Assembly: GCA_036630325.1 (NCBI GenBank) | Contig: CP142733.1 | Location: 868,001 to 932,000 of the forward strand | Source: Vairimorpha necatrix | Taxonomy: Eukaryota | Direction: 5' to 3' | Length of the DNA: 64,000 bases | Part shown: piece after piece, positions 1 to 64,000 of the stretch | Numbering within the stretch: position 1 is the first letter of the stretch | Layout: the number at the start of each line of letters is the position of its first letter | Notes under the pieces: generated by a model | The model's input: only the letters and a program-made list of their open reading frames with translations | Databases searched by the model: none | Told to the model about the DNA's origin: nothing | Program-made: the position numbers and the translations under genes

Positions 1-217
1 TTGGCTATTGAAGTTTTTATTTGCTGGGTGGCTTTTCTTTAATAACAATAAAAGTTTTTTAGTTTTTTTTTTGTTATTACCAATCTTGATATTTTTTTTT
101 ACATGGTTTCATTTTATATTAATAATGCGGGTTCCAAACGGGCATGCGTCTGCGTTTTTGTTTATATTAATTTTTTTGCAATTAAATGAATACAATTATG
201 AAGATATTATTAATTTA

Positions 218-3200
218 TGTTATATATTCTTATATTTTTGATCCCCAATTATGATAAATAAATACATGGGGGCGATACCGAATCGTGAGTTAACAAGTGT
301 TGGCTGTAGTCAAGAGGCCAGAAGGTTATTAGAAGAGTTTAAGAGGATTGTTTATGGATTAGTATTGTCTGATTATGATTTTGAGAAAAATGTAAAGAAG
401 GAGATTTTTGATCTTGGAACTGATGAGTTGAAAGAATTTATGGTTAAGAATATTAAGATTGGAGATCATTGGAAAGTTATGGAAATCAAATTAGAGGAAT
501 TGGTTAAAGTACAGGAGGAAAAGGATATGAGATTACGGATGATTGAGGAGGTCACAAAGATGGTGGCAGAGGAGATTAGAAATATTAGTAGAGAGGAAAG
601 AATATTTAAGAAGAGAAGAACAATGAGATGTTATAATTGTTCAAGAATGGGACATAGGAGTCAGATGTGTTATTATAGATATAGAAATGTTAAAAATAAA
701 GACGAATGTGAGAGTATTAAAGAAGAAGGTAGCAGTAGCTGTGGTGAAAGGACTTATAGGAACACATGGGATGCTAAAAGACAAAAGAAACAAGAATGGA
801 AGACAAGAAATAAAAGATGTTATGATGAGGTAGAAAAAAACGGTCTAACATTAGAAGACATGAGAAAGAGGTTTAGGAACGTTATAGACAACGAAGAAGA
901 GAAAATAAGATATTGTAAAATTAAAAAATGCAGAATCAGAACTGAAGAAGGTAAGAAAGTTGTAAGGAAAGGTCAGCAGGTGCCACAAGCGCATAAAGAA
1001 GAGCTGAGAAAATATATTCAGAAGTTAGAGACAAGGAATGTCATAAGAAGATCGACGTCGGAATGGAGAAATCCGATTAAAGCTTTAATTAAGCCAGATG
1101 GAAGTATAAGACTGGTTAGCAATCTCATGGCATTAAATGATTTAGTGGAGAAAGACCCTTATGAATTAGTGAACATTAGAAATATCATAAGGAACACGCA
1201 AGGATCGAAGTTTTTCAGTGTTATAGACCTTAAAGAGGCTTTTTATGGAATCGAAATAGAAGAGCAAGACAAGCATAAGACTGCATTTGAGTATGATAAG
1301 ATAGTATATGAATGGAATAGTATGGTCATGGGGTTTAAAAACTCGCCTCAGATCATGCAGAGAATTATGAATAAGATTTTTGAAAAACATTTGGGTGGTA
1401 AAATAGAAGTATACATGGATGATATAGTGATTCATGCAAAGACTAGAAAAGAACATGATAAATTATTTGTAGAAGCGATGAAATTGTTAGAACGGAATAA
1501 TATGCGGATAAATTCAAAGAAAATTCAGTATTGCCAAAAGGAAGTCAAGTTATTGGGAGTTACATTAAACGGAGATGATATGATGCCGTCTGAAATCAAG
1601 AAAAACGAAGCACTAGAGTTTCCAACGCCGCAGAATGTGTCTGACATAAGAAGATTTTTAGGACTAAGTGGATGGTTTCGAGGATTTATTAAGAATTATG
1701 CGGAGAAGACATTATATATGACTGAAAGTTTGAAAGGTAAAAGTAAAGTATTGAATTGGACTGATGACTTAAATAAAGAATTCGAAAATATGAAGGAAAC
1801 GTTAAGAAGTATGAGTAAGTTGAATATTGTAAACTATGACAAGGAATTTTTATTAAGAACTGACGCGAGCAATATAGGAATGGGCGCAGTACTCATGCAG
1901 AAGAATGATAAAGAAGAGTGGGTGCCAGTACAATGGGCATCGAAGAAATTCACCCCGACGGAAACTAGATATGGTATAAGTGAAAAGGAAATGTATGCCA
2001 TATATTGGGGAATAAAGAAATTTGAGTATGAGTTAAGAGGACGAAAATTTAAAGTAGAAACGGATCACAAAGCAATGGCGGAAATAAGAAGAAAGCCGTG
2101 TTTTAATAATAATAGAATTAATCGATGGATTGAGAAGATCCAAGAATTTGACTTTGAAATAGATTACAGGAAACCAGAACATATGGTCGTGGCGGATGCT
2201 TTGAGTAGGATACACGAGGAGGTTGATCCAAGAAAAGAAATGATAAAAAAAAGAAGTGAGCGTCAAATTGAAGGTAAATGGTTGAAGCACGTCGAGACTA
2301 TAGACGGTAAAGAATACTGGAATTTTGATTCGGGGAGGAAAGCATTGATTCCTAAAATAAAAGAAAGAGATGAGCTTATGAGACGTTATCATGAAGAGCA
2401 TGGACACAGAGGACTAGGAAGCATGTATTATGCCATGAAGTTTGATTGTTATTGGCCAGGAATAATAGAAGATATAGTGAAAATGATAAAAAGATGCGAG
2501 GAGTGTCAAATTTACAATAGGAAAAAGTCTGGAGGATGTGATTTTGTTGCTACAAGCAGGTATTTAGAAAAAGTGGCGTTAGATTTAATTGATTTTAGAG
2601 ATAAGGGCAAATATGTATTAGTTGCGATAGATTACCATACAAGGATAGCGTGGGGATGTGTATTATACGATAAGAAGAGATCCTCTGTGGCCCAGTTTAT
2701 TGAGAACTTATGTAGAAATGGCAGGAGGCCGAAGGAAATAATAACGGATAATGGGAAGGAATTTGATAATGTTGACTTTAAGGATTTGTGTAGAAAATTG
2801 GATATTACCCATAATAAGGTGAGTGTCAAGTCTCATAGAAGCAATGGTAGAGTTGAAAGAGTTATAGGAACGCTTAGAGAGCTAATATTGAAAATGAGTA
2901 AAGAGACGGCGAGTTTTGAAGACATAGTGATGAAAAGCTTGAAAATTTATAATAATAGCTACCATGAAGGTATAAGAAGTACTCCCAATGAAGCGGTAAA
3001 AGACAATACGGGAAAAGTGATGTTATTAAATGGACCAGAAGGAGACTACAGTAAAAGATTTGTTAGAAGATATAGAGAGCGGTTTTTTGAAGGACAACGA
3101 GTAAGGATAGCTAAGAAAGAAAACATCAAAGGATGTAATAAATATGAAAAGGGAAGGTTTTTAGACGAAGGTATTATAATGGTGATATGCCCTGGGGACT

Positions 3201-3361
3201 CGTATGTTGTGAAGCTATCTAATGGGCGATATGTTAAAAGGAGACATTATGACTTGAAAAATCTGCTTGGGGTTAATGGTGATGTAGGAGACTAACCGTC
3301 TTATAGGGGGGATGTTATATATTCTTATATTTTTGATCCCCAATTATGATAAATAAATACA
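218..3361 (+). mobile_element. Intact Ty3/Gypsy LTR retrotransposon (element A, 3144 bp) with 49-bp LTRs
   Basis: Identical 49-bp TG...CA direct repeats at 218-266 and 3313-3361. 5-bp TSD ATTTA (213-217, 3362-3366). PBS TGGGGGCGATACC from 267. PPT AGGGGGGA at 3305-3312. Single ORF. Confidence 0.97.
251..3295 (+). CDS. Retrotransposon polyprotein: short Gag, CCHC knuckle, RT, RNase H, integrase; no protease motif seen
   Basis: CYNCSRMGHRSQMC knuckle. RT: VIDLKEAF, MGFKNSP, YMDD. RNase H: TDAS, EKEM, TDH. Integrase: H..GH..C..C zinc domain, LDLID, ITDNG, NGRVER. Confidence 0.95.
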   Translation: MINKYMGAIPNRELTSVGCSQEARRLLEEFKRIVYGLVLSDYDFEKNVKKEIFDLGTDELKEFMVKNIKIGDHWKVMEIKLEELVKVQEEKDMRLRMIEEVTKMVAEEIRNISREERIFKKRRTMRCYNCSRMGHRSQMCYYRYRNVKNKDECESIKEEGSSSCGERTYRNTWDAKRQKKQEWKTRNKRCYDEVEKNGLTLEDMRKRFRNVIDNEEEKIRYCKIKKCRIRTEEGKKVVRKGQQVPQAHKEELRKYIQKLETRNVIRRSTSEWRNPIKALIKPDGSIRLVSNLMALNDLVEKDPYELVNIRNIIRNTQGSKFFSVIDLKEAFYGIEIEEQDKHKTAFEYDKIVYEWNSMVMGFKNSPQIMQRIMNKIFEKHLGGKIEVYMDDIVIHAKTRKEHDKLFVEAMKLLERNNMRINSKKIQYCQKEVKLLGVTLNGDDMMPSEIKKNEALEFPTPQNVSDIRRFLGLSGWFRGFIKNYAEKTLYMTESLKGKSKVLNWTDDLNKEFENMKETLRSMSKLNIVNYDKEFLLRTDASNIGMGAVLMQKNDKEEWVPVQWASKKFTPTETRYGISEKEMYAIYWGIKKFEYELRGRKFKVETDHKAMAEIRRKPCFNNNRINRWIEKIQEFDFEIDYRKPEHMVVADALSRIHEEVDPRKEMIKKRSERQIEGKWLKHVETIDGKEYWNFDSGRKALIPKIKERDELMRRYHEEHGHRGLGSMYYAMKFDCYWPGIIEDIVKMIKRCEECQIYNRKKSGGCDFVATSRYLEKVALDLIDFRDKGKYVLVAIDYHTRIAWGCVLYDKKRSSVAQFIENLCRNGRRPKEIITDNGKEFDNVDFKDLCRKLDITHNKVSVKSHRSNGRVERVIGTLRELILKMSKETASFEDIVMKSLKIYNNSYHEGIRSTPNEAVKDNTGKVMLLNGPEGDYSKRFVRRYRERFFEGQRVRIAKKENIKGCNKYEKGRFLDEGIIMVICPGDSYVVKLSNGRYVKRRHYDLKNLLGVNGDVGD

Positions 3362-3851
3362 ATTTATATTAAAAATATTAATAGTGGAAATTAGAGTAAT
3401 TAAGCACGACTATCATTAAGGTCGATATCTAATATTATACTTATGTTCTAAATGCATTACTTACAAAAATCAAGAACAAAATTAGTTGTATACATGATGA
3501 CAAAATCTCGCATTACTTTATACAAGAGATGTTATCAAATAGTTTATTTCCGCATATATTTATTGCACAAAAAAGACTTTAGAGTGTAAAGCGAATCATT
3601 GAATATGAGTCTACTTCCAGAAAGATCTCTTTATGCGATAAAATGAACCATTATGGTTTCGAGCTTCTTAAACAAAAATAAAAAAAATTTCAAATAAGAA
3701 GTGCGCAATGAAAAAAGCCTTTCGAGCATTTTAACAATAATAATAGGAATTTCAAAACAAATACAATATTATTGATGCATCACAATAATAAAAATTAGAC
3801 ATAATTAATGTCGTAGTTTTTTTAAAAAATTTATTTATTTTTTATCTTTTT

Positions 3852-4964
3852 TCATCCTATATAATATTTACTTAGTTCTATTGTTTTCGTATGGTATGTT
3901 ATATTTTCTGTCATTATTATTATTCTTATTTCTCGTATATTTTTCTCTACTAATTCCCTTGGTAAGATATAAAATTCTACTGTCTCATTTTTTTGCTTAA
4001 CCATAGAATCAATCTTTTGTTTTCTTTTTATATCTTCAATATAGCTAGATTTGATTCTTTTTATTCCTTTTATATTAAATGTGAGCACTACACATCTTTC
4101 CCCTACTAATTTTTTTGGCACTCTACACAATCCATAAATATATAAAGGACATCCTGGCCTTATAGTCAAATTCAGAATATTAAAAACATCTTGTAATATA
4201 AAAAATCTAATTTTCTCTTTTAAATCTTCTTGGTTTACAGAATCAAATTTTAAATAATGATTTAGTATTTTTTTTCTTATAAATGTTTCTGTAGTTCTCT
4301 GTATTAGTTTTATTATTCTGTTTATCATATCTGATTTATTATTCTTCATTATTACTATCAAGGTAGTAAAGAAGCTTATCCACAATGAATCATGTAATTG
4401 TATTATTATGAATGTGTACATATCATTAAATATTTTATGTTTTAGTAGATGACTACAATATCTATAATTTGTTAAGAAGTTATTAGATGCCAGAATGTAT
4501 TCCATTCTGTTGTCTTGTATTCTCATTTGATCAATTATATCGTAAAATATGTCGTCTGTATAATTTGACTGAACATTTAGATTTACAAAAAACCCTTCTT
4601 CATTTTGAATATTAATAAAGAATGCGGGAAGTTTATTAATGTAAATATGGTCATTATTTATATGTTTGACGATGTTTTCTGGGTCTATGTATGTGGCCTG
4701 GTTAAATGACACGAGTAACTGAGCTGTTTCTATAAGGCGATTGTCTTGTTTCCGAAAAATGTAAAGAAAACTACCGCAGTGGATATCTTTACAGATGGCG
4801 AAGTTATCGGGAATATTAGTGTTACAGGGTAAGATGGAATTTAAATCATAAGAATGAATTAGATTTAAGTCTATTTTTATTATAGAGTGGATTTCGGGAG
4901 AAATTTCGACTATCGAAAGGGAATATATTCGGAACAAACAAAATTGTAAAGTAAACAAAATCAT
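3852..4964 (-). CDS. Hypothetical protein with probable signal peptide
   Basis: Long ORF. ATG at 4964 directly preceded by CCC (alternative ATG 4970). Hydrophobic N-terminus MILFTLQFCLFRIYS. No family recognised. Confidence 0.7.
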   Translation of the reverse strand: MILFTLQFCLFRIYSLSIVEISPEIHSIIKIDLNLIHSYDLNSILPCNTNIPDNFAICKDIHCGSFLYIFRKQDNRLIETAQLLVSFNQATYIDPENIVKHINNDHIYINKLPAFFINIQNEEGFFVNLNVQSNYTDDIFYDIIDQMRIQDNRMEYILASNNFLTNYRYCSHLLKHKIFNDMYTFIIIQLHDSLWISFFTTLIVIMKNNKSDMINRIIKLIQRTTETFIRKKILNHYLKFDSVNQEDLKEKIRFFILQDVFNILNLTIRPGCPLYIYGLCRVPKKLVGERCVVLTFNIKGIKRIKSSYIEDIKRKQKIDSMVKQKNETVEFYILPRELVEKNIREIRIIIMTENITYHTKTIELSKYYIG

Positions 4965-5424
4965 GGGCATGATTTTTGGAGTAAATTTATAATTAAATAA
5001 GGCCAACCTTAATCAAAAATGAAATATATAAATTATTTTGATTTATTCAATACGTTGGCCTTGAAAATAAATTTGTCGTATTTTTATAAACCAAGAAGGT
5101 TTATAAATTAGTACTATATTATTTTCGTCGGATAACTATAAATAGCAATATTATTATTAAATACCCTTATGTCTACTATTCTCAACACTTTAAAGATCAT
5201 TAAGTAAATTTGTCTTATAGTCGTCATTTTACACATCTAATGAATTTTGAATGTTGTCCAATTGAATTCATTTAATTGGATCCAAGTCTGAATTACGCAG
5301 TCTCAATACCATCATATAATTCGCTTCTCTTTTGTTCTATGCATAATTTTAGTGTATTTATTTACAAAGACTCTCTCTTGACATTTGATCCTCTTTATTT
5401 TGAAAGTTCGTTGTTTTTTACCCC

Positions 5425-5535
5425 ATGGATAATTTCCAAGAGACAAATTATTTTTTCTCAGATTTAAAAACCATGAAAGATGAAAACAGTAAAAAGTTAG
5501 TGGAATTTTATAAAAAGCATTACAACATTGAATAA
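5425..5535 (+). CDS. Candidate small protein (36 aa, MDNFQETNYFFSDLKTMKDENSKKLVEFYKKHYNIE)
   Basis: TTTTTTACCCC directly before the ATG. Stop codon overlaps AATAAA. Below the ORF-track size cutoff. Confidence 0.35.
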   Translation: MDNFQETNYFFSDLKTMKDENSKKLVEFYKKHYNIE

Positions 5536-5686
5536 ATAAACATTGAAAATATTTTTAAAAATTCATCTATATAATTCTTGTATATAATTCATTATAATAT
5601 AATGCTAATATGATTCAATTTAAATATAATGTCTTAACGATTCAATTAAAATAAAATTCAAATATAATTTGTATTTATAAAATGTT

Positions 5687-6550
5687 TTATTTCATTTTTC
5701 TGTTTATTCTTATGTTGTTGTATAACAATCTATTATTTTTTATATCATCTCCCCAAAACTTCATATAAAAAGGCGTACACAAACTTCCAAATAAATGCCA
5801 CATAGCATGAGAATCTATTAAATAAGAATAAGGCGGCAAATCTTGTATTTCAATATATCCCGCTAAAAAAAACAACCCCGTAAAAAATAAAATATTTTTC
5901 GCGTATTTAAAATTTTTATAATTTTTATAAATAAAAAAGTTAAAACTAAGTGTCAAGATTATTATTATTAAACAAGAGAACTTATTAAAAACATAATCAA
6001 AATCTTGAGCCATTTTAGAAACATGAAAAATATAATAAGAAATAAATATACTTCTTAATATCTTTCTAGTTCTTAATTCCAAATTATAAACTAGTGCTAG
6101 TCTCATTATTGACATATAAAGACCGAATAAAAGCACTAAAATCGCGAAGAAATAATCCATGTTTCTTGTCAATGTATTCTCGTGTATATGAAACAAGGTA
6201 CTGGAGAGAAAAGCCATATTGGTGATTAAATATTGTAAAATGAAAACTGATCTGAGTTTTAAATGACGCAGATTTGGTTTTATAAACGAGTTATAAGAAA
6301 TTATATTGATTAAGAAATTTGTAAATGAAAATAAAGAAGAAAAAAACTCAGTCATGCCTAAGATGGGGCAGAAGCCCCATCTTCCATTTCTTTTTATGTT
6401 TTTAAGGTTTAGATCTTTGAGACAGAAATAATGACACATGTTGTTTATTTTTTCTGAGAGGGATCTATTGAAAATTGTGTCCAGTAAATTTACAGTGACA
6501 ATTTGACTGAGATCTGAAGAGCATTTCTCTGTACATTTGTAGTAGACCAT
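5687..6550 (-). CDS. PER1: Per1/PGAP3 GPI-anchor remodelling protein
   Basis: N-terminal CxxxC, GRWGF..ILGMTEFFSSLFS, STLFH, MDYF, EIQDLPPY..LIDSHAMWH. Multiple TM segments. ATG 6550 follows a CCC motif. Confidence 0.9.
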   Translation of the reverse strand: MVYYKCTEKCSSDLSQIVTVNLLDTIFNRSLSEKINNMCHYFCLKDLNLKNIKRNGRWGFCPILGMTEFFSSLFSFTNFLINIISYNSFIKPNLRHLKLRSVFILQYLITNMAFLSSTLFHIHENTLTRNMDYFFAILVLLFGLYMSIMRLALVYNLELRTRKILRSIFISYYIFHVSKMAQDFDYVFNKFSCLIIIILTLSFNFFIYKNYKNFKYAKNILFFTGLFFLAGYIEIQDLPPYSYLIDSHAMWHLFGSLCTPFYMKFWGDDIKNNRLLYNNIRINRKMK

Positions 6551-6994
6551 AAAAAAGAGGGTATTAAACAAAAGAACAACCTAATTATAATTAAGAAGCG
6601 AGTTTATTTTTATATTGAAACACCTGTCTTCAATAACTTTTTATACTTATGCTTTAATTAAAAATTACATATTTAATAAACTTAATTAAATTAGACATGC
6701 CTATATAAAATAAACTTAGTTAAAATATATTCACATTTTAAACTTTAAATGAAGCTTACACTCTCTATTTATTTTAACATTGATTTAAAGTTAAAAAGAT
6801 TTATTTTTTTCTTTTCTCACTTTGTTTGTTTTTATGAGTTTGTTTGTTTTATAGAAAAAAAGTATAAATTCAGAAAATTCCGCATAATTTTACAGAACAG
6901 AAAAAAGTATCAAATATTTTCTATAAATGAAAAGTAGTTACTCATACATTACATTTTATCCACATATTCCTCTGAATATGTATACTATCTTCTC

Positions 6995-7055
6995 TCTAGA
7001 GACAAGTCTCAGTTTTGATTGAGTATGTCAATCAAAACTGAGACTTATTTCTAGA
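6995..7055. repeat. Long inverted repeat / hairpin
   Basis: AAGTCTCAGTTTTGATTGA-GTATG-TCAATCAAAACTGAGACTT is a perfect 19-bp stem, extended by terminal TCTAGA pairs. Confidence 0.9.
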
Positions 7056-7180
7056 TAAAAACAAACAATAATTTCCACATTATCAATTGCATAAATCATC
7101 ATAGTACATCACAATCATACTAATAGACATTACCACAATATATATCTTTATTGTTATAATGTTTCATGTTTTTTATCCCC

Positions 7181-8467
7181 ATGGAAGATGCTGAGTTACT
7201 CATCAAGGAATTGAGAATTGACAATGAGTCTCTTCTTTCTCCTAATTATAATCCTCTGATTCAAATGTATGAGAACAAGAAATCCACTATGTCCTTTAGA
7301 AATACTTACCATAGAGTAGAGAAAGTCATGGAGAATATTATAAATCTGACTTATAAAGGATTCAGTGACAGTGTCTTGTCTTACATGGAAGTATACAATA
7401 TTAATAAGAAGAATATTCTTCTTCTTTCTGATGTACTGAGTTCTCTAAGTACAATCCACTCTACTTCTTTCAATACTGAAGATGTTGTTTTTATTTATAA
7501 TAATACTAAGTATCTGAAGTATAAGTGTGATGTAGTGGATTCCTTAGTAGAGTTGAATGAGTTAGTTAATAATAAATCAGGAGAGTCTTCTAGTTCTAAT
7601 TTATTTAGAGCCAAGGAGATTATTAAGGAGAATAAGTTGTATTGTATAGAAGGTATAGATTTATTGAGGAATGAGATCATTAAGGAGATAAATAGAGTCA
7701 TGACTAGAGTGTATAGTAAAGTACAGGAGTATATTTACAAGGATAAGATAGAGAATAAGGAGTACCTAAGGATTATCAAGGTCTATAAGAAGATAGACGA
7801 GTTTGATAAATATTTACTAGATAATTCTACAAGATATAATATAGAAGATATTGATGACGTCATATCCAATATAAGTTATATTAATGATTATTTTGGTAGA
7901 GAATTGAGTATTACTTCCAAGTTATTAGAGAAGTCTGTCTCTTCTCCTGTCTCTGATGACAATACATTCATGATCTTAGAGGATGAAGTCTTTACTAAGG
8001 TAGACTTAGTCACTAATACTCTTGTTTTCCTCAGATATATTTCTGATACTACTAATATTAATATTCTGTGTAGTAGAATAAGGGAGATATACAGACACAG
8101 GGAGATTACTCCTTATCTGATTAATACATTAGTACTAGTAAATAAGAGATATAATTCTGAGAAGATTACTGTACTTATAGACAAGTACAGTAAGATTATA
8201 AATACTAGTACCAAGGAAGAAGTGATGTATCTCTTTGATATGTTCTACAGAGAAGGAGACTACACTAGTGACTATTATATAAAGAAGATCATAAAGACAA
8301 TTATCAAGGAAGAAGATATAATCAATGTAGGGGAGATAGTAAAGAAGATGAATGAATATATAAAGAAAGAAGTAGACAAGACCAAGAGTAGTGGGGCATG
8401 GAGGGAGAAGATATATTTACTAGATGAGATACTAGCAGAATACACAGACGAGGCACTTATTCTCTGA
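7181..8467 (+). CDS. Helical protein resembling the N-terminal region of exocyst subunit Sec8 (shortened)
   Basis: ATG 7181 after CCCC. NYNPL and NIINLTYKGFSDSVLSY resemble the Sec8 N-terminal pattern (recalled, not searched). Confidence 0.55.
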   Translation: MEDAELLIKELRIDNESLLSPNYNPLIQMYENKKSTMSFRNTYHRVEKVMENIINLTYKGFSDSVLSYMEVYNINKKNILLLSDVLSSLSTIHSTSFNTEDVVFIYNNTKYLKYKCDVVDSLVELNELVNNKSGESSSSNLFRAKEIIKENKLYCIEGIDLLRNEIIKEINRVMTRVYSKVQEYIYKDKIENKEYLRIIKVYKKIDEFDKYLLDNSTRYNIEDIDDVISNISYINDYFGRELSITSKLLEKSVSSPVSDDNTFMILEDEVFTKVDLVTNTLVFLRYISDTTNINILCSRIREIYRHREITPYLINTLVLVNKRYNSEKITVLIDKYSKIINTSTKEEVMYLFDMFYREGDYTSDYYIKKIIKTIIKEEDIINVGEIVKKMNEYIKKEVDKTKSSGAWREKIYLLDEILAEYTDEALIL

Positions 8468-8746
8468 CAAATGTATACTGGAAAATATCTTATAACAATT
8501 TAATTATTCAATATTAATATGAACATTGAATCTTATGGCAATATTCATAGATAATATTTCATATTGTATAATTATTTGCTAAATTTCATTGTTGCTCTAA
8601 TTTGACATCTCTCTTTTGTTTATTCTATTTAGTTCCCTTTTCATGCAGTTTTATATTTAATATAGTAAATTAATACTATAATATTAATATTATGTTCATT
8701 TGTCTTTTTTTTTGGTTTTATTTTTTCTTAAAAATATACCCCTTAA

Positions 8747-9961
8747 ATGTCATGTGAAAATAATGAATCAAAACAATTAAAAATGTACCACAACTGGGAA
8801 GACTACAATCTGGATGAAGATCTAGTCAGAGGAATTTATAATATGGGCTTCGAGACACCAAGTCATATCCAGAAAGTGGCCATTAAACCAATCATAGATG
8901 GTAAAGATATCAGAGCTCAAGCTCAAAGTGGTACTGGGAAAACAGGAGCATTCGCCATTGGCTCTTTACAATGTGTAGACAGAAATCTCCCCTGTACTCA
9001 AGTACTAGTCATAGTCAGTACTAGAGAAATAGCAGCCCAGAATGCGAGTAGATTTAAAGAAATCTCAATGTACATGGGAATAAATGTCTGCTTACTAAGT
9101 GGAGGATCTTCTGTCTCTCAAGATATTAATAATCTTAATATTAACCCCCATGTAGTGGTAGGGACACCAGGAAGAGTAGACCAGATGATTCAACAGAATC
9201 ATCTGAAAACTGATAAGATCAAATTATTCGTAATAGACGAAGCAGATGAAATGTTACAGAGTGGATTCCAGGAACAAGTAAAATCAATATTTAAAAGTCT
9301 AAACAGGAATTCAGTCCAAATTGCCATGTTTAGTGCGACTTACGAAGAAGAAGAACTCAGAGTAAGCGAAGAAGTCTTAAAAGACCCCGTAGTCATCGAC
9401 TTAAGACAAGATAACCAGACACTGGCGGGTATACAACAATTCTATATAAATCTAGGAAAAGACGAGTCCCCAAGGAAAGATGACTACTCAGTCAAGTGTT
9501 CTACACTAGTGGATTTATTAAAGAATTATTCTTTCGGCCAGACTGTCATTTTCGTGACTTCTAAAATCAAGGCCAATTTTGTCTACAATGGTTTAATGCA
9601 GCATGAAATCCCCTGTGAACTTATAAGCTCAGATTTGACTCAATCTCAGAGGGTCGAAGTCTTAGACAGATTTAGATCTGGGGCTAATAGGATCCTGATT
9701 TCTAGTGGGCTACTGAGTAGAGGAGTGGATATACAGAATCTCAGTGTAGTTTTCTGCCTTGATGTCCCCAGTGAAGATAAGAAGAGTACTTATATTCACA
9801 GGATAGGAAGATCAGGGAGATATGGAAAGAAAGGATTTGCTATTAATATTTTACATGAGCATGAATTTTTAAATTTGACTAAGATTGAGAAGTTTTATAA
9901 TACTAAAATAGTGCAACTTGCTCATTATCATTTAGAACAATTTAAATTAAATAAAGAATAA
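8747..9961 (+). CDS. TIF1: Translation initiation factor eIF4A (DEAD-box helicase)
   Basis: Q motif GFETPSHIQ, AQSGTGKT, STREIA, TPGR, DEAD, SAT, RGVD, HRIGRSGRYG. 404 aa. CCCC before the ATG. Confidence 0.9.
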   Translation: MSCENNESKQLKMYHNWEDYNLDEDLVRGIYNMGFETPSHIQKVAIKPIIDGKDIRAQAQSGTGKTGAFAIGSLQCVDRNLPCTQVLVIVSTREIAAQNASRFKEISMYMGINVCLLSGGSSVSQDINNLNINPHVVVGTPGRVDQMIQQNHLKTDKIKLFVIDEADEMLQSGFQEQVKSIFKSLNRNSVQIAMFSATYEEEELRVSEEVLKDPVVIDLRQDNQTLAGIQQFYINLGKDESPRKDDYSVKCSTLVDLLKNYSFGQTVIFVTSKIKANFVYNGLMQHEIPCELISSDLTQSQRVEVLDRFRSGANRILISSGLLSRGVDIQNLSVVFCLDVPSEDKKSTYIHRIGRSGRYGKKGFAINILHEHEFLNLTKIEKFYNTKIVQLAHYHLEQFKLNKE

Positions 9962-9974
9962 TTTTAAATTTATT

Positions 9975-10215
9975 GTATGATATTATAATGCTTTATATTG
10001 AAGTTATATTGAATTTATTTCGAGTTTATTTTATATGATACTATTAATACTTTATTATGAGTTTGTTATATAGATATTATTAATGCTTTATTATGAGTTT
10101 GTTATATATAATGTTATTAATACTTTATTCAAGTTAATTTTGAAGTTATATTGAGTTTATTTTGTTTTTATTTTGAAGTTATATTAAGTTTGTTATGAGT
10201 TTGTGATGAGTTTGT
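9975..10215. repeat. Imperfect AT-rich tandem repeats
   Basis: Recurrent TATTAATRCTTTATTATGAGTTTGTTATATA and TGAAGTTATATT units. Confidence 0.6.
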
Positions 10216-10412
10216 TTGTTTCAAATTCGAAAAAAAATATTCCGCATAAACACCATAAAGAACAAATAATTAAATTTTGTTTTTTTTCTATACATCCATT
10301 TCTATTGGTAGACCATTTGACACATTATATAATTTCATTATATTTTGACACATTATTTCTATTGGTTATCTCCTTTTTGTTTTCTTTAAATATTCCTCCC
10401 CTATTATTTATT

Positions 10413-11171
10413 ATGAAAAAATTCAGAATTATAAATTCTAATACTTCTAATTTCCCTGATAATGTCATTTGTAACATGAAATACAGATGGTATTCAATAA
10501 TCTTCTCTGTTTTACTAAACCAATTTGAATTCTTTTACAACTCATTTTTCTTTTTAATTTCCATATCTCAATGTATAGAAAAATTTGCTATAAATTCTCC
10601 TATTACTTCTTTAGGCCCATGGCTCCTTGTTTATTTCATTAATCTACTTAAAGAATCTTTTGATGATTATAAAAGAAACGAAAGAGATTATAATATAAAT
10701 AACCAAATGTATACTGTTTATAGAAATAAACAGTTTAGAAATATAAGATCTAAGAATATAAAAGTAGGAGATTTTATAATATTAGAAAAGAATCAACGTG
10801 TACCAGCAGACTGCTTGTTATTGAAGACTAGTGATCAAACAGGACAATTGTTTTTGAGAACTGATCAATTAGATGGAGAAACAGATTGGAAATTGAGGAC
10901 AGCTGTACGAATGATACAAAAAGAAACTTTTATTATTAATTTTAAAGATGTTAAAATTTTGGCGGAAGAACCAAATAAAGAGATTTATAAGTTTAATGGA
11001 GTTATAAGTAAAGAAGAAATAGATTTGAAAGGAATAAATTTAGAAGAACCGAGAAAAAAAGGATTTTTTGATTTAATAAAAAAACAAGAAGAGGAAGAAG
11101 GAGAAGTAGTAAATGAAGAAGTGTACAGTTTTATAACAAAAATAAAGACAGAAGGAATTATTAATAAAGAC
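10413..11171 (+). CDS. NEO1: P4-type ATPase (NEO1-like phospholipid flippase), 5' part, interrupted by an LTR element
   Basis: FPDNVICNMKY, TM1-2, VGDFI, RVPAD, TDQLDGETDWKLR. The frame continues into the LTR after codon GAC (11169-11171). Confidence 0.88.
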
Positions 11172-13604
11172 TGTGGACTGATGGTTTCCCATCAGTCCGA
11201 GAAGAATGTTTTAAACTATAATTTTTATTGTTCTTCATCTTCATACCCCAAGGGTATGATTTTCTTTTATATTTATAGGCGGGAAAATATTGTACATTTT
11301 CCCCCCATAAACATAGTTTGGTAAAGGAGGAGAATACTTATAGAATAGTATTCTCTAGTCTCCAGGGTAATCTTAGGACCACTGGAGATCTGTCACTTGA
11401 CACTCCCCCCTTCTTTAAAGGCTCCTAGGTTACCATTTGTTGACGCGTCTTCAAGTACTTCCAGTTAATAGCGAATGCGTCATTATTTAGGCTATATACT
11501 TTATAGACTCCCTCTATTCCAACCGTAGGAATAGTATATGACTTTTTCATTTTGTCAATTCCTTTCTTCTGAATGCTTATCGGTGGTTTTCGCTTTCGTA
11601 CTACGTCCCGAACTCTATGAACACTTAATTTCACATTGTCTTTAACTTTTTCCTTTTCATTTCTTGGTTTCTTCCGCGAGTAAGCGATAGATGTATAACG
11701 AAGCATTTCTTTTTCGTCGGAGTCTTTCCGCCATCCATTTATCATTTTAATAGATCTAAATTGTCTATTTATAAGCTCCGGCAGCATACTGCCCCTATAA
11801 ATTTTTTTCCTCCTTTTTTTGTGAGGTATATGTTCTCTGCCTTTCCCCCAGGTATTTAGCTGTAGGTATTTTAACTTCAATTCAAAGTTTGTCAATACGG
11901 GTGGATCATGTAATTTTTGTATTAAAGGATGTGGGTAAAACTCTTTTTTTTTACTTCTGTTAAGTTTTCCCTTGTCATTACAAATTACCATGTCACTGAA
12001 AGATGCTTTGATTGGAGCGACCGGGAGAGTAAACGTCGATACAGTTTCTTCCTTTCCAATTTTACTCAAAAGCACTTTGGGCTTGACTCTTATCGCTTCC
12101 CTTTGACCTAATGGTCTCCTATGTTGGATGCACTTAGATTCCGGACAATCCTTTAGCTCATCTATAACATTGCTACTACTAAAGCTTAAGTTTTGGTCTT
12201 TAATATGGAAAGCCTTCGAATGTACTATGGCAAGTTTATAACTTTTTTCTTTTCCTTCTTGAAAGTAATTTTCTTTTACAATGTCTGTTAGATGTGTTTC
12301 GGATATTTTTCCCGTTGTGCAGACAGATTTCGTTGCTATAGCGCCATCTATTTTATCAAACCTTTTAAGTAGATTTAGTTTCTTGGCATCTACTATGCCA
12401 ATTATAAAGTCTTCCGGTAATTTATCTATTACGTAAGCCTCGATCATTTCATTTTTCTTGATCTTGGGCCTCTTTATAAAGACTTGTATTTTTCCTCCTG
12501 ATTTGACCTGGCCCCCTATTCCTTCAACCGTAAGAGTTTCTTTTGTTGGCTTTAATTTTAGTTTTTGAATCATTGTTTTACTAATGAGATTCACTTGAGA
12601 TCCGGTATCAATAAGAGCGGAAAATTTTATCGTTCCCGAATATAGATTTATCCTCGGGCGGATATCTTGTAGTTTAGTAGTCGATTTCATTTCTCCTATC
12701 CTTAAAAGCATGGCAGAATTTACTTGTTCTGCTTTTTCTTCAAAAATTTTATTATCTTTTTTTTCTCGTATGATAGCTTCATAAGATGGTTTTCTACTAA
12801 ATGTTTTCTTTTTGTTTAAATGATAATTTATAAGAGTTTGTTTGTTCTCAACTAATTCCAGCAATTCCAACCAATCTTTCGTTTCTTTAATAGGCTCCTT
12901 CAACTTATCAGGGGAGTTCCTTCCTATAGAAATCTTTGATCTGGCAAAATATTCAGGGTTTCCTTTTGCATATCTTTTGAGGTCATAAGCGTAATTTAAA
13001 ATGTCGCTTTCCTTTGGACCTTCCACATATAAATGCATGAACCTATCTGCTATATCTTCTGTTAGTTTCTCTTTTAAATACTTTTTTTTAAACTGGGTTT
13101 TGAATGAATCATAGTCTGTAATTTCATCACCCTCGAACGCTTTGAACCATGTTAACGCTTTGCCTTTAAGTTTAGATTTGGCAATATCTAGCGTTTTATC
13201 TTGCGTATACACATCCTCAATTTCGCGGAACTGAGTTAAAAAATCTTCGGCTTGTTTTAAAGTTTCGCCGTTAAATTCTGTCCACCTATTTCTCAGACAT
13301 ATTTTTTCCATGTGCGTGATGAGACTATTAAAGTGATCGTTCAAATCCTCGTCACCGTTACCACCATTGTGGACTGATGGTTTCCCATCAGTCCGAGAAG
13401 AATGTTTTAGACTAATATTTTTATTATTCTTCATCTTCATCTTCATACCCCAAGGGTATGATTTTCTTTTATATTTATAGGCGGGAAAATATTGTACATT
13501 TTCCCCCCATAAACATAGTTTGGTAAAGGAGGAGAATACTTATAGAATAGTATTCTCTAGTCTCCAGGGTAATCTTAGGACCACTGGAGATCTGTCACTT
13601 GACA
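11172..13604 (-). mobile_element. Non-autonomous LTR retrotransposon (element B, 2433 bp) inserted in the NEO1-like gene
   Basis: LTRs at 11172-11402 (231 bp) and 13368-13604 (237 bp) with TG...CA ends. TSD AAGAC (11167-11171, 13605-13609). Minus-strand PBS TGGTGGTAACGG. PPT AAGAAGGGGGGAG. Confidence 0.96.
11425..13446 (-). CDS. Gag + aspartic protease + degenerate RT fragment + integrase-C-terminal-like tail
   Basis: Gag-like LKGKALTWF...DYDSFKTQF. Protease ALIDTGSQVNLI and DFIIG. RT-like remnants ICNDKGKLN, YPHPLI, ELKLKYLQL. No YxDD, RNase H or DDE core. Confidence 0.85.
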   Translation of the reverse strand: MKMKMKNNKNISLKHSSRTDGKPSVHNGGNGDEDLNDHFNSLITHMEKICLRNRWTEFNGETLKQAEDFLTQFREIEDVYTQDKTLDIAKSKLKGKALTWFKAFEGDEITDYDSFKTQFKKKYLKEKLTEDIADRFMHLYVEGPKESDILNYAYDLKRYAKGNPEYFARSKISIGRNSPDKLKEPIKETKDWLELLELVENKQTLINYHLNKKKTFSRKPSYEAIIREKKDNKIFEEKAEQVNSAMLLRIGEMKSTTKLQDIRPRINLYSGTIKFSALIDTGSQVNLISKTMIQKLKLKPTKETLTVEGIGGQVKSGGKIQVFIKRPKIKKNEMIEAYVIDKLPEDFIIGIVDAKKLNLLKRFDKIDGAIATKSVCTTGKISETHLTDIVKENYFQEGKEKSYKLAIVHSKAFHIKDQNLSFSSSNVIDELKDCPESKCIQHRRPLGQREAIRVKPKVLLSKIGKEETVSTFTLPVAPIKASFSDMVICNDKGKLNRSKKKEFYPHPLIQKLHDPPVLTNFELKLKYLQLNTWGKGREHIPHKKRRKKIYRGSMLPELINRQFRSIKMINGWRKDSDEKEMLRYTSIAYSRKKPRNEKEKVKDNVKLSVHRVRDVVRKRKPPISIQKKGIDKMKKSYTIPTVGIEGVYKVYSLNNDAFAINWKYLKTRQQMVT

Positions 13605-13790
13605 AAGACAATTGTAAAAATGATTTCAAAGACAATTGTAAAGATAATTGTAAAAATGATTTCAAAGAGGTGAACAAAGAGGTGAACAAAGATGATTACA
13701 AAGAGGTGAACAAGCTAGTCAATGTCAATGAAGACAATACTAAAGATAATTATAAAGATTATAAAAATATTTATAAAGATGATCATAAAG
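13605..13790 (+). repeat. Coding tandem repeats (KDNC/KNDF/KEVN units) in a low-complexity loop of the ATPase A-domain
   Basis: Repeated 12-bp units such as AAAGACAATTGT and AAAGAGGTGAAC. Confidence 0.75.
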
Positions 13791-16117
13791 AAGGACTCTC
13801 ACTTGAAAATATGCTTTGGATGAACACAGTAGTCGCAACTTGCTCAGCTTTGTGCTGCGTAATTTACACTGGAAATGACACTAGGGCAATGTTAAACACC
13901 TCAAAACCAAGAAATAAAGTAGGGTCATTTGACAATGAACTAAATACTTATAGTAAGTTCCTAGGAGCAAGTAGTATCATAATTGCTGCTTTCTTCGCTT
14001 ATATGAAAGGTTTCTCTTCTAATGGTCCAGTGGCCTTTGTTAGATTTCTAGTCTTATTTTCTTCTATAATTCCAATATCTTTAAAAACAACAATAGACAT
14101 GGCGAAATATGTCTACTCTTACTCAATCTCAAATGATACGAAGATTCCTAATACTATAGTAAGGAATTCTTCAATTCCTGAGGAATTAGGAAGAATTTCT
14201 TATTTTTTAACTGACAAAACAGGCACTTTAACAAAAAATGAAATGGAAATGAAAAAAGTCCATTTGGGCACTTCTGCCTTTACACAAGATTTAAATGAAG
14301 AAATTTCCAAGAAATTGGCGAAATATTCAAGTAAGAAAAATGAAAAATCAAATATTTTTAGTAGAAATAAAAAAGATATAAATCATAGATTATATGAATT
14401 AGTAGAAGGATTATGTGTTTGTCATAATGTTTCACCTGTAATTGATCAGAATACGATTTCTTATCAAGCTTCATCTCCTGATGAAGTGGCTATAGTAAAA
14501 TGGACAGAAAGTGTAGGAATGAAATTATTTAGAAGAGATAAAGAGACTATTACGATATTAGACTCATTAAATGATGAATTAGTTTATGAAATATTAGAAA
14601 TATTCCCATTTACTAGTGAAACAAAAAGGATGGGAATTATAGTAAAAAAACTTAATAATTATGAGTCATCAGAAATATTTTTTATTTTAAAAGGTGCGGA
14701 TGTAGTAATGAATAAAATAATTCAATATACAGATTGGGTAGAAGAAGAAACAGAGAATATGGCTAGAGAAGGATTAAGGACACTTGTTATAGGAAAGAGA
14801 ATATTGACTGAAAGTCAATATTCTCTTTTTAAAAATGAATATGAAAAAGCCAAATCAAGTATAAGTAATAGAAATGAAAATATAAATAAAGCTATGGAAA
14901 TTATAGAAACAGACTTGACAGTCTTGGGCCTTACAGGCGTAGAAGACAAATTACAAGATAAAGTGAAAATATCTTTAGAAAATCTTAAGAATGCAGGTAT
15001 AAAAATCTGGATGTTAACAGGGGACAAAATAGAGACGGCGATTTCTATCGCCGCCTCTTCTAAAATATTTGATAAAACTACAGAATATAAAATTATAACA
15101 GAAGATGATTTAGATTTATTAGACAAAGGGGTGTTTAAAAGATTAGACGCTTTAGTTATAGACGGGAATACATTGAATATTGTCATGGAGAAATGTTTTA
15201 ATAAATTTATAGAAGCTTGTTTAGATTTAAAAAGTCTCATAGGCTGTAGATTTAGTCCAACTCAAAAGGCTTTAGTGGCTAGAGCCTTAAGGCTCCAAAG
15301 TAAGAAAATTGTCTGTTGTATTGGCGACGGGGGAAATGATGTGTCAATGATTTTAGAAGCGAATGTTGGTGTGGGAATAGTAGGGAAAGAAGGAAATCAG
15401 GCTTCTCTTGCCGCAGATTTCTCTATAGAGAAATTCTGCTTTGTCATGGACTTATTTTTCTGGCATGGTAGGAATTCTTATTCTAATTCTGTCTCAATTA
15501 CTTATCTAATTATTCATAGAGGAACAATCTTGTCAGTTTTACAAGGACTCTTTTGTGCTCTTATTAATTTTATACCTTTTAATATTTATCATGGTTATAT
15601 TTTAGTCGCTTTCATTTCTTGTTACACTTTCTTCCCAATTTTCAGTACTGTCTTTTCTCTTGATGTGTCAAGGGAAGTTACAGACATGTTCCCTGAATTG
15701 TATAAAGAATTAGTTGATAATCCTTTATTGACTATAGGAGAATTCTTATTATGGAATTTCATGTCTTTTTATCAAGGTACAATTATAATGTTATTTATGA
15801 TTTATAGATTTGAAAGAGAATTATTTTCTATAAGTACTTTGACTTTTACAAGTCTAATAATCAATGAAATATTAATGGTATTTCTTACTACTCCGAGGAT
15901 TAGTAAACATACTATTATGGCGTGTGTCATGTCTTTATTCTTTTATTTACTTTCATTCGTATTGTTCCGTGATTTGTTTTATATAAATATGGGATTTTTT
16001 CAATTTATAAGAGAGGTGTTAATAGCCAATTTGATAGCGATAGTGCCAAAGATATTGACAAAGGGAGTGAAGTATTGGAAACCGAGTAGTAGTAGCAAAT
16101 TAGAGAGTCGTGTGTGA
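13610..16117 (+). CDS. NEO1: P4-type ATPase (NEO1-like), 3' part
   Basis: YTGNDTR, IIPISL, PEELG, DKTGTLT, SPDE, KGAD, GLRTL, TGDK, GDGGND, C-terminal TM helices. Joins the 5' part in frame (..INKD|NCKN..) when the element and one TSD are removed. Confidence 0.92.
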   Translation, partial: NCKNDFKDNCKDNCKNDFKEVNKEVNKDDYKEVNKLVNVNEDNTKDNYKDYKNIYKDDHKEGLSLENMLWMNTVVATCSALCCVIYTGNDTRAMLNTSKPRNKVGSFDNELNTYSKFLGASSIIIAAFFAYMKGFSSNGPVAFVRFLVLFSSIIPISLKTTIDMAKYVYSYSISNDTKIPNTIVRNSSIPEELGRISYFLTDKTGTLTKNEMEMKKVHLGTSAFTQDLNEEISKKLAKYSSKKNEKSNIFSRNKKDINHRLYELVEGLCVCHNVSPVIDQNTISYQASSPDEVAIVKWTESVGMKLFRRDKETITILDSLNDELVYEILEIFPFTSETKRMGIIVKKLNNYESSEIFFILKGADVVMNKIIQYTDWVEEETENMAREGLRTLVIGKRILTESQYSLFKNEYEKAKSSISNRNENINKAMEIIETDLTVLGLTGVEDKLQDKVKISLENLKNAGIKIWMLTGDKIETAISIAASSKIFDKTTEYKIITEDDLDLLDKGVFKRLDALVIDGNTLNIVMEKCFNKFIEACLDLKSLIGCRFSPTQKALVARALRLQSKKIVCCIGDGGNDVSMILEANVGVGIVGKEGNQASLAADFSIEKFCFVMDLFFWHGRNSYSNSVSITYLIIHRGTILSVLQGLFCALINFIPFNIYHGYILVAFISCYTFFPIFSTVFSLDVSREVTDMFPELYKELVDNPLLTIGEFLLWNFMSFYQGTIIMLFMIYRFERELFSISTLTFTSLIINEILMVFLTTPRISKHTIMACVMSLFFYLLSFVLFRDLFYINMGFFQFIREVLIANLIAIVPKILTKGVKYWKPSSSSKLESRV

Positions 16118-16354
16118 CGAATTAAAAAATTAAAAAAATTTTTAAATTTCATTTTTTTATATTAGTTTAAAAAATTTTAAAATGTCAACAATATTGAATC
16201 AAAATACATGTTTTTATTATGATTTATAGAGACATGTTTTTATTATGATTTATGAAGATGATTTATAGAGATCTGTAGATAAAGGCATTCTACAAAATCA
16301 AACTAAAAAAAACAAATCAAACTAAGAAAGAAATATTATAAAAATAAATCAAAT

Positions 16355-17195
16355 GGAGGAAGGATCCGAAAGACCCCCCCCTCAGAGGGTGTTCACTTTA
16401 TTTTTTTGAACCCCAAAATTGAGGTGCAAAATAAAGGAGGAGCAAAAAAGAGACAAAAATTACTAAGCACTTATGACATTAAAAATAACAAATAAATATA
16501 TGCTTGTATACAAAAATTAATTTTAAATGTAGTTCTAATAATCATTTAAAGTGTTGTATCTTTTTTGCCCTTCTTATTTTTCTAAATTTTTTTTTAATTA
16601 TTGGTTTATTATAAAAGTAGATTTTTGAAGAAAATCTACTTTTATAATAAACCAGTAATTAAAATTATAAATATTTTTTATATAAGAAAATTTAAATAAA
16701 TGTTCAACGATCTATACAGATTGTTAAATCAAAAAAATTAATTTGAAAGATGCTAAGTTATTTAGAATTATGTAGTTTTATGATTATCTTCTTTTTTTAA
16801 ATTAAATTTCGTATACAAATATATAATTATTTGGTATTTTTACTGTTATAAAATGCAAGTAATTTGAGTGCTAATGATTGCTCCTCCTTTATTTTACACT
16901 TCGTTTTGGGGGTTCAAAATAATAAAGTGAACACCCCCAGAGAGGAGCATTTTGGTCCCCAATTCCAATAAATCAGAAGGGTAAAAACTGCTTATCAATT
17001 GTTATAAATATACAAACTTAAATTAAAATATAATTCTGTACATAAACGTATGTTTATTTCTTGTTTTTAATGTAATAAGTGCTTAGTAATTTTTGTCTCT
17101 TCTTTGCTCCTCCTTTATTTTGCACTTCAATTTTGGGGTTCGAAAAAATAAAGTGAACACCCTCTGAGGGGGGGGGTGTTTGGGCATCTTCGGCC
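16355..17195. mobile_element. Non-autonomous TIR element (MITE), Merlin-like ends
   Basis: About 140-bp imperfect inverted repeats, GG...CC termini, exact 8-bp TSD AATCAAAT (16347-16354, 17196-17203). Third decayed TIR copy at about 16880-16965. Central palindrome at about 16592-16664. Confidence 0.85.
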
Positions 17196-17232
17196 AATCA
17201 AATAAATATTATTATTATAAATTATTTAATTT

Positions 17233-17622
17233 TTATATTATCACATCTTTGGGTACTAGATAATATTTCACTTCACATATTTTATTACACTCCCCATCTC
17301 CAAATTCCACTACTGTATCATTTTCCACTTCTACTGCGTCTAGTCTGATAATTTCCCCATTTATTCTCAAACCCACTGTGTCATCCTCAAAGACAAGGAA
17401 ATCTGCCTTCTCTACATCGTAAGGAATATTCAAAATAATATTGTCACCAGGATTATATTTATAAACTGAATCATGAGACTGTAACTGAATGGGAGGAAAC
17501 TTGCCCTTGACTAATTGTGTATCTTGAGGAACAGGAATATCTTCGTGTTTGACTTCTTCTATCTTCTGAGTAGGGATTTTGGGCTCAAAAGTCATTTTCT
17601 TTACAGACTTCTTTTTATTCAT
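17233..17622 (-). CDS. Probable RNA polymerase III subunit RPC4/RPC53 (reduced)
   Basis: KKMTFEPKIP N-terminal motif and FLVFEDDTVGLRING C-terminal pattern resemble Rpc4. CCCC upstream. Confidence 0.55.
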   Translation of the reverse strand: MNKKKSVKKMTFEPKIPTQKIEEVKHEDIPVPQDTQLVKGKFPPIQLQSHDSVYKYNPGDNIILNIPYDVEKADFLVFEDDTVGLRINGEIIRLDAVEVENDTVVEFGDGECNKICEVKYYLVPKDVII

Positions 17623-17697
17623 AAAAACTAATTCTAGGGGTGTATTTTATAGAATATGATCTGAAGTCTAATTTAGAAATAAATTCATTTATACTAA

Positions 17698-17770
17698 GTG
17701 ACCTTAGTGTAGTGGTTATCACGTTTGTCTAACACGCAGAAGGTCCCCAGTTCGAGCCTGGGAGATCACA
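17698..17770 (+). tRNA. tRNA-Val(AAC)
   Basis: Acceptor GTGACCT/AGATCAC (one mismatch), D-loop AGTGGTTA, anticodon loop CT-AAC-AC, T-loop GTTCGAG, discriminator A, followed by a T-run. Confidence 0.93.
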
Positions 17771-18109
17771 TTTTTTAGAAAAAAAAATATAAACTAATTT
17801 GAATATAATGTACTACTAGTACTTATAATTAAGAAAGTGGAATAAATTTATTATTTTCTTTATCCTAATTGATCTTTATTTATGAACTACTTAAAGTTAC
17901 AGTATAATGAAATACATTCTTATTAAAATTAAACACTTGCCAGATGGTCTCTCCTTAGGGATGTCTAAAAAGAGCACAATTATAAAAAAAATATTAGAAA
18001 ACTTATATAAGAAATAATATTTAGTCAAAAATGTTTTTATTTTTGACTGAGATTGTCGTTATTCGTAAAATTTTGCTATTTCAAAATTAATCCTCTTAAT
18101 AGCTTTAGC

Positions 18110-18196
18110 GTAGTTTAGTTTTGTAGTCGTAGTTTGATTTTGTAGTCGTAGTTGGTTTTGTAATCGTATTTTAGTTTTGTAGTCGTAGTTTGGTTA
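18110..18196. repeat. Tandem repeat, about 18-bp unit, 4-5 copies
   Basis: TTTTGTAGTCGTAGTTTG and variants. Confidence 0.8.
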
Positions 18197-18949
18197 CGCG
18201 GGTAACAACCCCCTCTCGAAAAATTTCTTTTATATTTTATTTTTAATTTAGATTTTGTTTCAAACTTCAAAATGCAAACATTGGTGTATTTCCGAATGTA
18301 AAACCAACCATGCAACTTCTGTTTGTTTGTTTGTATGACACATTTTGACAGGCGCAGGAGATAATTGACTGCTCTCCAATATGAAGTCAATAACATCACA
18401 GTGTTCAAAGCACTAGAGCGTGTTTGAAAATATTTATAAAAGTATTTAGATTTGAATTTTAGATGTATAGGCAAAATTTGATGGATTTTAATTAGTTCAT
18501 TAAGAAAAGCCCGCCGAAGTATAAAAGAAAATTTGAAAAAAAATAGCCCTTAAAAGGAGAAATCAAAATGAATAAATTTATTGTAAAATAATAAAAAAAA
18601 AGTATTAAAAAGGGATGATTAAAAATAATATTAAGTTATTGTGTTTTAAGTATATATTTCTTTGTTTTGACTTCTGGTCTTATAAATGTATATATTATTA
18701 ATAAAAATGCTTTATTCTTTTTATACATCATAGCTCAAATAAACTTAAGTGTTTGATTTTAATTATCAGTTTAAGGAAGAATAAAAATAGTTGTAAAAAG
18801 TATGTCAAGTAATATTCTCTCTTTCATATGATCATAACGGAAAGGCCTTTATGAAATAATTTGTTATATAATAGATAAGAAGTTCTTTATTGTAGATATA
18901 CTATAATCACGACATAAAACTCATTATAATAGTTAAATAATTATTTACT

Positions 18950-19770
18950 TTACAAATATATACAAATAAAGTAAGAATTTGATGCAAAGGATTGTATATT
19001 TTAGTTTGTTGAAAGCTCTTGGGAATTGTTAAATACATAAAATCTTATTTTGGGCTCTAATTAGACACTATGTAATGCTTGATGTATATCAAACTCATCA
19101 TATTTTGCATTTAATATTTGTAAGATTGAATACGGTTAAAACTTTTCGTATGTTTCATATTTTTGATTTGATAAGAAGAAAATAAGCAAATAAATAAAAG
19201 TATATTCATCAATAAAAATTAATAAAGGACTAAATAGAAGAGTAAAGTTTTCTATCGATTCCTAAGAATTTCTAATTTAAGACGTCGTTTATATTTTTCA
19301 GACCAGAATGCTATTATTAGTTCTTCGCACTAAAAAAATAATCATAGTGCAAGACTTCAAATCCTGATCTTGTCAGTAATAACTCGTTAGAAATGTCGTA
19401 CTTATTAGAATAGCTAAAATTTTGAACTAAATCATATGTATTTCTAATTCTTCTCTTTATGTTACTTATACTTGGAAGTAATTGTCTTTCTGAATCATCT
19501 TGCATTGATGTTGTTTAAAAAATAATTTCATTTTAAATTTTCTGCTTGTAAGCTATATCTTTTTTTGCAAATGGTATTTAGAATAGTACTTAATTCTTCC
19601 TGAGTATGTTCTTGATAAATGAATATTTCATCTGATATTATATTAACGCTTATACTTTCATTGTAATAATCAAAGTAAGATGCCATTCTATTAAAAAAGC
19701 CCGGGGGGTTTAAAGTAGTTTAACCCTTTGTATAGCTTCCCGTTGTTTAATTTTTATACTTTCATTTTAA
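18950..19770 (-). pseudogene. Degenerate Mutator-like transposase remnant (boundaries approximate)
   Basis: Fragments LPSISNIKRRIR, ELLLTRSGFEVLHYD, AYFLL, ETYEK in broken frames. Confidence 0.4.
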
Positions 19771-32010: not shown

Positions 32011-33228
32011 TTATTTTCTTATTGCTTGCTCTTCTCTGCCGTCCAAATATTCTTGATATTCTTTTCTCTTTTCCTCATATTTATCAGCATCCCCATATTT
32101 TTTCATAATCTTCAATGTTAAATTAATTACCTTTTCCGCATCTTCTTTATTATACCTATCAATATAAAACGTCTTAAAAACAATATAATTAGCATTTTTT
32201 ATACTTGCACGATTTTCACTCATTGCGACAAATAATTCTCTGGCAGACATATCGATAAAAGATTCTTGTAATCCGCTTGCATTCATATTCTTTTTAGATG
32301 TTACTCTTAATATTCCACCGGCAAGGTAATATTCAGTATCGGGATTCGCGTAAAATTCTGGATGATGATCTTCAGACTTGAAGTGGATTTTCCAACCTAC
32401 ATTGAATAATGTGATAAAGAAATCTTTAATATCATTCTTTATCAGTTTATTCCAAGACTCGACCAATTTACTTGTTTTATCATTGGCGATAAAAAACTTA
32501 AAGGTGTAACCTATTGATAGGTCCAGTAGATATTTTGACCAATCATGACAAAATATGTTTACCATATTGCAATCAGGCAAGAATTCAAGTAACTCGCTGT
32601 AATTGTCAAATAGAAGACTTTTATGGACGACAATTTCATCGTAATGTTTTTTTACTCCGTATTTGTTGTAAATCAGATCAGGCAAGATACCGCTTTTATT
32701 TGTTAACAAATCAATTTCAAGATTTTTCCATTCATCCAAAGTAAGTCTGTTTAATGAAATTAGTATTTGATCGTCAGAATTACCGCTTTCAGTTCCGAGT
32801 TGCAAGTTATGGATCAGTTCGTACATTTCATTATTTTCCAGATATAAACGAATATGATTCTCAATATCTTGAATCTTCAAAGACACAGCATCATTGTCAA
32901 TTTTCCAGTTATTATTTTCAATAGCTTGCTTAGTGAATTTCGCAAACAATTCACTTGTCTCGGCCAATTTAGTTTTAAATTTTTCAATATCTGCATTCGC
33001 TGCAAATTCATAAGATTCGTTATACGTGACATTATAAAGCCTTTGCAATATAAGCATTGTCATTAATCTTTCTCTTGGCCAATTATATTCTTTCGCTTTA
33101 TTTAGTATAATATCGGCTGTAAATAATGGAGTAGTCGATTTCACGATAAACTTTTTATCTTGATTTTCTGAATTAGATGTTGCTAAAATAGAATTTAAGA
33201 ATAGTAAAGTCGTATTGATCAGATTCAT
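32011..33228 (-). CDS. Secreted HD-superfamily (DUF5662-like) protein, paralog 2
   Basis: Signal peptide MNLINTTLLFLNSILA. CHDWSKY, WKIHFKSEDHHPEF, ESFID. Colinear with 22275-23501. Confidence 0.75.
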   Translation of the reverse strand: MNLINTTLLFLNSILATSNSENQDKKFIVKSTTPLFTADIILNKAKEYNWPRERLMTMLILQRLYNVTYNESYEFAANADIEKFKTKLAETSELFAKFTKQAIENNNWKIDNDAVSLKIQDIENHIRLYLENNEMYELIHNLQLGTESGNSDDQILISLNRLTLDEWKNLEIDLLTNKSGILPDLIYNKYGVKKHYDEIVVHKSLLFDNYSELLEFLPDCNMVNIFCHDWSKYLLDLSIGYTFKFFIANDKTSKLVESWNKLIKNDIKDFFITLFNVGWKIHFKSEDHHPEFYANPDTEYYLAGGILRVTSKKNMNASGLQESFIDMSARELFVAMSENRASIKNANYIVFKTFYIDRYNKEDAEKVINLTLKIMKKYGDADKYEEKRKEYQEYLDGREEQAIRK

Positions 33229-33792
33229 TGACCCCTAGGGAGGATTTTATTTAAATACTTTTTTTTTTGATTAAATTAAATTAAAAAAATAACGACATTT
33301 ATCAAAATAATTAAAATAAACAATAATAGACCAAAATCTATCTGCTTTTGACATGTATCACGAAATAAAATCAGTATTATTTGGCTGTCATAAATTTACA
33401 AATAATTAGCTAAATCAAATTATAAAATTATAGGAGTAAAATAGATTTTTTTTGTGATTAGCATTTACTTAAAAAAGGTTTTGTTTATGAAAATAAATTT
33501 TTAATTTACTGTCAAATATCTTATCTTATTTTTGTAACTGTCCTGTTTCATCAAAGATTTAGAAAATAAAAAGGGAGAATTCGAAATTTGAGAGGCTATC
33601 TCATCAGAAAATAAAGTCTTTCTTAGAACAAATAAATAAAAGTCCAAATAATGATATAAATCTTGGAAGTAGCATTTTAAAAAGTTAACAAAAATAGCGT
33701 CTAAACATTTAAATCTTTAATAAGCTGTTGCAAATATTTTTTTTATATTAAAAGTTTATTTATAAACAGATTTTATATATAAATGTTTTATT

Positions 33793-34329
33793 TTATATTA
33801 TTTCCATCTCTACTTTACTGCATATTTCTTTACAAATCTCATGTCCATTTTTCCTACAAAATTCTAATATTTCTTCGTCTATCAACTTTGTATATACTTG
33901 ACTTACTGTTTGTAATAATTCCAAATGTGATAACTTCGTAGTCTGTTTAAACATTTTTTTCAAATATTTTTGTACACAAATCAAATCTAAACTGTATTTT
34001 TTCGCTAATATAAATCTTAAGAGTACTGGTGTACATTGATCATTTTTTTTTATAATTTGTTCTACGATATCGTCCACGTGTTTTAATTTTGAGTGTGTCA
34101 GTGCAGCTCCTAAAATACGACATTCTTTACTTGATAGATCTTCAGCTAGTATTTTATATAAATCTCTTGTTTTTACTAGTTTTAGTAAATCTTTCCAATC
34201 TTTAACTGGTAGTTTCTTGTTTGTTTTTAATAAATTTCTGAATTTTGACCATGGAGTTTTTTCTGTAATTTTATCTAAATTTTTAATTATTTGTTTTACA
34301 ACTGACAAGTTGACGGTTTCTTCTGACAT
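33793..34329 (-). CDS. Hypothetical helical protein
   Basis: 178-aa ORF with CCC before the ATG, in a gene-dense block. Confidence 0.75.
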   Translation of the reverse strand: MSEETVNLSVVKQIIKNLDKITEKTPWSKFRNLLKTNKKLPVKDWKDLLKLVKTRDLYKILAEDLSSKECRILGAALTHSKLKHVDDIVEQIIKKNDQCTPVLLRFILAKKYSLDLICVQKYLKKMFKQTTKLSHLELLQTVSQVYTKLIDEEILEFCRKNGHEICKEICSKVEMEII

Positions 34330-34507
34330 TTAAAAGGGTGTAGAAATTTTCATCAAAATTCTTACTTCTATATCAATATAAATGTATAAATAGTATTGTT
34401 TGTTTTAATTGTATTAATTAAATCTAATTTTAAAATACAGTTAATTTTATAAACTACTAATAAATAAGACGACTTATCAAATGTACGTTATTTTTTTAAC
34501 TACCCCA

Positions 34508-35254
34508 ATGTTCTCAAGTATTTTACTACAGACAGATTCGGATAAAGACATTACTCTTCTAAATACATCAAAAATACTCTGCACTAAAGATCTGTCCACT
34601 ACTAATAATAGATTTATATACACAGTCTCAGATAAGTTAAGAATCTACAGATTAAATCCATATTCTCTAGTGGAAGAAATTGAAATTAAATTGAAGGTTG
34701 ATCTTATTTTGGTAATTAAAAACGACATTTTTTATGTGGGCGAAGGGCGACTTATAAAAAACATGAAAGAGAATATTTCATTACAAGAAAGTGTTTTTGG
34801 CATTTCTAATGTTGAAGATAAAGTTGGAGTCCAGTTTGCAGATAAATTAGTTTTATACGATTTTGATCTAAACAAAGTCAAAGAGTACAAATGTACCTCG
34901 TCTTTTTATGTAGACGGTGTCTTATTACTTGGATATAAGAATCATCTACAGATTATCACTAGATCGGCCTTAGATATTTATTTAGAAGATGATATTACGT
35001 GTATTACATGTGATATATTGTTTAGTAGAATATTTTGCGGGTCTACTAGTGGGAAGATTTACCAAATAAATATGGACGGAACTCCCAATAAAATACTTGA
35101 CTATCATGAAACAAGCGTGAAGTTTGTAAAAATGAGCATGTGTGATAGATTTTTATATTCTGCGGATGAAAGTGGCTTGTTATTAATTTGGGAGGATGTT
35201 GTAGTAGACAGAGTGAAATTAGACAACATAAAAGGATTAGAAGTTTACATTTAA
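34508..35254 (+). CDS. WD40-repeat protein (possibly Ipi3/WDR18-like)
   Basis: ATG after CCCC. YHETSVKFVKMS...LYSADESGLLLIWE WD repeat. Confidence 0.7.
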   Translation: MFSSILLQTDSDKDITLLNTSKILCTKDLSTTNNRFIYTVSDKLRIYRLNPYSLVEEIEIKLKVDLILVIKNDIFYVGEGRLIKNMKENISLQESVFGISNVEDKVGVQFADKLVLYDFDLNKVKEYKCTSSFYVDGVLLLGYKNHLQIITRSALDIYLEDDITCITCDILFSRIFCGSTSGKIYQINMDGTPNKILDYHETSVKFVKMSMCDRFLYSADESGLLLIWEDVVVDRVKLDNIKGLEVYI

Positions 35255-35453
35255 TACACAATAAATTAATATACTACTTAAAAGAGAGCAGTATGGCAGT
35301 AAAAAAGATTTACACTAGTTTTTATAGTAAAAATTCAAAATATGAAATAATGGGCATTTGTGACACCCAGTATATAATAGCAAATATCATTTTAAAAATA
35401 ATTAAAAGTTTAAATACAAAATAAATATAATAAATTTATTTCCTTACCCTTTA

Positions 35454-36026
35454 ATGTCCCAGGCTGTAGACCACAAATTTAAATTTATTTTATTAGGCGA
35501 AAGTAATGTGGGCAAAACTGCTCTACTCAGAAAATACAAAACAGATGACTTCCAAGAATCACTAATGTCTACTATTGGTATCGACACCATAACAAAAAAA
35601 ATATTTATTAATAAAAAACCCATCTTATTAGAAATTTGGGACACTGCAGGTCAAGAAAGATTTTTTAGTATAACAAAATCTTACTATAGAAATGCAGACG
35701 GCATTTTTTTAGTCTTCGATTTGTCGGTAGAAAACACTTTAAAAAGTGTAGATAGGTGGTATAAAACAATAGAAAATGCGGAAGACGTGCCAATATTTCT
35801 TATAGGAAATAAAAGGGATTTAATAAGTGACAGTGTACATGAAAGCATAAAAAGTAGACTTCCTGGTACTATGAAGTATTTTAGTACTAGTGCTAAATAT
35901 GGATTGAATGTAAGTAAAATTTTTGAAGAAATGGGAAAAATTTTACTGAAAAAAAATAAAAAGAAAAAAACAGTAAATGAGAAGATTGTATTAAATAAGA
36001 AGAGTAAAAGAAGGACATGTTGTTAA
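35454..36026 (+). CDS. Rab GTPase (Sec4/Rab8- or Ypt1-like)
   Basis: GESNVGKT, TIGID, WDTAGQE, YYR, NKRD, SAK, C-terminal CC. Confidence 0.95.
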   Translation: MSQAVDHKFKFILLGESNVGKTALLRKYKTDDFQESLMSTIGIDTITKKIFINKKPILLEIWDTAGQERFFSITKSYYRNADGIFLVFDLSVENTLKSVDRWYKTIENAEDVPIFLIGNKRDLISDSVHESIKSRLPGTMKYFSTSAKYGLNVSKIFEEMGKILLKKNKKKKTVNEKIVLNKKSKRRTCC

Positions 36027-36263
36027 AAATACCAATAATAAATATATTTATACAAATTTTTAAATTTTATTGGTTTGATTTTCGTTTCAGTTTTTGATTT
36101 TACGTTTCAATTTTATTGGTTTATGTTTTTGATCTGTAAATTCCAATTTAATTGGTTGACATTTGCTTCTGTTTTTAAATATCCAATTCTTTATCACAAT
36201 TTATTTTTTCCGCGTTTTTTTGATTTGTCAGTTGTTTTTTAAATTCTTGATTTCATTTTTTTC

Positions 36264-36725
36264 ATGTTTTTATTTTTTTTACTGTTTTACTCCAAACAAA
36301 TAATCATTACTCCATACGGGAATCACAACAAACACCTCATTAAATTACAGGATACTTTCCTTATTACCAGAAATTTTGCTAAGTATAAAGAATACAGTGA
36401 TGAATTTAGAGTAGATGACAATGACGATACCTTTATTTCCCAAAAAGGATTTTTTATCTGTAAAAAAAATGAAGATGAAATTTTTCCTTGTAAAACTAAT
36501 AGGAAAAAAATCAAGTTTACTTTTTTACCAAAAAGGAATTTTTATAATTTGATTTCTGATGATAAAATGTGTCTTAGTGTTTATAGAAAAGATAAAGTGT
36601 TGGGTGGCGAGTTGGTTAGATTAGAGAAGTGTAATGATGGTGTAAATCAGAGGTTTGAGTTTTATGATGTAGTAAATACTGAGAATGAAAATGAAGACGA
36701 GACATATTTACAGATTTCCCCCTGA
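36264..36725 (+). CDS. Secreted ricin-B-lectin-like protein
   Basis: Hydrophobic N-terminus. ICK..IFPC and MCLSV...LEKCNDGVNQRF beta-trefoil repeat pattern. Confidence 0.7.
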   Translation: MFLFFLLFYSKQIIITPYGNHNKHLIKLQDTFLITRNFAKYKEYSDEFRVDDNDDTFISQKGFFICKKNEDEIFPCKTNRKKIKFTFLPKRNFYNLISDDKMCLSVYRKDKVLGGELVRLEKCNDGVNQRFEFYDVVNTENENEDETYLQISP

Positions 36726-36806
36726 TAATTTTATGTAAATTTTCTAATTTTTAGTAATAAATTTTTTTTTTTAAAAAAAAATTTATTAAATAGAATTAAA
36801 ATTTCT

Positions 36807-37382
36807 TTACATTTTGTTGATTTGGTTGTACACTTCTTTGATTACTTTACTATCTCCTTCAATACTTATAAATCCATTTATTCCTACGCTACATTTAAAA
36901 TTATATTTCTGCCCGATTTTCTGTAAAAAGTCCCCCACATAAATCATTTGACTTTTCCACACTGTTATTTTGAATATTTTTCCTTCTACTTTCCCGAAGT
37001 TTTCTCCTACACATGACAATATTGGCTCTAGCCCCGTGTCCACAATTTTACAGAGTACCCAGTCATCTTTCTTTATATCTGGTCTATTTCTCTTACTCGC
37101 GTTTGTAAAACTCAGTACTGGCAATATTCCCAAGTATGTGTCTAAATCTACTTTATAATATTCTGAAGATGTGTAGATGACTCTACCTAAGACTATGTCG
37201 TCAATGTATGGGAAATATCTATTGGTTTTTGATAAGACGAATAAATGGTCTTGGATTTTACAGAGAGTGCCGAATACATAAGATTTGAGGATATTGTCTT
37301 TTTTATAAAGGCCCAGAGAAAAAGAGCCTTTTTGGGTTATTTCGTCCCCGGGGAAGACAACATGTAATTTTGTAAATCTCAT
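36807..37382 (-). CDS. RRP40: Exosome subunit Rrp40
   Basis: VFPGD, RYFP..DDIVLG, YKVD, LSFTNASKRNRP, SVGINGFI. Confidence 0.9.
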   Translation of the reverse strand: MRFTKLHVVFPGDEITQKGSFSLGLYKKDNILKSYVFGTLCKIQDHLFVLSKTNRYFPYIDDIVLGRVIYTSSEYYKVDLDTYLGILPVLSFTNASKRNRPDIKKDDWVLCKIVDTGLEPILSCVGENFGKVEGKIFKITVWKSQMIYVGDFLQKIGQKYNFKCSVGINGFISIEGDSKVIKEVYNQINKM

Positions 37383-37598
37383 TATAAAAAAAGGGGCAGG
37401 GATTTAGAAAGAGGCTATGTAAAATATTAGTACGCTTTTTTTGATGAATAATAATTTGGTATCTTTTTTGACATGATTTTAAAGCAAAAAAAAATTGTCA
37501 AGAAAAAATTTTCACCTTTGTAAAAAATATTACCAGTGTTTAATAATTTATATGAATAAAATAAAGCAATATTTCTTTTTTTTAAATATATTCCTGGT

Positions 37599-38999
37599 TT
37601 ATTGTAATAATCTTTCTACATCTTGTCTCATTTGTGTATCATCACAATGCATCCCTTTGATTATCTCAATCATCTCTTCATCTAAATCTTCTTTTTTTAT
37701 TATATTCATCACTTTACTCCTTACATTTATTACTTCATCTCTCAATAACCTTTTTATAAATCTCGTCTTATATTTCTTATCAAATGCATAATACGCTTCA
37801 CTACTAGTAATCCTCACCAAATACGAATTATTCATCATATCTTCCATTTTCTCTTCTAATTCTTTACTCCACTCAGATTTAATTATTAATTCTTTCAAAA
37901 CAAGTCCTGCTTTATTTCTTACTTCGTAGACTGGATCAGTCAAATATTGAAAAAGCGTGTCTTGTAAATGTCTCTGTACCAATTTATCATTATGATCTAC
38001 AATATGTAAAATTGTATCTAATATTTCTATTTTAATACGCCAAATATTATTTTTTGGTAAACTTCTTATTATTGGTAGACTGATTTTTTCATAAATATCT
38101 TCTCTGTGAATACATAGAAGCTCTTTTCTTACCAACCACGACTCGTCATTGACAACATCGTCAAGTAAATCGTCGTGTAAATGACAAATTTTTTGGACTG
38201 CAAGTTTTCTGACATTTTCAGATTTGTCATTTATAAAAATTTGTGCAAATTTTTTACTAATTTCAAAAGGCAGAGGTGAACTTTCTTGATCCTCGAAATT
38301 TCTTCTATTATCATTAATATTCTCCACTAATTTAAGTCTTATACATTCTTCTGGATCTTTAGATAAAATATTATACAAATTTATTTTATCATCAACACTA
38401 AAATACCCTATTTTTTTAACTAAAGATAACCTTTTTCTCCACGATTTTGATAAAGAAATTTGTGTTATTAAAAAATTTTTTTGTTTTATAAAAATCAATA
38501 TATCAGGTACTAGACATTGTATATATTCATATTGATTATTATTTAACATATTAGCAATATTTAATAATTCGTCATCATTAAAAACAGGCGAGTCGTATTT
38601 ATTTATTGACTTGACAGCTTCTTTTACAACAAGTCCTATTGGATCAGAAAATGATTTTTTTAAAAAATTTTTAGTACCAGGAAGATTTACTATAATTTGC
38701 GGGACGGCGCATCTTTGATTAAAAAATTTACTTTTTTGTAAATTTGTAATGTATTCGTGAGTTAAAGAAGGATTTTTTAATAGAATTTGATGGATTACAG
38801 AACAAACACTGTTTCTGTTTTCTATTAGTAAAAGGGAGCAAAGAGGCAGAATTTCGGGGGAAATTATTGAATTTGAAGTTAGGTAGGAAATAAGTTTTTT
38901 TGTGAGATCGAGTTCCTTGCCTATGAGGGATTGAAGGTTTAGAAGGTCTGGAGTTTGAAAAGTTGAGAAATCGATATTTGAGAAATCAACATTTTCCAT
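37599..38999 (-). CDS. TPD3: PP2A scaffold (A) subunit, HEAT repeats, shortened
   Basis: KSWRKR, DKSENVR, DESWLVR, IWRIK, LTDPVYEVR, SYLVR, DEVINVR follow the PP2A-A repeat order. Confidence 0.8.
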   Translation of the reverse strand: MENVDFSNIDFSTFQTPDLLNLQSLIGKELDLTKKLISYLTSNSIISPEILPLCSLLLIENRNSVCSVIHQILLKNPSLTHEYITNLQKSKFFNQRCAVPQIIVNLPGTKNFLKKSFSDPIGLVVKEAVKSINKYDSPVFNDDELLNIANMLNNNQYEYIQCLVPDILIFIKQKNFLITQISLSKSWRKRLSLVKKIGYFSVDDKINLYNILSKDPEECIRLKLVENINDNRRNFEDQESSPLPFEISKKFAQIFINDKSENVRKLAVQKICHLHDDLLDDVVNDESWLVRKELLCIHREDIYEKISLPIIRSLPKNNIWRIKIEILDTILHIVDHNDKLVQRHLQDTLFQYLTDPVYEVRNKAGLVLKELIIKSEWSKELEEKMEDMMNNSYLVRITSSEAYYAFDKKYKTRFIKRLLRDEVINVRSKVMNIIKKEDLDEEMIEIIKGMHCDDTQMRQDVERLLQ

Positions 39000-39049
39000 A
39001 AGGGCGGAAAATTAAGAAAAAAGAAGTTTCAAAATTTATTGGTCTATGA

Positions 39050-39290
39050 AAATCTAGACATGTAAAAATTTAAATATGCTGGACATGTAAAAATCTAAAT
39101 ATGCTAGACATGTAAAACTTGTAAAAATCTAAATATGCTAGACATGTTAAACTTGTAAAATTTAAATATGTTTAAAATGTAAAAATCTAAATTTGCTAGA
39201 CATGTAAAAATCTAAATTTGCTAGACATGTAAAAATCTAAATATGTTAAATTTGTAAAAATTATTTAAATATGCTGGACTTGTAAAATTC
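39050..39290. repeat. Tandem repeat, about 25-bp unit, filling a divergent intergenic region
   Basis: GCTAGACATGTAAAAATCTAAATAT and variants, about 8 copies. Confidence 0.9.
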
Positions 39291-39318
39291 GTCTAGTTTT
39301 ATTTTCCATTTCCCCTTC

Positions 39319-40176
39319 ATGAATTTTTCTGTTTCTAATTTTCGCACTGACGAGAAGCTTTTCTCGATTCACATTAATAAAAATATTTACACAGGAGGTA
39401 CTTCTACTTTTCTCAAAGATGTGAGTAATAATGTTATTTTGTATAAACATGACAAGTCTATTACTCATATTACAAGTAGTGGGCCTTTCCTGGCTTGTAG
39501 TAGTTACGACTGTACAGTCTCAATATTCAAGGTCGAGAACATTGTCTATAAGTTAGAAGATGTCATTGAAGGACCAGACACAGAAATAAAATGCGTGTCT
39601 TTTGATTCTTCAAATTCTTGGCTGGCTTTCGCCACTAGGGGCAAATCCGTCTGGATTTGCCGTATAAATGAGTACATAGAAATCCATAAGATTTTAGAAG
39701 ACCACACTGAAGATGTAAAAGGCTGCCTTTTCTTTCTCGATTTCTTCGTCTCTTTCGGCTATGACAACACTATAAACCTCTACCAATATTTCAAATATAA
39801 TGAAGAATGGGAATTAGTTCAAGAAATAGAAGAAGAAGACACAGTCTGGAATGTGGTCTTTATAGAAGACAGGATGTATTCCTGTAATGCCAGTGGTGAG
39901 ATTTCTCTATATGTATTAGATAAAGGATATACTTTAAAAAAGAGGAAGAAGTTTAGTCATTTGCCCATTTTGGCACTGTGCGCTTATAAAAACAGACTTG
40001 TGGCGGGTTTAAATTTGGGAGACTTGATTTTCTTAGATTTAAATTTGGAAATAGTCCATGAGATGGAGAAAATACACACGGGATTTATAAATTGTGTTTA
40101 TTATTCAGAAAAAGATGAAATTTTAGGAACATGTAGTGATGATCAAACTTACAACATCCTCAAAGAAGAAGAATAA
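39319..40176 (+). CDS. CIA1: Cytosolic Fe-S assembly WD40 protein Cia1
   Basis: IEGPDTEIKCVSF, TRGKSVWI, LEDHTEDVK, SFGYDNTI. CCCC before the ATG. Confidence 0.88.
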   Translation: MNFSVSNFRTDEKLFSIHINKNIYTGGTSTFLKDVSNNVILYKHDKSITHITSSGPFLACSSYDCTVSIFKVENIVYKLEDVIEGPDTEIKCVSFDSSNSWLAFATRGKSVWICRINEYIEIHKILEDHTEDVKGCLFFLDFFVSFGYDNTINLYQYFKYNEEWELVQEIEEEDTVWNVVFIEDRMYSCNASGEISLYVLDKGYTLKKRKKFSHLPILALCAYKNRLVAGLNLGDLIFLDLNLEIVHEMEKIHTGFINCVYYSEKDEILGTCSDDQTYNILKEEE

Positions 40177-40238
40177 ATATTAATTTTAAAATTTTCAATT
40201 TTTTTTTATAAATTTTTCTTTTTTTTGGTACCCCAAAA

Positions 40239-40862
40239 ATGAGAAAGACAAATAACTTAGCAATAAGTAATTTGACCGACAAAGTATCTGTCAAACAGAT
40301 CGCTGACGCTTTCTCAAAATACGAATTTAAAATGTAAGTGAAGAAAATCAATTCCTTGGTTCGTGAATCTGAACTAATGATGATTATTATTGCAGATACT
40401 AATCTCAGAACATCAATAAACATCAAGGAAGTCTACAGAAGAGACGGAGGCAAGAAACTTGTAGGAAATGTCGAGTTTAAAGACACTGAGTCTATTGAAG
40501 AGGTAGTCGCCAGTGAGAAGATCTCAATTAATAATGAAGAATATCCTGTCTACTTTGCCAAGGGGCAAAGTAGCAAAGAGAAAGTCATCATCAGTGACAA
40601 GAAGCTGTACATTAAGGGACTGCCTAAAGATTTACAGGAGAGCGAGATCATCGACATGCTAGGGAAATGTAAAATCTCAACTACCAACCAGGGCTCTCAC
40701 ATAGTCTTCGCGGAATTTGAGAGTAGTGGGGAACAACAGGCGGCACTTGATAAACTGGAGAATATGGAGATAAAAGGAAGACAAGTAAGGGCAAGGAAAG
40801 CCCTTGAGAAGGTATTCCCACCTAAAGGAAAATTCAGAAGAGAAAAGGGAGGAGACCAATAA
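40239..40862 (+). CDS. Two-RRM RNA-binding protein; exons 40239-40333 and 40409-40862
   Basis: CCCCAAAA-ATG. RNP2-like LAISNL and LYIKGL, RNP1-like IVFAEF. Removing 40334-40408 fuses the frames (..YEFK-I-TSINIK..); the unspliced frame stops at TAA. Confidence 0.88.
40334..40408 (+). ncRNA. 75-nt spliceosomal intron containing a U18/snR18-like box C/D snoRNA
   Basis: GTAAGT donor, TACTAAT branch, CAG acceptor. C-like GTGAAGA 40338-40344, guide 40351-40365, D' CTGA 40369-40372, C' ATGATGA 40377-40383, D-like CAGA 40393-40396. Confidence 0.75.
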
Positions 40863-41049
40863 ATTATATTTTAGTATATAAAAATGAGACTTAATAAATC
40901 TTTTTTAACATGACTGCATTTTATTTAAATGTAAAAAAAACTAGACTTTTTTATTTAAAAAATTATTCTGCATAATATCATTAAAAAAGAAAAAACTAGA
41001 AATTTAAAATTGAATCTGCATAATACTATAAAGTACGAAAAATATGCTT

Positions 41050-42450
41050 TCAAGTGTATGAGTGAAACATGGGTTTATTTATTATTTGGAGAGCCAATGT
41101 CAAATTATGATCGACATTTTTGACAGGGATCATCTCTAGAAAGATTTATTTGAAAAAAAAATTTATCTGGCCGAAAAAGAAATGTGGGTTCGTTTAAAGA
41201 CATCATGGCTTTAAGAATAATAAAGCACATGACCTTATGAAGTAATATTAGTACAAGCAGACAATGTTGTAAACTCTCTATTGTAAAATAAATAATAAAA
41301 TGCAGAGTTATGAAAAAGAAATTGAGAACAGGAAATGGAAAAATTATCATAAAAAACTGCAAATTATATTAATAGACTAAGAAAGTATAGATAATACCGT
41401 ACAACAAAATTAACAAGGCAATATTTTATGAGATCAATGCAAATTTAATGCCCTGTATACATCAGAAGAAGATGTAAGAGAAAGAAACAATTCTTATATA
41501 TGTTTTAGAAAGATTTATTCGACAAATTTCTCTGGATCTTATTCTTGTAGCAGAAAACCAAATTTTTAATGCTACAATATCAAATGGCCGTAGAGCAAGA
41601 GAGATTATAAAAATACAGTCATTGGATAAAACATGAACAAATAGTTATATAGACGATCAAATACTGACCAATCATATTCTTACAAATGGACAAATAACTC
41701 GCTATAAAACAGTATTTAAAAATTTAATAAAAAAGAGTTGGAATACTAAAGAATTGACAATCATAATGTGTCTATAAATCGAGTATACCAAATAACTAAT
41801 TTGCTTATTCTGGTTATATGTCTACTAAAATTCCTCGAGCTTGTGAGTATTACTCTATTATATACTGAAAGATGCTAAGGCTCCATCTTTATAACTTCAT
41901 AGAGGCGGAAAGATTTCCATTGACGAACTTTATAAATTGATCATAAGTTTTATATTTCTATATTGTTAGTTGTGTTGTATCTACACAACCTCAAATAATG
42001 ACAATATTGATTATGTACAAACAACTAAATAATGTTAGATCAACATCTACAATTTTTAATTTTATTCTTATCTGGTCAATGACTTATATTGATTAATCTA
42101 TATTATTTTATATCAATATATCATCAAATATATAAAATACACATAAAAAGCCCGATATTCATGCATTTGATATAAGAAATATACATTAAATGTCGGCACA
42201 ATTAACATGTAATAATCATTAATGGAAAGAAAGAAAACGTGTTTCTTGCAATTAATACTTAAATCCAAGACTGGAATAGGACATATGTGACGACTTAATG
42301 TCCTCGAATATATACTGTACATTGTGTATAAGAGGACTTTGAAATCTATCTTACGCTCTAAGACGAGGATAGATTAGGAATATACTGGAGAAAATAAATC
42401 TTTATAACTGTTATGGATTAACCTAAAAAGTTGTCGCTTTAAAGAAAATG
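41050..42450 (+). pseudogene. Highly decayed non-LTR retrotransposon remnant (boundaries approximate)
   Basis: Broken-frame fragments resembling NHLL(F)MDD, GGRG..SI.ELY and TIDH regions of RT/endonuclease ORFs. Confidence 0.35.
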
Positions 42451-43280
42451 TTTGAAAAAAAAATAGATTTTTGAATTATAAAGCTTACAGATACCATAAA
42501 CAATGATGGCCTAATACTTGAAGATTCAAACTACATATAATAGGTGCGTGTAAAAAGACCAAATAAAATCATGAGTCTTACGAGCATCTTAAACAATAAT
42601 AGCTTTAAACTGTGAAGAATTGATTGCTGAAGAATAGGCTTAGGATGATTGTTCTAATTTCATATCATCTTGGAGATATCTAATAAAATCATTGTATGTT
42701 TTAACATACAAATGAGATTGTTGCTTACGAAGTCTTAATTAAACATTTTTTTATCTTAAAAAAGATTACTTTGCATAGTATAACTTAACCTATATATTTA
42801 ATACCATTCAAACTAAAGATATAATTATATTAATATGAAAAACAAAAAATTTGCAAGTAAACATAATCTAATGAATTTGAAAATAAATGCCGCGTTAAAT
42901 TTCAATGTCGCAATTGATGTGTTTTTATTTCAAAAAACATATAACTAATATTTATTGAACTTTTTTATGTTTAGAAATTAGACTATTTTTGTACAAAATG
43001 CCTAGCTCTGTTGTCTTTTTATGTCTTATTAAAAATTACAAAGGGTTGTGTTTGTTTACAACTGATCTTATATTTGTTTACGTGTGAATTATCTTATTTG
43101 TTCAATAGTTAGATAGCGGTTTTACATCAAAGTGACATATATATATAATAATAATTTAATAGAATTTACATATTTAATGCAAAAAAACTCTTTTTAGATT
43201 GTAAAATGTATTTAATAAACTTCAAAAATTGTATGCTTAGATTTGATAAATAATTAATATAAAAATTCAATAGCCCTAAT

Positions 43281-44393
43281 ATGGGTGAATTTGGCCAACA
43301 AATATTAAAAACATCGTATGAAATATTTAATTGTCTCTTACAACAAGAAAAAGGGACTTTTGTCGTTTCCCCCTTTTCTATTATAAATATGCTAGGTATT
43401 TTGTTAAATGGATCTAACGATACTTTAAAAAACAAAATGAAAAAAATTTTAGGCAATACTGTGGATTTTAACAATGATATATCTAAAATCTACAACCAGC
43501 TGAAAATTTCTTTAGAAGATCTTAATTCTGCAACATTAAATTTAAATAACTATGTTTTCCATGATATGCGGATGAAAGTATTGCCAGATTTTAGAGAAAC
43601 GTTGGCAAGATATCTGATATCAGAGTTGAAACCAGTTTATCTGGCGTTATTTGATGATTTTCAAAATCTAATAAACAAAACAGTGTATACAGACACTAAC
43701 GGATTATTAGATAAAATATCAGATGACCTACCGGATGATCTAAAAGTTTTAATACTAAATACTGTATATTTTAAAGAATCATGGAGATTTCCATTTTCAG
43801 TTGATCATGAAAATGAATATTTTTTTAATGGCGATAAAAAATTTAAAGTACCAATGATGAAAATAAGAAAAAAATTTAAGGCAGCTGATACTGAAAAATT
43901 TAAAGTAGTACAAATCCCTTTTGCAAATCCTACATATTCATTTTTAGGAATATTGCCAAAAACAAATAACTTCTCGAATATTAGAATTTCTGATGTTTTG
44001 TCTAGTCTAAAACTTCATGATGTATTTATCAGTATGCCGAAATTTACGATTGAAACAGAGATTGATATTAAAGATAAACTAAAACTTGAGAATTTACAGG
44101 GAATATTTGACGGACATAGCTTTTTAAATATATTCAAAGACACTGCAATTACTAACCCCGAGTTAATACATGTAGCTGTGATTGATATTGACGAAAAAGG
44201 AACTTCTGCTTCGACTGTAACCTATGAATATGCTATTACGTGTTTGTTACATCCAAAAGAAATAATATTTGAATTTAATAGCCCGTTTTTGTTTTATATT
44301 ATTAAAACCATAACTAATAATAGTAGCCATAATAACTTCAAGCAATTGCCAATAATTATGGGTAGATATACAGGACATGATATGAATAAATAA
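43281..44393 (+). CDS. Serpin 2 (inhibitory-type hinge, no signal peptide)
   Basis: VVSPFSI, TNGLL, NTVYFKESW, VPMM, MPKF, IDEKGTSAST, FNSPFLF. Confidence 0.95.
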   Translation: MGEFGQQILKTSYEIFNCLLQQEKGTFVVSPFSIINMLGILLNGSNDTLKNKMKKILGNTVDFNNDISKIYNQLKISLEDLNSATLNLNNYVFHDMRMKVLPDFRETLARYLISELKPVYLALFDDFQNLINKTVYTDTNGLLDKISDDLPDDLKVLILNTVYFKESWRFPFSVDHENEYFFNGDKKFKVPMMKIRKKFKAADTEKFKVVQIPFANPTYSFLGILPKTNNFSNIRISDVLSSLKLHDVFISMPKFTIETEIDIKDKLKLENLQGIFDGHSFLNIFKDTAITNPELIHVAVIDIDEKGTSASTVTYEYAITCLLHPKEIIFEFNSPFLFYIIKTITNNSSHNNFKQLPIIMGRYTGHDMNK

Positions 44394-45514
44394 AAATTTT
44401 TTTAATATATACTTTTTAAAGTCATTTATTAATTATTCATAAAATTTATATTGAATTTTTTGTTTGAAAATAATTAAATGACAACATGAGCAAATTTACA
44501 ATTTTTAAATGACCTTTCCATATTGTCATTTTGACTCACTTTTATTTCCACCGCCGATATTTTATCTTAATGTGTAAATTCATAGAAAAATTGACCGTTA
44601 TTAAGCAAATCTTTTACCTTATATAGAATCACAGGCAATAGTTTCTGTTTGTTTGCAAAAAACATTTTTTAATCAATTAAATGATATCCTAGTTTATTAA
44701 CTAATATTCTGTGCTGTATTAGAATATCCCAGTTATTTTTTGATCATTAAATGTTGTGATATATAATAATGTTTGTTTTTATATATGCCGCATTAAATGT
44801 AGTGTTTAGATATTTTACAAATTCTTTTCCGATTAACTTTATTACTAAAATTAGTAGAACAATTTTTAAATTTTTTTTTACGTATATGTTTATAATCTTT
44901 CTCAGATAAAGTTTTAGAATACTCATATGCTATAACAATTCATAATAAATTCTTACTGATAAAATACATAGATTAATTTTTCTTTAAATCTTCAATCAAC
45001 TTTAGTTCCTAAATTAATTTGTTTTCATTGTTTGCCATTACAAATGTTCAAAAGTTGCTTTTTTAGCATTATTTCGATAATTATATTACTTGTTACATTC
45101 TTTTCGCCTAGTCTGGAACTAACGATTGTTGAATACATACAAAAATGATAATGAAAAATTGTATACAGAAATTTTATGATGACATGAGCTCTGGAATAGG
45201 ACTGAGACTGACACACAAACGATATTTTGGGAAACGCTTAGAAGCATCTTCCTTAAACTGGTTCAGCAATATCCATAAGACAACACAGAATTAACGCTTG
45301 GCGGAGGTAGAAAATTGTGCACTGTTTAAGGTTGAGATTTTAGTAACATACAATTGTTATTTTTGAAATTTATAAACCTACTAGTTAGTGATTTTACATA
45401 GTAATCAATATATATTCATAAAAATTTTACTGACATATTTATTCTGAATTATAATTTTTAAAAAATATCATAAATACGAAAGATAAATTGAAAAAAGACA
45501 AATATACATGTTTA

Positions 45515-46834
45515 TTAATTATTTGGTCCTGTATATCTTCCAACTACTACTGGAAAAAAAGGAGTTTCTAAGTTCTCATCGCTCTTCACTTGTAGTTTCC
45601 TAATATCGAACAAATAAAATACAAAAGGTCTGTTACAAAAATAATTAATACTATGTTTATCATTCAAAAATGATTCGTTTTGAAGATTTGTTTCTTCTGT
45701 ACATATTCCTGATTCATTAAATTCAATAGTAGTTTTATGCTTTATATTCATTTTTATAATGTCATAAGGAGAAAAGCTAGAATTTAGTTTAAACTCTTTA
45801 TCCATGAGATCTGAGTGAAAAAACGTATTTAAAACTTTATTGAGATTGCATTCAGTTTCGATCTCAAACTTAGGCAGTTCTAGGTCAACGTTCTGTATTG
45901 TACAATCTCCACTAATCAGTTTTCTAAATTCAATTTTGAATTCCAAAAGAAGTTGCTCCGGAATGTAGAAATTTTTATCAGGCAAAACTATTACTAAACA
46001 TAATACACCAAAAAAATCTTTTAGGTCAATGCGTAAAAAATGAAGCTTATTTTTATACAAAACATGAAATATATTCTTTTGCTTCATCATTGATACCTTA
46101 GAAGTTTTATCCTTATTATAAAATTTTTTCATTGATGTATGTTCGGGATTAAATTTATTTAACCACTCTCCTTTGAAGTACACACTATTAATTAAAAATA
46201 ACGGTCTCTCTGGGGAAAATAAGGATTTGTTTCTAAATAACGCATTTATAATTCTCATAAACTTATTACTTACATTTTCCGAAGAATTTGAATCTTTTTC
46301 ACATTTAAATCTAAATATTTTTTTACATCTTTCTATATAATCGTATATTTTTTGTCTTTTATCATGACATAACAAATTTTTAACCCCGGGTTGTACATCT
46401 ATATTTGTCAAAGAACTAATATGATTTTTCATATCGTGGTAAAAGGACTCGTCAAGCCTAAACCCATAAGTTTTAAGAATATTTAAAAATGATTCTTTTA
46501 TCTCGCCTTCTGTAATTTGTAAAAGCATACAAAGTGTAGAACAAAAGCCATACGGCGAGAAGACATCACTCTTAAAACTATCAGTGATGGCCGCTAGTAC
46601 TGCATTGTATACTTCGCCTTCAACCAAAGTACCCTTACCAATACTATACAATGTTCTCAATCTTTTTATTTCACATAACATTCTTTCCATGGCCTCCATT
46701 CTTTTCCCCAATCGTGCAACTTCCTTATTTTTATCAAAATAAATATCTTCAGATGTATTTCTGATTTCGTTATACATGTGTAAAATACTTAAATTACATA
46801 TAATCATTAACTTATATTGAAAAAAAATATCCAT
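45515..46834 (-). CDS. Serpin 3 (N-terminal extension, divergent hinge)
   Basis: FSPYG, NSVYFKGEW, VSMMKQ, IVLPD, LPKF, FNESG, CNRPFVF. Confidence 0.93.
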   Translation of the reverse strand: MDIFFQYKLMIICNLSILHMYNEIRNTSEDIYFDKNKEVARLGKRMEAMERMLCEIKRLRTLYSIGKGTLVEGEVYNAVLAAITDSFKSDVFSPYGFCSTLCMLLQITEGEIKESFLNILKTYGFRLDESFYHDMKNHISSLTNIDVQPGVKNLLCHDKRQKIYDYIERCKKIFRFKCEKDSNSSENVSNKFMRIINALFRNKSLFSPERPLFLINSVYFKGEWLNKFNPEHTSMKKFYNKDKTSKVSMMKQKNIFHVLYKNKLHFLRIDLKDFFGVLCLVIVLPDKNFYIPEQLLLEFKIEFRKLISGDCTIQNVDLELPKFEIETECNLNKVLNTFFHSDLMDKEFKLNSSFSPYDIIKMNIKHKTTIEFNESGICTEETNLQNESFLNDKHSINYFCNRPFVFYLFDIRKLQVKSDENLETPFFPVVVGRYTGPNN

Positions 46835-48124
46835 GGGGTCAAGTAACTGATAAATTTATACTAAAATATAGGTTTAATAATTATTTTATTAAAAAGAAAC
46901 AGATAAAAAATGTAAGAAAGTTCCATTAACAAAAATAAACAAAATCAAAGTCAGTTACAGCAGATGATATTTTAATATCTATCAAGATAATTTTTAACAG
47001 CCTATTTTTGATTGATTAATTATGCTGCAAATTTATGCATAAAACATTTTTTGTAAAATAAATAAGAAATATTTTAGTACAATATTGAATATAAAATATA
47101 TAAACTTAGGAAATTAAATTTTTAAAAAATCTTTACATGTATTTTAAGGTTATTCCCATCCAGATAAAAAAGTTACACTATACAAAAAAGAAAATTTATC
47201 GTATTTCCAAAATGCTTAATAGCACTAAATGGATCTCAAGTTTTATTTTAAAAATAATATATTGAATTTGGATAAAATTTTGGATTTTTACAACAAATTT
47301 AGTATAAACCAAGAAACAATAACCGCGAAGAACAAAAGAAAAAGAGTTTATGAATAAAGATTTGCATAAATTAGAAAAAAAACAATCGAAATATACGTGA
47401 TAAGTTTTTATCTAAATATCAGTGTTTTAATACAATGAATATCAAAAGTTGGTGTGGATGCCAATGTAGTAAAATCCATTTAGTCTGTTAACATTTGAAG
47501 TATTACATTACATTTATTCAATAAACGCAATTTCGGCAAATACATATGCAAAAATAGATGTCTTTATTCACGTGCTCAAATCGACTAATGGCTTAATTAA
47601 ATATTTAAAATGGGGGAATACCAAAGTATTACAAATACAAGAAGTAGAATTGTCATGCAAAATGAAACAAGATCTATTTTTACATAATCTCTAGTAAGTT
47701 TTATTAGCATACGTAAATTGTAATGGACTAAACTCGCTTACAGTTGAAAATAGCGGGAGCGAAGGGTTAGCAATATCGATGACCAAAGGCTTAGTAAATA
47801 GGTAAAATATTTATAATGAACTCTGCATAAATACTTCGCCTCTAAAATTCAAATAAATTTCTAAACTTTATATAAGCATCTAATGTATAGTAATTTGATG
47901 GTATATGCGATGGTTATATTACTGGATTTAAATGCCATTTCCAAAAAAATTAATTTAATAAAATCTACATGTAATGTTATTTTGTTCTTTTTTTGCATCG
48001 ACTGAGATTTATAGAATTTACCATCAAGAGTTATCTAAGAATTATACACATTCACAGCGTATCCAAAAAAAATTGAGTTTATATGCAGAATAGAAATTAC
48101 GTGTACGACCATGTAAAGGATGTG

Positions 48125-48719
48125 GGCGCTAAATATTTTCTTGCCCACCTCTAAAAAAAATTTTTTTTACGCAATCTAACATACAAAATTCTATTAATTT
48201 TCATAAAAAAAAGCCCTTATCATCATTAATTTCATTTTATTTTTTCTTTTTTGAATGTAAATTGCTTTCAGAAATAAATTAATTCTAGCTTTATAACCCA
48301 CTTCTCGATCTATATTCGTTCTTCAAATAGTATTAAAATTTTCTATATTTTTGTGTTGCCACCATCAGTGTTTATAGAGCCAAGCGTGTGCTACACAATA
48401 TAGAGCTTGCTTCCAAAATTTCTAAGGCTGAAGGTTAAGATAAAACCATCAGTAATTATTATAGAGCCTTATTTACTTTGCATCTAAGAAAAATCTTCAA
48501 ATACTTCTAATTGTTTCTAAAGCACATATCTTCACAGATATTCATCTTCAGAATTGCTTTTTCAAGATTCAACCAAAAAATTCTCAAATCGACAAAAAAT
48601 ACCTCAACTTCATTTTCTTGCCCCCCTCATTAATAAAAATGTTTAGATTTGAAAAATAACAAGATTTTGTATCTTTTTATAATGTTTTTTTGGGCGAAGC
48701 AAGAAAATGAAGTAGCGCC
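48125..48719. mobile_element. Merlin-like MITE
   Basis: TIRs GGCGCTAAATATTTTCTTGC / GCAAGAAAATGAAGTAGCGCC. Flanks AGGATGTG and AGGATGTT (7/8 TSD). Confidence 0.75.
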
Positions 48720-49237
48720 AGGATGTTTATCAATTTGATATATAATACAAGATAATAGAAAAACTCTTTAAATACTATAGATTTTGTCTACAATTAGAAT
48801 TCCATGAAAAAAATTTTCTGCATGTTAGTTTTCTACTAGTTAAAAATACTAAACTCTCCTTTTGGTAAAGTGTATAAAAACTTTGGGTTTTATTGATCAA
48901 CCATTGTAGTAGAAATAGTTTCCATTGAAAATGAACACCATGTTGATTATAATCATATTTAGTATTTTGTATTTCTCAGAAATATTTGGTAGATACATAT
49001 GCCGATTGATGTGAATTCAATAAGTAACTAATTCGTTTATATTTATCTTAATAAAATCTAAATTATTAAACCTGAGCTGCGTTTTATATTTTACAACTGA
49101 TTTAAGGCAATATATAAATAAGATAATAATAAAATTGAAATAATGATGCAGACAAAAATATTGCAACATTGAGAGAATAATTAAATTACATAGATAAATA
49201 TTAAATTTAATTATTTATATGTACACTTTTGAATTAA

Positions 49238-50575
49238 TCAGAGATCATAATTAGGACCTGTATATCTTCCTACTAACAAAGGAAAAATAGAGGTCATTAA
49301 ATCCTCATTTTTACCAACTTGTATGTTTCTGGTATCAAACAAATAAAATACAAAAGATCGGTTGCAGTGGTAACTAATTAAAAGATCATCAATGATTTCT
49401 GATTCATATAACGGATTTGACTCTTGTGTGGATACTCCAGACTCTGTGAATTCAATTGCAGCTTTCTGTCTTATATTCATTTTTTTATTGTCAGAAGATT
49501 TTGATTCGCTAACATAACCCAAAAGTTCGTCCATAAGATCGCATTCTAGAAAAGATCCAAATACTTTTTTAAGATCACACTCTGTTTCGATCTTAAACTT
49601 CGGAATTTCTAAATCTACGTTGAAAGATTGACAATCACCTGTAATCAGCTTCTTAAATTCATTTTTAAATTCAAAATGCAGATATTCAGGAAGGTAAATA
49701 TCTGTATCAGGTAAAATTATAACTAAATACAGCAAATCTGATTTTTCCTTAAGATCCATTTGTAGAAAATGTAATCCATCTTCATATAAATATTTAAATA
49801 CACCTTGTTGTTTCATCATTGGCACTTTGAAATACTTCTTTCCATTATAAAATTTTTTTAAGGCAGTGTTCTTGGGATTAAATTGTTTACACCACTTACC
49901 CTTAATATTAATCGTGTTAATCACAATTAATGGCCTCTCTATTTGGTGATTAATAAAATTATTAAAAGTTTTAGAGATTTGATTGAAAACATTTAGACTT
50001 ACATCGTCAAATTGGTTCTCATCATCTTTAAAATATTGTATTACTTCTTCAACATTAAATTCATTTTTACATTTTTTAAGTAATTTTTCAATTTTCTCAT
50101 TTTTGTCATGGCACAACAAATTTTTAATTCTTACCTCGTCACATTTACAGGTTAGCGATGAGAAGTTCTTATTCATTTCTTCGATAAATGAATCGTCTAA
50201 GTTATATCCATGGTTTTCAATAATTTTTAATAAATTTTTTTTAGTGTTACCATCAGTGATTTGTAACAAAACGCAAAATATGGTGCAGAAACCATACGGA
50301 GAAATGATGTCACTTTTAAAATTATCAGCGGAGGCGGATATTATTGCCTTATATACAACCCTCTCAATTGGTCTGAAGTCACTATAAATAGAATCAATTA
50401 TGAGCTCCCTTGCACTTAACCTATCTTCCACTGCTTGAGTTCGTTTTCCTAGTCGAGATTCTCCTCTATATTTATCTAAGTCAGTACATTCGGTTGTATT
50501 TCTGATTTCGTTGTACATATGTAAAATGCTTAAATCACATAGGACCATGAGCTTGTGGTAGAAATTCCTTGCCAT
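49238..50575 (-). CDS. Serpin 4, tandem paralog of serpin 3
   Basis: ISPYG, KGKW, VPMMKQ, IILPD, IPKF, FTESG. Shares LSILHMYNEIRNT with serpin 3. Confidence 0.93.
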   Translation of the reverse strand: MARNFYHKLMVLCDLSILHMYNEIRNTTECTDLDKYRGESRLGKRTQAVEDRLSARELIIDSIYSDFRPIERVVYKAIISASADNFKSDIISPYGFCTIFCVLLQITDGNTKKNLLKIIENHGYNLDDSFIEEMNKNFSSLTCKCDEVRIKNLLCHDKNEKIEKLLKKCKNEFNVEEVIQYFKDDENQFDDVSLNVFNQISKTFNNFINHQIERPLIVINTINIKGKWCKQFNPKNTALKKFYNGKKYFKVPMMKQQGVFKYLYEDGLHFLQMDLKEKSDLLYLVIILPDTDIYLPEYLHFEFKNEFKKLITGDCQSFNVDLEIPKFKIETECDLKKVFGSFLECDLMDELLGYVSESKSSDNKKMNIRQKAAIEFTESGVSTQESNPLYESEIIDDLLISYHCNRSFVFYLFDTRNIQVGKNEDLMTSIFPLLVGRYTGPNYDL

Positions 50576-52189
50576 ATGGTTAAGAGGACTTTGGATTTTT
50601 ATATAGATTAATTAAACTTTTATGTTAATTGAACAATCAGAAAGTTAGCTTATCACATAAAAATTAAGTTTTACAAATGTTGTTACAATAAGACATATTT
50701 AAGTTTATATTTGATTTATAATATTGAAGTTAATTAAAAGATTTATTAAAAATTTAATGATCAAATAAAAACGATATAATTAAATATTAATCTTAATAAA
50801 CCTATGTCAATTAGGCAAGCGCAAATACTATGCGTAATAATTTTAAATATGATATAACTGATACAACACATTTGTAATACAAAAAATGCTCCTTTAAATA
50901 ATAAAACCTCTTTTTACATGATAATACAGTAAAAAAACTTGTGTAATTGACACACAAAAATTATGTGATATTGATTCAATCAAAATTATTTTTAAATTTA
51001 CGTATATATTTATCTTAAATTAATTACTCATACGATTAAATCAATTTATTATTTTTGTAGTTTTTTAATTTATTCCCAAAAAAGTATGTACAGAATCTTA
51101 AAAAAGATTTCTAAATAATGTATAGTCATTTGATTTGAATATTTGATTCCTATCATATTTTATTATATGTAGATTTATAAATCTTCTTTTAATATATCTT
51201 ACTAAATTGATATAAAGTGAAATTGTAGATATAGTATATAATTTTGCTATTGTTTGCATTGATATAGATTGTTTCATAATTTTATCACAACCCAAGGCCG
51301 ATAACTAATGATATTCTACTAGTATTTTTCATAACTGTGACTTCTGATCATAGCATAGAGGGTTAGTAATATTTTAATCTAACATCCTAAAAAAAATACT
51401 AAGATATCATGATTTTGTTCTTTCCTATATATATATAACTCTTTAATCTTCATGAAAAATTATTTATTTACTGTCTATATAGTCATCAAAAATAAAATTA
51501 TGTGCCTAGTATTGTATTATCATTATATATACCATAGGAAGGGTCATGAATCTCAACGTAACATACAGAAGCTTTGAATAATTTTAAAGTATTCTAAAAC
51601 CATGATAGTCCACTCTTTATACATCTAATGAAAAAATTATAGTCTTAAAAGGAAAATAAAAAATGAGAGACAGAACCAGATAGCAATTATTAAGTACTTT
51701 TTACATTAAAGACAACAAAATTTTCAAATGTTTTTTTGATAAAAATGTACAAAAGTAGAGAATGCACGAGGCCAAAAAATAAAAATATGGACTACATTGT
51801 TTTGAAATACAACACGTTCTATATATTATAAATGATATTGATACCTGAAATTTATAGCTATAAAGGTTACAAGTTTTAAACAAGTGTTATTTAGTTAATG
51901 TAATTTATTCCGCAAACCTCCTAATTGTAAAATTTTTATTTTTTATCATTCGGCTTTACCTTTCCGAGTCTTAAGTCAAAGGATTGTGTTTGTTATATAT
52001 ATTTTGCAAGTTTTTTTTTACTTTATTAAATATAATAGTTGAATACAATATTTTAAAAAGTTGTATTTTTAAGTTTTTATGCATATGTATATGTTTTTTT
52101 GCTAAGCTCCTCTTAGAAGAGGTTTCATAAGTATCGAAGATTAAAGTGAAAAAATGCTCCTAAATATATATAAAACATTATATGGGCTA

Positions 52190-53250
52190 GAAAAAGCTCA
52201 CTTAGGCGGGCAACGAAACATAAAGTAGATGCATGGAGCGAATCTCACTAGTTTACAATCAAAGAGTATCTAAGGATTTGGTATTGCCATAAAGAGATGA
52301 CTCAGAAGATGCTAATAGAATCCTAGAAGGCGAACCATAAATCGAAATTTACATAAGAACAATTTATGAAAATTATTTGAAGCTATTATAAATTTTTAAG
52401 TAAGAATTAAGGACTTTTATACTGGTCAAAGGCGATAATTATGCTAGATCCGTTCAATTTATTGCTTCCTACAAGATAAAAATATTTTAAGTGTACAAGA
52501 GGGACAATGACCTAATTGTGGACCATCTAGCATCCAAGTGTAATCGATAATTGGGGTTGATTTACGAAAGACACAATGAGTTGGTTAGATGCATCCATCT
52601 CTTACTATGTATTAAATATGGGTTTAGGAATAGCAAGGAAGTAGTTGACCCTTGTAAAGAGAACATCGAAATTGATCGTGTGGAAATAAGAGTGGGTATG
52701 AGGATATCCACTAATATAAAATAACCATATAATAATCATGATATTCTTATGTTTGACAAGAAGAAGAAAGATATTTTGATGTTTGATTTGGTATAACCAG
52801 CCCTGAATGACTTACTATAGTAGAATGAAAAACTAAAAAATTCTTTTTTGCGAATTAAATGGGACTAATACAACAATCCCGCACCATAATAGTTCCTTAT
52901 GTAATAACAGGGGATGAAGTGGTGACCAAATATCATGGAAAGTACATCAGGATGCCTAGAATTAAACCCTACCCTGAGGCGTACATGCAGTCTACTGTTC
53001 CGAAAAAAAATCTAGGGTACATCTCCTTGGAACGACGACGAGGATACGATCAAGAGGATGCAGAAGACCAAGAAGTGTCTTTAGCTGTAAGGGCATTAAC
53101 TAATATTGCGACTATTAAAGAAATGGTGGTACTAACGAGAATGAAGCCGAAAATTTCAAGTTGAGAAACGAAATTAATTCACAGAAATTTTAGTCTTTTA
53201 ATAGCTGAATCTCTTGAGATTTACAAGGACAACCTAAGCTACAAATATCT
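52190..53250 (+). pseudogene. Decayed 3' fragment of a non-LTR retrotransposon with restriction-like endonuclease (R4/Dong-like)
   Basis: Broken-frame DHLASKC, RHNE, DILMFDKKKK, GITS, IVPYVIT.D.VVTKYH, EAYMQS. Confidence 0.65.
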
Positions 53251-53881
53251 AAACTAAAGGGGAAAAAATACTTAATGAACTATTTAAATTAAAAGTGGTA
53301 GCTCCTCTTTTTTTCTTCAATTTCTAGATTTATTTTTTTAATCGTCAGGATGATAAATTACGTTTTATTCTATTGTTAAAACAAATCTTGTTTAATAAAT
53401 GGCGCAGAAAATGTTAGAAAGTAATCAATTAGTAGCAATGTCTAGAAGCTAATCCTCATTTCTTTTAATTAATTTAAAATTAATAACGTGAGTTTTTGAT
53501 TTATCGGAGATCTTGCGCATTAAAAGAAACTCAATTTACTGCATATATCATCATCTTACATACTTATGTTTTTTAATTGGCCGCTTTTCTCAAAATATTA
53601 GCCTTTTGATATAGTTGTAAAATTGGCTCGAATAAAAAAATTACAATACTTATAGAGAATATGAAAAAAAATTCTATATGTTATTGTATGTATGTTTATA
53701 ATTTTGTCTGACGCTAAATGGAATAATCAGACGTAAAAAATAAAATAATATGCAATTTAGAACTTTTGTTGCAATATATTCATAAAGAAAATCTAATTGA
53801 ATAATTATTGATCGATGTAAAACTAATAAAGTATTTATTAATTATGCCCAACACATAAAAAACCACTTTTTTACCCAATCC

Positions 53882-54826
53882 ATGTTGTTTTATTTTATTC
53901 TAATTTCGTGTTCCGAGTTCAAAAATGATAAGAAAGAAGTTTTAGATTTTACACGTGAAAAAACAGAGGCAAAAGCGAATAGTAGCATTATAAACAGGCC
54001 CGTGTCAATACGTCATAAATTACTGATTAATGAAAAGGTCGAAACCCGCGAATATTCAACTATTTCTTCGGATTCAAGATTCCATCCTTATGAAAAAGAC
54101 TTGTTGAAAAAATCTCCTTCTAATTGTGAAATTGAAAACCCAAACGTATCTTCTGTTCAATCTTTAGAAACAACAAATATTAATATATTAAGATGCGGAG
54201 ATCAATACATTCAAGACCAGAAATTAGCTAACTGCATTTTTCTTCTCAATAATTTAAGAAGCGTCATTAACAAATGGGATAAAGAAGATTTAAAGTTGGT
54301 ATGCCCAATTGATAAACTTAAGTTCAAAGACAAAGAAAATAGCCAATTATACATGAACTTGAAAAGAAAATTATACATGTGGATAAACAACCCATCAATT
54401 ATAAACAAATTACTAGTGGATTTATCTCAGTTAATTTTGAAATCTAAAATAGATGATAAGAGAAAAGTTGCTTTCTTCTTTCAATTAGAAATTTGCTATG
54501 AGACAATGACCTACGTTTATAAACTATTGCCCTTTAAAGAAAACCGTAAACTCTTGTCTTCTGGGTTACTTGTCATTTATAAACGCATGGCTCCGAGATT
54601 CCATATTTTATTTTACAAAATGAACTTATTAGAAGTTTTTCTCGATTTTATAAAAATGTTTCGTGAATGTTGTGATGTAGAAGACCCTACCTGTTTGCAG
54701 ATAGAAGATTTGGTAAAATTTTTAGATCAAAGGCTTTATATTACTTATAGTGGCCTTGGTAGTTTTATTGAAACAATCAATAGTATTTCAAAAATACTTG
54801 AAAACTCATTAAAAATAATCATATAA
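53882..54826 (+). CDS. Secreted hypothetical protein (candidate effector), paralog 1
   Basis: Signal-like MLFYFILISCS, low-complexity N-region with SRFHPY, helical C-domain. CCC upstream. Confidence 0.8.
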   Translation: MLFYFILISCSEFKNDKKEVLDFTREKTEAKANSSIINRPVSIRHKLLINEKVETREYSTISSDSRFHPYEKDLLKKSPSNCEIENPNVSSVQSLETTNINILRCGDQYIQDQKLANCIFLLNNLRSVINKWDKEDLKLVCPIDKLKFKDKENSQLYMNLKRKLYMWINNPSIINKLLVDLSQLILKSKIDDKRKVAFFFQLEICYETMTYVYKLLPFKENRKLLSSGLLVIYKRMAPRFHILFYKMNLLEVFLDFIKMFRECCDVEDPTCLQIEDLVKFLDQRLYITYSGLGSFIETINSISKILENSLKIII

Positions 54827-55641
54827 CTTTAACAACGAGACATTTTATTTCTTCACCGATGCACATAAAAATACAATATGAAAATCAATAATAAAAGCAT
54901 TCCGTGTTATATCGGACCTTCAATAATTCTTAATAAAAAATCTTTTTGGCATACTTATTTGGTGTTATTTCTAACATTTTATTTTTTAGTTCTCTGCTTG
55001 TATGAGTTAATCTTCTTGTCAATTTTAAGCTTAAATATATTTTACGCATCATTTATCCCACTGATATATATTATATCTAAGCTCTACGATTATCTTGAAA
55101 ATTCTGAATTTACAAAAACATAATTTAAAAGATCGCCCACATATTTAAGTATTAAAGAGTAAAAGAAAAATTTAAATGCCTATTTGTGGTATCACCACTA
55201 AAGAAAGTATGTAAAATATTTTTATTATTAATTTTATCTGTTCTTTCCATCACTCCGTCCCCTCTCCGGGTAAAATACTTAAATAAATGTTGGATGAGAA
55301 ACTGGACGAATTCGGAGGGAATGATTTTAGAAATATATTTTATGATATTTGGTATATCATACTATTAATTAAGTATATGAAGTATCAAGCATCCAAACTC
55401 TTATTTTATTTAATTATAACTAGGTATTATCTTACAAATTTTTTTGGATTAGTATAGCAAATTCTTGTGATGGTTTGACTATATTAGCAAAAGAGTAGTA
55501 TCAGTCCAAGCGTATAAGGGTGTGCAATTTTTTTTTGAAACACACAAATAAAGTGCCAAAATGAAGAAGCATGGAGGCGATAACAAATACTAGTCACTTC
55601 GCAAAATAAAAATAAAATTAATACTATATAAATAATACGCA

Positions 55642-58600
55642 TGTTGGAGTGATTTCACGGGTTTATTTTTATAAAATATTTAAAGACAGACATGTCAAAT
55701 GTCTCAAGATGGCCTCTGCTGGATTATGCATGTTTCATACTTCCTACACTACCCTACCTTTAAAAGCTTAACGTGATTTGACTTGACATAACTGTTTTTA
55801 TATTATCTAGTAGCATTATAAATGAATTGAATCGCAGTTCTACGACTGTTCCTTTTTCTTACCATTTTGGTTCAAGTTTTCCTCAGAACGGTAGAATTAA
55901 ATGTTACCAAACTCTATCTTTCACCTGTATGGCATCCTTATTCTCCGTTTTTTCCTATTACTCGTATTGTATTACCGTCTGTAATTTCCCAAGTTCTTAA
56001 TCGCTTGCTGAAACTCTTTCTTATATTTTGTTAAATGCATTTCTTCTTGTATATCTAACTTATTTTGAACTATTCCTGTTAAGAGTTCCATCGGTGCACA
56101 CCTGGTAGCCCTATGATATGATTGCATATAGGCTTTGACTACGTTAGGTTCACATTTTGCCCTATCAAATTTAACAAATTCTATAACCTTCCTTAATTTT
56201 ATGGCTATATTTCTGTTAAACCTCTCGACAAACCCCGTGGTTGTAGGTTTATGATAAGAGCCATAATTCCAGATGAATTTTTTGGTCTTTGCATATTCCT
56301 CATAGATATTATTTTTGAACTCCTTATCATTATCAGATAAAATGGCCTTTGGAATACCATACTTCCTGACTATGTGTTTATCTACCAAATAAATGGCCGT
56401 ATTCATATCTTTTGTATAAATCGGCATCCCCCCTGCAATTTTCGAAAAGTGGTCAATCATTCGTAGTAAAAATTTATATCTTTGCTCGCTTTTCTCTTAA
56501 GGGCCCTACTATGTCTACTTCCCAAATTTCGTTATTGTCTTTGTTTAATGGTACAATGTCACCAAATTTCCTCTGATGTTTTTCTTTTTAAAAATTTTAC
56601 AATAACTACGTATTTTTCTATATCTCTGCTAATTCTTCCAATAAATTTCGACCAATATTATATTTCATATTCTGTTTTGATCCATGACCTAATAAATCAT
56701 GATAAAATTTTGAAAGCGTTAATGTCCTTTCTTTTTTAATTATTAAGCTTTGTATTGATTTTTTTCTAAAACAGTCTCCTCCTGATTTTGAAATTTCTTG
56801 ATTAGGTGATCTGTATAGTTTGATGCTCCTGTTATATATTCAATATAGAAATCGTATTTTTGTAACAGTAAAGACCATCTAGCCGTCCTAGCTTTACATC
56901 CCTAGGCTTATACTATTTTTTCGAGGCCCTATGTGTCGTTTCTAGTACAAAATTTCCTAATAATTCATATTCTCTGAAGTATTGAATCGATTTTATTACT
57001 GCTAGGCATTCTTGCTTCCTAGTGGAATAGTTTTTTTCTGTCTTTGAATGTAAAAAACTGTATAAGATATAATCTTCTCTTTCGTCACACTTTTGTGCCA
57101 ATGTGGCCCCGCATCCCTCCTTCGATGCATCTGTAGGCAAAAAAAATTTATCTTCAAATTTGGTATCGTCAATAAGGCGTTCTCTTCATAACCCGTTTAT
57201 ACTATTCTATTGCCTTGAAGTATTCTTTATCATTTGCTGCATTTTCCCAAAGCTATCCGCTTCCTCGTTCTTAGGTCTTGTAATATCGAATAGTGGACTA
57301 ACCACTCTATGACTGTTTTTTATAAATTTGGAGCGAAAATTTTTAGCCCCAATTAAGATTGTAATTTCTTCTTACTCTTAGGAACTAATAATACTCAAAT
57401 GCTTTTAAATCTTTCCCCATCGAGACTTATTCCCTCCTTTGATATAACATGACCTAAAATTTTTAAGGAGTCTTATAGAATTCACACTTCTCTTTATTAA
57501 GTTTAAGTCATATTGATTTGAGCTTTTCTAATACAGGTTTTCCGGGTTATAAGATCCTTCCATAGAAAAGACCATGGGTCTTATCTATGAGTAGATTTTT
57601 TCTAATGATATAAAATATTTAAAATTTCTTTCTAAATTTTTTACACTTTACACCCATGAAAACAATTCTTACACACTAAAAGAAAAAGCAGAAGGATTAC
57701 AAGAATTGCGTGAAAACAATGGCAACATAAGCATGACTGCCTTCGAGTTGCAGATTACTAGGAAATTTAAAGGATTATTATGTCAAATTATTTCTCTTTA
57801 TATTAAATTTTTTATCATTTAGCTATGGGGGAGATCTCTTTTACTAGTATAAAAATTCTCATTTAAAAAGTCGTAAAATTCGACTTTGGGGGTGGATCTT
57901 ATACCCCTGTACCAATTTAACATCTCTCTTATGGTCTTCTTCCGTTTTACTTTAATTAGTATATCATCTAAATATACTACAATCACTTTAAATAGAAATT
58001 CTTTATCACACGTTGAAAGGTATCTGGTCCATTTACAAGCCCAAATGGAATTTTCGTGAGTATAAGCTATTTTCCGTATAGGTAAAGATTTTTTCCATAT
58101 CATAGGGTGCCAAATCAATTTGATGATATCTTAATTCTGCTTCCAATTTTGTAAAATAACTAGGCCCTTCAAATGCATTCATAAATTCAAAACTCTTGGA
58201 ATTAGGTATGCGTCTTTAATCGTCGAATCATTCAATCTTTTATAGTTCACACACAACCTGTGATCTCCATTCTTTTTAAAACAATTATTATCAAACTTTT
58301 CATGCACTTTGACTAAAGCTTTTGATTCCCAAGTTTAGATATTCTTTTACTATTTTAGAGGCTATGTCCTCTTTTGCGCTACCTAACTTGTATAACTGTG
58401 TCAGTATTGGTTTGTCACCTTTTGTGATGATCTTGTAGCTTATGGATTTACTTTTTACAATTAACCCAGATTCAAGTTCCATTCTATTATGTCCAAATCT
58501 TAAATTTATTTTGTATTTATCCGTTGACGCATGTCCTGAAACATGAGATTATAATATCTCTTGTATAATAGATTTATCTTTTAATCATCCTTTCTATTTT

Positions 58601-59642
58601 AATAATAGCATGAGTTTCCCCAATATTTTTTATATTCGACCCGTTCGCTGCTCTAAGCTGTTGTTTTGAAAGACTAACAATAGTTTTATTTGATAACAAT
58701 TCTGGTCTAATCAGATTTAAATCTGCTCCTGTGTCATCAGGGCTTTAAATTTGGCTTCAGAATTATTTAATGAAATGACCTTAAGTTCTACTCTAGTGTC
58801 ATAAAATCTTGATGGGAATGGTTTAATTTTATTTAATTGAACTCTTTATTTCTTCTTACTCTTTTTCTTTTATTTCTCTATTTCTCTCACATTCTTTCGG
58901 TGGCCAATAAATCTGCCTTAAGCAAACATGTGGCCTTTTTTCGCAAATGACACATCTAATTTTTTCTTTCTTCTCCATTTCCAAATTCTCTTTCTGGGAT
59001 CCCTTTCCTCTAATCGCATCTACCTACAGTGGCTCTCCTCGCGCTACTTCTGTATATCTTGGAAGTTTTCACGCTTCACATTACTCAAAGCTTTGTAAAT
59101 GTACTCCCACTTTAGAGAATTCTTGTTGCTTATTAACACAATATTTGCTAAGTAATTAGGTAGAAATTTCAATGCAAAGGCTTTCAATACACTCTCCGGT
59201 ACATTTCTTTTGGGCCAATCCCCCATCTTATCCAGATAATTCAATAAGGAACCTCCTGATATCTTAACAAAGAAAATTTATCAATAGATATTTTTAGTTG
59301 TATATTACTTAATCTTCCCTTTAATTCTTTGATCAATTTATCAAGCCTATCCCACTGTCTGGGAGTAAATCCAGTCCCTCGCCTCTTCTTTAAATAACAT
59401 TTTAAAAATAAGTATAAGTTTAACCTCGCTGTACTCCTGAAATACCAATGCCTATATAAAGTCGTCTGGGAATTGCTGTGTGTCGTCTAATTTTTCATTT
59501 CTGAAAATTAGAAAGTCTTGTCCTTGTCGCCAAATTGTTGGAGTGAAAACATGGGTTTCTTTATTATAAAATATTCAAAGAACTCATGTCAAATGCCTCA
59601 AGATGGACACAGTTGGATTTGACATGTTTTATACTTCCTAAA
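55642..59642 (-). mobile_element. Old, degenerate Ty3/Gypsy LTR retrotransposon (element D) with about 107-bp LTRs
   Basis: Diverged LTRs at 55642-55748 and 59536-59642. PBS TGGCGACAAGG. Fragments DTGADLNL (PR), YLDDILI (RT), TDASKEG (RH), IDHFSK/SDN/VERFN (IN), with many frameshifts. Confidence 0.9.
57534..57909 (+). mobile_element. Tc1/mariner(pogo)-type internally deleted element nested in the RT of element D
   Basis: CAGG...CCTG ends with inner TATAAGATCC/GGATCTTATA. TA TSD (57532-57533, 57910-57911). Removal restores RT DVKLV|LEKL. HTH-like fragment SYTLKEKAEGLQELRENNGNISMTA. Confidence 0.75.
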
Positions 59643-60224
59643 AAACGTATTTTTCAATACTTTATTACTATTATTTATTATTTTTTTCATAAAGATTAAA
59701 TCTTTCCTATTTGTTTTATTCAGTAAAAGATTTATATAAAAATACCTTATAAACAAATAATTGCATTAAAAAGTATAGAATCACAGTTTTATGATAATTT
59801 ATCATAAATTTCAGTCCTTAAAATTTTTTATTTATTGCTAAAAAATGTATTAATTTAGGTCAAATGGGGTCTTAATATGTGGTTTAGTGGTATAACATAA
59901 TCTAAATTTAAATGTGCATACAAATATGTGTTCATATATTATTTGTAACACTTAAAGTTGAAAGCGGGTTGTTCCTTTCTATTTCTTCCATTTTTAATTT
60001 TGAATTTGAAAAAAAAAATAAAATGTATGACTGTCAAATGCAGGGCTATTTATACCTTTCTAATTGTTTTTATCTAATAAAAGCCTCATGTAGGGTCTCC
60101 TACAATAATGTCTTAAACCTCTAAATTCGCATTGCTCTCAAGAGTCTCTTATGATCAAGCTATTTAAAAGTAATTACTTTTTTATTGAAATATTATAGTT
60201 TCATATTGATACATAAAGAATGGG

Positions 60225-61212
60225 GGCTAAAGTTAGCTTTAGGACGCAAATTTCGATATAGGGTTTTTTTGTTTTTTTTTGCCCCTTTTTTTAAAAAATG
60301 GAAGAAAGAAAATGTGGAGGAAGAAACAAAAATTAAAATTAGAACAATAAATTTAATAATGCATCGAAAACAGAATTAGAGGAATTTCTCTGGAGCATAT
60401 ACCTTAGTAAATAAAGTTTGGCGCTGGTTTTGAACCTATTTCTGTTAGGTATAGAATTTTTGAGTGAACGCCAATATTTGGATCTCGAAAGTTTAATGAG
60501 TGGTTTATCATATAATGTTTTTTAAATAAGGTGCCCAAAGAATTATAAGCCCTCCACATATCACTATATATAGTGCTTTTTGTATCAACGAATTTCAATA
60601 ATAGATCTGTACGAGTTTTTTATCTCTTTTCCTAATATATAGAACCACAATCTTACGTTCGATAGTACGTTCTATCATGCCGAAACACCAAACCCCCTTC
60701 ACTAATTTTCCTCTGTTATATTTATTTTTTCCGATTTTAGTTTTATCAATTTCAATAATGATATCTTCTCCTCCTATCTTGTTTAAAGATGGAAAAAATT
60801 ATCATAGAGATTTAATTTCTTTAATTTTTTAAGTAAAAAAGATATCGAAGGTTTTGAACAACTGAGAATTTGGCAAATAAATTTACGAGAATAGCCAAGA
60901 ATCCACAAATTTAGTACCTGCAAAATTGTGATATGATCATGTTTGGAGTTTTCAAAGAAAGTATTCGTCCATATCGATGTTTGCTTCTTACAATCTTTCC
61001 AGGTACAAATTTAAAAACAACTCTGTTTTCTCGTGAATCTCATTCTAATACACACACTGCAAATCTGATTTTGTCTTTTACTAATTAGATTTTTATACAC
61101 TATTTCTAATTCTGCTCTTGTCATTATTCTTTCTTCCATTTTTTAAAAAAAGGGGCAAAAAAAAACAAAAAAACCCTATATCGAAATTTGCGTCCTAAAG
61201 CTAACTTTAGCC
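60225..61212 (-). mobile_element. Merlin (ISXO2/IS1595-like DDE) DNA transposon with disrupted transposase
   Basis: About 60-bp near-perfect TIRs GGCTAAAGTTAGCTTTAGGACGCAAATTTCG... Transposase fragments IEIDKTKIGKNKYNRG, WCFGMIER, IYSDMWRAY, INHS. ATGGGGGC at both flanks (left copy overlaps the TIR by 3 bp). Confidence 0.92.
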
Positions 61213-63405
61213 ATGGGGGCTTGATTTTACATATAACTTAATAATCTATATTAAAAACTCGTTTAATCTTATAAAATGATTAAATATATTTACATTATAA
61301 ATAGGCGATTTAAGAAACTATGCCTTGCAAGATTATAAAATTTTTTAGTAAATTTATTAGCCTTTTACGTCCAGAATAACATAGTCATAATTTCTAATTG
61401 ATGGCGTAATTTAATATTATGATTATAAGAACTTTTATACGAATGTTGCCATAATAAATTCTCTGATAACTTATCCTACTAGAAGAAATAGAGCTTGGAA
61501 ATGCAGTAGTCGCTATCGCTGCAGAAAGTACTATAAGAGTCTACTATTTGAAAGATTAATGAATCATTGTACAAAATGCATTATTGGCGATTTGTCGATA
61601 TAGATGGCCTGTGTGATCGACATACAATAGATAAATTCTTTCGAGACGTACGATATGCTTTTAAAATATATTTGACGCCTTTTCGATAATCTGCTATGCT
61701 TTGGATCAGTCTCGCCGCTGTATTAGTATAAATAGGCTTAAATATATTGGCGATACTAGGATCTGAACGATGTGGGTTGTGGACTCAAATTTATTTTGTT
61801 GATTATTTGATGTATAAGTTGATTGCAAATGGATAATTTTACGATTAATTCTACAAATGAAGGTTCCTATAATATTAACTATATTGTAGGTTTTGATTAA
61901 ATTTTGTCAATTTGTACACAAATTAAAAATATTTGTGTGAAGAGTTTTTATATTTTGCCACCATATCATATAAGATATTTTATCACGCAGTATATTTTGG
62001 TTTTTACAATTATACATAGGCAAAGTGCATTCGGTTATTATTATAGTACATTATAATCATATAGATAAAATTTTATAACTAAGGTAAATTACCCTTTTTC
62101 AGTATGAGTATCTTAGTTGTAAGAAAAGGCGTGATAGGAATTCTACAGAAAACCTTTTGCATATGTTTTAACAAGCAATTACAGTTTTAAATGAAAAATT
62201 GTTATCAAATACCATCATAATTTTTTATTGTTGATTCCATCCAAATTATAATTAAGTTTATCTATTGTACTATAAATCTTAATAAATCAAATTATTCTGA
62301 GCTACTAATGATGTAATGTTTGATTTTTTTTAATTAAGAAACCATTATAAAATATGTCATTTGTTTTAACAAACATCTACACACCAGACGGGTCGAAAAT
62401 AATAGAAATCTCGAAACGAGCGTGTCCAGATTTAAGATAAAGAATTTGTAAGTAATAATGTAGTATAATGACCATCATCAACTTTGAGTATAATATTTTC
62501 TCTAATTAAAAATTTGTTCATTGATTAATAATAATTGTTGTTAAAAGTTTTTTTACTGGACGTTAAAAACACAAAGCATTATACTCTGTTAGTACATGTA
62601 GAGCCGAGATGCAATTTGATCGACACGATTAGAAAAAGAGTATTAAAATAAGAATCCCAAATATAAGAGACAGTATAATAAACAAAACCATTCTTAATTA
62701 GCTAAAGTTTTTAACGTTTTTTTTTTTTCCTTATTAAAAGTTGTTTGACACCATAAGTATTCATTTATCCACAAAAAAGTCAACTACATACTTGAAAGCT
62801 ATACATATCAACAAATAAAAAACAATAAATAAAGTGCTCTTAATATTAAAATATGACAAATTTCAAAAGGGTATTAGAAACATAAAATTAATTAAATAAC
62901 CAAAATTGCAATTGACTTTTTTATGTTCTGTTAATCTTATACAGTGTAAAAAAAGAAATTTAGGTTTATATGAATACTAAGTGGTATTTTAATTAAATAC
63001 ATTTTTTTTATTTTAATATCAAATTAAAATGAAAATCAGGAAAATAAATGCAAAAGCAATATGTATAGAAAATATTTTCATTTTAGTATTGTAAACGTCA
63101 TAACTGTCATAATTATCAAACAAAATTTTTTTTTAAAATTCACGTCAAAAATCTCATTTTTAAAAACAGAAATAAAAAATCGAATCTATTTAAACCAATA
63201 ATGAATATATTTGCTTTGAAAAGTAATTTTTTAAAAAAAAAACATGTCAAATGTGAAAGGTAACAAAAAATAAAATAATAAATTTTGACATTTATATTGT
63301 ATAGAGATCAATTCAAAAAATAAAAGGCTTTTCATCTAATTTAAAAAATTTAGAATCGTTTTTATTTTAAACCCTTTATAAATAATTTTTTTTCCAACCC
63401 TCTAT

Positions 63406-64000
63406 ATGTTTTTTTACATTTTATCAGTTATATGTTCAGAGATAAAAGATATTAAGAGTGAAATTTTAGACCGAACAGAAGAGAATAATCATTACAAAAT
63501 TAAAAATCCAATATTTCCGAAGTGTCAAAACCTTTTTATTGAAAAAAATATCAGAAATAATAAACAATTCAATGCACCTGATTCTATCAGCACTTCAAAT
63601 TCGAGATACAATCCTTATAAAAGAGAAAAGGGTTTTTTTGGTGAGGGTTCTGGTTCTAGTGCACTTGTTAAACCTCTTGATTTATCTTTTAAATCGACAA
63701 AAACAGAAAATATTAATTCAATTGCAAAATATTGTCAATTTACAATTGAAAAGCGCGTCGAAGAATACAACAATCTACTTAAGCAATTGAAAAGTCTTAT
63801 ATCGACATGGGAACATCAAGATTCGCAATTTAGAGATATATCTTCTAGATTAGAATTCGGCAATAGATCTGATCAAGGGCTATATTATAGTAGTAGAGCT
63901 AAAGTATATCCATGGGTAAAAAACCACGGTTCAATTGTCCATGATTATCTTATACGTATCTTGGAATTGATTTTGAAAAGTAAAACTGATCAGAATATAA
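63406..64000 (+). CDS. Secreted hypothetical protein, paralog of 53882-54826; runs off the window end (absent from ORF track)
   Basis: Hand translation: MFFYILSVICSEIKD...SRYNPY...KPLDLSF...LLKQLKSLISTW...VYPWVKN...LILKSK. No stop before 64000. CCC upstream. Confidence 0.85.
   Translation, partial: MFFYILSVICSEIKDIKSEILDRTEENNHYKIKNPIFPKCQNLFIEKNIRNNKQFNAPDSISTSNSRYNPYKREKGFFGEGSGSSALVKPLDLSFKSTKTENINSIAKYCQFTIEKRVEEYNNLLKQLKSLISTWEHQDSQFRDISSRLEFGNRSDQGLYYSSRAKVYPWVKNHGSIVHDYLIRILELILKSKTDQNI

Follow-up and report, generated by a model that had tools for sequence, protein, structure and literature searches.

Two Ty3/Gypsy-Type LTR Retrotransposons in the Window

The window, that is, the whole 64-kb stretch of DNA that was analysed, contains two structurally complete LTR retrotransposons of the Ty3/gypsy type, element A on the + strand (218-3361, ~3.1 kb) and element C on the - strand (23537-26720). 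Their features are given below in the order of their coordinates.

Element A
213..217, +: left target site duplication (TSD), ATTTA, read from the sequence and identical to 3362-3366
218..266, +: 5' LTR, 49 bp, TG...CA, an exact repeat of 3313-3361
221-226, 243-246, 251-253 and 257-262, +: signals of the 5' LTR, respectively TATATA (followed by a T-tract), CCCC, ATG and AATAAA
251..3295, +: single intact ORF, 1014 aa, its ATG inside the LTR, running through the putative primer binding site (PBS)
266-268, +: second in-frame ATG, spanning the LTR/PBS junction
267..279, +: PBS, TGGGGGCGATACC, adjoining the 5' LTR and translated as (M)GAIP
aa 20-124 of the ORF, +: Gag-like helical lobe (AlphaFold)
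629-670, +: Zn knuckle, aa 127-140
aa 145-197 of the ORF, +: disordered linker (AlphaFold)
1091-1567, +: reverse transcriptase, RT (Pfam)
1757-2149, +: RNase H (Pfam)
2360-2812, +: integrase Zn and core domains (Pfam)
3288..3301, +: conserved block GAGACTAACCGTCT, just 5' of the polypurine tract (PPT), from the comparison of A, C and the related locus L081
3303..3312, +: PPT, ATAGGGGGGA, whose GGGGGGA abuts the 3' LTR
3313..3361, +: 3' LTR, 49 bp, identical to the 5' LTR
3362..3366, +: right TSD, ATTTA, read from the sequence, a perfect 5-bp duplication

Element C
23532..23536, -: 3' TSD, TTATA on the - strand, read from the sequence, perfect
23537..23585, -: 3' LTR, 49 bp, an exact copy of the 5' LTR
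23586..23592, -: PPT, GGGGGGA, abutting the 3' LTR
23613..26687, -: single intact ORF, 1024 aa, with the domain order of A and no protease
26659..26671, -: PBS, TGGGGGCGATACC, the same 13 nt as in A
26672..26720, -: 5' LTR, 49 bp, with CCCC at 26693-26696 and ATG at 26685-26687
26721..26725, -: 5' TSD, TTATA on the - strand, read from the sequence, perfect

The first-pass annotation had described pairs of identical 49-bp LTRs and perfect 5-bp TSDs in both elements, and exact matching and direct reading of the sequence verified this. The LTR string of A had exactly two exact matches in the window, with 0 expected from 100 shuffles. A repeat finder gave repeats of 50 and 51 nt; the additional bases are chance matches between TSD and PPT and between TSD and PBS, and the TG...CA units are thus of 49 nt. 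We also recovered in both elements the common LTR layout that had been noticed (CCCC, ATG from nt 34, AATAAA at nt 40-45 and an ACA end). Counted from the start of the LTR of A, TATATA occupies nt 4-9, CCCC nt 26-29, ATG nt 34-36 and AATAAA nt 40-45, with ACA at the terminus; in C, CCCC lies at nt 25-28 and the positions of ATG and AATAAA are those of A. The two elements are 82% identical in their LTRs and 66.5% in their internal DNA, and their proteins are ~58-59% identical in the alignment.

The PBS TGGGGGCGATACC, which starts with TGG, is common to A and C over 13 nt, beyond which the sequences diverge. The ORF had been proposed to begin in the LTR and to cross the PBS as M-G-A-I-P, and this holds for the intact ORFs of 1014 and 1024 aa, whose N-termini both read M-x-N-K-x-M-G-A-I-P from the in-LTR ATG through the PBS. 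Within the 64-kb window, TGGGGGCGATACC and the PPT string GGGGGGA were found at A and C only, and string searches with LTR, PBS and PPT recovered no further full copies or solo LTRs. The sole Rfam match was a tRNA-Val, the elements themselves matching no ribozyme or other RNA family. No other tRNA was present in the window, and the 3' end of this tRNA-Val(AAC) showed no complementarity to the PBS; a search for the PBS complement in two MAGs gave three chance matches, none of them in a tRNA. The block GAGACTAACCGTCT upstream of the PPT is invariant in A, C and L081 except for one inserted or changed base. A hairpin formed by this block was also considered and then dropped, its stability being that of shuffled sequences (z 0.06 to 0.82); the conservation of the sequence stands.

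A Protease-Less Polyprotein With a Reduced Gag

The Pfam domains detected in the A and C ORFs were, in order, RVT_1, RT_RNaseH, Integrase_H2C2 and rve, together with a weak zf-CCHC match whose score was under the cut-off; no protease family was detected in these ORFs by Pfam. The absence of the protease had been overlooked in the first-pass annotation. None of the 48 closest matches (P0003-P0050) carries a protease Pfam family, whereas more distant matches have one, and a D[ST]G motif before the RT was found in 0 of the 18 aligned members. Between the knuckle and the RT of A, AlphaFold predicted only the disordered stretch of aa 145-197 (pLDDT <50). We thus classed A and C as a protease-less derivative lineage of Ty3/gypsy rather than as canonical members, since no protease was detected.

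Gag is reduced to ~125 aa plus the knuckle, the motif CX2CX4HX4C being present in 17 of the 18 aligned members. The capsid lobes of Arc and Ty3 were the top fold matches of the Gag lobe (Z <=5.7), residues 20-95 giving Z 5.1-5.7 against the Arc C-lobe and the Ty3 CA-NTD, which is the noise range for helical models. In a search of a protein atlas the Gag part reached a best score of 0.84, which we consider as a lead only. The autonomy of these elements is doubtful, since they lack a protease and their Gag has one capsid-like lobe at most. The unprocessed polyprotein may work as such, or a protease may be borrowed from protease-encoding elements of the same genome.

A Microsporidian Family With Short LTRs

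The elements had been presented as members of a family, and the named microsporidian relatives of A and C agree with this. The family consists of microsporidian polyproteins of ~1000 aa with a Gag-like helical lobe, a Zn knuckle, RT, RNase H and integrase, and its named members come from Vairimorpha ceranae, V. necatrix, Nosema granulosis, Enteropsectra breve and Pseudoloma neurophilia. A cluster at 90% identity comprised 31 members, V. ceranae proteins included, and a protein 98% identical to the C ORF (1008/1024) was present in another data set. Distant matches were Ty3/gypsy-type polyproteins. Judged from the best named protein matches, the source of the window is a Nosema/Vairimorpha-like species. 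In public databases the family proteins are named "hypothetical protein", "endonuclease" or "krab-a domain-containing protein", and elements of the family were also found in bacterial MAG bins. In a quick tree with a midpoint root, the protease-less clade (17 rows) obtained an SH-aLRT support of 100; its members cover several microsporidian genera, down to ~32-40% identity, with intact ORFs of ~1000 aa. A scan of metagenome contigs with a generic RT motif (alignment A1) recovered only Ty3/gypsy loci 25-35% identical (L001-L080), which were left out of all comparisons, and a scan of viral contigs recovered no relative.

The Met at the LTR/PBS junction is present in 15 of the 18 aligned members and missing in the other three; it is followed by G or A in 15/15 cases, as the CA/TGG junction requires. 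In 13/18 members the called ORF begins upstream of the junction, and the upstream in-LTR ATG is not universal.

Two related loci on metagenomic contigs, with the same boundaries and with PBS and PPT, have LTRs of 58 bp (L087) and 75 bp (L093). The closest named relatives of L093 are microsporidian, and its LTR displays the order TATATA, T-tract, CCC, ATG, AATAAA and ACA. In the LTR of L087, AATAAA lies upstream of CCC and there is no in-LTR ATG. L087 was considered as a protease-less element, having no Pfam protease, and rejected as such when a motif scan revealed LLDTGAQ at aa 225; it is protease-encoding. The protease-less L081 ends with a PPT (GGAGGAGGGGA, abutting the 3' LTR) followed by TGTT...CCCC...AATAAATG...ACA, and its LTR is possibly of 38 bp. 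An LTR layout like that of A and C was also recovered in L089, in L081 and in element B, which lies in the same window. The TSDs of L087, L093 and L089 do not match, so that LTR lengths at these loci rest on repeats, PBS and PPT alone; the mismatches may be due to chimeric assembly. Deletion of longer LTRs, an alternative named with the initial proposal, does not account for the short ones: two elements only 58% identical in protein both have 49 bp, and the 58 and 75 bp of their relatives indicate that shortness is an inherent property of the LTRs in these lineages.

Resemblance of the LTR to Host Gene Starts

A CCC-like motif at microsporidian gene starts, often preceded by a T-tract, is described in the available parts of PMC2685015, PMC2803860 and PMC11592040; in N. 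ceranae, according to the first of these, it lies <=15 nt from the start. In the window, 11 of 21 host ORF starts have CCC at a distance of <=12 nt on their upstream side, vs. 97 of 2308 (4.2%) of all ATGs. The CCCC-to-ATG distance in the LTR is 4 nt in A and 5 nt in C, and TATTTTTACCCC of C shares 11 of 12 bases with the N. ceranae motif TTTTTTTACCCC (PMC11592040). Judging from these motifs, the LTR resembles host gene starts in its build, with a TATA-like box, a T-tract, CCCC and an ATG 4-5 nt further on. The earlier suggestion of a host-type core promoter in the LTR is in line with both the enrichment at host starts (11/21 vs. 4.2%) and the 11/12 bases of the N. ceranae motif. Only 4 nt separate AATAAA from the end of the LTR. 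Microsporidian transcription is known to overrun genes, AAUAAA being recognised stochastically (PMC2803860).

Discussion

Comparison With Known Elements

The Nbr elements of Nosema bombycis were reportedly described by Xu et al. in 2006. In the available part of PMC2474625, elements of N. bombycis are described, second-hand, as Gag-protease-RT-RNaseH-integrase; unlike them, A and C have no protease, the comparison being by description only. Ty3/gypsy groups that are specific to microsporidia and encode a single polyprotein are reported in the accessible passages of Parisot et al. 2014 (PMC4202319), and A and C are similar to these groups in their microsporidian host, their RT-RH-IN core and the presence of one ORF instead of gag plus pol. 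No LTR lengths were found in the passages and supplement available from that article, and the word "protease" is absent from its main text as available.

Ty3 of Saccharomyces cerevisiae also produces a 5-bp TSD, and its LTRs are ~340 bp long. A and C differ from it in having 3.1 kb, one ORF, no protease and 49-bp LTRs. According to the available part of PMC4974528, Ty3 has the RT-RH-IN order and a polypurine tract, as found in A and C, together with tRNA priming beside the 5' LTR and a Gag with CA-like and CCHC parts, as predicted for A and C (the fold match being weak here). It differs in its length of 5.4 kb, in having GAG and POL as two ORFs and in encoding a protease (PMC4974528). The same excerpts place the PBS of Ty1 (S. 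cerevisiae) within the GAG ORF, with the translation start upstream, as in A and C; an LTR-started ORF with the PBS inside gag is already known from Ty1 (PMC4974528). Ty1 differs from A and C in belonging to the Pseudoviridae, with the order PR-IN-RT. Its LTRs are several times longer than 49 bp.

The shortest LTRs that we found in print, in the open-access literature, were those of two elements of grasses, FRetro129/SMART, a 292-bp non-autonomous element with an LTR of 85 bp, and FRetro64, a 5.2-kb copia element with LTRs of 76 and 90 bp (PMC3281118). They share with A and C the TG...CA ends and a TSD of 5 bp (PMC3281118). They are plant Ty1/copia elements, unlike A and C, which are coding elements of the Ty3/gypsy type of ~3.1 kb with 49-bp LTRs. 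The same literature yielded no described LTR <76 bp and no protease-less microsporidian LTR element.

Proposed Replication Cycle and Rival Explanations

We consider it quite probable that A and C inserted recently, are structurally complete and belong to a protease-less microsporidian lineage of the Ty3/gypsy type, following the standard replication cycle with near-minimal cis elements. In this scenario, nt 1-~30 of the LTR would correspond to U3, combining the integrase end with a host-type core promoter, and transcription is predicted to begin downstream of CCCC and ahead of the ATG at nt 34, in the manner of host genes whose 5' UTRs are very short. The last 16-20 nt of the LTR would be R (plus U5) and would hold the start codon and AAUAAA as well. 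The AAUAAA of the 5' copy would be too near the cap for use, and that of the 3' copy would direct cleavage at or just past the end of the element. Cleavage within the LTR would occur at an unusually short distance from AAUAAA, which is 4 nt from the LTR end, and the model therefore assumes that 3' ends are formed in flanking DNA. A tRNA, with tRNA-Pro as a candidate guessed from the TGGGGGC start, would prime on the putative PBS, minus strong-stop DNA of ~16-20 nt would anneal to its counterpart of 16-20 nt in the 3' LTR, the PPT would prime the plus strand, and integrase would produce the 5-bp duplication.

Some of the initial claims have to be revised. The short R had been taken to imply an unusual strand transfer; the predicted ~16-20 nt fall in the lowest part of the range of retroviral R regions, 16 to 247 nt in the available part of PMC6088434, where the 16-nt R of MMTV supports first-strand transfer. 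An exotic strand transfer would not be required. MMTV is different from A and C in being short in R only. Its LTR as a whole is long. The reading of identical LTRs as a sign of recent activity was overstated, the identity of two 49-bp repeats being a weak means of dating.

We regard as rather improbable the explanation in which the LTR is not a promoter, the genomic RNA being produced by read-through from host promoters and ending at downstream host signals. The whole or part of the 49-bp LTR would then be the terminal repeat, and the likeness in CCCC, ATG and AATAAA would be incidental or translational. The overrunning of genes and the stochastic use of AAUAAA in microsporidia (PMC2803860) would fit such a scheme, as would the position of AAUAAA 4 nt from the LTR end, with 3' ends probably in flanking DNA, and the LTR of L087 with its inverted order of CCC and AATAAA and its lack of an in-LTR ATG. 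However, the spacing of T-tract, CCCC and ATG copies a host motif (11/21 starts vs. a 4% background), the A-C conservation is higher in the LTR (82%) than in coding DNA (66.5%), and L093, L089, element B and L081 have this layout as well. Furthermore, strong-stop DNA running into the flank would mismatch the 3' end. It is still less credible, indeed close to negligible, that the 49-bp repeats are artefacts, either of assembly error or as remnants of longer LTRs that were deleted. Nothing positive argues for this beyond the fact that just two copies were examined, whereas A and C have LTRs of equal length and different sequence in 58%-identical elements, bounded by TSD and PBS/PPT, and the LTRs on independent contigs of another source measure 58 and 75 bp, with the same boundaries.

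The autonomy of the protease-less elements is a separate matter. They could be non-autonomous, Gag and/or protease being supplied in trans by protease-encoding Ty3/gypsy elements of the same genome or the protease by the host, which we consider unlikely while granting it an appreciable chance. This is compatible with the LTR acting as a promoter. The finding of a protease in 0/18 aligned members and 0/48 closest matches and the small Gag (~125 aa plus knuckle) would be in agreement with non-autonomy, and potential donors exist: protease-encoding microsporidian families are abundant, and element B, in the same window, encodes Gag and an aspartyl protease (Pfam). Yet element B is itself internally deleted, and the deep, well-supported clade with intact ORFs of ~1000 aa points to long-term success as a unit.

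Returning to A and C as complete elements with a promoter in the LTR, we propose only tentatively, and with more doubt than confidence, that their clade represents the smallest self-sufficient LTR retrotransposons yet described, with ~3.1 kb, 49-bp LTRs, no protease, a one-lobe Gag and an unprocessed Gag-RT-RH-IN fusion. In such an element the LTR would consist of a copied host core promoter of 30 nt and a coding R of ~16-20 nt, and the 3' end of the RNA would form outside the element.

Implications

Standard LTR finders typically use a minimum LTR of ~100 bp. With such a cut-off, this clade would be systematically missed in the annotation of microsporidian genomes, and recognising its elements would be a gain for microsporidian and metagenomic repeat annotation and for contamination screening. 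The same 64 kb also contains another element whose insertion disrupts a gene. Together, the intact copies and the gene-disrupting insertion suggest that transposons are still active in this parasite, whose genome is compact. If our interpretation is true, these elements would set a new lower bound for the content of an LTR, ~30 nt of U3 and ~16-20 nt of R, and would represent a retroelement that adopted the compact promoter grammar of its host, raising the question of whether an LTR retrotransposon can replicate without a protease of its own and with a one-lobe Gag.

Termini of Elements A and C

The two LTR strings listed in the first-pass annotation for elements A and C, both LTR retrotransposons of the Ty3/gypsy type, were each recovered exactly twice in the window, with no occurrence expected in shuffled sequence. 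A repeat finder returned repeats of 50 and 51 nt for A and C, the canonical TG...CA units being 49 nt; the extra bases are chance matches, of the last TSD base to the last base of the PPT and, in element C, of the first PBS base to the first TSD base.

Termini and open reading frames of elements A and C
218-266 and 3313-3361, + strand: LTRs of element A (exact string match)
213-217 and 3362-3366: TSD of element A, ATTTA, both pentamers identical
251-3295, + strand: single ORF of element A, 1014 aa
26672-26720 and 23537-23585, - strand: LTRs of element C (exact string match)
26721-26725 and 23532-23536, - strand: TSD of element C, TTATA, both pentamers identical
26687-23613, - strand: single ORF of element C, 1024 aa

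The 13 nt adjoining the 5′ LTR on its inner side (the PBS, TGGGGGCGATACC) are common to A and C, which diverge thereafter, and GGGGGGA (the PPT) lies immediately upstream of the 3′ LTR in both. Neither motif occurs in the window outside A and C, and neither solo LTRs nor a third full copy of this type turned up in the 64 kb. A short ORF at 55972-56475 (- strand) weakly resembles the integrase core (Pfam rve, E 3e-4) and is probably the remnant of another retroelement; besides A and C, the sole tblastn match in the window, at 56080-56475, is 29% to the element A integrase.

A conserved block reading GAGACTA(A/C)CCGTCT is found just 5′ of the PPT at 3288-3301 (+) in A, at 23597-23609 (-) in C and at about 2699-2712 in L081, a protease-less retroelement from a metagenomic contig that is 51% identical to A; its context is non-coding or a stop codon. 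A possible AGAC/GTCT hairpin in this block was no more stable than in shuffles. By analogy with Ty3, we speculate that the block may be a cis signal, such as a second tRNA contact.

Coding Content and Relatives

The A and C proteins are 59% identical and match, in order, RVT_1, RT_RNaseH, Integrase_H2C2 and rve of Pfam, a CCHC knuckle scoring under the curated cut-off. No Pfam match to an aspartic protease was obtained in either ORF, and the 48 nearest database proteins (P0003-P0050) were equally devoid of any Pfam protease family, unlike more distant Ty3/gypsy matches. The motif D[ST]G was likewise absent N-terminal to the RT in all 18 aligned members, and in the AlphaFold model (mean pLDDT 77) disorder marks aa 145-197, the segment that links the knuckle to the RT. 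Judged from sequence and model, the missing protease is a trait of the whole family. Single-polyprotein Ty3/gypsy elements are already known in microsporidia according to part of PMC4202319; the Nosema bombycis elements, as described in a section of PMC2474625, differ from the A/C family in having a protease. The N-terminal part, modelled alone, is confidently predicted (pLDDT 83) to form three short helices and one long (aa 17-124); its top structural matches were the Arc C-lobe, the Arc CTD and the Ty3 capsid NTD, with Z values (5.1-5.7) inside the noise that the fold-search tool states for helical models, and a single N-terminal capsid-like lobe is a lead only.

The nearest named proteins belong to Vairimorpha necatrix (69%, at a query coverage of 78%), Nosema granulosis, Enteropsectra breve and Pseudoloma neurophilia, and one 90%-identity cluster of 31 members includes V. 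ceranae proteins. In a midpoint-rooted quick tree, for which SH-aLRT gave the only support values and the careful search was incomplete, the protease-less sequences formed one clade with a support of 100 (17 rows), or 97 with the Pseudoloma protein. The protease-encoding element L087 neighbored this clade, and L093 and L089 grouped in a separate microsporidian clade; all three come from metagenomic contigs. The MAGs behind L081 and L082, labelled Clostridium and Turicibacter, gave 44 and 15 polyprotein matches, on many short contigs, and several of the ORFs are intact (1100-1300 aa); this is eukaryotic, microsporidian-type retroelement DNA binned with bacteria.

LTR Length

The A and C LTRs differ in sequence, with the same length and motif order, and are more similar to each other (82% identity) than the internal DNA (66.5%). 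Two MAG bins with many retroelement contigs yielded perfect LTRs of 58 bp in L087 and 75 bp in L093, and LTRs of about 176 bp in L089. The LTR of L093, whose nearest named relatives are microsporidian (V. necatrix, 64%), has the order seen in A and C: TATATA, T-tract, CCC, ATG, AATAAA, ...ACA, then TGG. Short LTRs are thus not limited to the protease-less clade, L087 and L093 being protease-encoding elements. Of L081, only the 3′ end is present, with a PPT followed by TGTTGGGTTATTAGCCCCTATTAAATAAATGACTAACA; taking its last CA as the LTR terminus would give a putative length of 38 bp, the 5′ LTR being absent. The flanking TSDs of L087, L093 and L089 mismatch, a weak point for these elements that we put down to chimeric contigs assembled from several copies. 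Within the DNA available for comparison, the 49-bp length is intrinsic to A and C. The shortest published LTRs that we found, in part of PMC3281118, are those of FRetro129 (85 bp) and FRetro64 (76 and 90 bp); searches of the open-access literature yielded no description of LTRs below 76 bp, nor one of microsporidian LTR elements that form a protease-less lineage.

Element B and Host Genes

11172-13604, - strand: element B, third LTR element of the window
11167-11171 and 13605-13609: TSD of element B, AAGAC

Element B has LTRs of 237 and 231 bp (96% identical) and a 673-aa ORF encoding Gag and an aspartyl protease, with only a degenerate stub of RT; this ORF starts inside its own 5′ LTR, downstream of TATAAATA and CCC. 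Element B lies within the coding region of a gene for a P4-ATPase (flippase; 10188-16114, +), and removing the element with one TSD copy restores a continuous frame of 1163 aa.

The host genes (four serpins, two DUF5662, a DEAD-box helicase, a Ras-family GTPase and RRP40; 28% G+C) fit a microsporidian of the Nosema/Vairimorpha type. The serpin genes lie within 22 kb (28679-29902, 43281-44393, 45515-46834 and 49238-50575), two of them joined by the repeat finder over a 251-nt stretch at 70% identity, and the DUF5662 genes (22275-23501 and 32011-33228) flank element C, one per side. Imperfect direct repeats of some 25 nt each, resembling ATGTAAAAATCTAAATATGCTAGAC, form an array at 39035-39279, directly 5′ of a WD40 gene (39319-40176).

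The LTR as a Proposed Host-Type Promoter

The window has 21 ORFs that reach 150 aa and belong to none of the elements; 11 of these carry CCC at most 12 nt upstream of the ATG, versus 97 of all 2308 ATGs (4.2%). The CCCC of the LTR precedes the in-LTR ATG by 4 nt in A and 5 nt in C. In N. ceranae, a motif lies within 15 nt of the start according to a passage of PMC2685015 and is quoted as TTTTTTTACCCC in an excerpt of PMC11592040; the element C LTR includes TATTTTTACCCC. Microsporidian AAUAAA signals are located near the stop and stochastically recognised, as stated in part of PMC2803860. The same order of TATAAATA, CCC, ATG and AATAAA is present inside the longer LTRs of the unrelated element B. 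The L089 LTR copies differ just 5′ of the in-LTR ATG (GGAGGGATG versus GGGCCCATG), the GGG-for-CCC swap that PMC2803860 describes for some microsporidian promoters.

Proposed Replication Cycle and Translation Through the PBS

With transcription starting directly after CCCC, U3 would correspond to about LTR nt 1-30 and R (plus U5) to about nt 30-49, containing the start codon and AAUAAA. The AAUAAA of the 5′ LTR would be inactive because it is too close to the cap; that of the 3′ LTR lies so close to the terminus (4 nt) that cleavage would probably occur in flanking DNA, which should be no bar to the annealing of a 16-20-nt minus strong-stop DNA to the 3′ copy. We see no need for the unusual strand transfer proposed in the first-pass annotation, as a passage of PMC6088434 puts the minimum for a retroviral R at 16 nt. 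The 3′ end of the only tRNA in the window, tRNA-Val(AAC), fails to match the PBS. From the TGGGGGC start of the PBS, we would guess tRNA-Pro as the primer; the A/C PBS presumably resembles the tRNA-Pro PBS of murine leukaemia virus.

The element C ORF is 98% identical (1008/1024) to a database protein of the same length from another data set, P0004, which shows H->Y at an LTR codon and I->T inside the translated PBS, implying a changed 11th PBS base; the strictly conserved PBS core may thus be shorter than 13 nt. The column at the LTR/PBS junction holds Met in 15 of the 18 aligned members, always followed by G or A (15/15), as CA|TGG read A|TG-G.. gives, and in 13 of the 18 the ORF was called from further upstream, within the LTR. 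By this pattern and the upstream calls, translation through the PBS is a family-wide trait, for which Ty1, with its PBS inside the GAG ORF according to part of PMC4974528, provides a precedent.

What the first reader, a model, noticed from the sequence alone, without database searches (positions are those of the whole stretch)
40334..40408. The 75-nt intron of the RRM gene appears to be almost entirely a U18/snR18 snoRNA
Seen: the intron has C, D', C' and D-like boxes. The C-like box overlaps the 5' splice site and the D-like box abuts the branch point. ATTCCTTGGTTCGTG can form 15 bp (two G-U) with the conserved LSU rRNA segment CACGGACCAAGGAGU (recalled from other eukaryotes). The core TTGGTTCGTG-AAT-CTGAAC parallels U18 as I recall it (UUGGUCCGUG-UUU-CUGAAC). 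The fifth base upstream of D' targets the A of C-A-CGG, the U18 site. The terminal boxes both carry U-to-A changes (GTGAAGA, CAGA) at the k-turn U-U position. Known: U18 is intron-encoded in yeast and vertebrates, and microsporidian introns are typically about 25 nt, with a conserved longer intron reported in an RRM gene. Inference: snoRNA function explains why that intron, and perhaps the spliceosome, is retained.
Basis: partly seen in the sequence, partly recalled or inferred. Interest (0 to 1): 0.8.

Follow-up and report, generated by a model that had tools for sequence, protein, structure and literature searches.

The report
Intron-sized U18-like snoRNA in microsporidian gene
The one unusually long, conserved intron of a microsporidian RNA-binding-protein gene looks like a miniature U18-type guide RNA for ribosomal RNA methylation, with its end structure built from the splice signals, which would explain why this intron survives in very reduced genomes.

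Summary
Window 40334-40408 is a real 75-nt GT..AG intron. It is spliced in an RNA-like public run and in the NCBI protein of Vairimorpha necatrix. It carries GUGAAGA, a 10-15 nt antisense element, CUGA, UGAUGA and CAGA in box C/D order. Its best Rfam match is SNORD18 (26.1 bits, below the gathering score of 41), the only snoRNA match in the 64 kb.

New evidence supports a U18-type guide:
- A very distant environmental orthologue (L011) has a 75-nt intron at the same codon phase, with the same guide, spacing, D' and C'. Its best Rfam match is snoU18.
- All three gene calls that read through the guide region of the intron in other species are codon-compatible with guide+D'. They are in different reading frames, so selection acts on the RNA.
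- Both clades keep a canonical terminal K-turn, with paired changes: A.A/G-C against U.U/U-A.

Still untested: pairing with the species' own LSU rRNA, accumulation of the RNA, and methylation. Whelan et al. 2018 already floated "divergent snoRNA" for this intron family. The U18 identity, the target and the K-turn built from splice signals were not found in print. Confidence is about 0.62 and interest 0.7. I rate it a new variant of a known kind.

The parts
40239..40333 (+). Exon 1 of the RRM ('Poly-A' ORF) gene: 31 codons plus AT
   Evidence: Translation equals residues 1-31 of NCBI protein P0003.
40334..40408 (+). 75-nt spliceosomal intron, proposed to be a U18-type box C/D RNA
   Evidence: GT..AG joint 40333->40409 in 3 contigs of run X1; SNORD18 match 40333-40400, 26.1 bits.
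40334..40336 (+). 5' arm of terminal stem I (GUA, the first three bases of the 5' splice site)
   Evidence: Pairs with UAC 40397-40399 in canonical K-turn geometry (script); also the terminal pairs in the cmscan alignment.
40338..40344 (+). Box C-like GUGAAGA (U to A at position 5)
   Evidence: The same variant is codon-compatible in P0004 and P0009. It also occurs in plant-type U18 copies L006, L008 and L034.
40351..40365 (+). Antisense (guide) element; conserved core is 40356-40365, UUGGUUCGUG
   Evidence: Aligns without gaps to the SNORD18 guide. The core is identical in L011 and codon-compatible in P0004, P0009 and P0040.
40364..40364 (+). Fifth base upstream of D' (U), which would select the rRNA adenosine for methylation
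   Evidence: Counted from the sequence; same register as SNORD18.
40369..40372 (+). Box D' CUGA
   Evidence: identical in L011.
40378..40383 (+). Box C' UGAUGA, preceded by A
   Evidence: present in L011 two bases closer to D'.
40393..40396 (+). Box D-like CAGA (U to A at position 2); also part of the extended branch-point region
   Evidence: P0009 fixes C-A-R-A here. Whelan et al. 2018 describe the extension as U2-pairing.
40397..40403 (+). Branch-point box UACUAAU; its first three bases form the 3' arm of stem I
40406..40408 (+). 3' splice site CAG
40409..40862 (+). Exon 2, holding an RRM_1 domain and the stop codon
   Evidence: Pfam RRM_1, 35.5 bits; 100% identical to P0003.

Best explanation
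The intron encodes a minimal box C/D guide RNA of about 63-69 nt, homologous to U18/snR18/SNORD18.

Shown:
- The intron is spliced.
- It has canonical internal D' (CUGA) and C' (UGAUGA) boxes.
- Three bases upstream of D' lies the antisense element of the U18 family.
- A terminal C/D K-turn can form from GUGAAGA and CAGA, with stem I made of the first three bases of the 5' splice site and the first three of the branch-point box.
- These features are kept in distant species.

Inferred:
- After splicing, the excised intron binds Snu13, Nop56/58 and fibrillarin. It could do so debranched, in which case its 5' end, 4 nt before box C, needs no trimming and about 9 nt are trimmed at the 3' end. It could also do so still as a lariat.
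- It then pairs through UUGGUUCGUG (up to 15 nt in this species) with the conserved LSU rRNA segment next to the ls580r/NL4 primer site.
- It directs 2'-O-methylation of the A opposite U40364. This is the U18 site: yeast 25S A649 and human 28S A1313, both positions recalled.
- Because the splice signals lie inside stem I and box D, spliceosome binding and snoRNP assembly must be successive, not simultaneous.
For: (1) Rfam. SNORD18 is the best match to the intron: 26.1 bits, full model, E 0.0066 on 301 nt. It is the only snoRNA match in the window.

(2) An orthologue found in metagenome contigs. A scan with a pattern taken from guide+D'+C' gave 38 loci. By eye, 18 are U18 genes, 17 of them plant-type and L034 of unknown origin. 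One is L011, and 19 are chance matches in coding-looking DNA. L011 holds an RRM gene (Pfam RRM_1, 45.4 bits) with a GTAAGT...ACTAAC..CAG intron of exactly 75 nt at the same codon phase. Its protein shows no BLASTP similarity to the window's (E 11). Its best Rfam match is snoU18 RF01159, 30.2 bits, E 0.0051 on 221 nt, in the same clan CL00047. The same pattern gave only chance-looking hits in prokaryote genomes (14 loci) and viral contigs (1 locus).

(3) Unbiased conservation. Proteins were found by exon-2 homology. Some are gene calls that begin inside the intron. Three of these reach the guide: P0004 at 65% and P0009 at 35% identity to the window protein, and P0040 at 50% identity to the L011 protein. 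All 3 of 3 are codon-compatible with TGGTYCGTGNNNCTGA, against 35 of 200000 random 24-aa peptides. The motif lies in a different reading frame in P0009 than in the window, so the constraint is on the RNA and not on a peptide.

(4) P0004 against the window. 18 of 18 codon-fixed positions are identical across box C, guide and D'. Over the 72 nt compared, 35 of 39 fixed positions are identical.

(5) Terminal K-turn. Each of the two intron DNAs has exactly one C/D pair in canonical geometry: stem I, a 3-nt bulge, tandem G.A, the 5/2' pair and the 6/1' pair. Shuffled controls give this in 0.25% (strict) to 1.7% (loose) of cases for the window and 1.3-8.0% for L011. With only the 5' segment shuffled the figures are 0.3-0.7% and 1.1-8.9%.

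(6) Paired changes in stem II of the K-turn. The window clade has A5.A2' and G6-C1' (window; P0009 fixes A5 and A2'; P0004 is compatible). The L011 clade has U5.U2' and U6-A1' (L011; P0040 fixes U5, a non-G at position 6, and AUGA).

(7) Precedent for the box C variant. Plant-type U18 copies inside SNOR75/Z105 clusters also carry GUGAAGA and also score below the gathering score (37.9, 32.3 and 32.0 bits).

(8) Literature. Whelan et al. 2018 (Results and Discussion read) report this intron family in 15 microsporidia, with a conserved internal region holding CUGA and UGAUGA. It is the best-spliced intron, in a poorly conserved but highly expressed host gene. Canzler et al. 2018 (passages) state that the snoRNP machinery is present in Microsporidia.

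(9) The target. The primer ls580r, which works on Nosema and Vairimorpha LSU rDNA (Table 2 of PMC2719812), ends in the complement of 8 nt of the predicted target, including the A.

(10) RNA. Run X1 behaves as cDNA: it has poly(A) loose ends at 40884 and shows the spliced joint. Its contigs cover the intron as well as the joined form. Contig depths cannot rank the two forms.
Against: - Both Rfam scores are below the curated gathering scores (26.1 against 41; 30.2 against 47). At window scale the E-value is 1.4.
- Neither terminal box matches consensus. The box C-like motifs lie at different distances from the 5' splice site in the two DNAs (positions 5-11 against 10-16).
- CAGA is also explained by the extended branch-point/U2 pairing described by Whelan et al..
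- GUA/UAC pairing comes for free with any GUAAGU...UACUAAY intron.
- L011 was found with a pattern that required guide, D' and C', so those features in L011 are not independent evidence.
- The K-turn criteria were written after seeing the sequences.
- The covariation rests on two clades, which amounts to one event per pair, and partly on back-translation.
- The spacer between C' and D is only 9-10 nt.
- The intron alone has no significant fold (z -0.96 and +0.21).
- No rRNA of this species was available, and there was no small-RNA, methylation or protein-binding data.
- Lineages that lost the intron survive.
Confidence: 0.62

Rival explanations
1. The sequence descends from U18, but it is now kept for something other than methylation. 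It might act as a non-modifying rRNA-folding chaperone, or as a Snu13-binding K-turn that helps this intron splice efficiently. The predicted A would not be methylated through it.
For: The terminal boxes deviate from consensus at positions said to matter for fibrillarin/Nop58 recruitment (recalled from work on stem II of the C/D motif). The C'-D spacer is only 9-10 nt. This is the most efficiently spliced intron in several species. Snu13 is shared by snoRNPs and the U4 snRNP (established knowledge).
Against: The 3-nt distance between guide and D' is kept exactly in the window, L011, P0004, P0009 and P0040. That distance matters only for placing the methyl group. D' and C' are fully canonical. 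Compensated changes in stem II suggest that the full C/D RNP fold is under selection.
Confidence: 0.17
2. The conserved parts are purely splicing signals and a splicing-related stem-loop: the extended U2 pairing and a protein-binding loop, as Whelan et al. proposed as an alternative. The likeness to U18 is coincidence.
For: CAGA+UACUAAU fits the hyper-extended branch point. GUGAAGA overlaps the 5' splice site. The Rfam scores are sub-threshold. A local hairpin over the guide region appears in minimum-energy folds.
Against: The hairpins in the two introns use different, non-homologous pairs, and the folds are no better than shuffles. The guide is conserved as sequence, in different reading frames, across proteins that are 35-65% identical to the window's or unalignable to it. 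A sequence that pairs with another molecule would behave this way. In L011 the D-like box AUGA is followed by UGACUAAC, not by the CAGAUAC form, yet the K-turn geometry is kept. The best Rfam hits of both introns fall in one clan out of 4227 families.
Confidence: 0.13
3. The intron holds a decaying snoRNA relic without present function.
For: The terminal boxes are degenerate. Several lineages have lost the intron.
Against: The internal core is identical between clades whose host proteins are no longer alignable. In P0004, 18 of 18 fixed positions are conserved where the host protein is 65% identical. A neutral relic would not persist in this way.
Confidence: 0.05

Closest known systems
U18 / snR18 / SNORD18 box C/D snoRNAs (Rfam RF00093 and RF01159, clan CL00047)
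   Same: Same antisense core and the same 3-nt distance to D', hence the same predicted LSU target. Intron-encoded, as in yeast and vertebrates (recalled: the EFB1 intron and RPL4 introns). Only the D' guide is used. The GUGAAGA box C variant also occurs in plant-type copies.
   Different: It fills almost the whole intron. Box C starts at intron base 5 and box D ends 12 nt before the 3' splice site. Stem I is made of splice-site and branch-point bases. Box D reads CAGA (AUGA in the L011 clade). The second half is cut down to a 9-10 nt spacer. Scores are below Rfam's gathering scores.
Conserved 'long introns' of microsporidian Poly-A (ECU09_1470 family) and S23 genes (Whelan et al. 2018, PMC6349667; Grisdale et al. 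2013, PMC3629993)
   Same: This is a member of that intron family. It has the same host gene type, the same exon-1 length (95 nt), and the same intron length (75 nt) and gene length (624 nt) as listed for Nosema ceranae in their Supplementary Table 1. It has the CUGA and UGAUGA motifs and an extended branch point.
   Different: That paper (Results and Discussion read) only raised 'highly divergent snoRNAs' as a possibility and favoured a stem-loop. A term search of its text found no 'U18', and the sections read name no rRNA target and no terminal K-turn. Its figures could not be seen.
Independently transcribed microsporidian C/D snoRNAs (Belkorchia et al. 2017, PMC5499648: U31/snR67, U38/snR61 and U40-U46/snR63 homologues)
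   Same: Few snoRNAs, all aimed at conserved LSU sites. A short terminal stem close to boxes C and D.
   Different: Those are intergenic genes with consensus boxes. The authors judged intronic ncRNAs 'highly unlikely' and did not search introns.
Mirtrons (analogy only, recalled)
   Same: A small functional RNA whose end or ends are set by splicing rather than by a dedicated nuclease.
   Different: A different RNA class and different machinery. Here only the 5' end would be set by splicing, and this is inferred, not shown.

Membership tests
U18/SNORD18/snR18 (Rfam clan CL00047) | Covariance-model score at or above Rfam's gathering score | tested here: not met
   Window: 26.1 bits against 41. 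L011: 30.2 against 47 for RF01159. For comparison, 4 of 8 SNORD18 hits in U18 loci from the metagenome scan also fall below 41 (40.9, 37.9, 32.3, 32.0; 7 of the 38 loci were scanned).
U18/SNORD18/snR18 (Rfam clan CL00047) | The family's antisense element placed so that the fifth base upstream of D' addresses the U18 site | tested here: met
   Gap-free alignment from UGGU.CGUG through CUGA to the SNORD18 consensus. Same in L011 against RF01159. The 3-nt spacer length is kept in 5 taxa.
U18/SNORD18/snR18 (Rfam clan CL00047) | At least 10 bp of complementarity to the organism's own LSU rRNA at that site | not testable with these tools
Indirect support only: primer ls580r, which works on Vairimorpha, covers 8 nt of the target.
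Box C/D snoRNA (general) | Box C RUGAUGA near the 5' end and box D CUGA near the 3' end, forming a K-turn closed by a terminal stem | tested here: inconclusive
   One mismatch in each box (GUGAAGA, CAGA). The canonical K-turn geometry is present once in each of the two introns and is rare in shuffles. There are paired changes between clades. However, CAGA and the GUA/UAC stem also have splicing explanations.
Box C/D snoRNA (general) | Internal D' and C' boxes able to form a K-loop | tested here: met
   CUGA 40369-40372 and UGAUGA 40378-40383, 5 nt apart. Also in L011, 3 nt apart.
Box C/D snoRNA (general) | Stable RNA bound by Snu13, Nop56, Nop58 and fibrillarin, with a 2'-O-methyl at the target | not testable with these tools
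   The only data are contigs of one cDNA-like run, which cover the intron but cannot show ends or levels.
Microsporidian conserved long-intron family (Whelan et al. 2018) | Intron of about 67-81 nt at the 5' end of the RRM 'Poly-A' ORF, with an internal region holding CUGA and UGAUGA and an extended branch point; efficiently spliced | tested here: met
   RRM_1 in exon 2. Exon 1, intron and gene lengths of 95, 75 and 624 nt equal the N. ceranae entry. The motifs were read directly. The spliced joint is seen. Splicing efficiency and U2 pairing were not tested.

The most novel reading that the evidence does not exclude
The excised intron itself is the snoRNA, possibly while still a lariat, and the same nucleotides are read twice. 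First they serve as the 5' splice site, the U2-binding extension and the branch point. After release they serve as stem I and box D of a C/D K-turn. In this reading the spliceosome makes the snoRNA's 5' end, and the 2'-5' bond lies 3 nt from stem I (branch A inferred from consensus), where it could close the stem. Under this view the need to make U18 is a main reason why the most reduced spliceosomes of microsporidia persist. Lineages that lost splicing either dropped the modification or kept the U18 core in an unspliced leader, as P0040 hints.
Probability: 0.3. Interest if true: 0.85.

Novelty: new variant of a known kind. Interest (0 to 1): 0.7.

Why it matters
Why a handful of introns and a stripped-down spliceosome survive in microsporidia has been an open question. 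This intron family is the best-conserved and best-spliced one, and its function is unknown. A concrete identity makes the question directly testable: U18, with a named rRNA target and a defined RNP fold. It would add a fourth rRNA methylation guide to a minimal snoRNA set. It would also provide a compact natural example of an RNA in which splicing signals and snoRNP signals overlap. And it suggests that snoRNA surveys that skip short introns miss genes.

Tried and rejected
- **Whole genome.** None is held for this window, so the species' LSU rRNA, U2 snRNA, Dbr1 and other snoRNAs could not be examined.
- **Unreadable figures.** The supplementary figures of Whelan et al. (intron alignments) are PDFs and unreadable. 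Only the coordinate tables were seen.
- **Sequencing runs.** No RNA holder is listed for the stretch. Of the two runs found, X2 covered only 40562-40776.
- **Intron depth.** The intron bins have summed contig depths of 56177-75914 against about 140000-150000 in the adjacent exon bins and about 348 in the flanks. These are contig means and were not used to argue that the intron accumulates.
- **Stem-loop idea.** Minimum-energy folds are no better than shuffles, and the hairpins are not homologous between the two introns. I rejected this as the main constraint.
- **Other collections.** The pattern scans of prokaryote genomes and viral contigs gave 14 and 1 loci. All look like chance matches by eye; they were not scanned with Rfam.
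- **Region-restricted protein search.** A search with the first 60 residues of the read-through returned only the V. necatrix protein.
- **Second guide.** I considered one between C' and D. It would be 9 nt and AT-only, so I rejected it.
- **L034.** I looked for a U18 sitting in an S23 intron. No host gene was recognisable, so I dropped this.
- **Literature.** Searches for 'microsporidia' with 'U18' and 'snoRNA', with 'snR18', and with 'SNORD18' found 0 papers each. 'ECU09_1470' occurs only in Grisdale 2013 and Whelan 2018. 'Vairimorpha necatrix' with 'snoRNA' found 2 papers unrelated by title. By their titles and abstract starts, none of the 18 papers listed (of 19 found) since 2019 with microsporidia+splicing+snoRNA+intron identifies this intron. 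Subscription journals are not covered.
Full report
**What is there.** The gene at 40239-40862 (+) has a 95-nt first exon, a 75-nt intron (40334-40408) and a second exon with an RRM_1 domain. Only the 3' site at 40408 keeps the frame. The window comes from Vairimorpha necatrix or something indistinguishable from it. A 182-aa NCBI protein named 'RNA-binding protein [Vairimorpha necatrix]' is 100% identical to exon 2, and its sequence is exon 1 + Ile + exon 2. One public run (X1) is labelled 'DNA?' but behaves as cDNA: it has poly(A) loose ends at 40884, and its depth falls from tens of thousands inside the gene to about 348 outside. It holds 3 contigs that join 40333 to 40409 (skips 75, GT..AG), and it also holds contigs that cover the intron.

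**The motifs.**
- GUGAAGA at 40338-40344
- AUUCCUUGGUUCGUG at 40351-40365
- AAU spacer
- CUGA at 40369-40372
- UGAUGA at 40378-40383
- CAGA at 40393-40396
- UACUAAU at 40397-40403
- CAG at 40406-40408

**Is it more than chance?** cmscan against all 4227 Rfam families on 40200-40500 puts SNORD18 first: 26.1 bits, full-length, E 0.0066. Plasmodium snoR30 is next. From UGGU.CGUG through CUGA the alignment has no gaps. The fifth base upstream of D' (U40364) therefore addresses the same rRNA position as in U18. The score is below the gathering score (41). Over the whole window the E-value is 1.4, though this is the only snoRNA match among the 5 matches with E<=10. On its own this is a lead, not a proof.

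**Related sequences as DNA.** No genome is held for the window. I therefore scanned metagenome contigs with a pattern built from guide core + 3 nt + CUGA + 3-8 nt + UGAUGA, which gave 38 loci. By eye:
- 18 loci are U18 genes with flanking C and D boxes, 17 plant-type and L034 of unknown origin.
- 19 loci are chance matches in coding-looking DNA.
- One locus, L011, is a microsporidian-type orthologue.

I scanned 7 of the 38 with Rfam. Five plant-type loci also carry SNOR75 and Z105 genes. Across these five and L034, SNORD18 scores run from 32.0 to 47.1 bits, and 4 of the 8 hits are below 41.

L011 has an RRM gene (RRM_1, 45.4 bits). Its first exon ends in phase 2, exactly as in the window. Its intron is GTAAGT...ACTAAC..CAG and is again exactly 75 nt. 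The two exon-2 proteins are too far apart for BLASTP (E 11). Even so, 40 of 75 ungapped intron columns are identical: the splice signals, the 10-nt guide and CUGAAC. L011's best Rfam match is snoU18 (RF01159): 30.2 bits, E 0.0051 on 221 nt, in the same clan as SNORD18. The same pattern found only chance-looking hits in prokaryote genomes (14 loci) and viral contigs (1 locus). Because L011 was found through the pattern, its guide, D' and C' are not independent evidence. Its gene, phase, intron length and flanking motifs are.

**Related sequences without that bias.** Searches with the exon-2 protein returned orthologues. Several of them are gene calls that start inside the intron and read it in the exon-2 frame. 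Three reach the guide:
- P0004, 65% identical to the window protein
- P0009, 35% identical to the window protein
- P0040, 50% identical to the L011 protein

All 3 of 3 are codon-compatible with TGGTYCGTGNNNCTGA, whereas 35 of 200000 random 24-residue peptides are. In P0009 the motif lies in another reading frame than in the window, and in P0008 the D'-C' part lies in a third. The constraint is therefore on the nucleotides and not on a peptide. For P0004, 18 of 18 codon-fixed positions from box C through D' equal the window. Over the 72 nt compared, 35 of 39 fixed positions do. This fits the report by Whelan et al. 2018 of a conserved internal region with CUGA and UGAUGA in 15 microsporidia (Results and Discussion read).

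**The terminal boxes.** GUGAAGA overlaps the 5' splice site. CAGA+UAC belongs to the extended branch point, which Whelan et al. interpret as U2 pairing. GUA/UAC pairing is automatic in such introns.

I wrote a search for canonical C/D K-turn geometry: stem I of 3 bp or more, a 3-nt bulge, tandem G.A, the 5/2' pair and a Watson-Crick or G-U 6/1' pair. Each intron has exactly one solution.

| | Box C (intron positions) | Box D (intron positions) | Stem I | 5/2' pair | 6/1' pair |
|---|---|---|---|---|---|
| Window | GUGAAGA (5-11) | CAGA (60-63) | 1-3 with 64-66 | A.A | G-C |
| L011 | GUGAUUA (10-16) | AUGA (59-62) | 4-8 with 63-67 | U.U | U-A |

Shuffling the variable segments gives such a geometry in 0.25% (strict) to 1.7% (loose) of cases for the window, and in 1.3% to 8.0% for L011 (20000 shuffles each). 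With the 3' segment held fixed, so that CAGA is granted to U2 pairing, the figures are 0.3-0.7% and 1.1-8.9% (40000 shuffles each). The criteria were set after seeing the data, so these figures are indicative only.

The read-through peptides agree with the two-clade picture. P0009 fixes A at C5 and C-A-R-A at box D. P0004 is compatible with UGAAGA and CNGA. P0040 fixes U at C5, a non-G at C6, and AUGA at box D. The two stem-II pairs of the K-turn therefore change together between clades. In L011 the D-like box is followed by UGACUAAC rather than the CAGAUAC form, so there it is not simply a by-product of the extended branch point seen in the window.

Anchored on box C, the next 13 nt are 10 of 13 identical between the two DNAs. 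Plant-type U18 copies also use GUGAAGA.

**What does not fit or is missing.**
- Rfam thresholds are not met.
- The C'-D spacer is short, at 9-10 nt.
- The intron has no significant fold of its own (z -0.96 and +0.21). The hairpins over the guide differ between the two introns, which argues against the stem-loop idea rather than for the snoRNA.
- The species' LSU rRNA could not be obtained. The only support for the target is that primer ls580r, said to work on Nosema and Vairimorpha, is the complement of a stretch ending in 8 nt of the predicted target (Table 2 of PMC2719812).
It is absent in L011, where the bases before UUGG are AA.
- Nothing shows accumulation of the RNA, protein binding or methylation.

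**Mechanism proposed.** Shown: splicing, the motif order, the conservation and the K-turn potential. Inferred:
- After the spliceosome releases the intron, Snu13 binds the K-turn, and then Nop56, Nop58 and fibrillarin join.
- The 5' end left by splicing and debranching lies 4 nt before box C. This is where mature C/D RNAs usually start (recalled), so no 5' trimming is needed.
- About 9 nt are removed at the 3' end. Alternatively the lariat persists, with the inferred branch A 3 nt beyond stem I.
- The D' guide pairs with LSU rRNA, and the A opposite U40364 is methylated.
- U1 and U2 binding and K-turn formation use the same bases, so they must be sequential.

**Known or new?** The intron family, its conservation and the general thought that it might encode 'highly divergent snoRNAs' are in Whelan et al. 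2018. Belkorchia et al. 2017 excluded introns from their snoRNA search as 'highly unlikely' hosts (passages). No paper in the searchable library links microsporidia with U18, snR18 or SNORD18 (0 papers each). ECU09_1470 occurs only in Grisdale 2013 and Whelan 2018. I could not see the supplements of Canzler et al. 2018, which might name the two C/D families they detected in Microsporidia (paper reading closed). Subscription journals are not covered. I therefore rate this as a new variant of a known kind: a U18 homologue compressed into an intron, with splice signals forming part of its terminal fold.

**On the wider claim.** That U18 explains retention of the spliceosome is not tested. Whelan et al. 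list seven taxa without the intron. In the L011 clade, Nematocida-type proteins begin with a peptide homologous to the read-through of the 3' end of the L011 intron. P0040 leaves no AG possible at the homologous 3' site, yet it stays compatible with guide, D' and C'. If that holds at the DNA level, the U18 core can outlive splicing. That would support the snoRNA function but weaken the spliceosome argument.

Noticed in passing
Proteins P0039 (Nematocida displodere NEDG_00711), P0041, P0043, P0045; compare L011 1474-1500 (-): These Nematocida-type orthologues start with MISNF/LI. This aligns with MMTNFR, the exon-2-frame read-through of the last 17 nt of the L011 intron (D-like box, branch point, 3' site). 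It looks as if the intron's 3' end became the start of the protein after splicing was lost, with exon 1 dropped.
   Followed up: partly
Protein P0040 (unnamed source; 50% identical to the L011 protein): The upstream in-frame extension MIISLVRVSEHDDVVGMITNLI is codon-compatible with box C (UGAUUA), guide, D', C' and AUGA. No AG is possible at the place homologous to the L011 3' splice site. This may be a U18 core kept in an unspliced leader.
   Followed up: partly
L006, L008, L012, L013, L016-L018, L022, L026, L028, L029, L033, L034: These U18 copies carry GUGAAGA instead of RUGAUGA as box C, with a normal CUGA box D. The plant-type ones scanned (L006, L008) sit in clusters with SNOR75 and Z105. 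The three scanned with Rfam score 32-38 bits, below the SNORD18 gathering score.
   Followed up: partly
L034 1439-1690: This U18 copy lies after a GTATGT. Its box D is directly followed by GCTAAC and an AG within 10 nt, which resembles the microsporidian layout. A second CTAAC...TAG lies about 100 nt further on. No host gene was recognised.
   Followed up: partly
window 40100-40900 in run X1: The run is labelled 'DNA?' but shows poly(A) loose ends at 40884, a spliced joint, and roughly 100- to 500-fold more depth inside the gene than in the flanks. The host gene therefore appears very highly expressed, as Whelan et al. report for other species.
   Followed up: no
window 40709: A C>T difference appears in contigs of both runs X1 and X2 (third base of an exon-2 codon). 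It is probably a strain polymorphism.
   Followed up: no
window 40334-40340: The intron length is a multiple of 3, so the exon frame continues through the intron. The stop TAA lies inside the 5' splice site (G-TAA-GT), so unspliced mRNA would give a 32-residue peptide. The C' box supplies two in-frame ATGs (40377, 40380). This explains the 'wrong start' annotations noted by Whelan et al.
   Followed up: partly
window 39319-40176 (+) and 17698-17770 (+): The upstream neighbour is a 285-aa WD40-repeat protein (Pfam WD40, 51 bits). A tRNA gene is the only Rfam match in the window above a gathering score.
   Followed up: no
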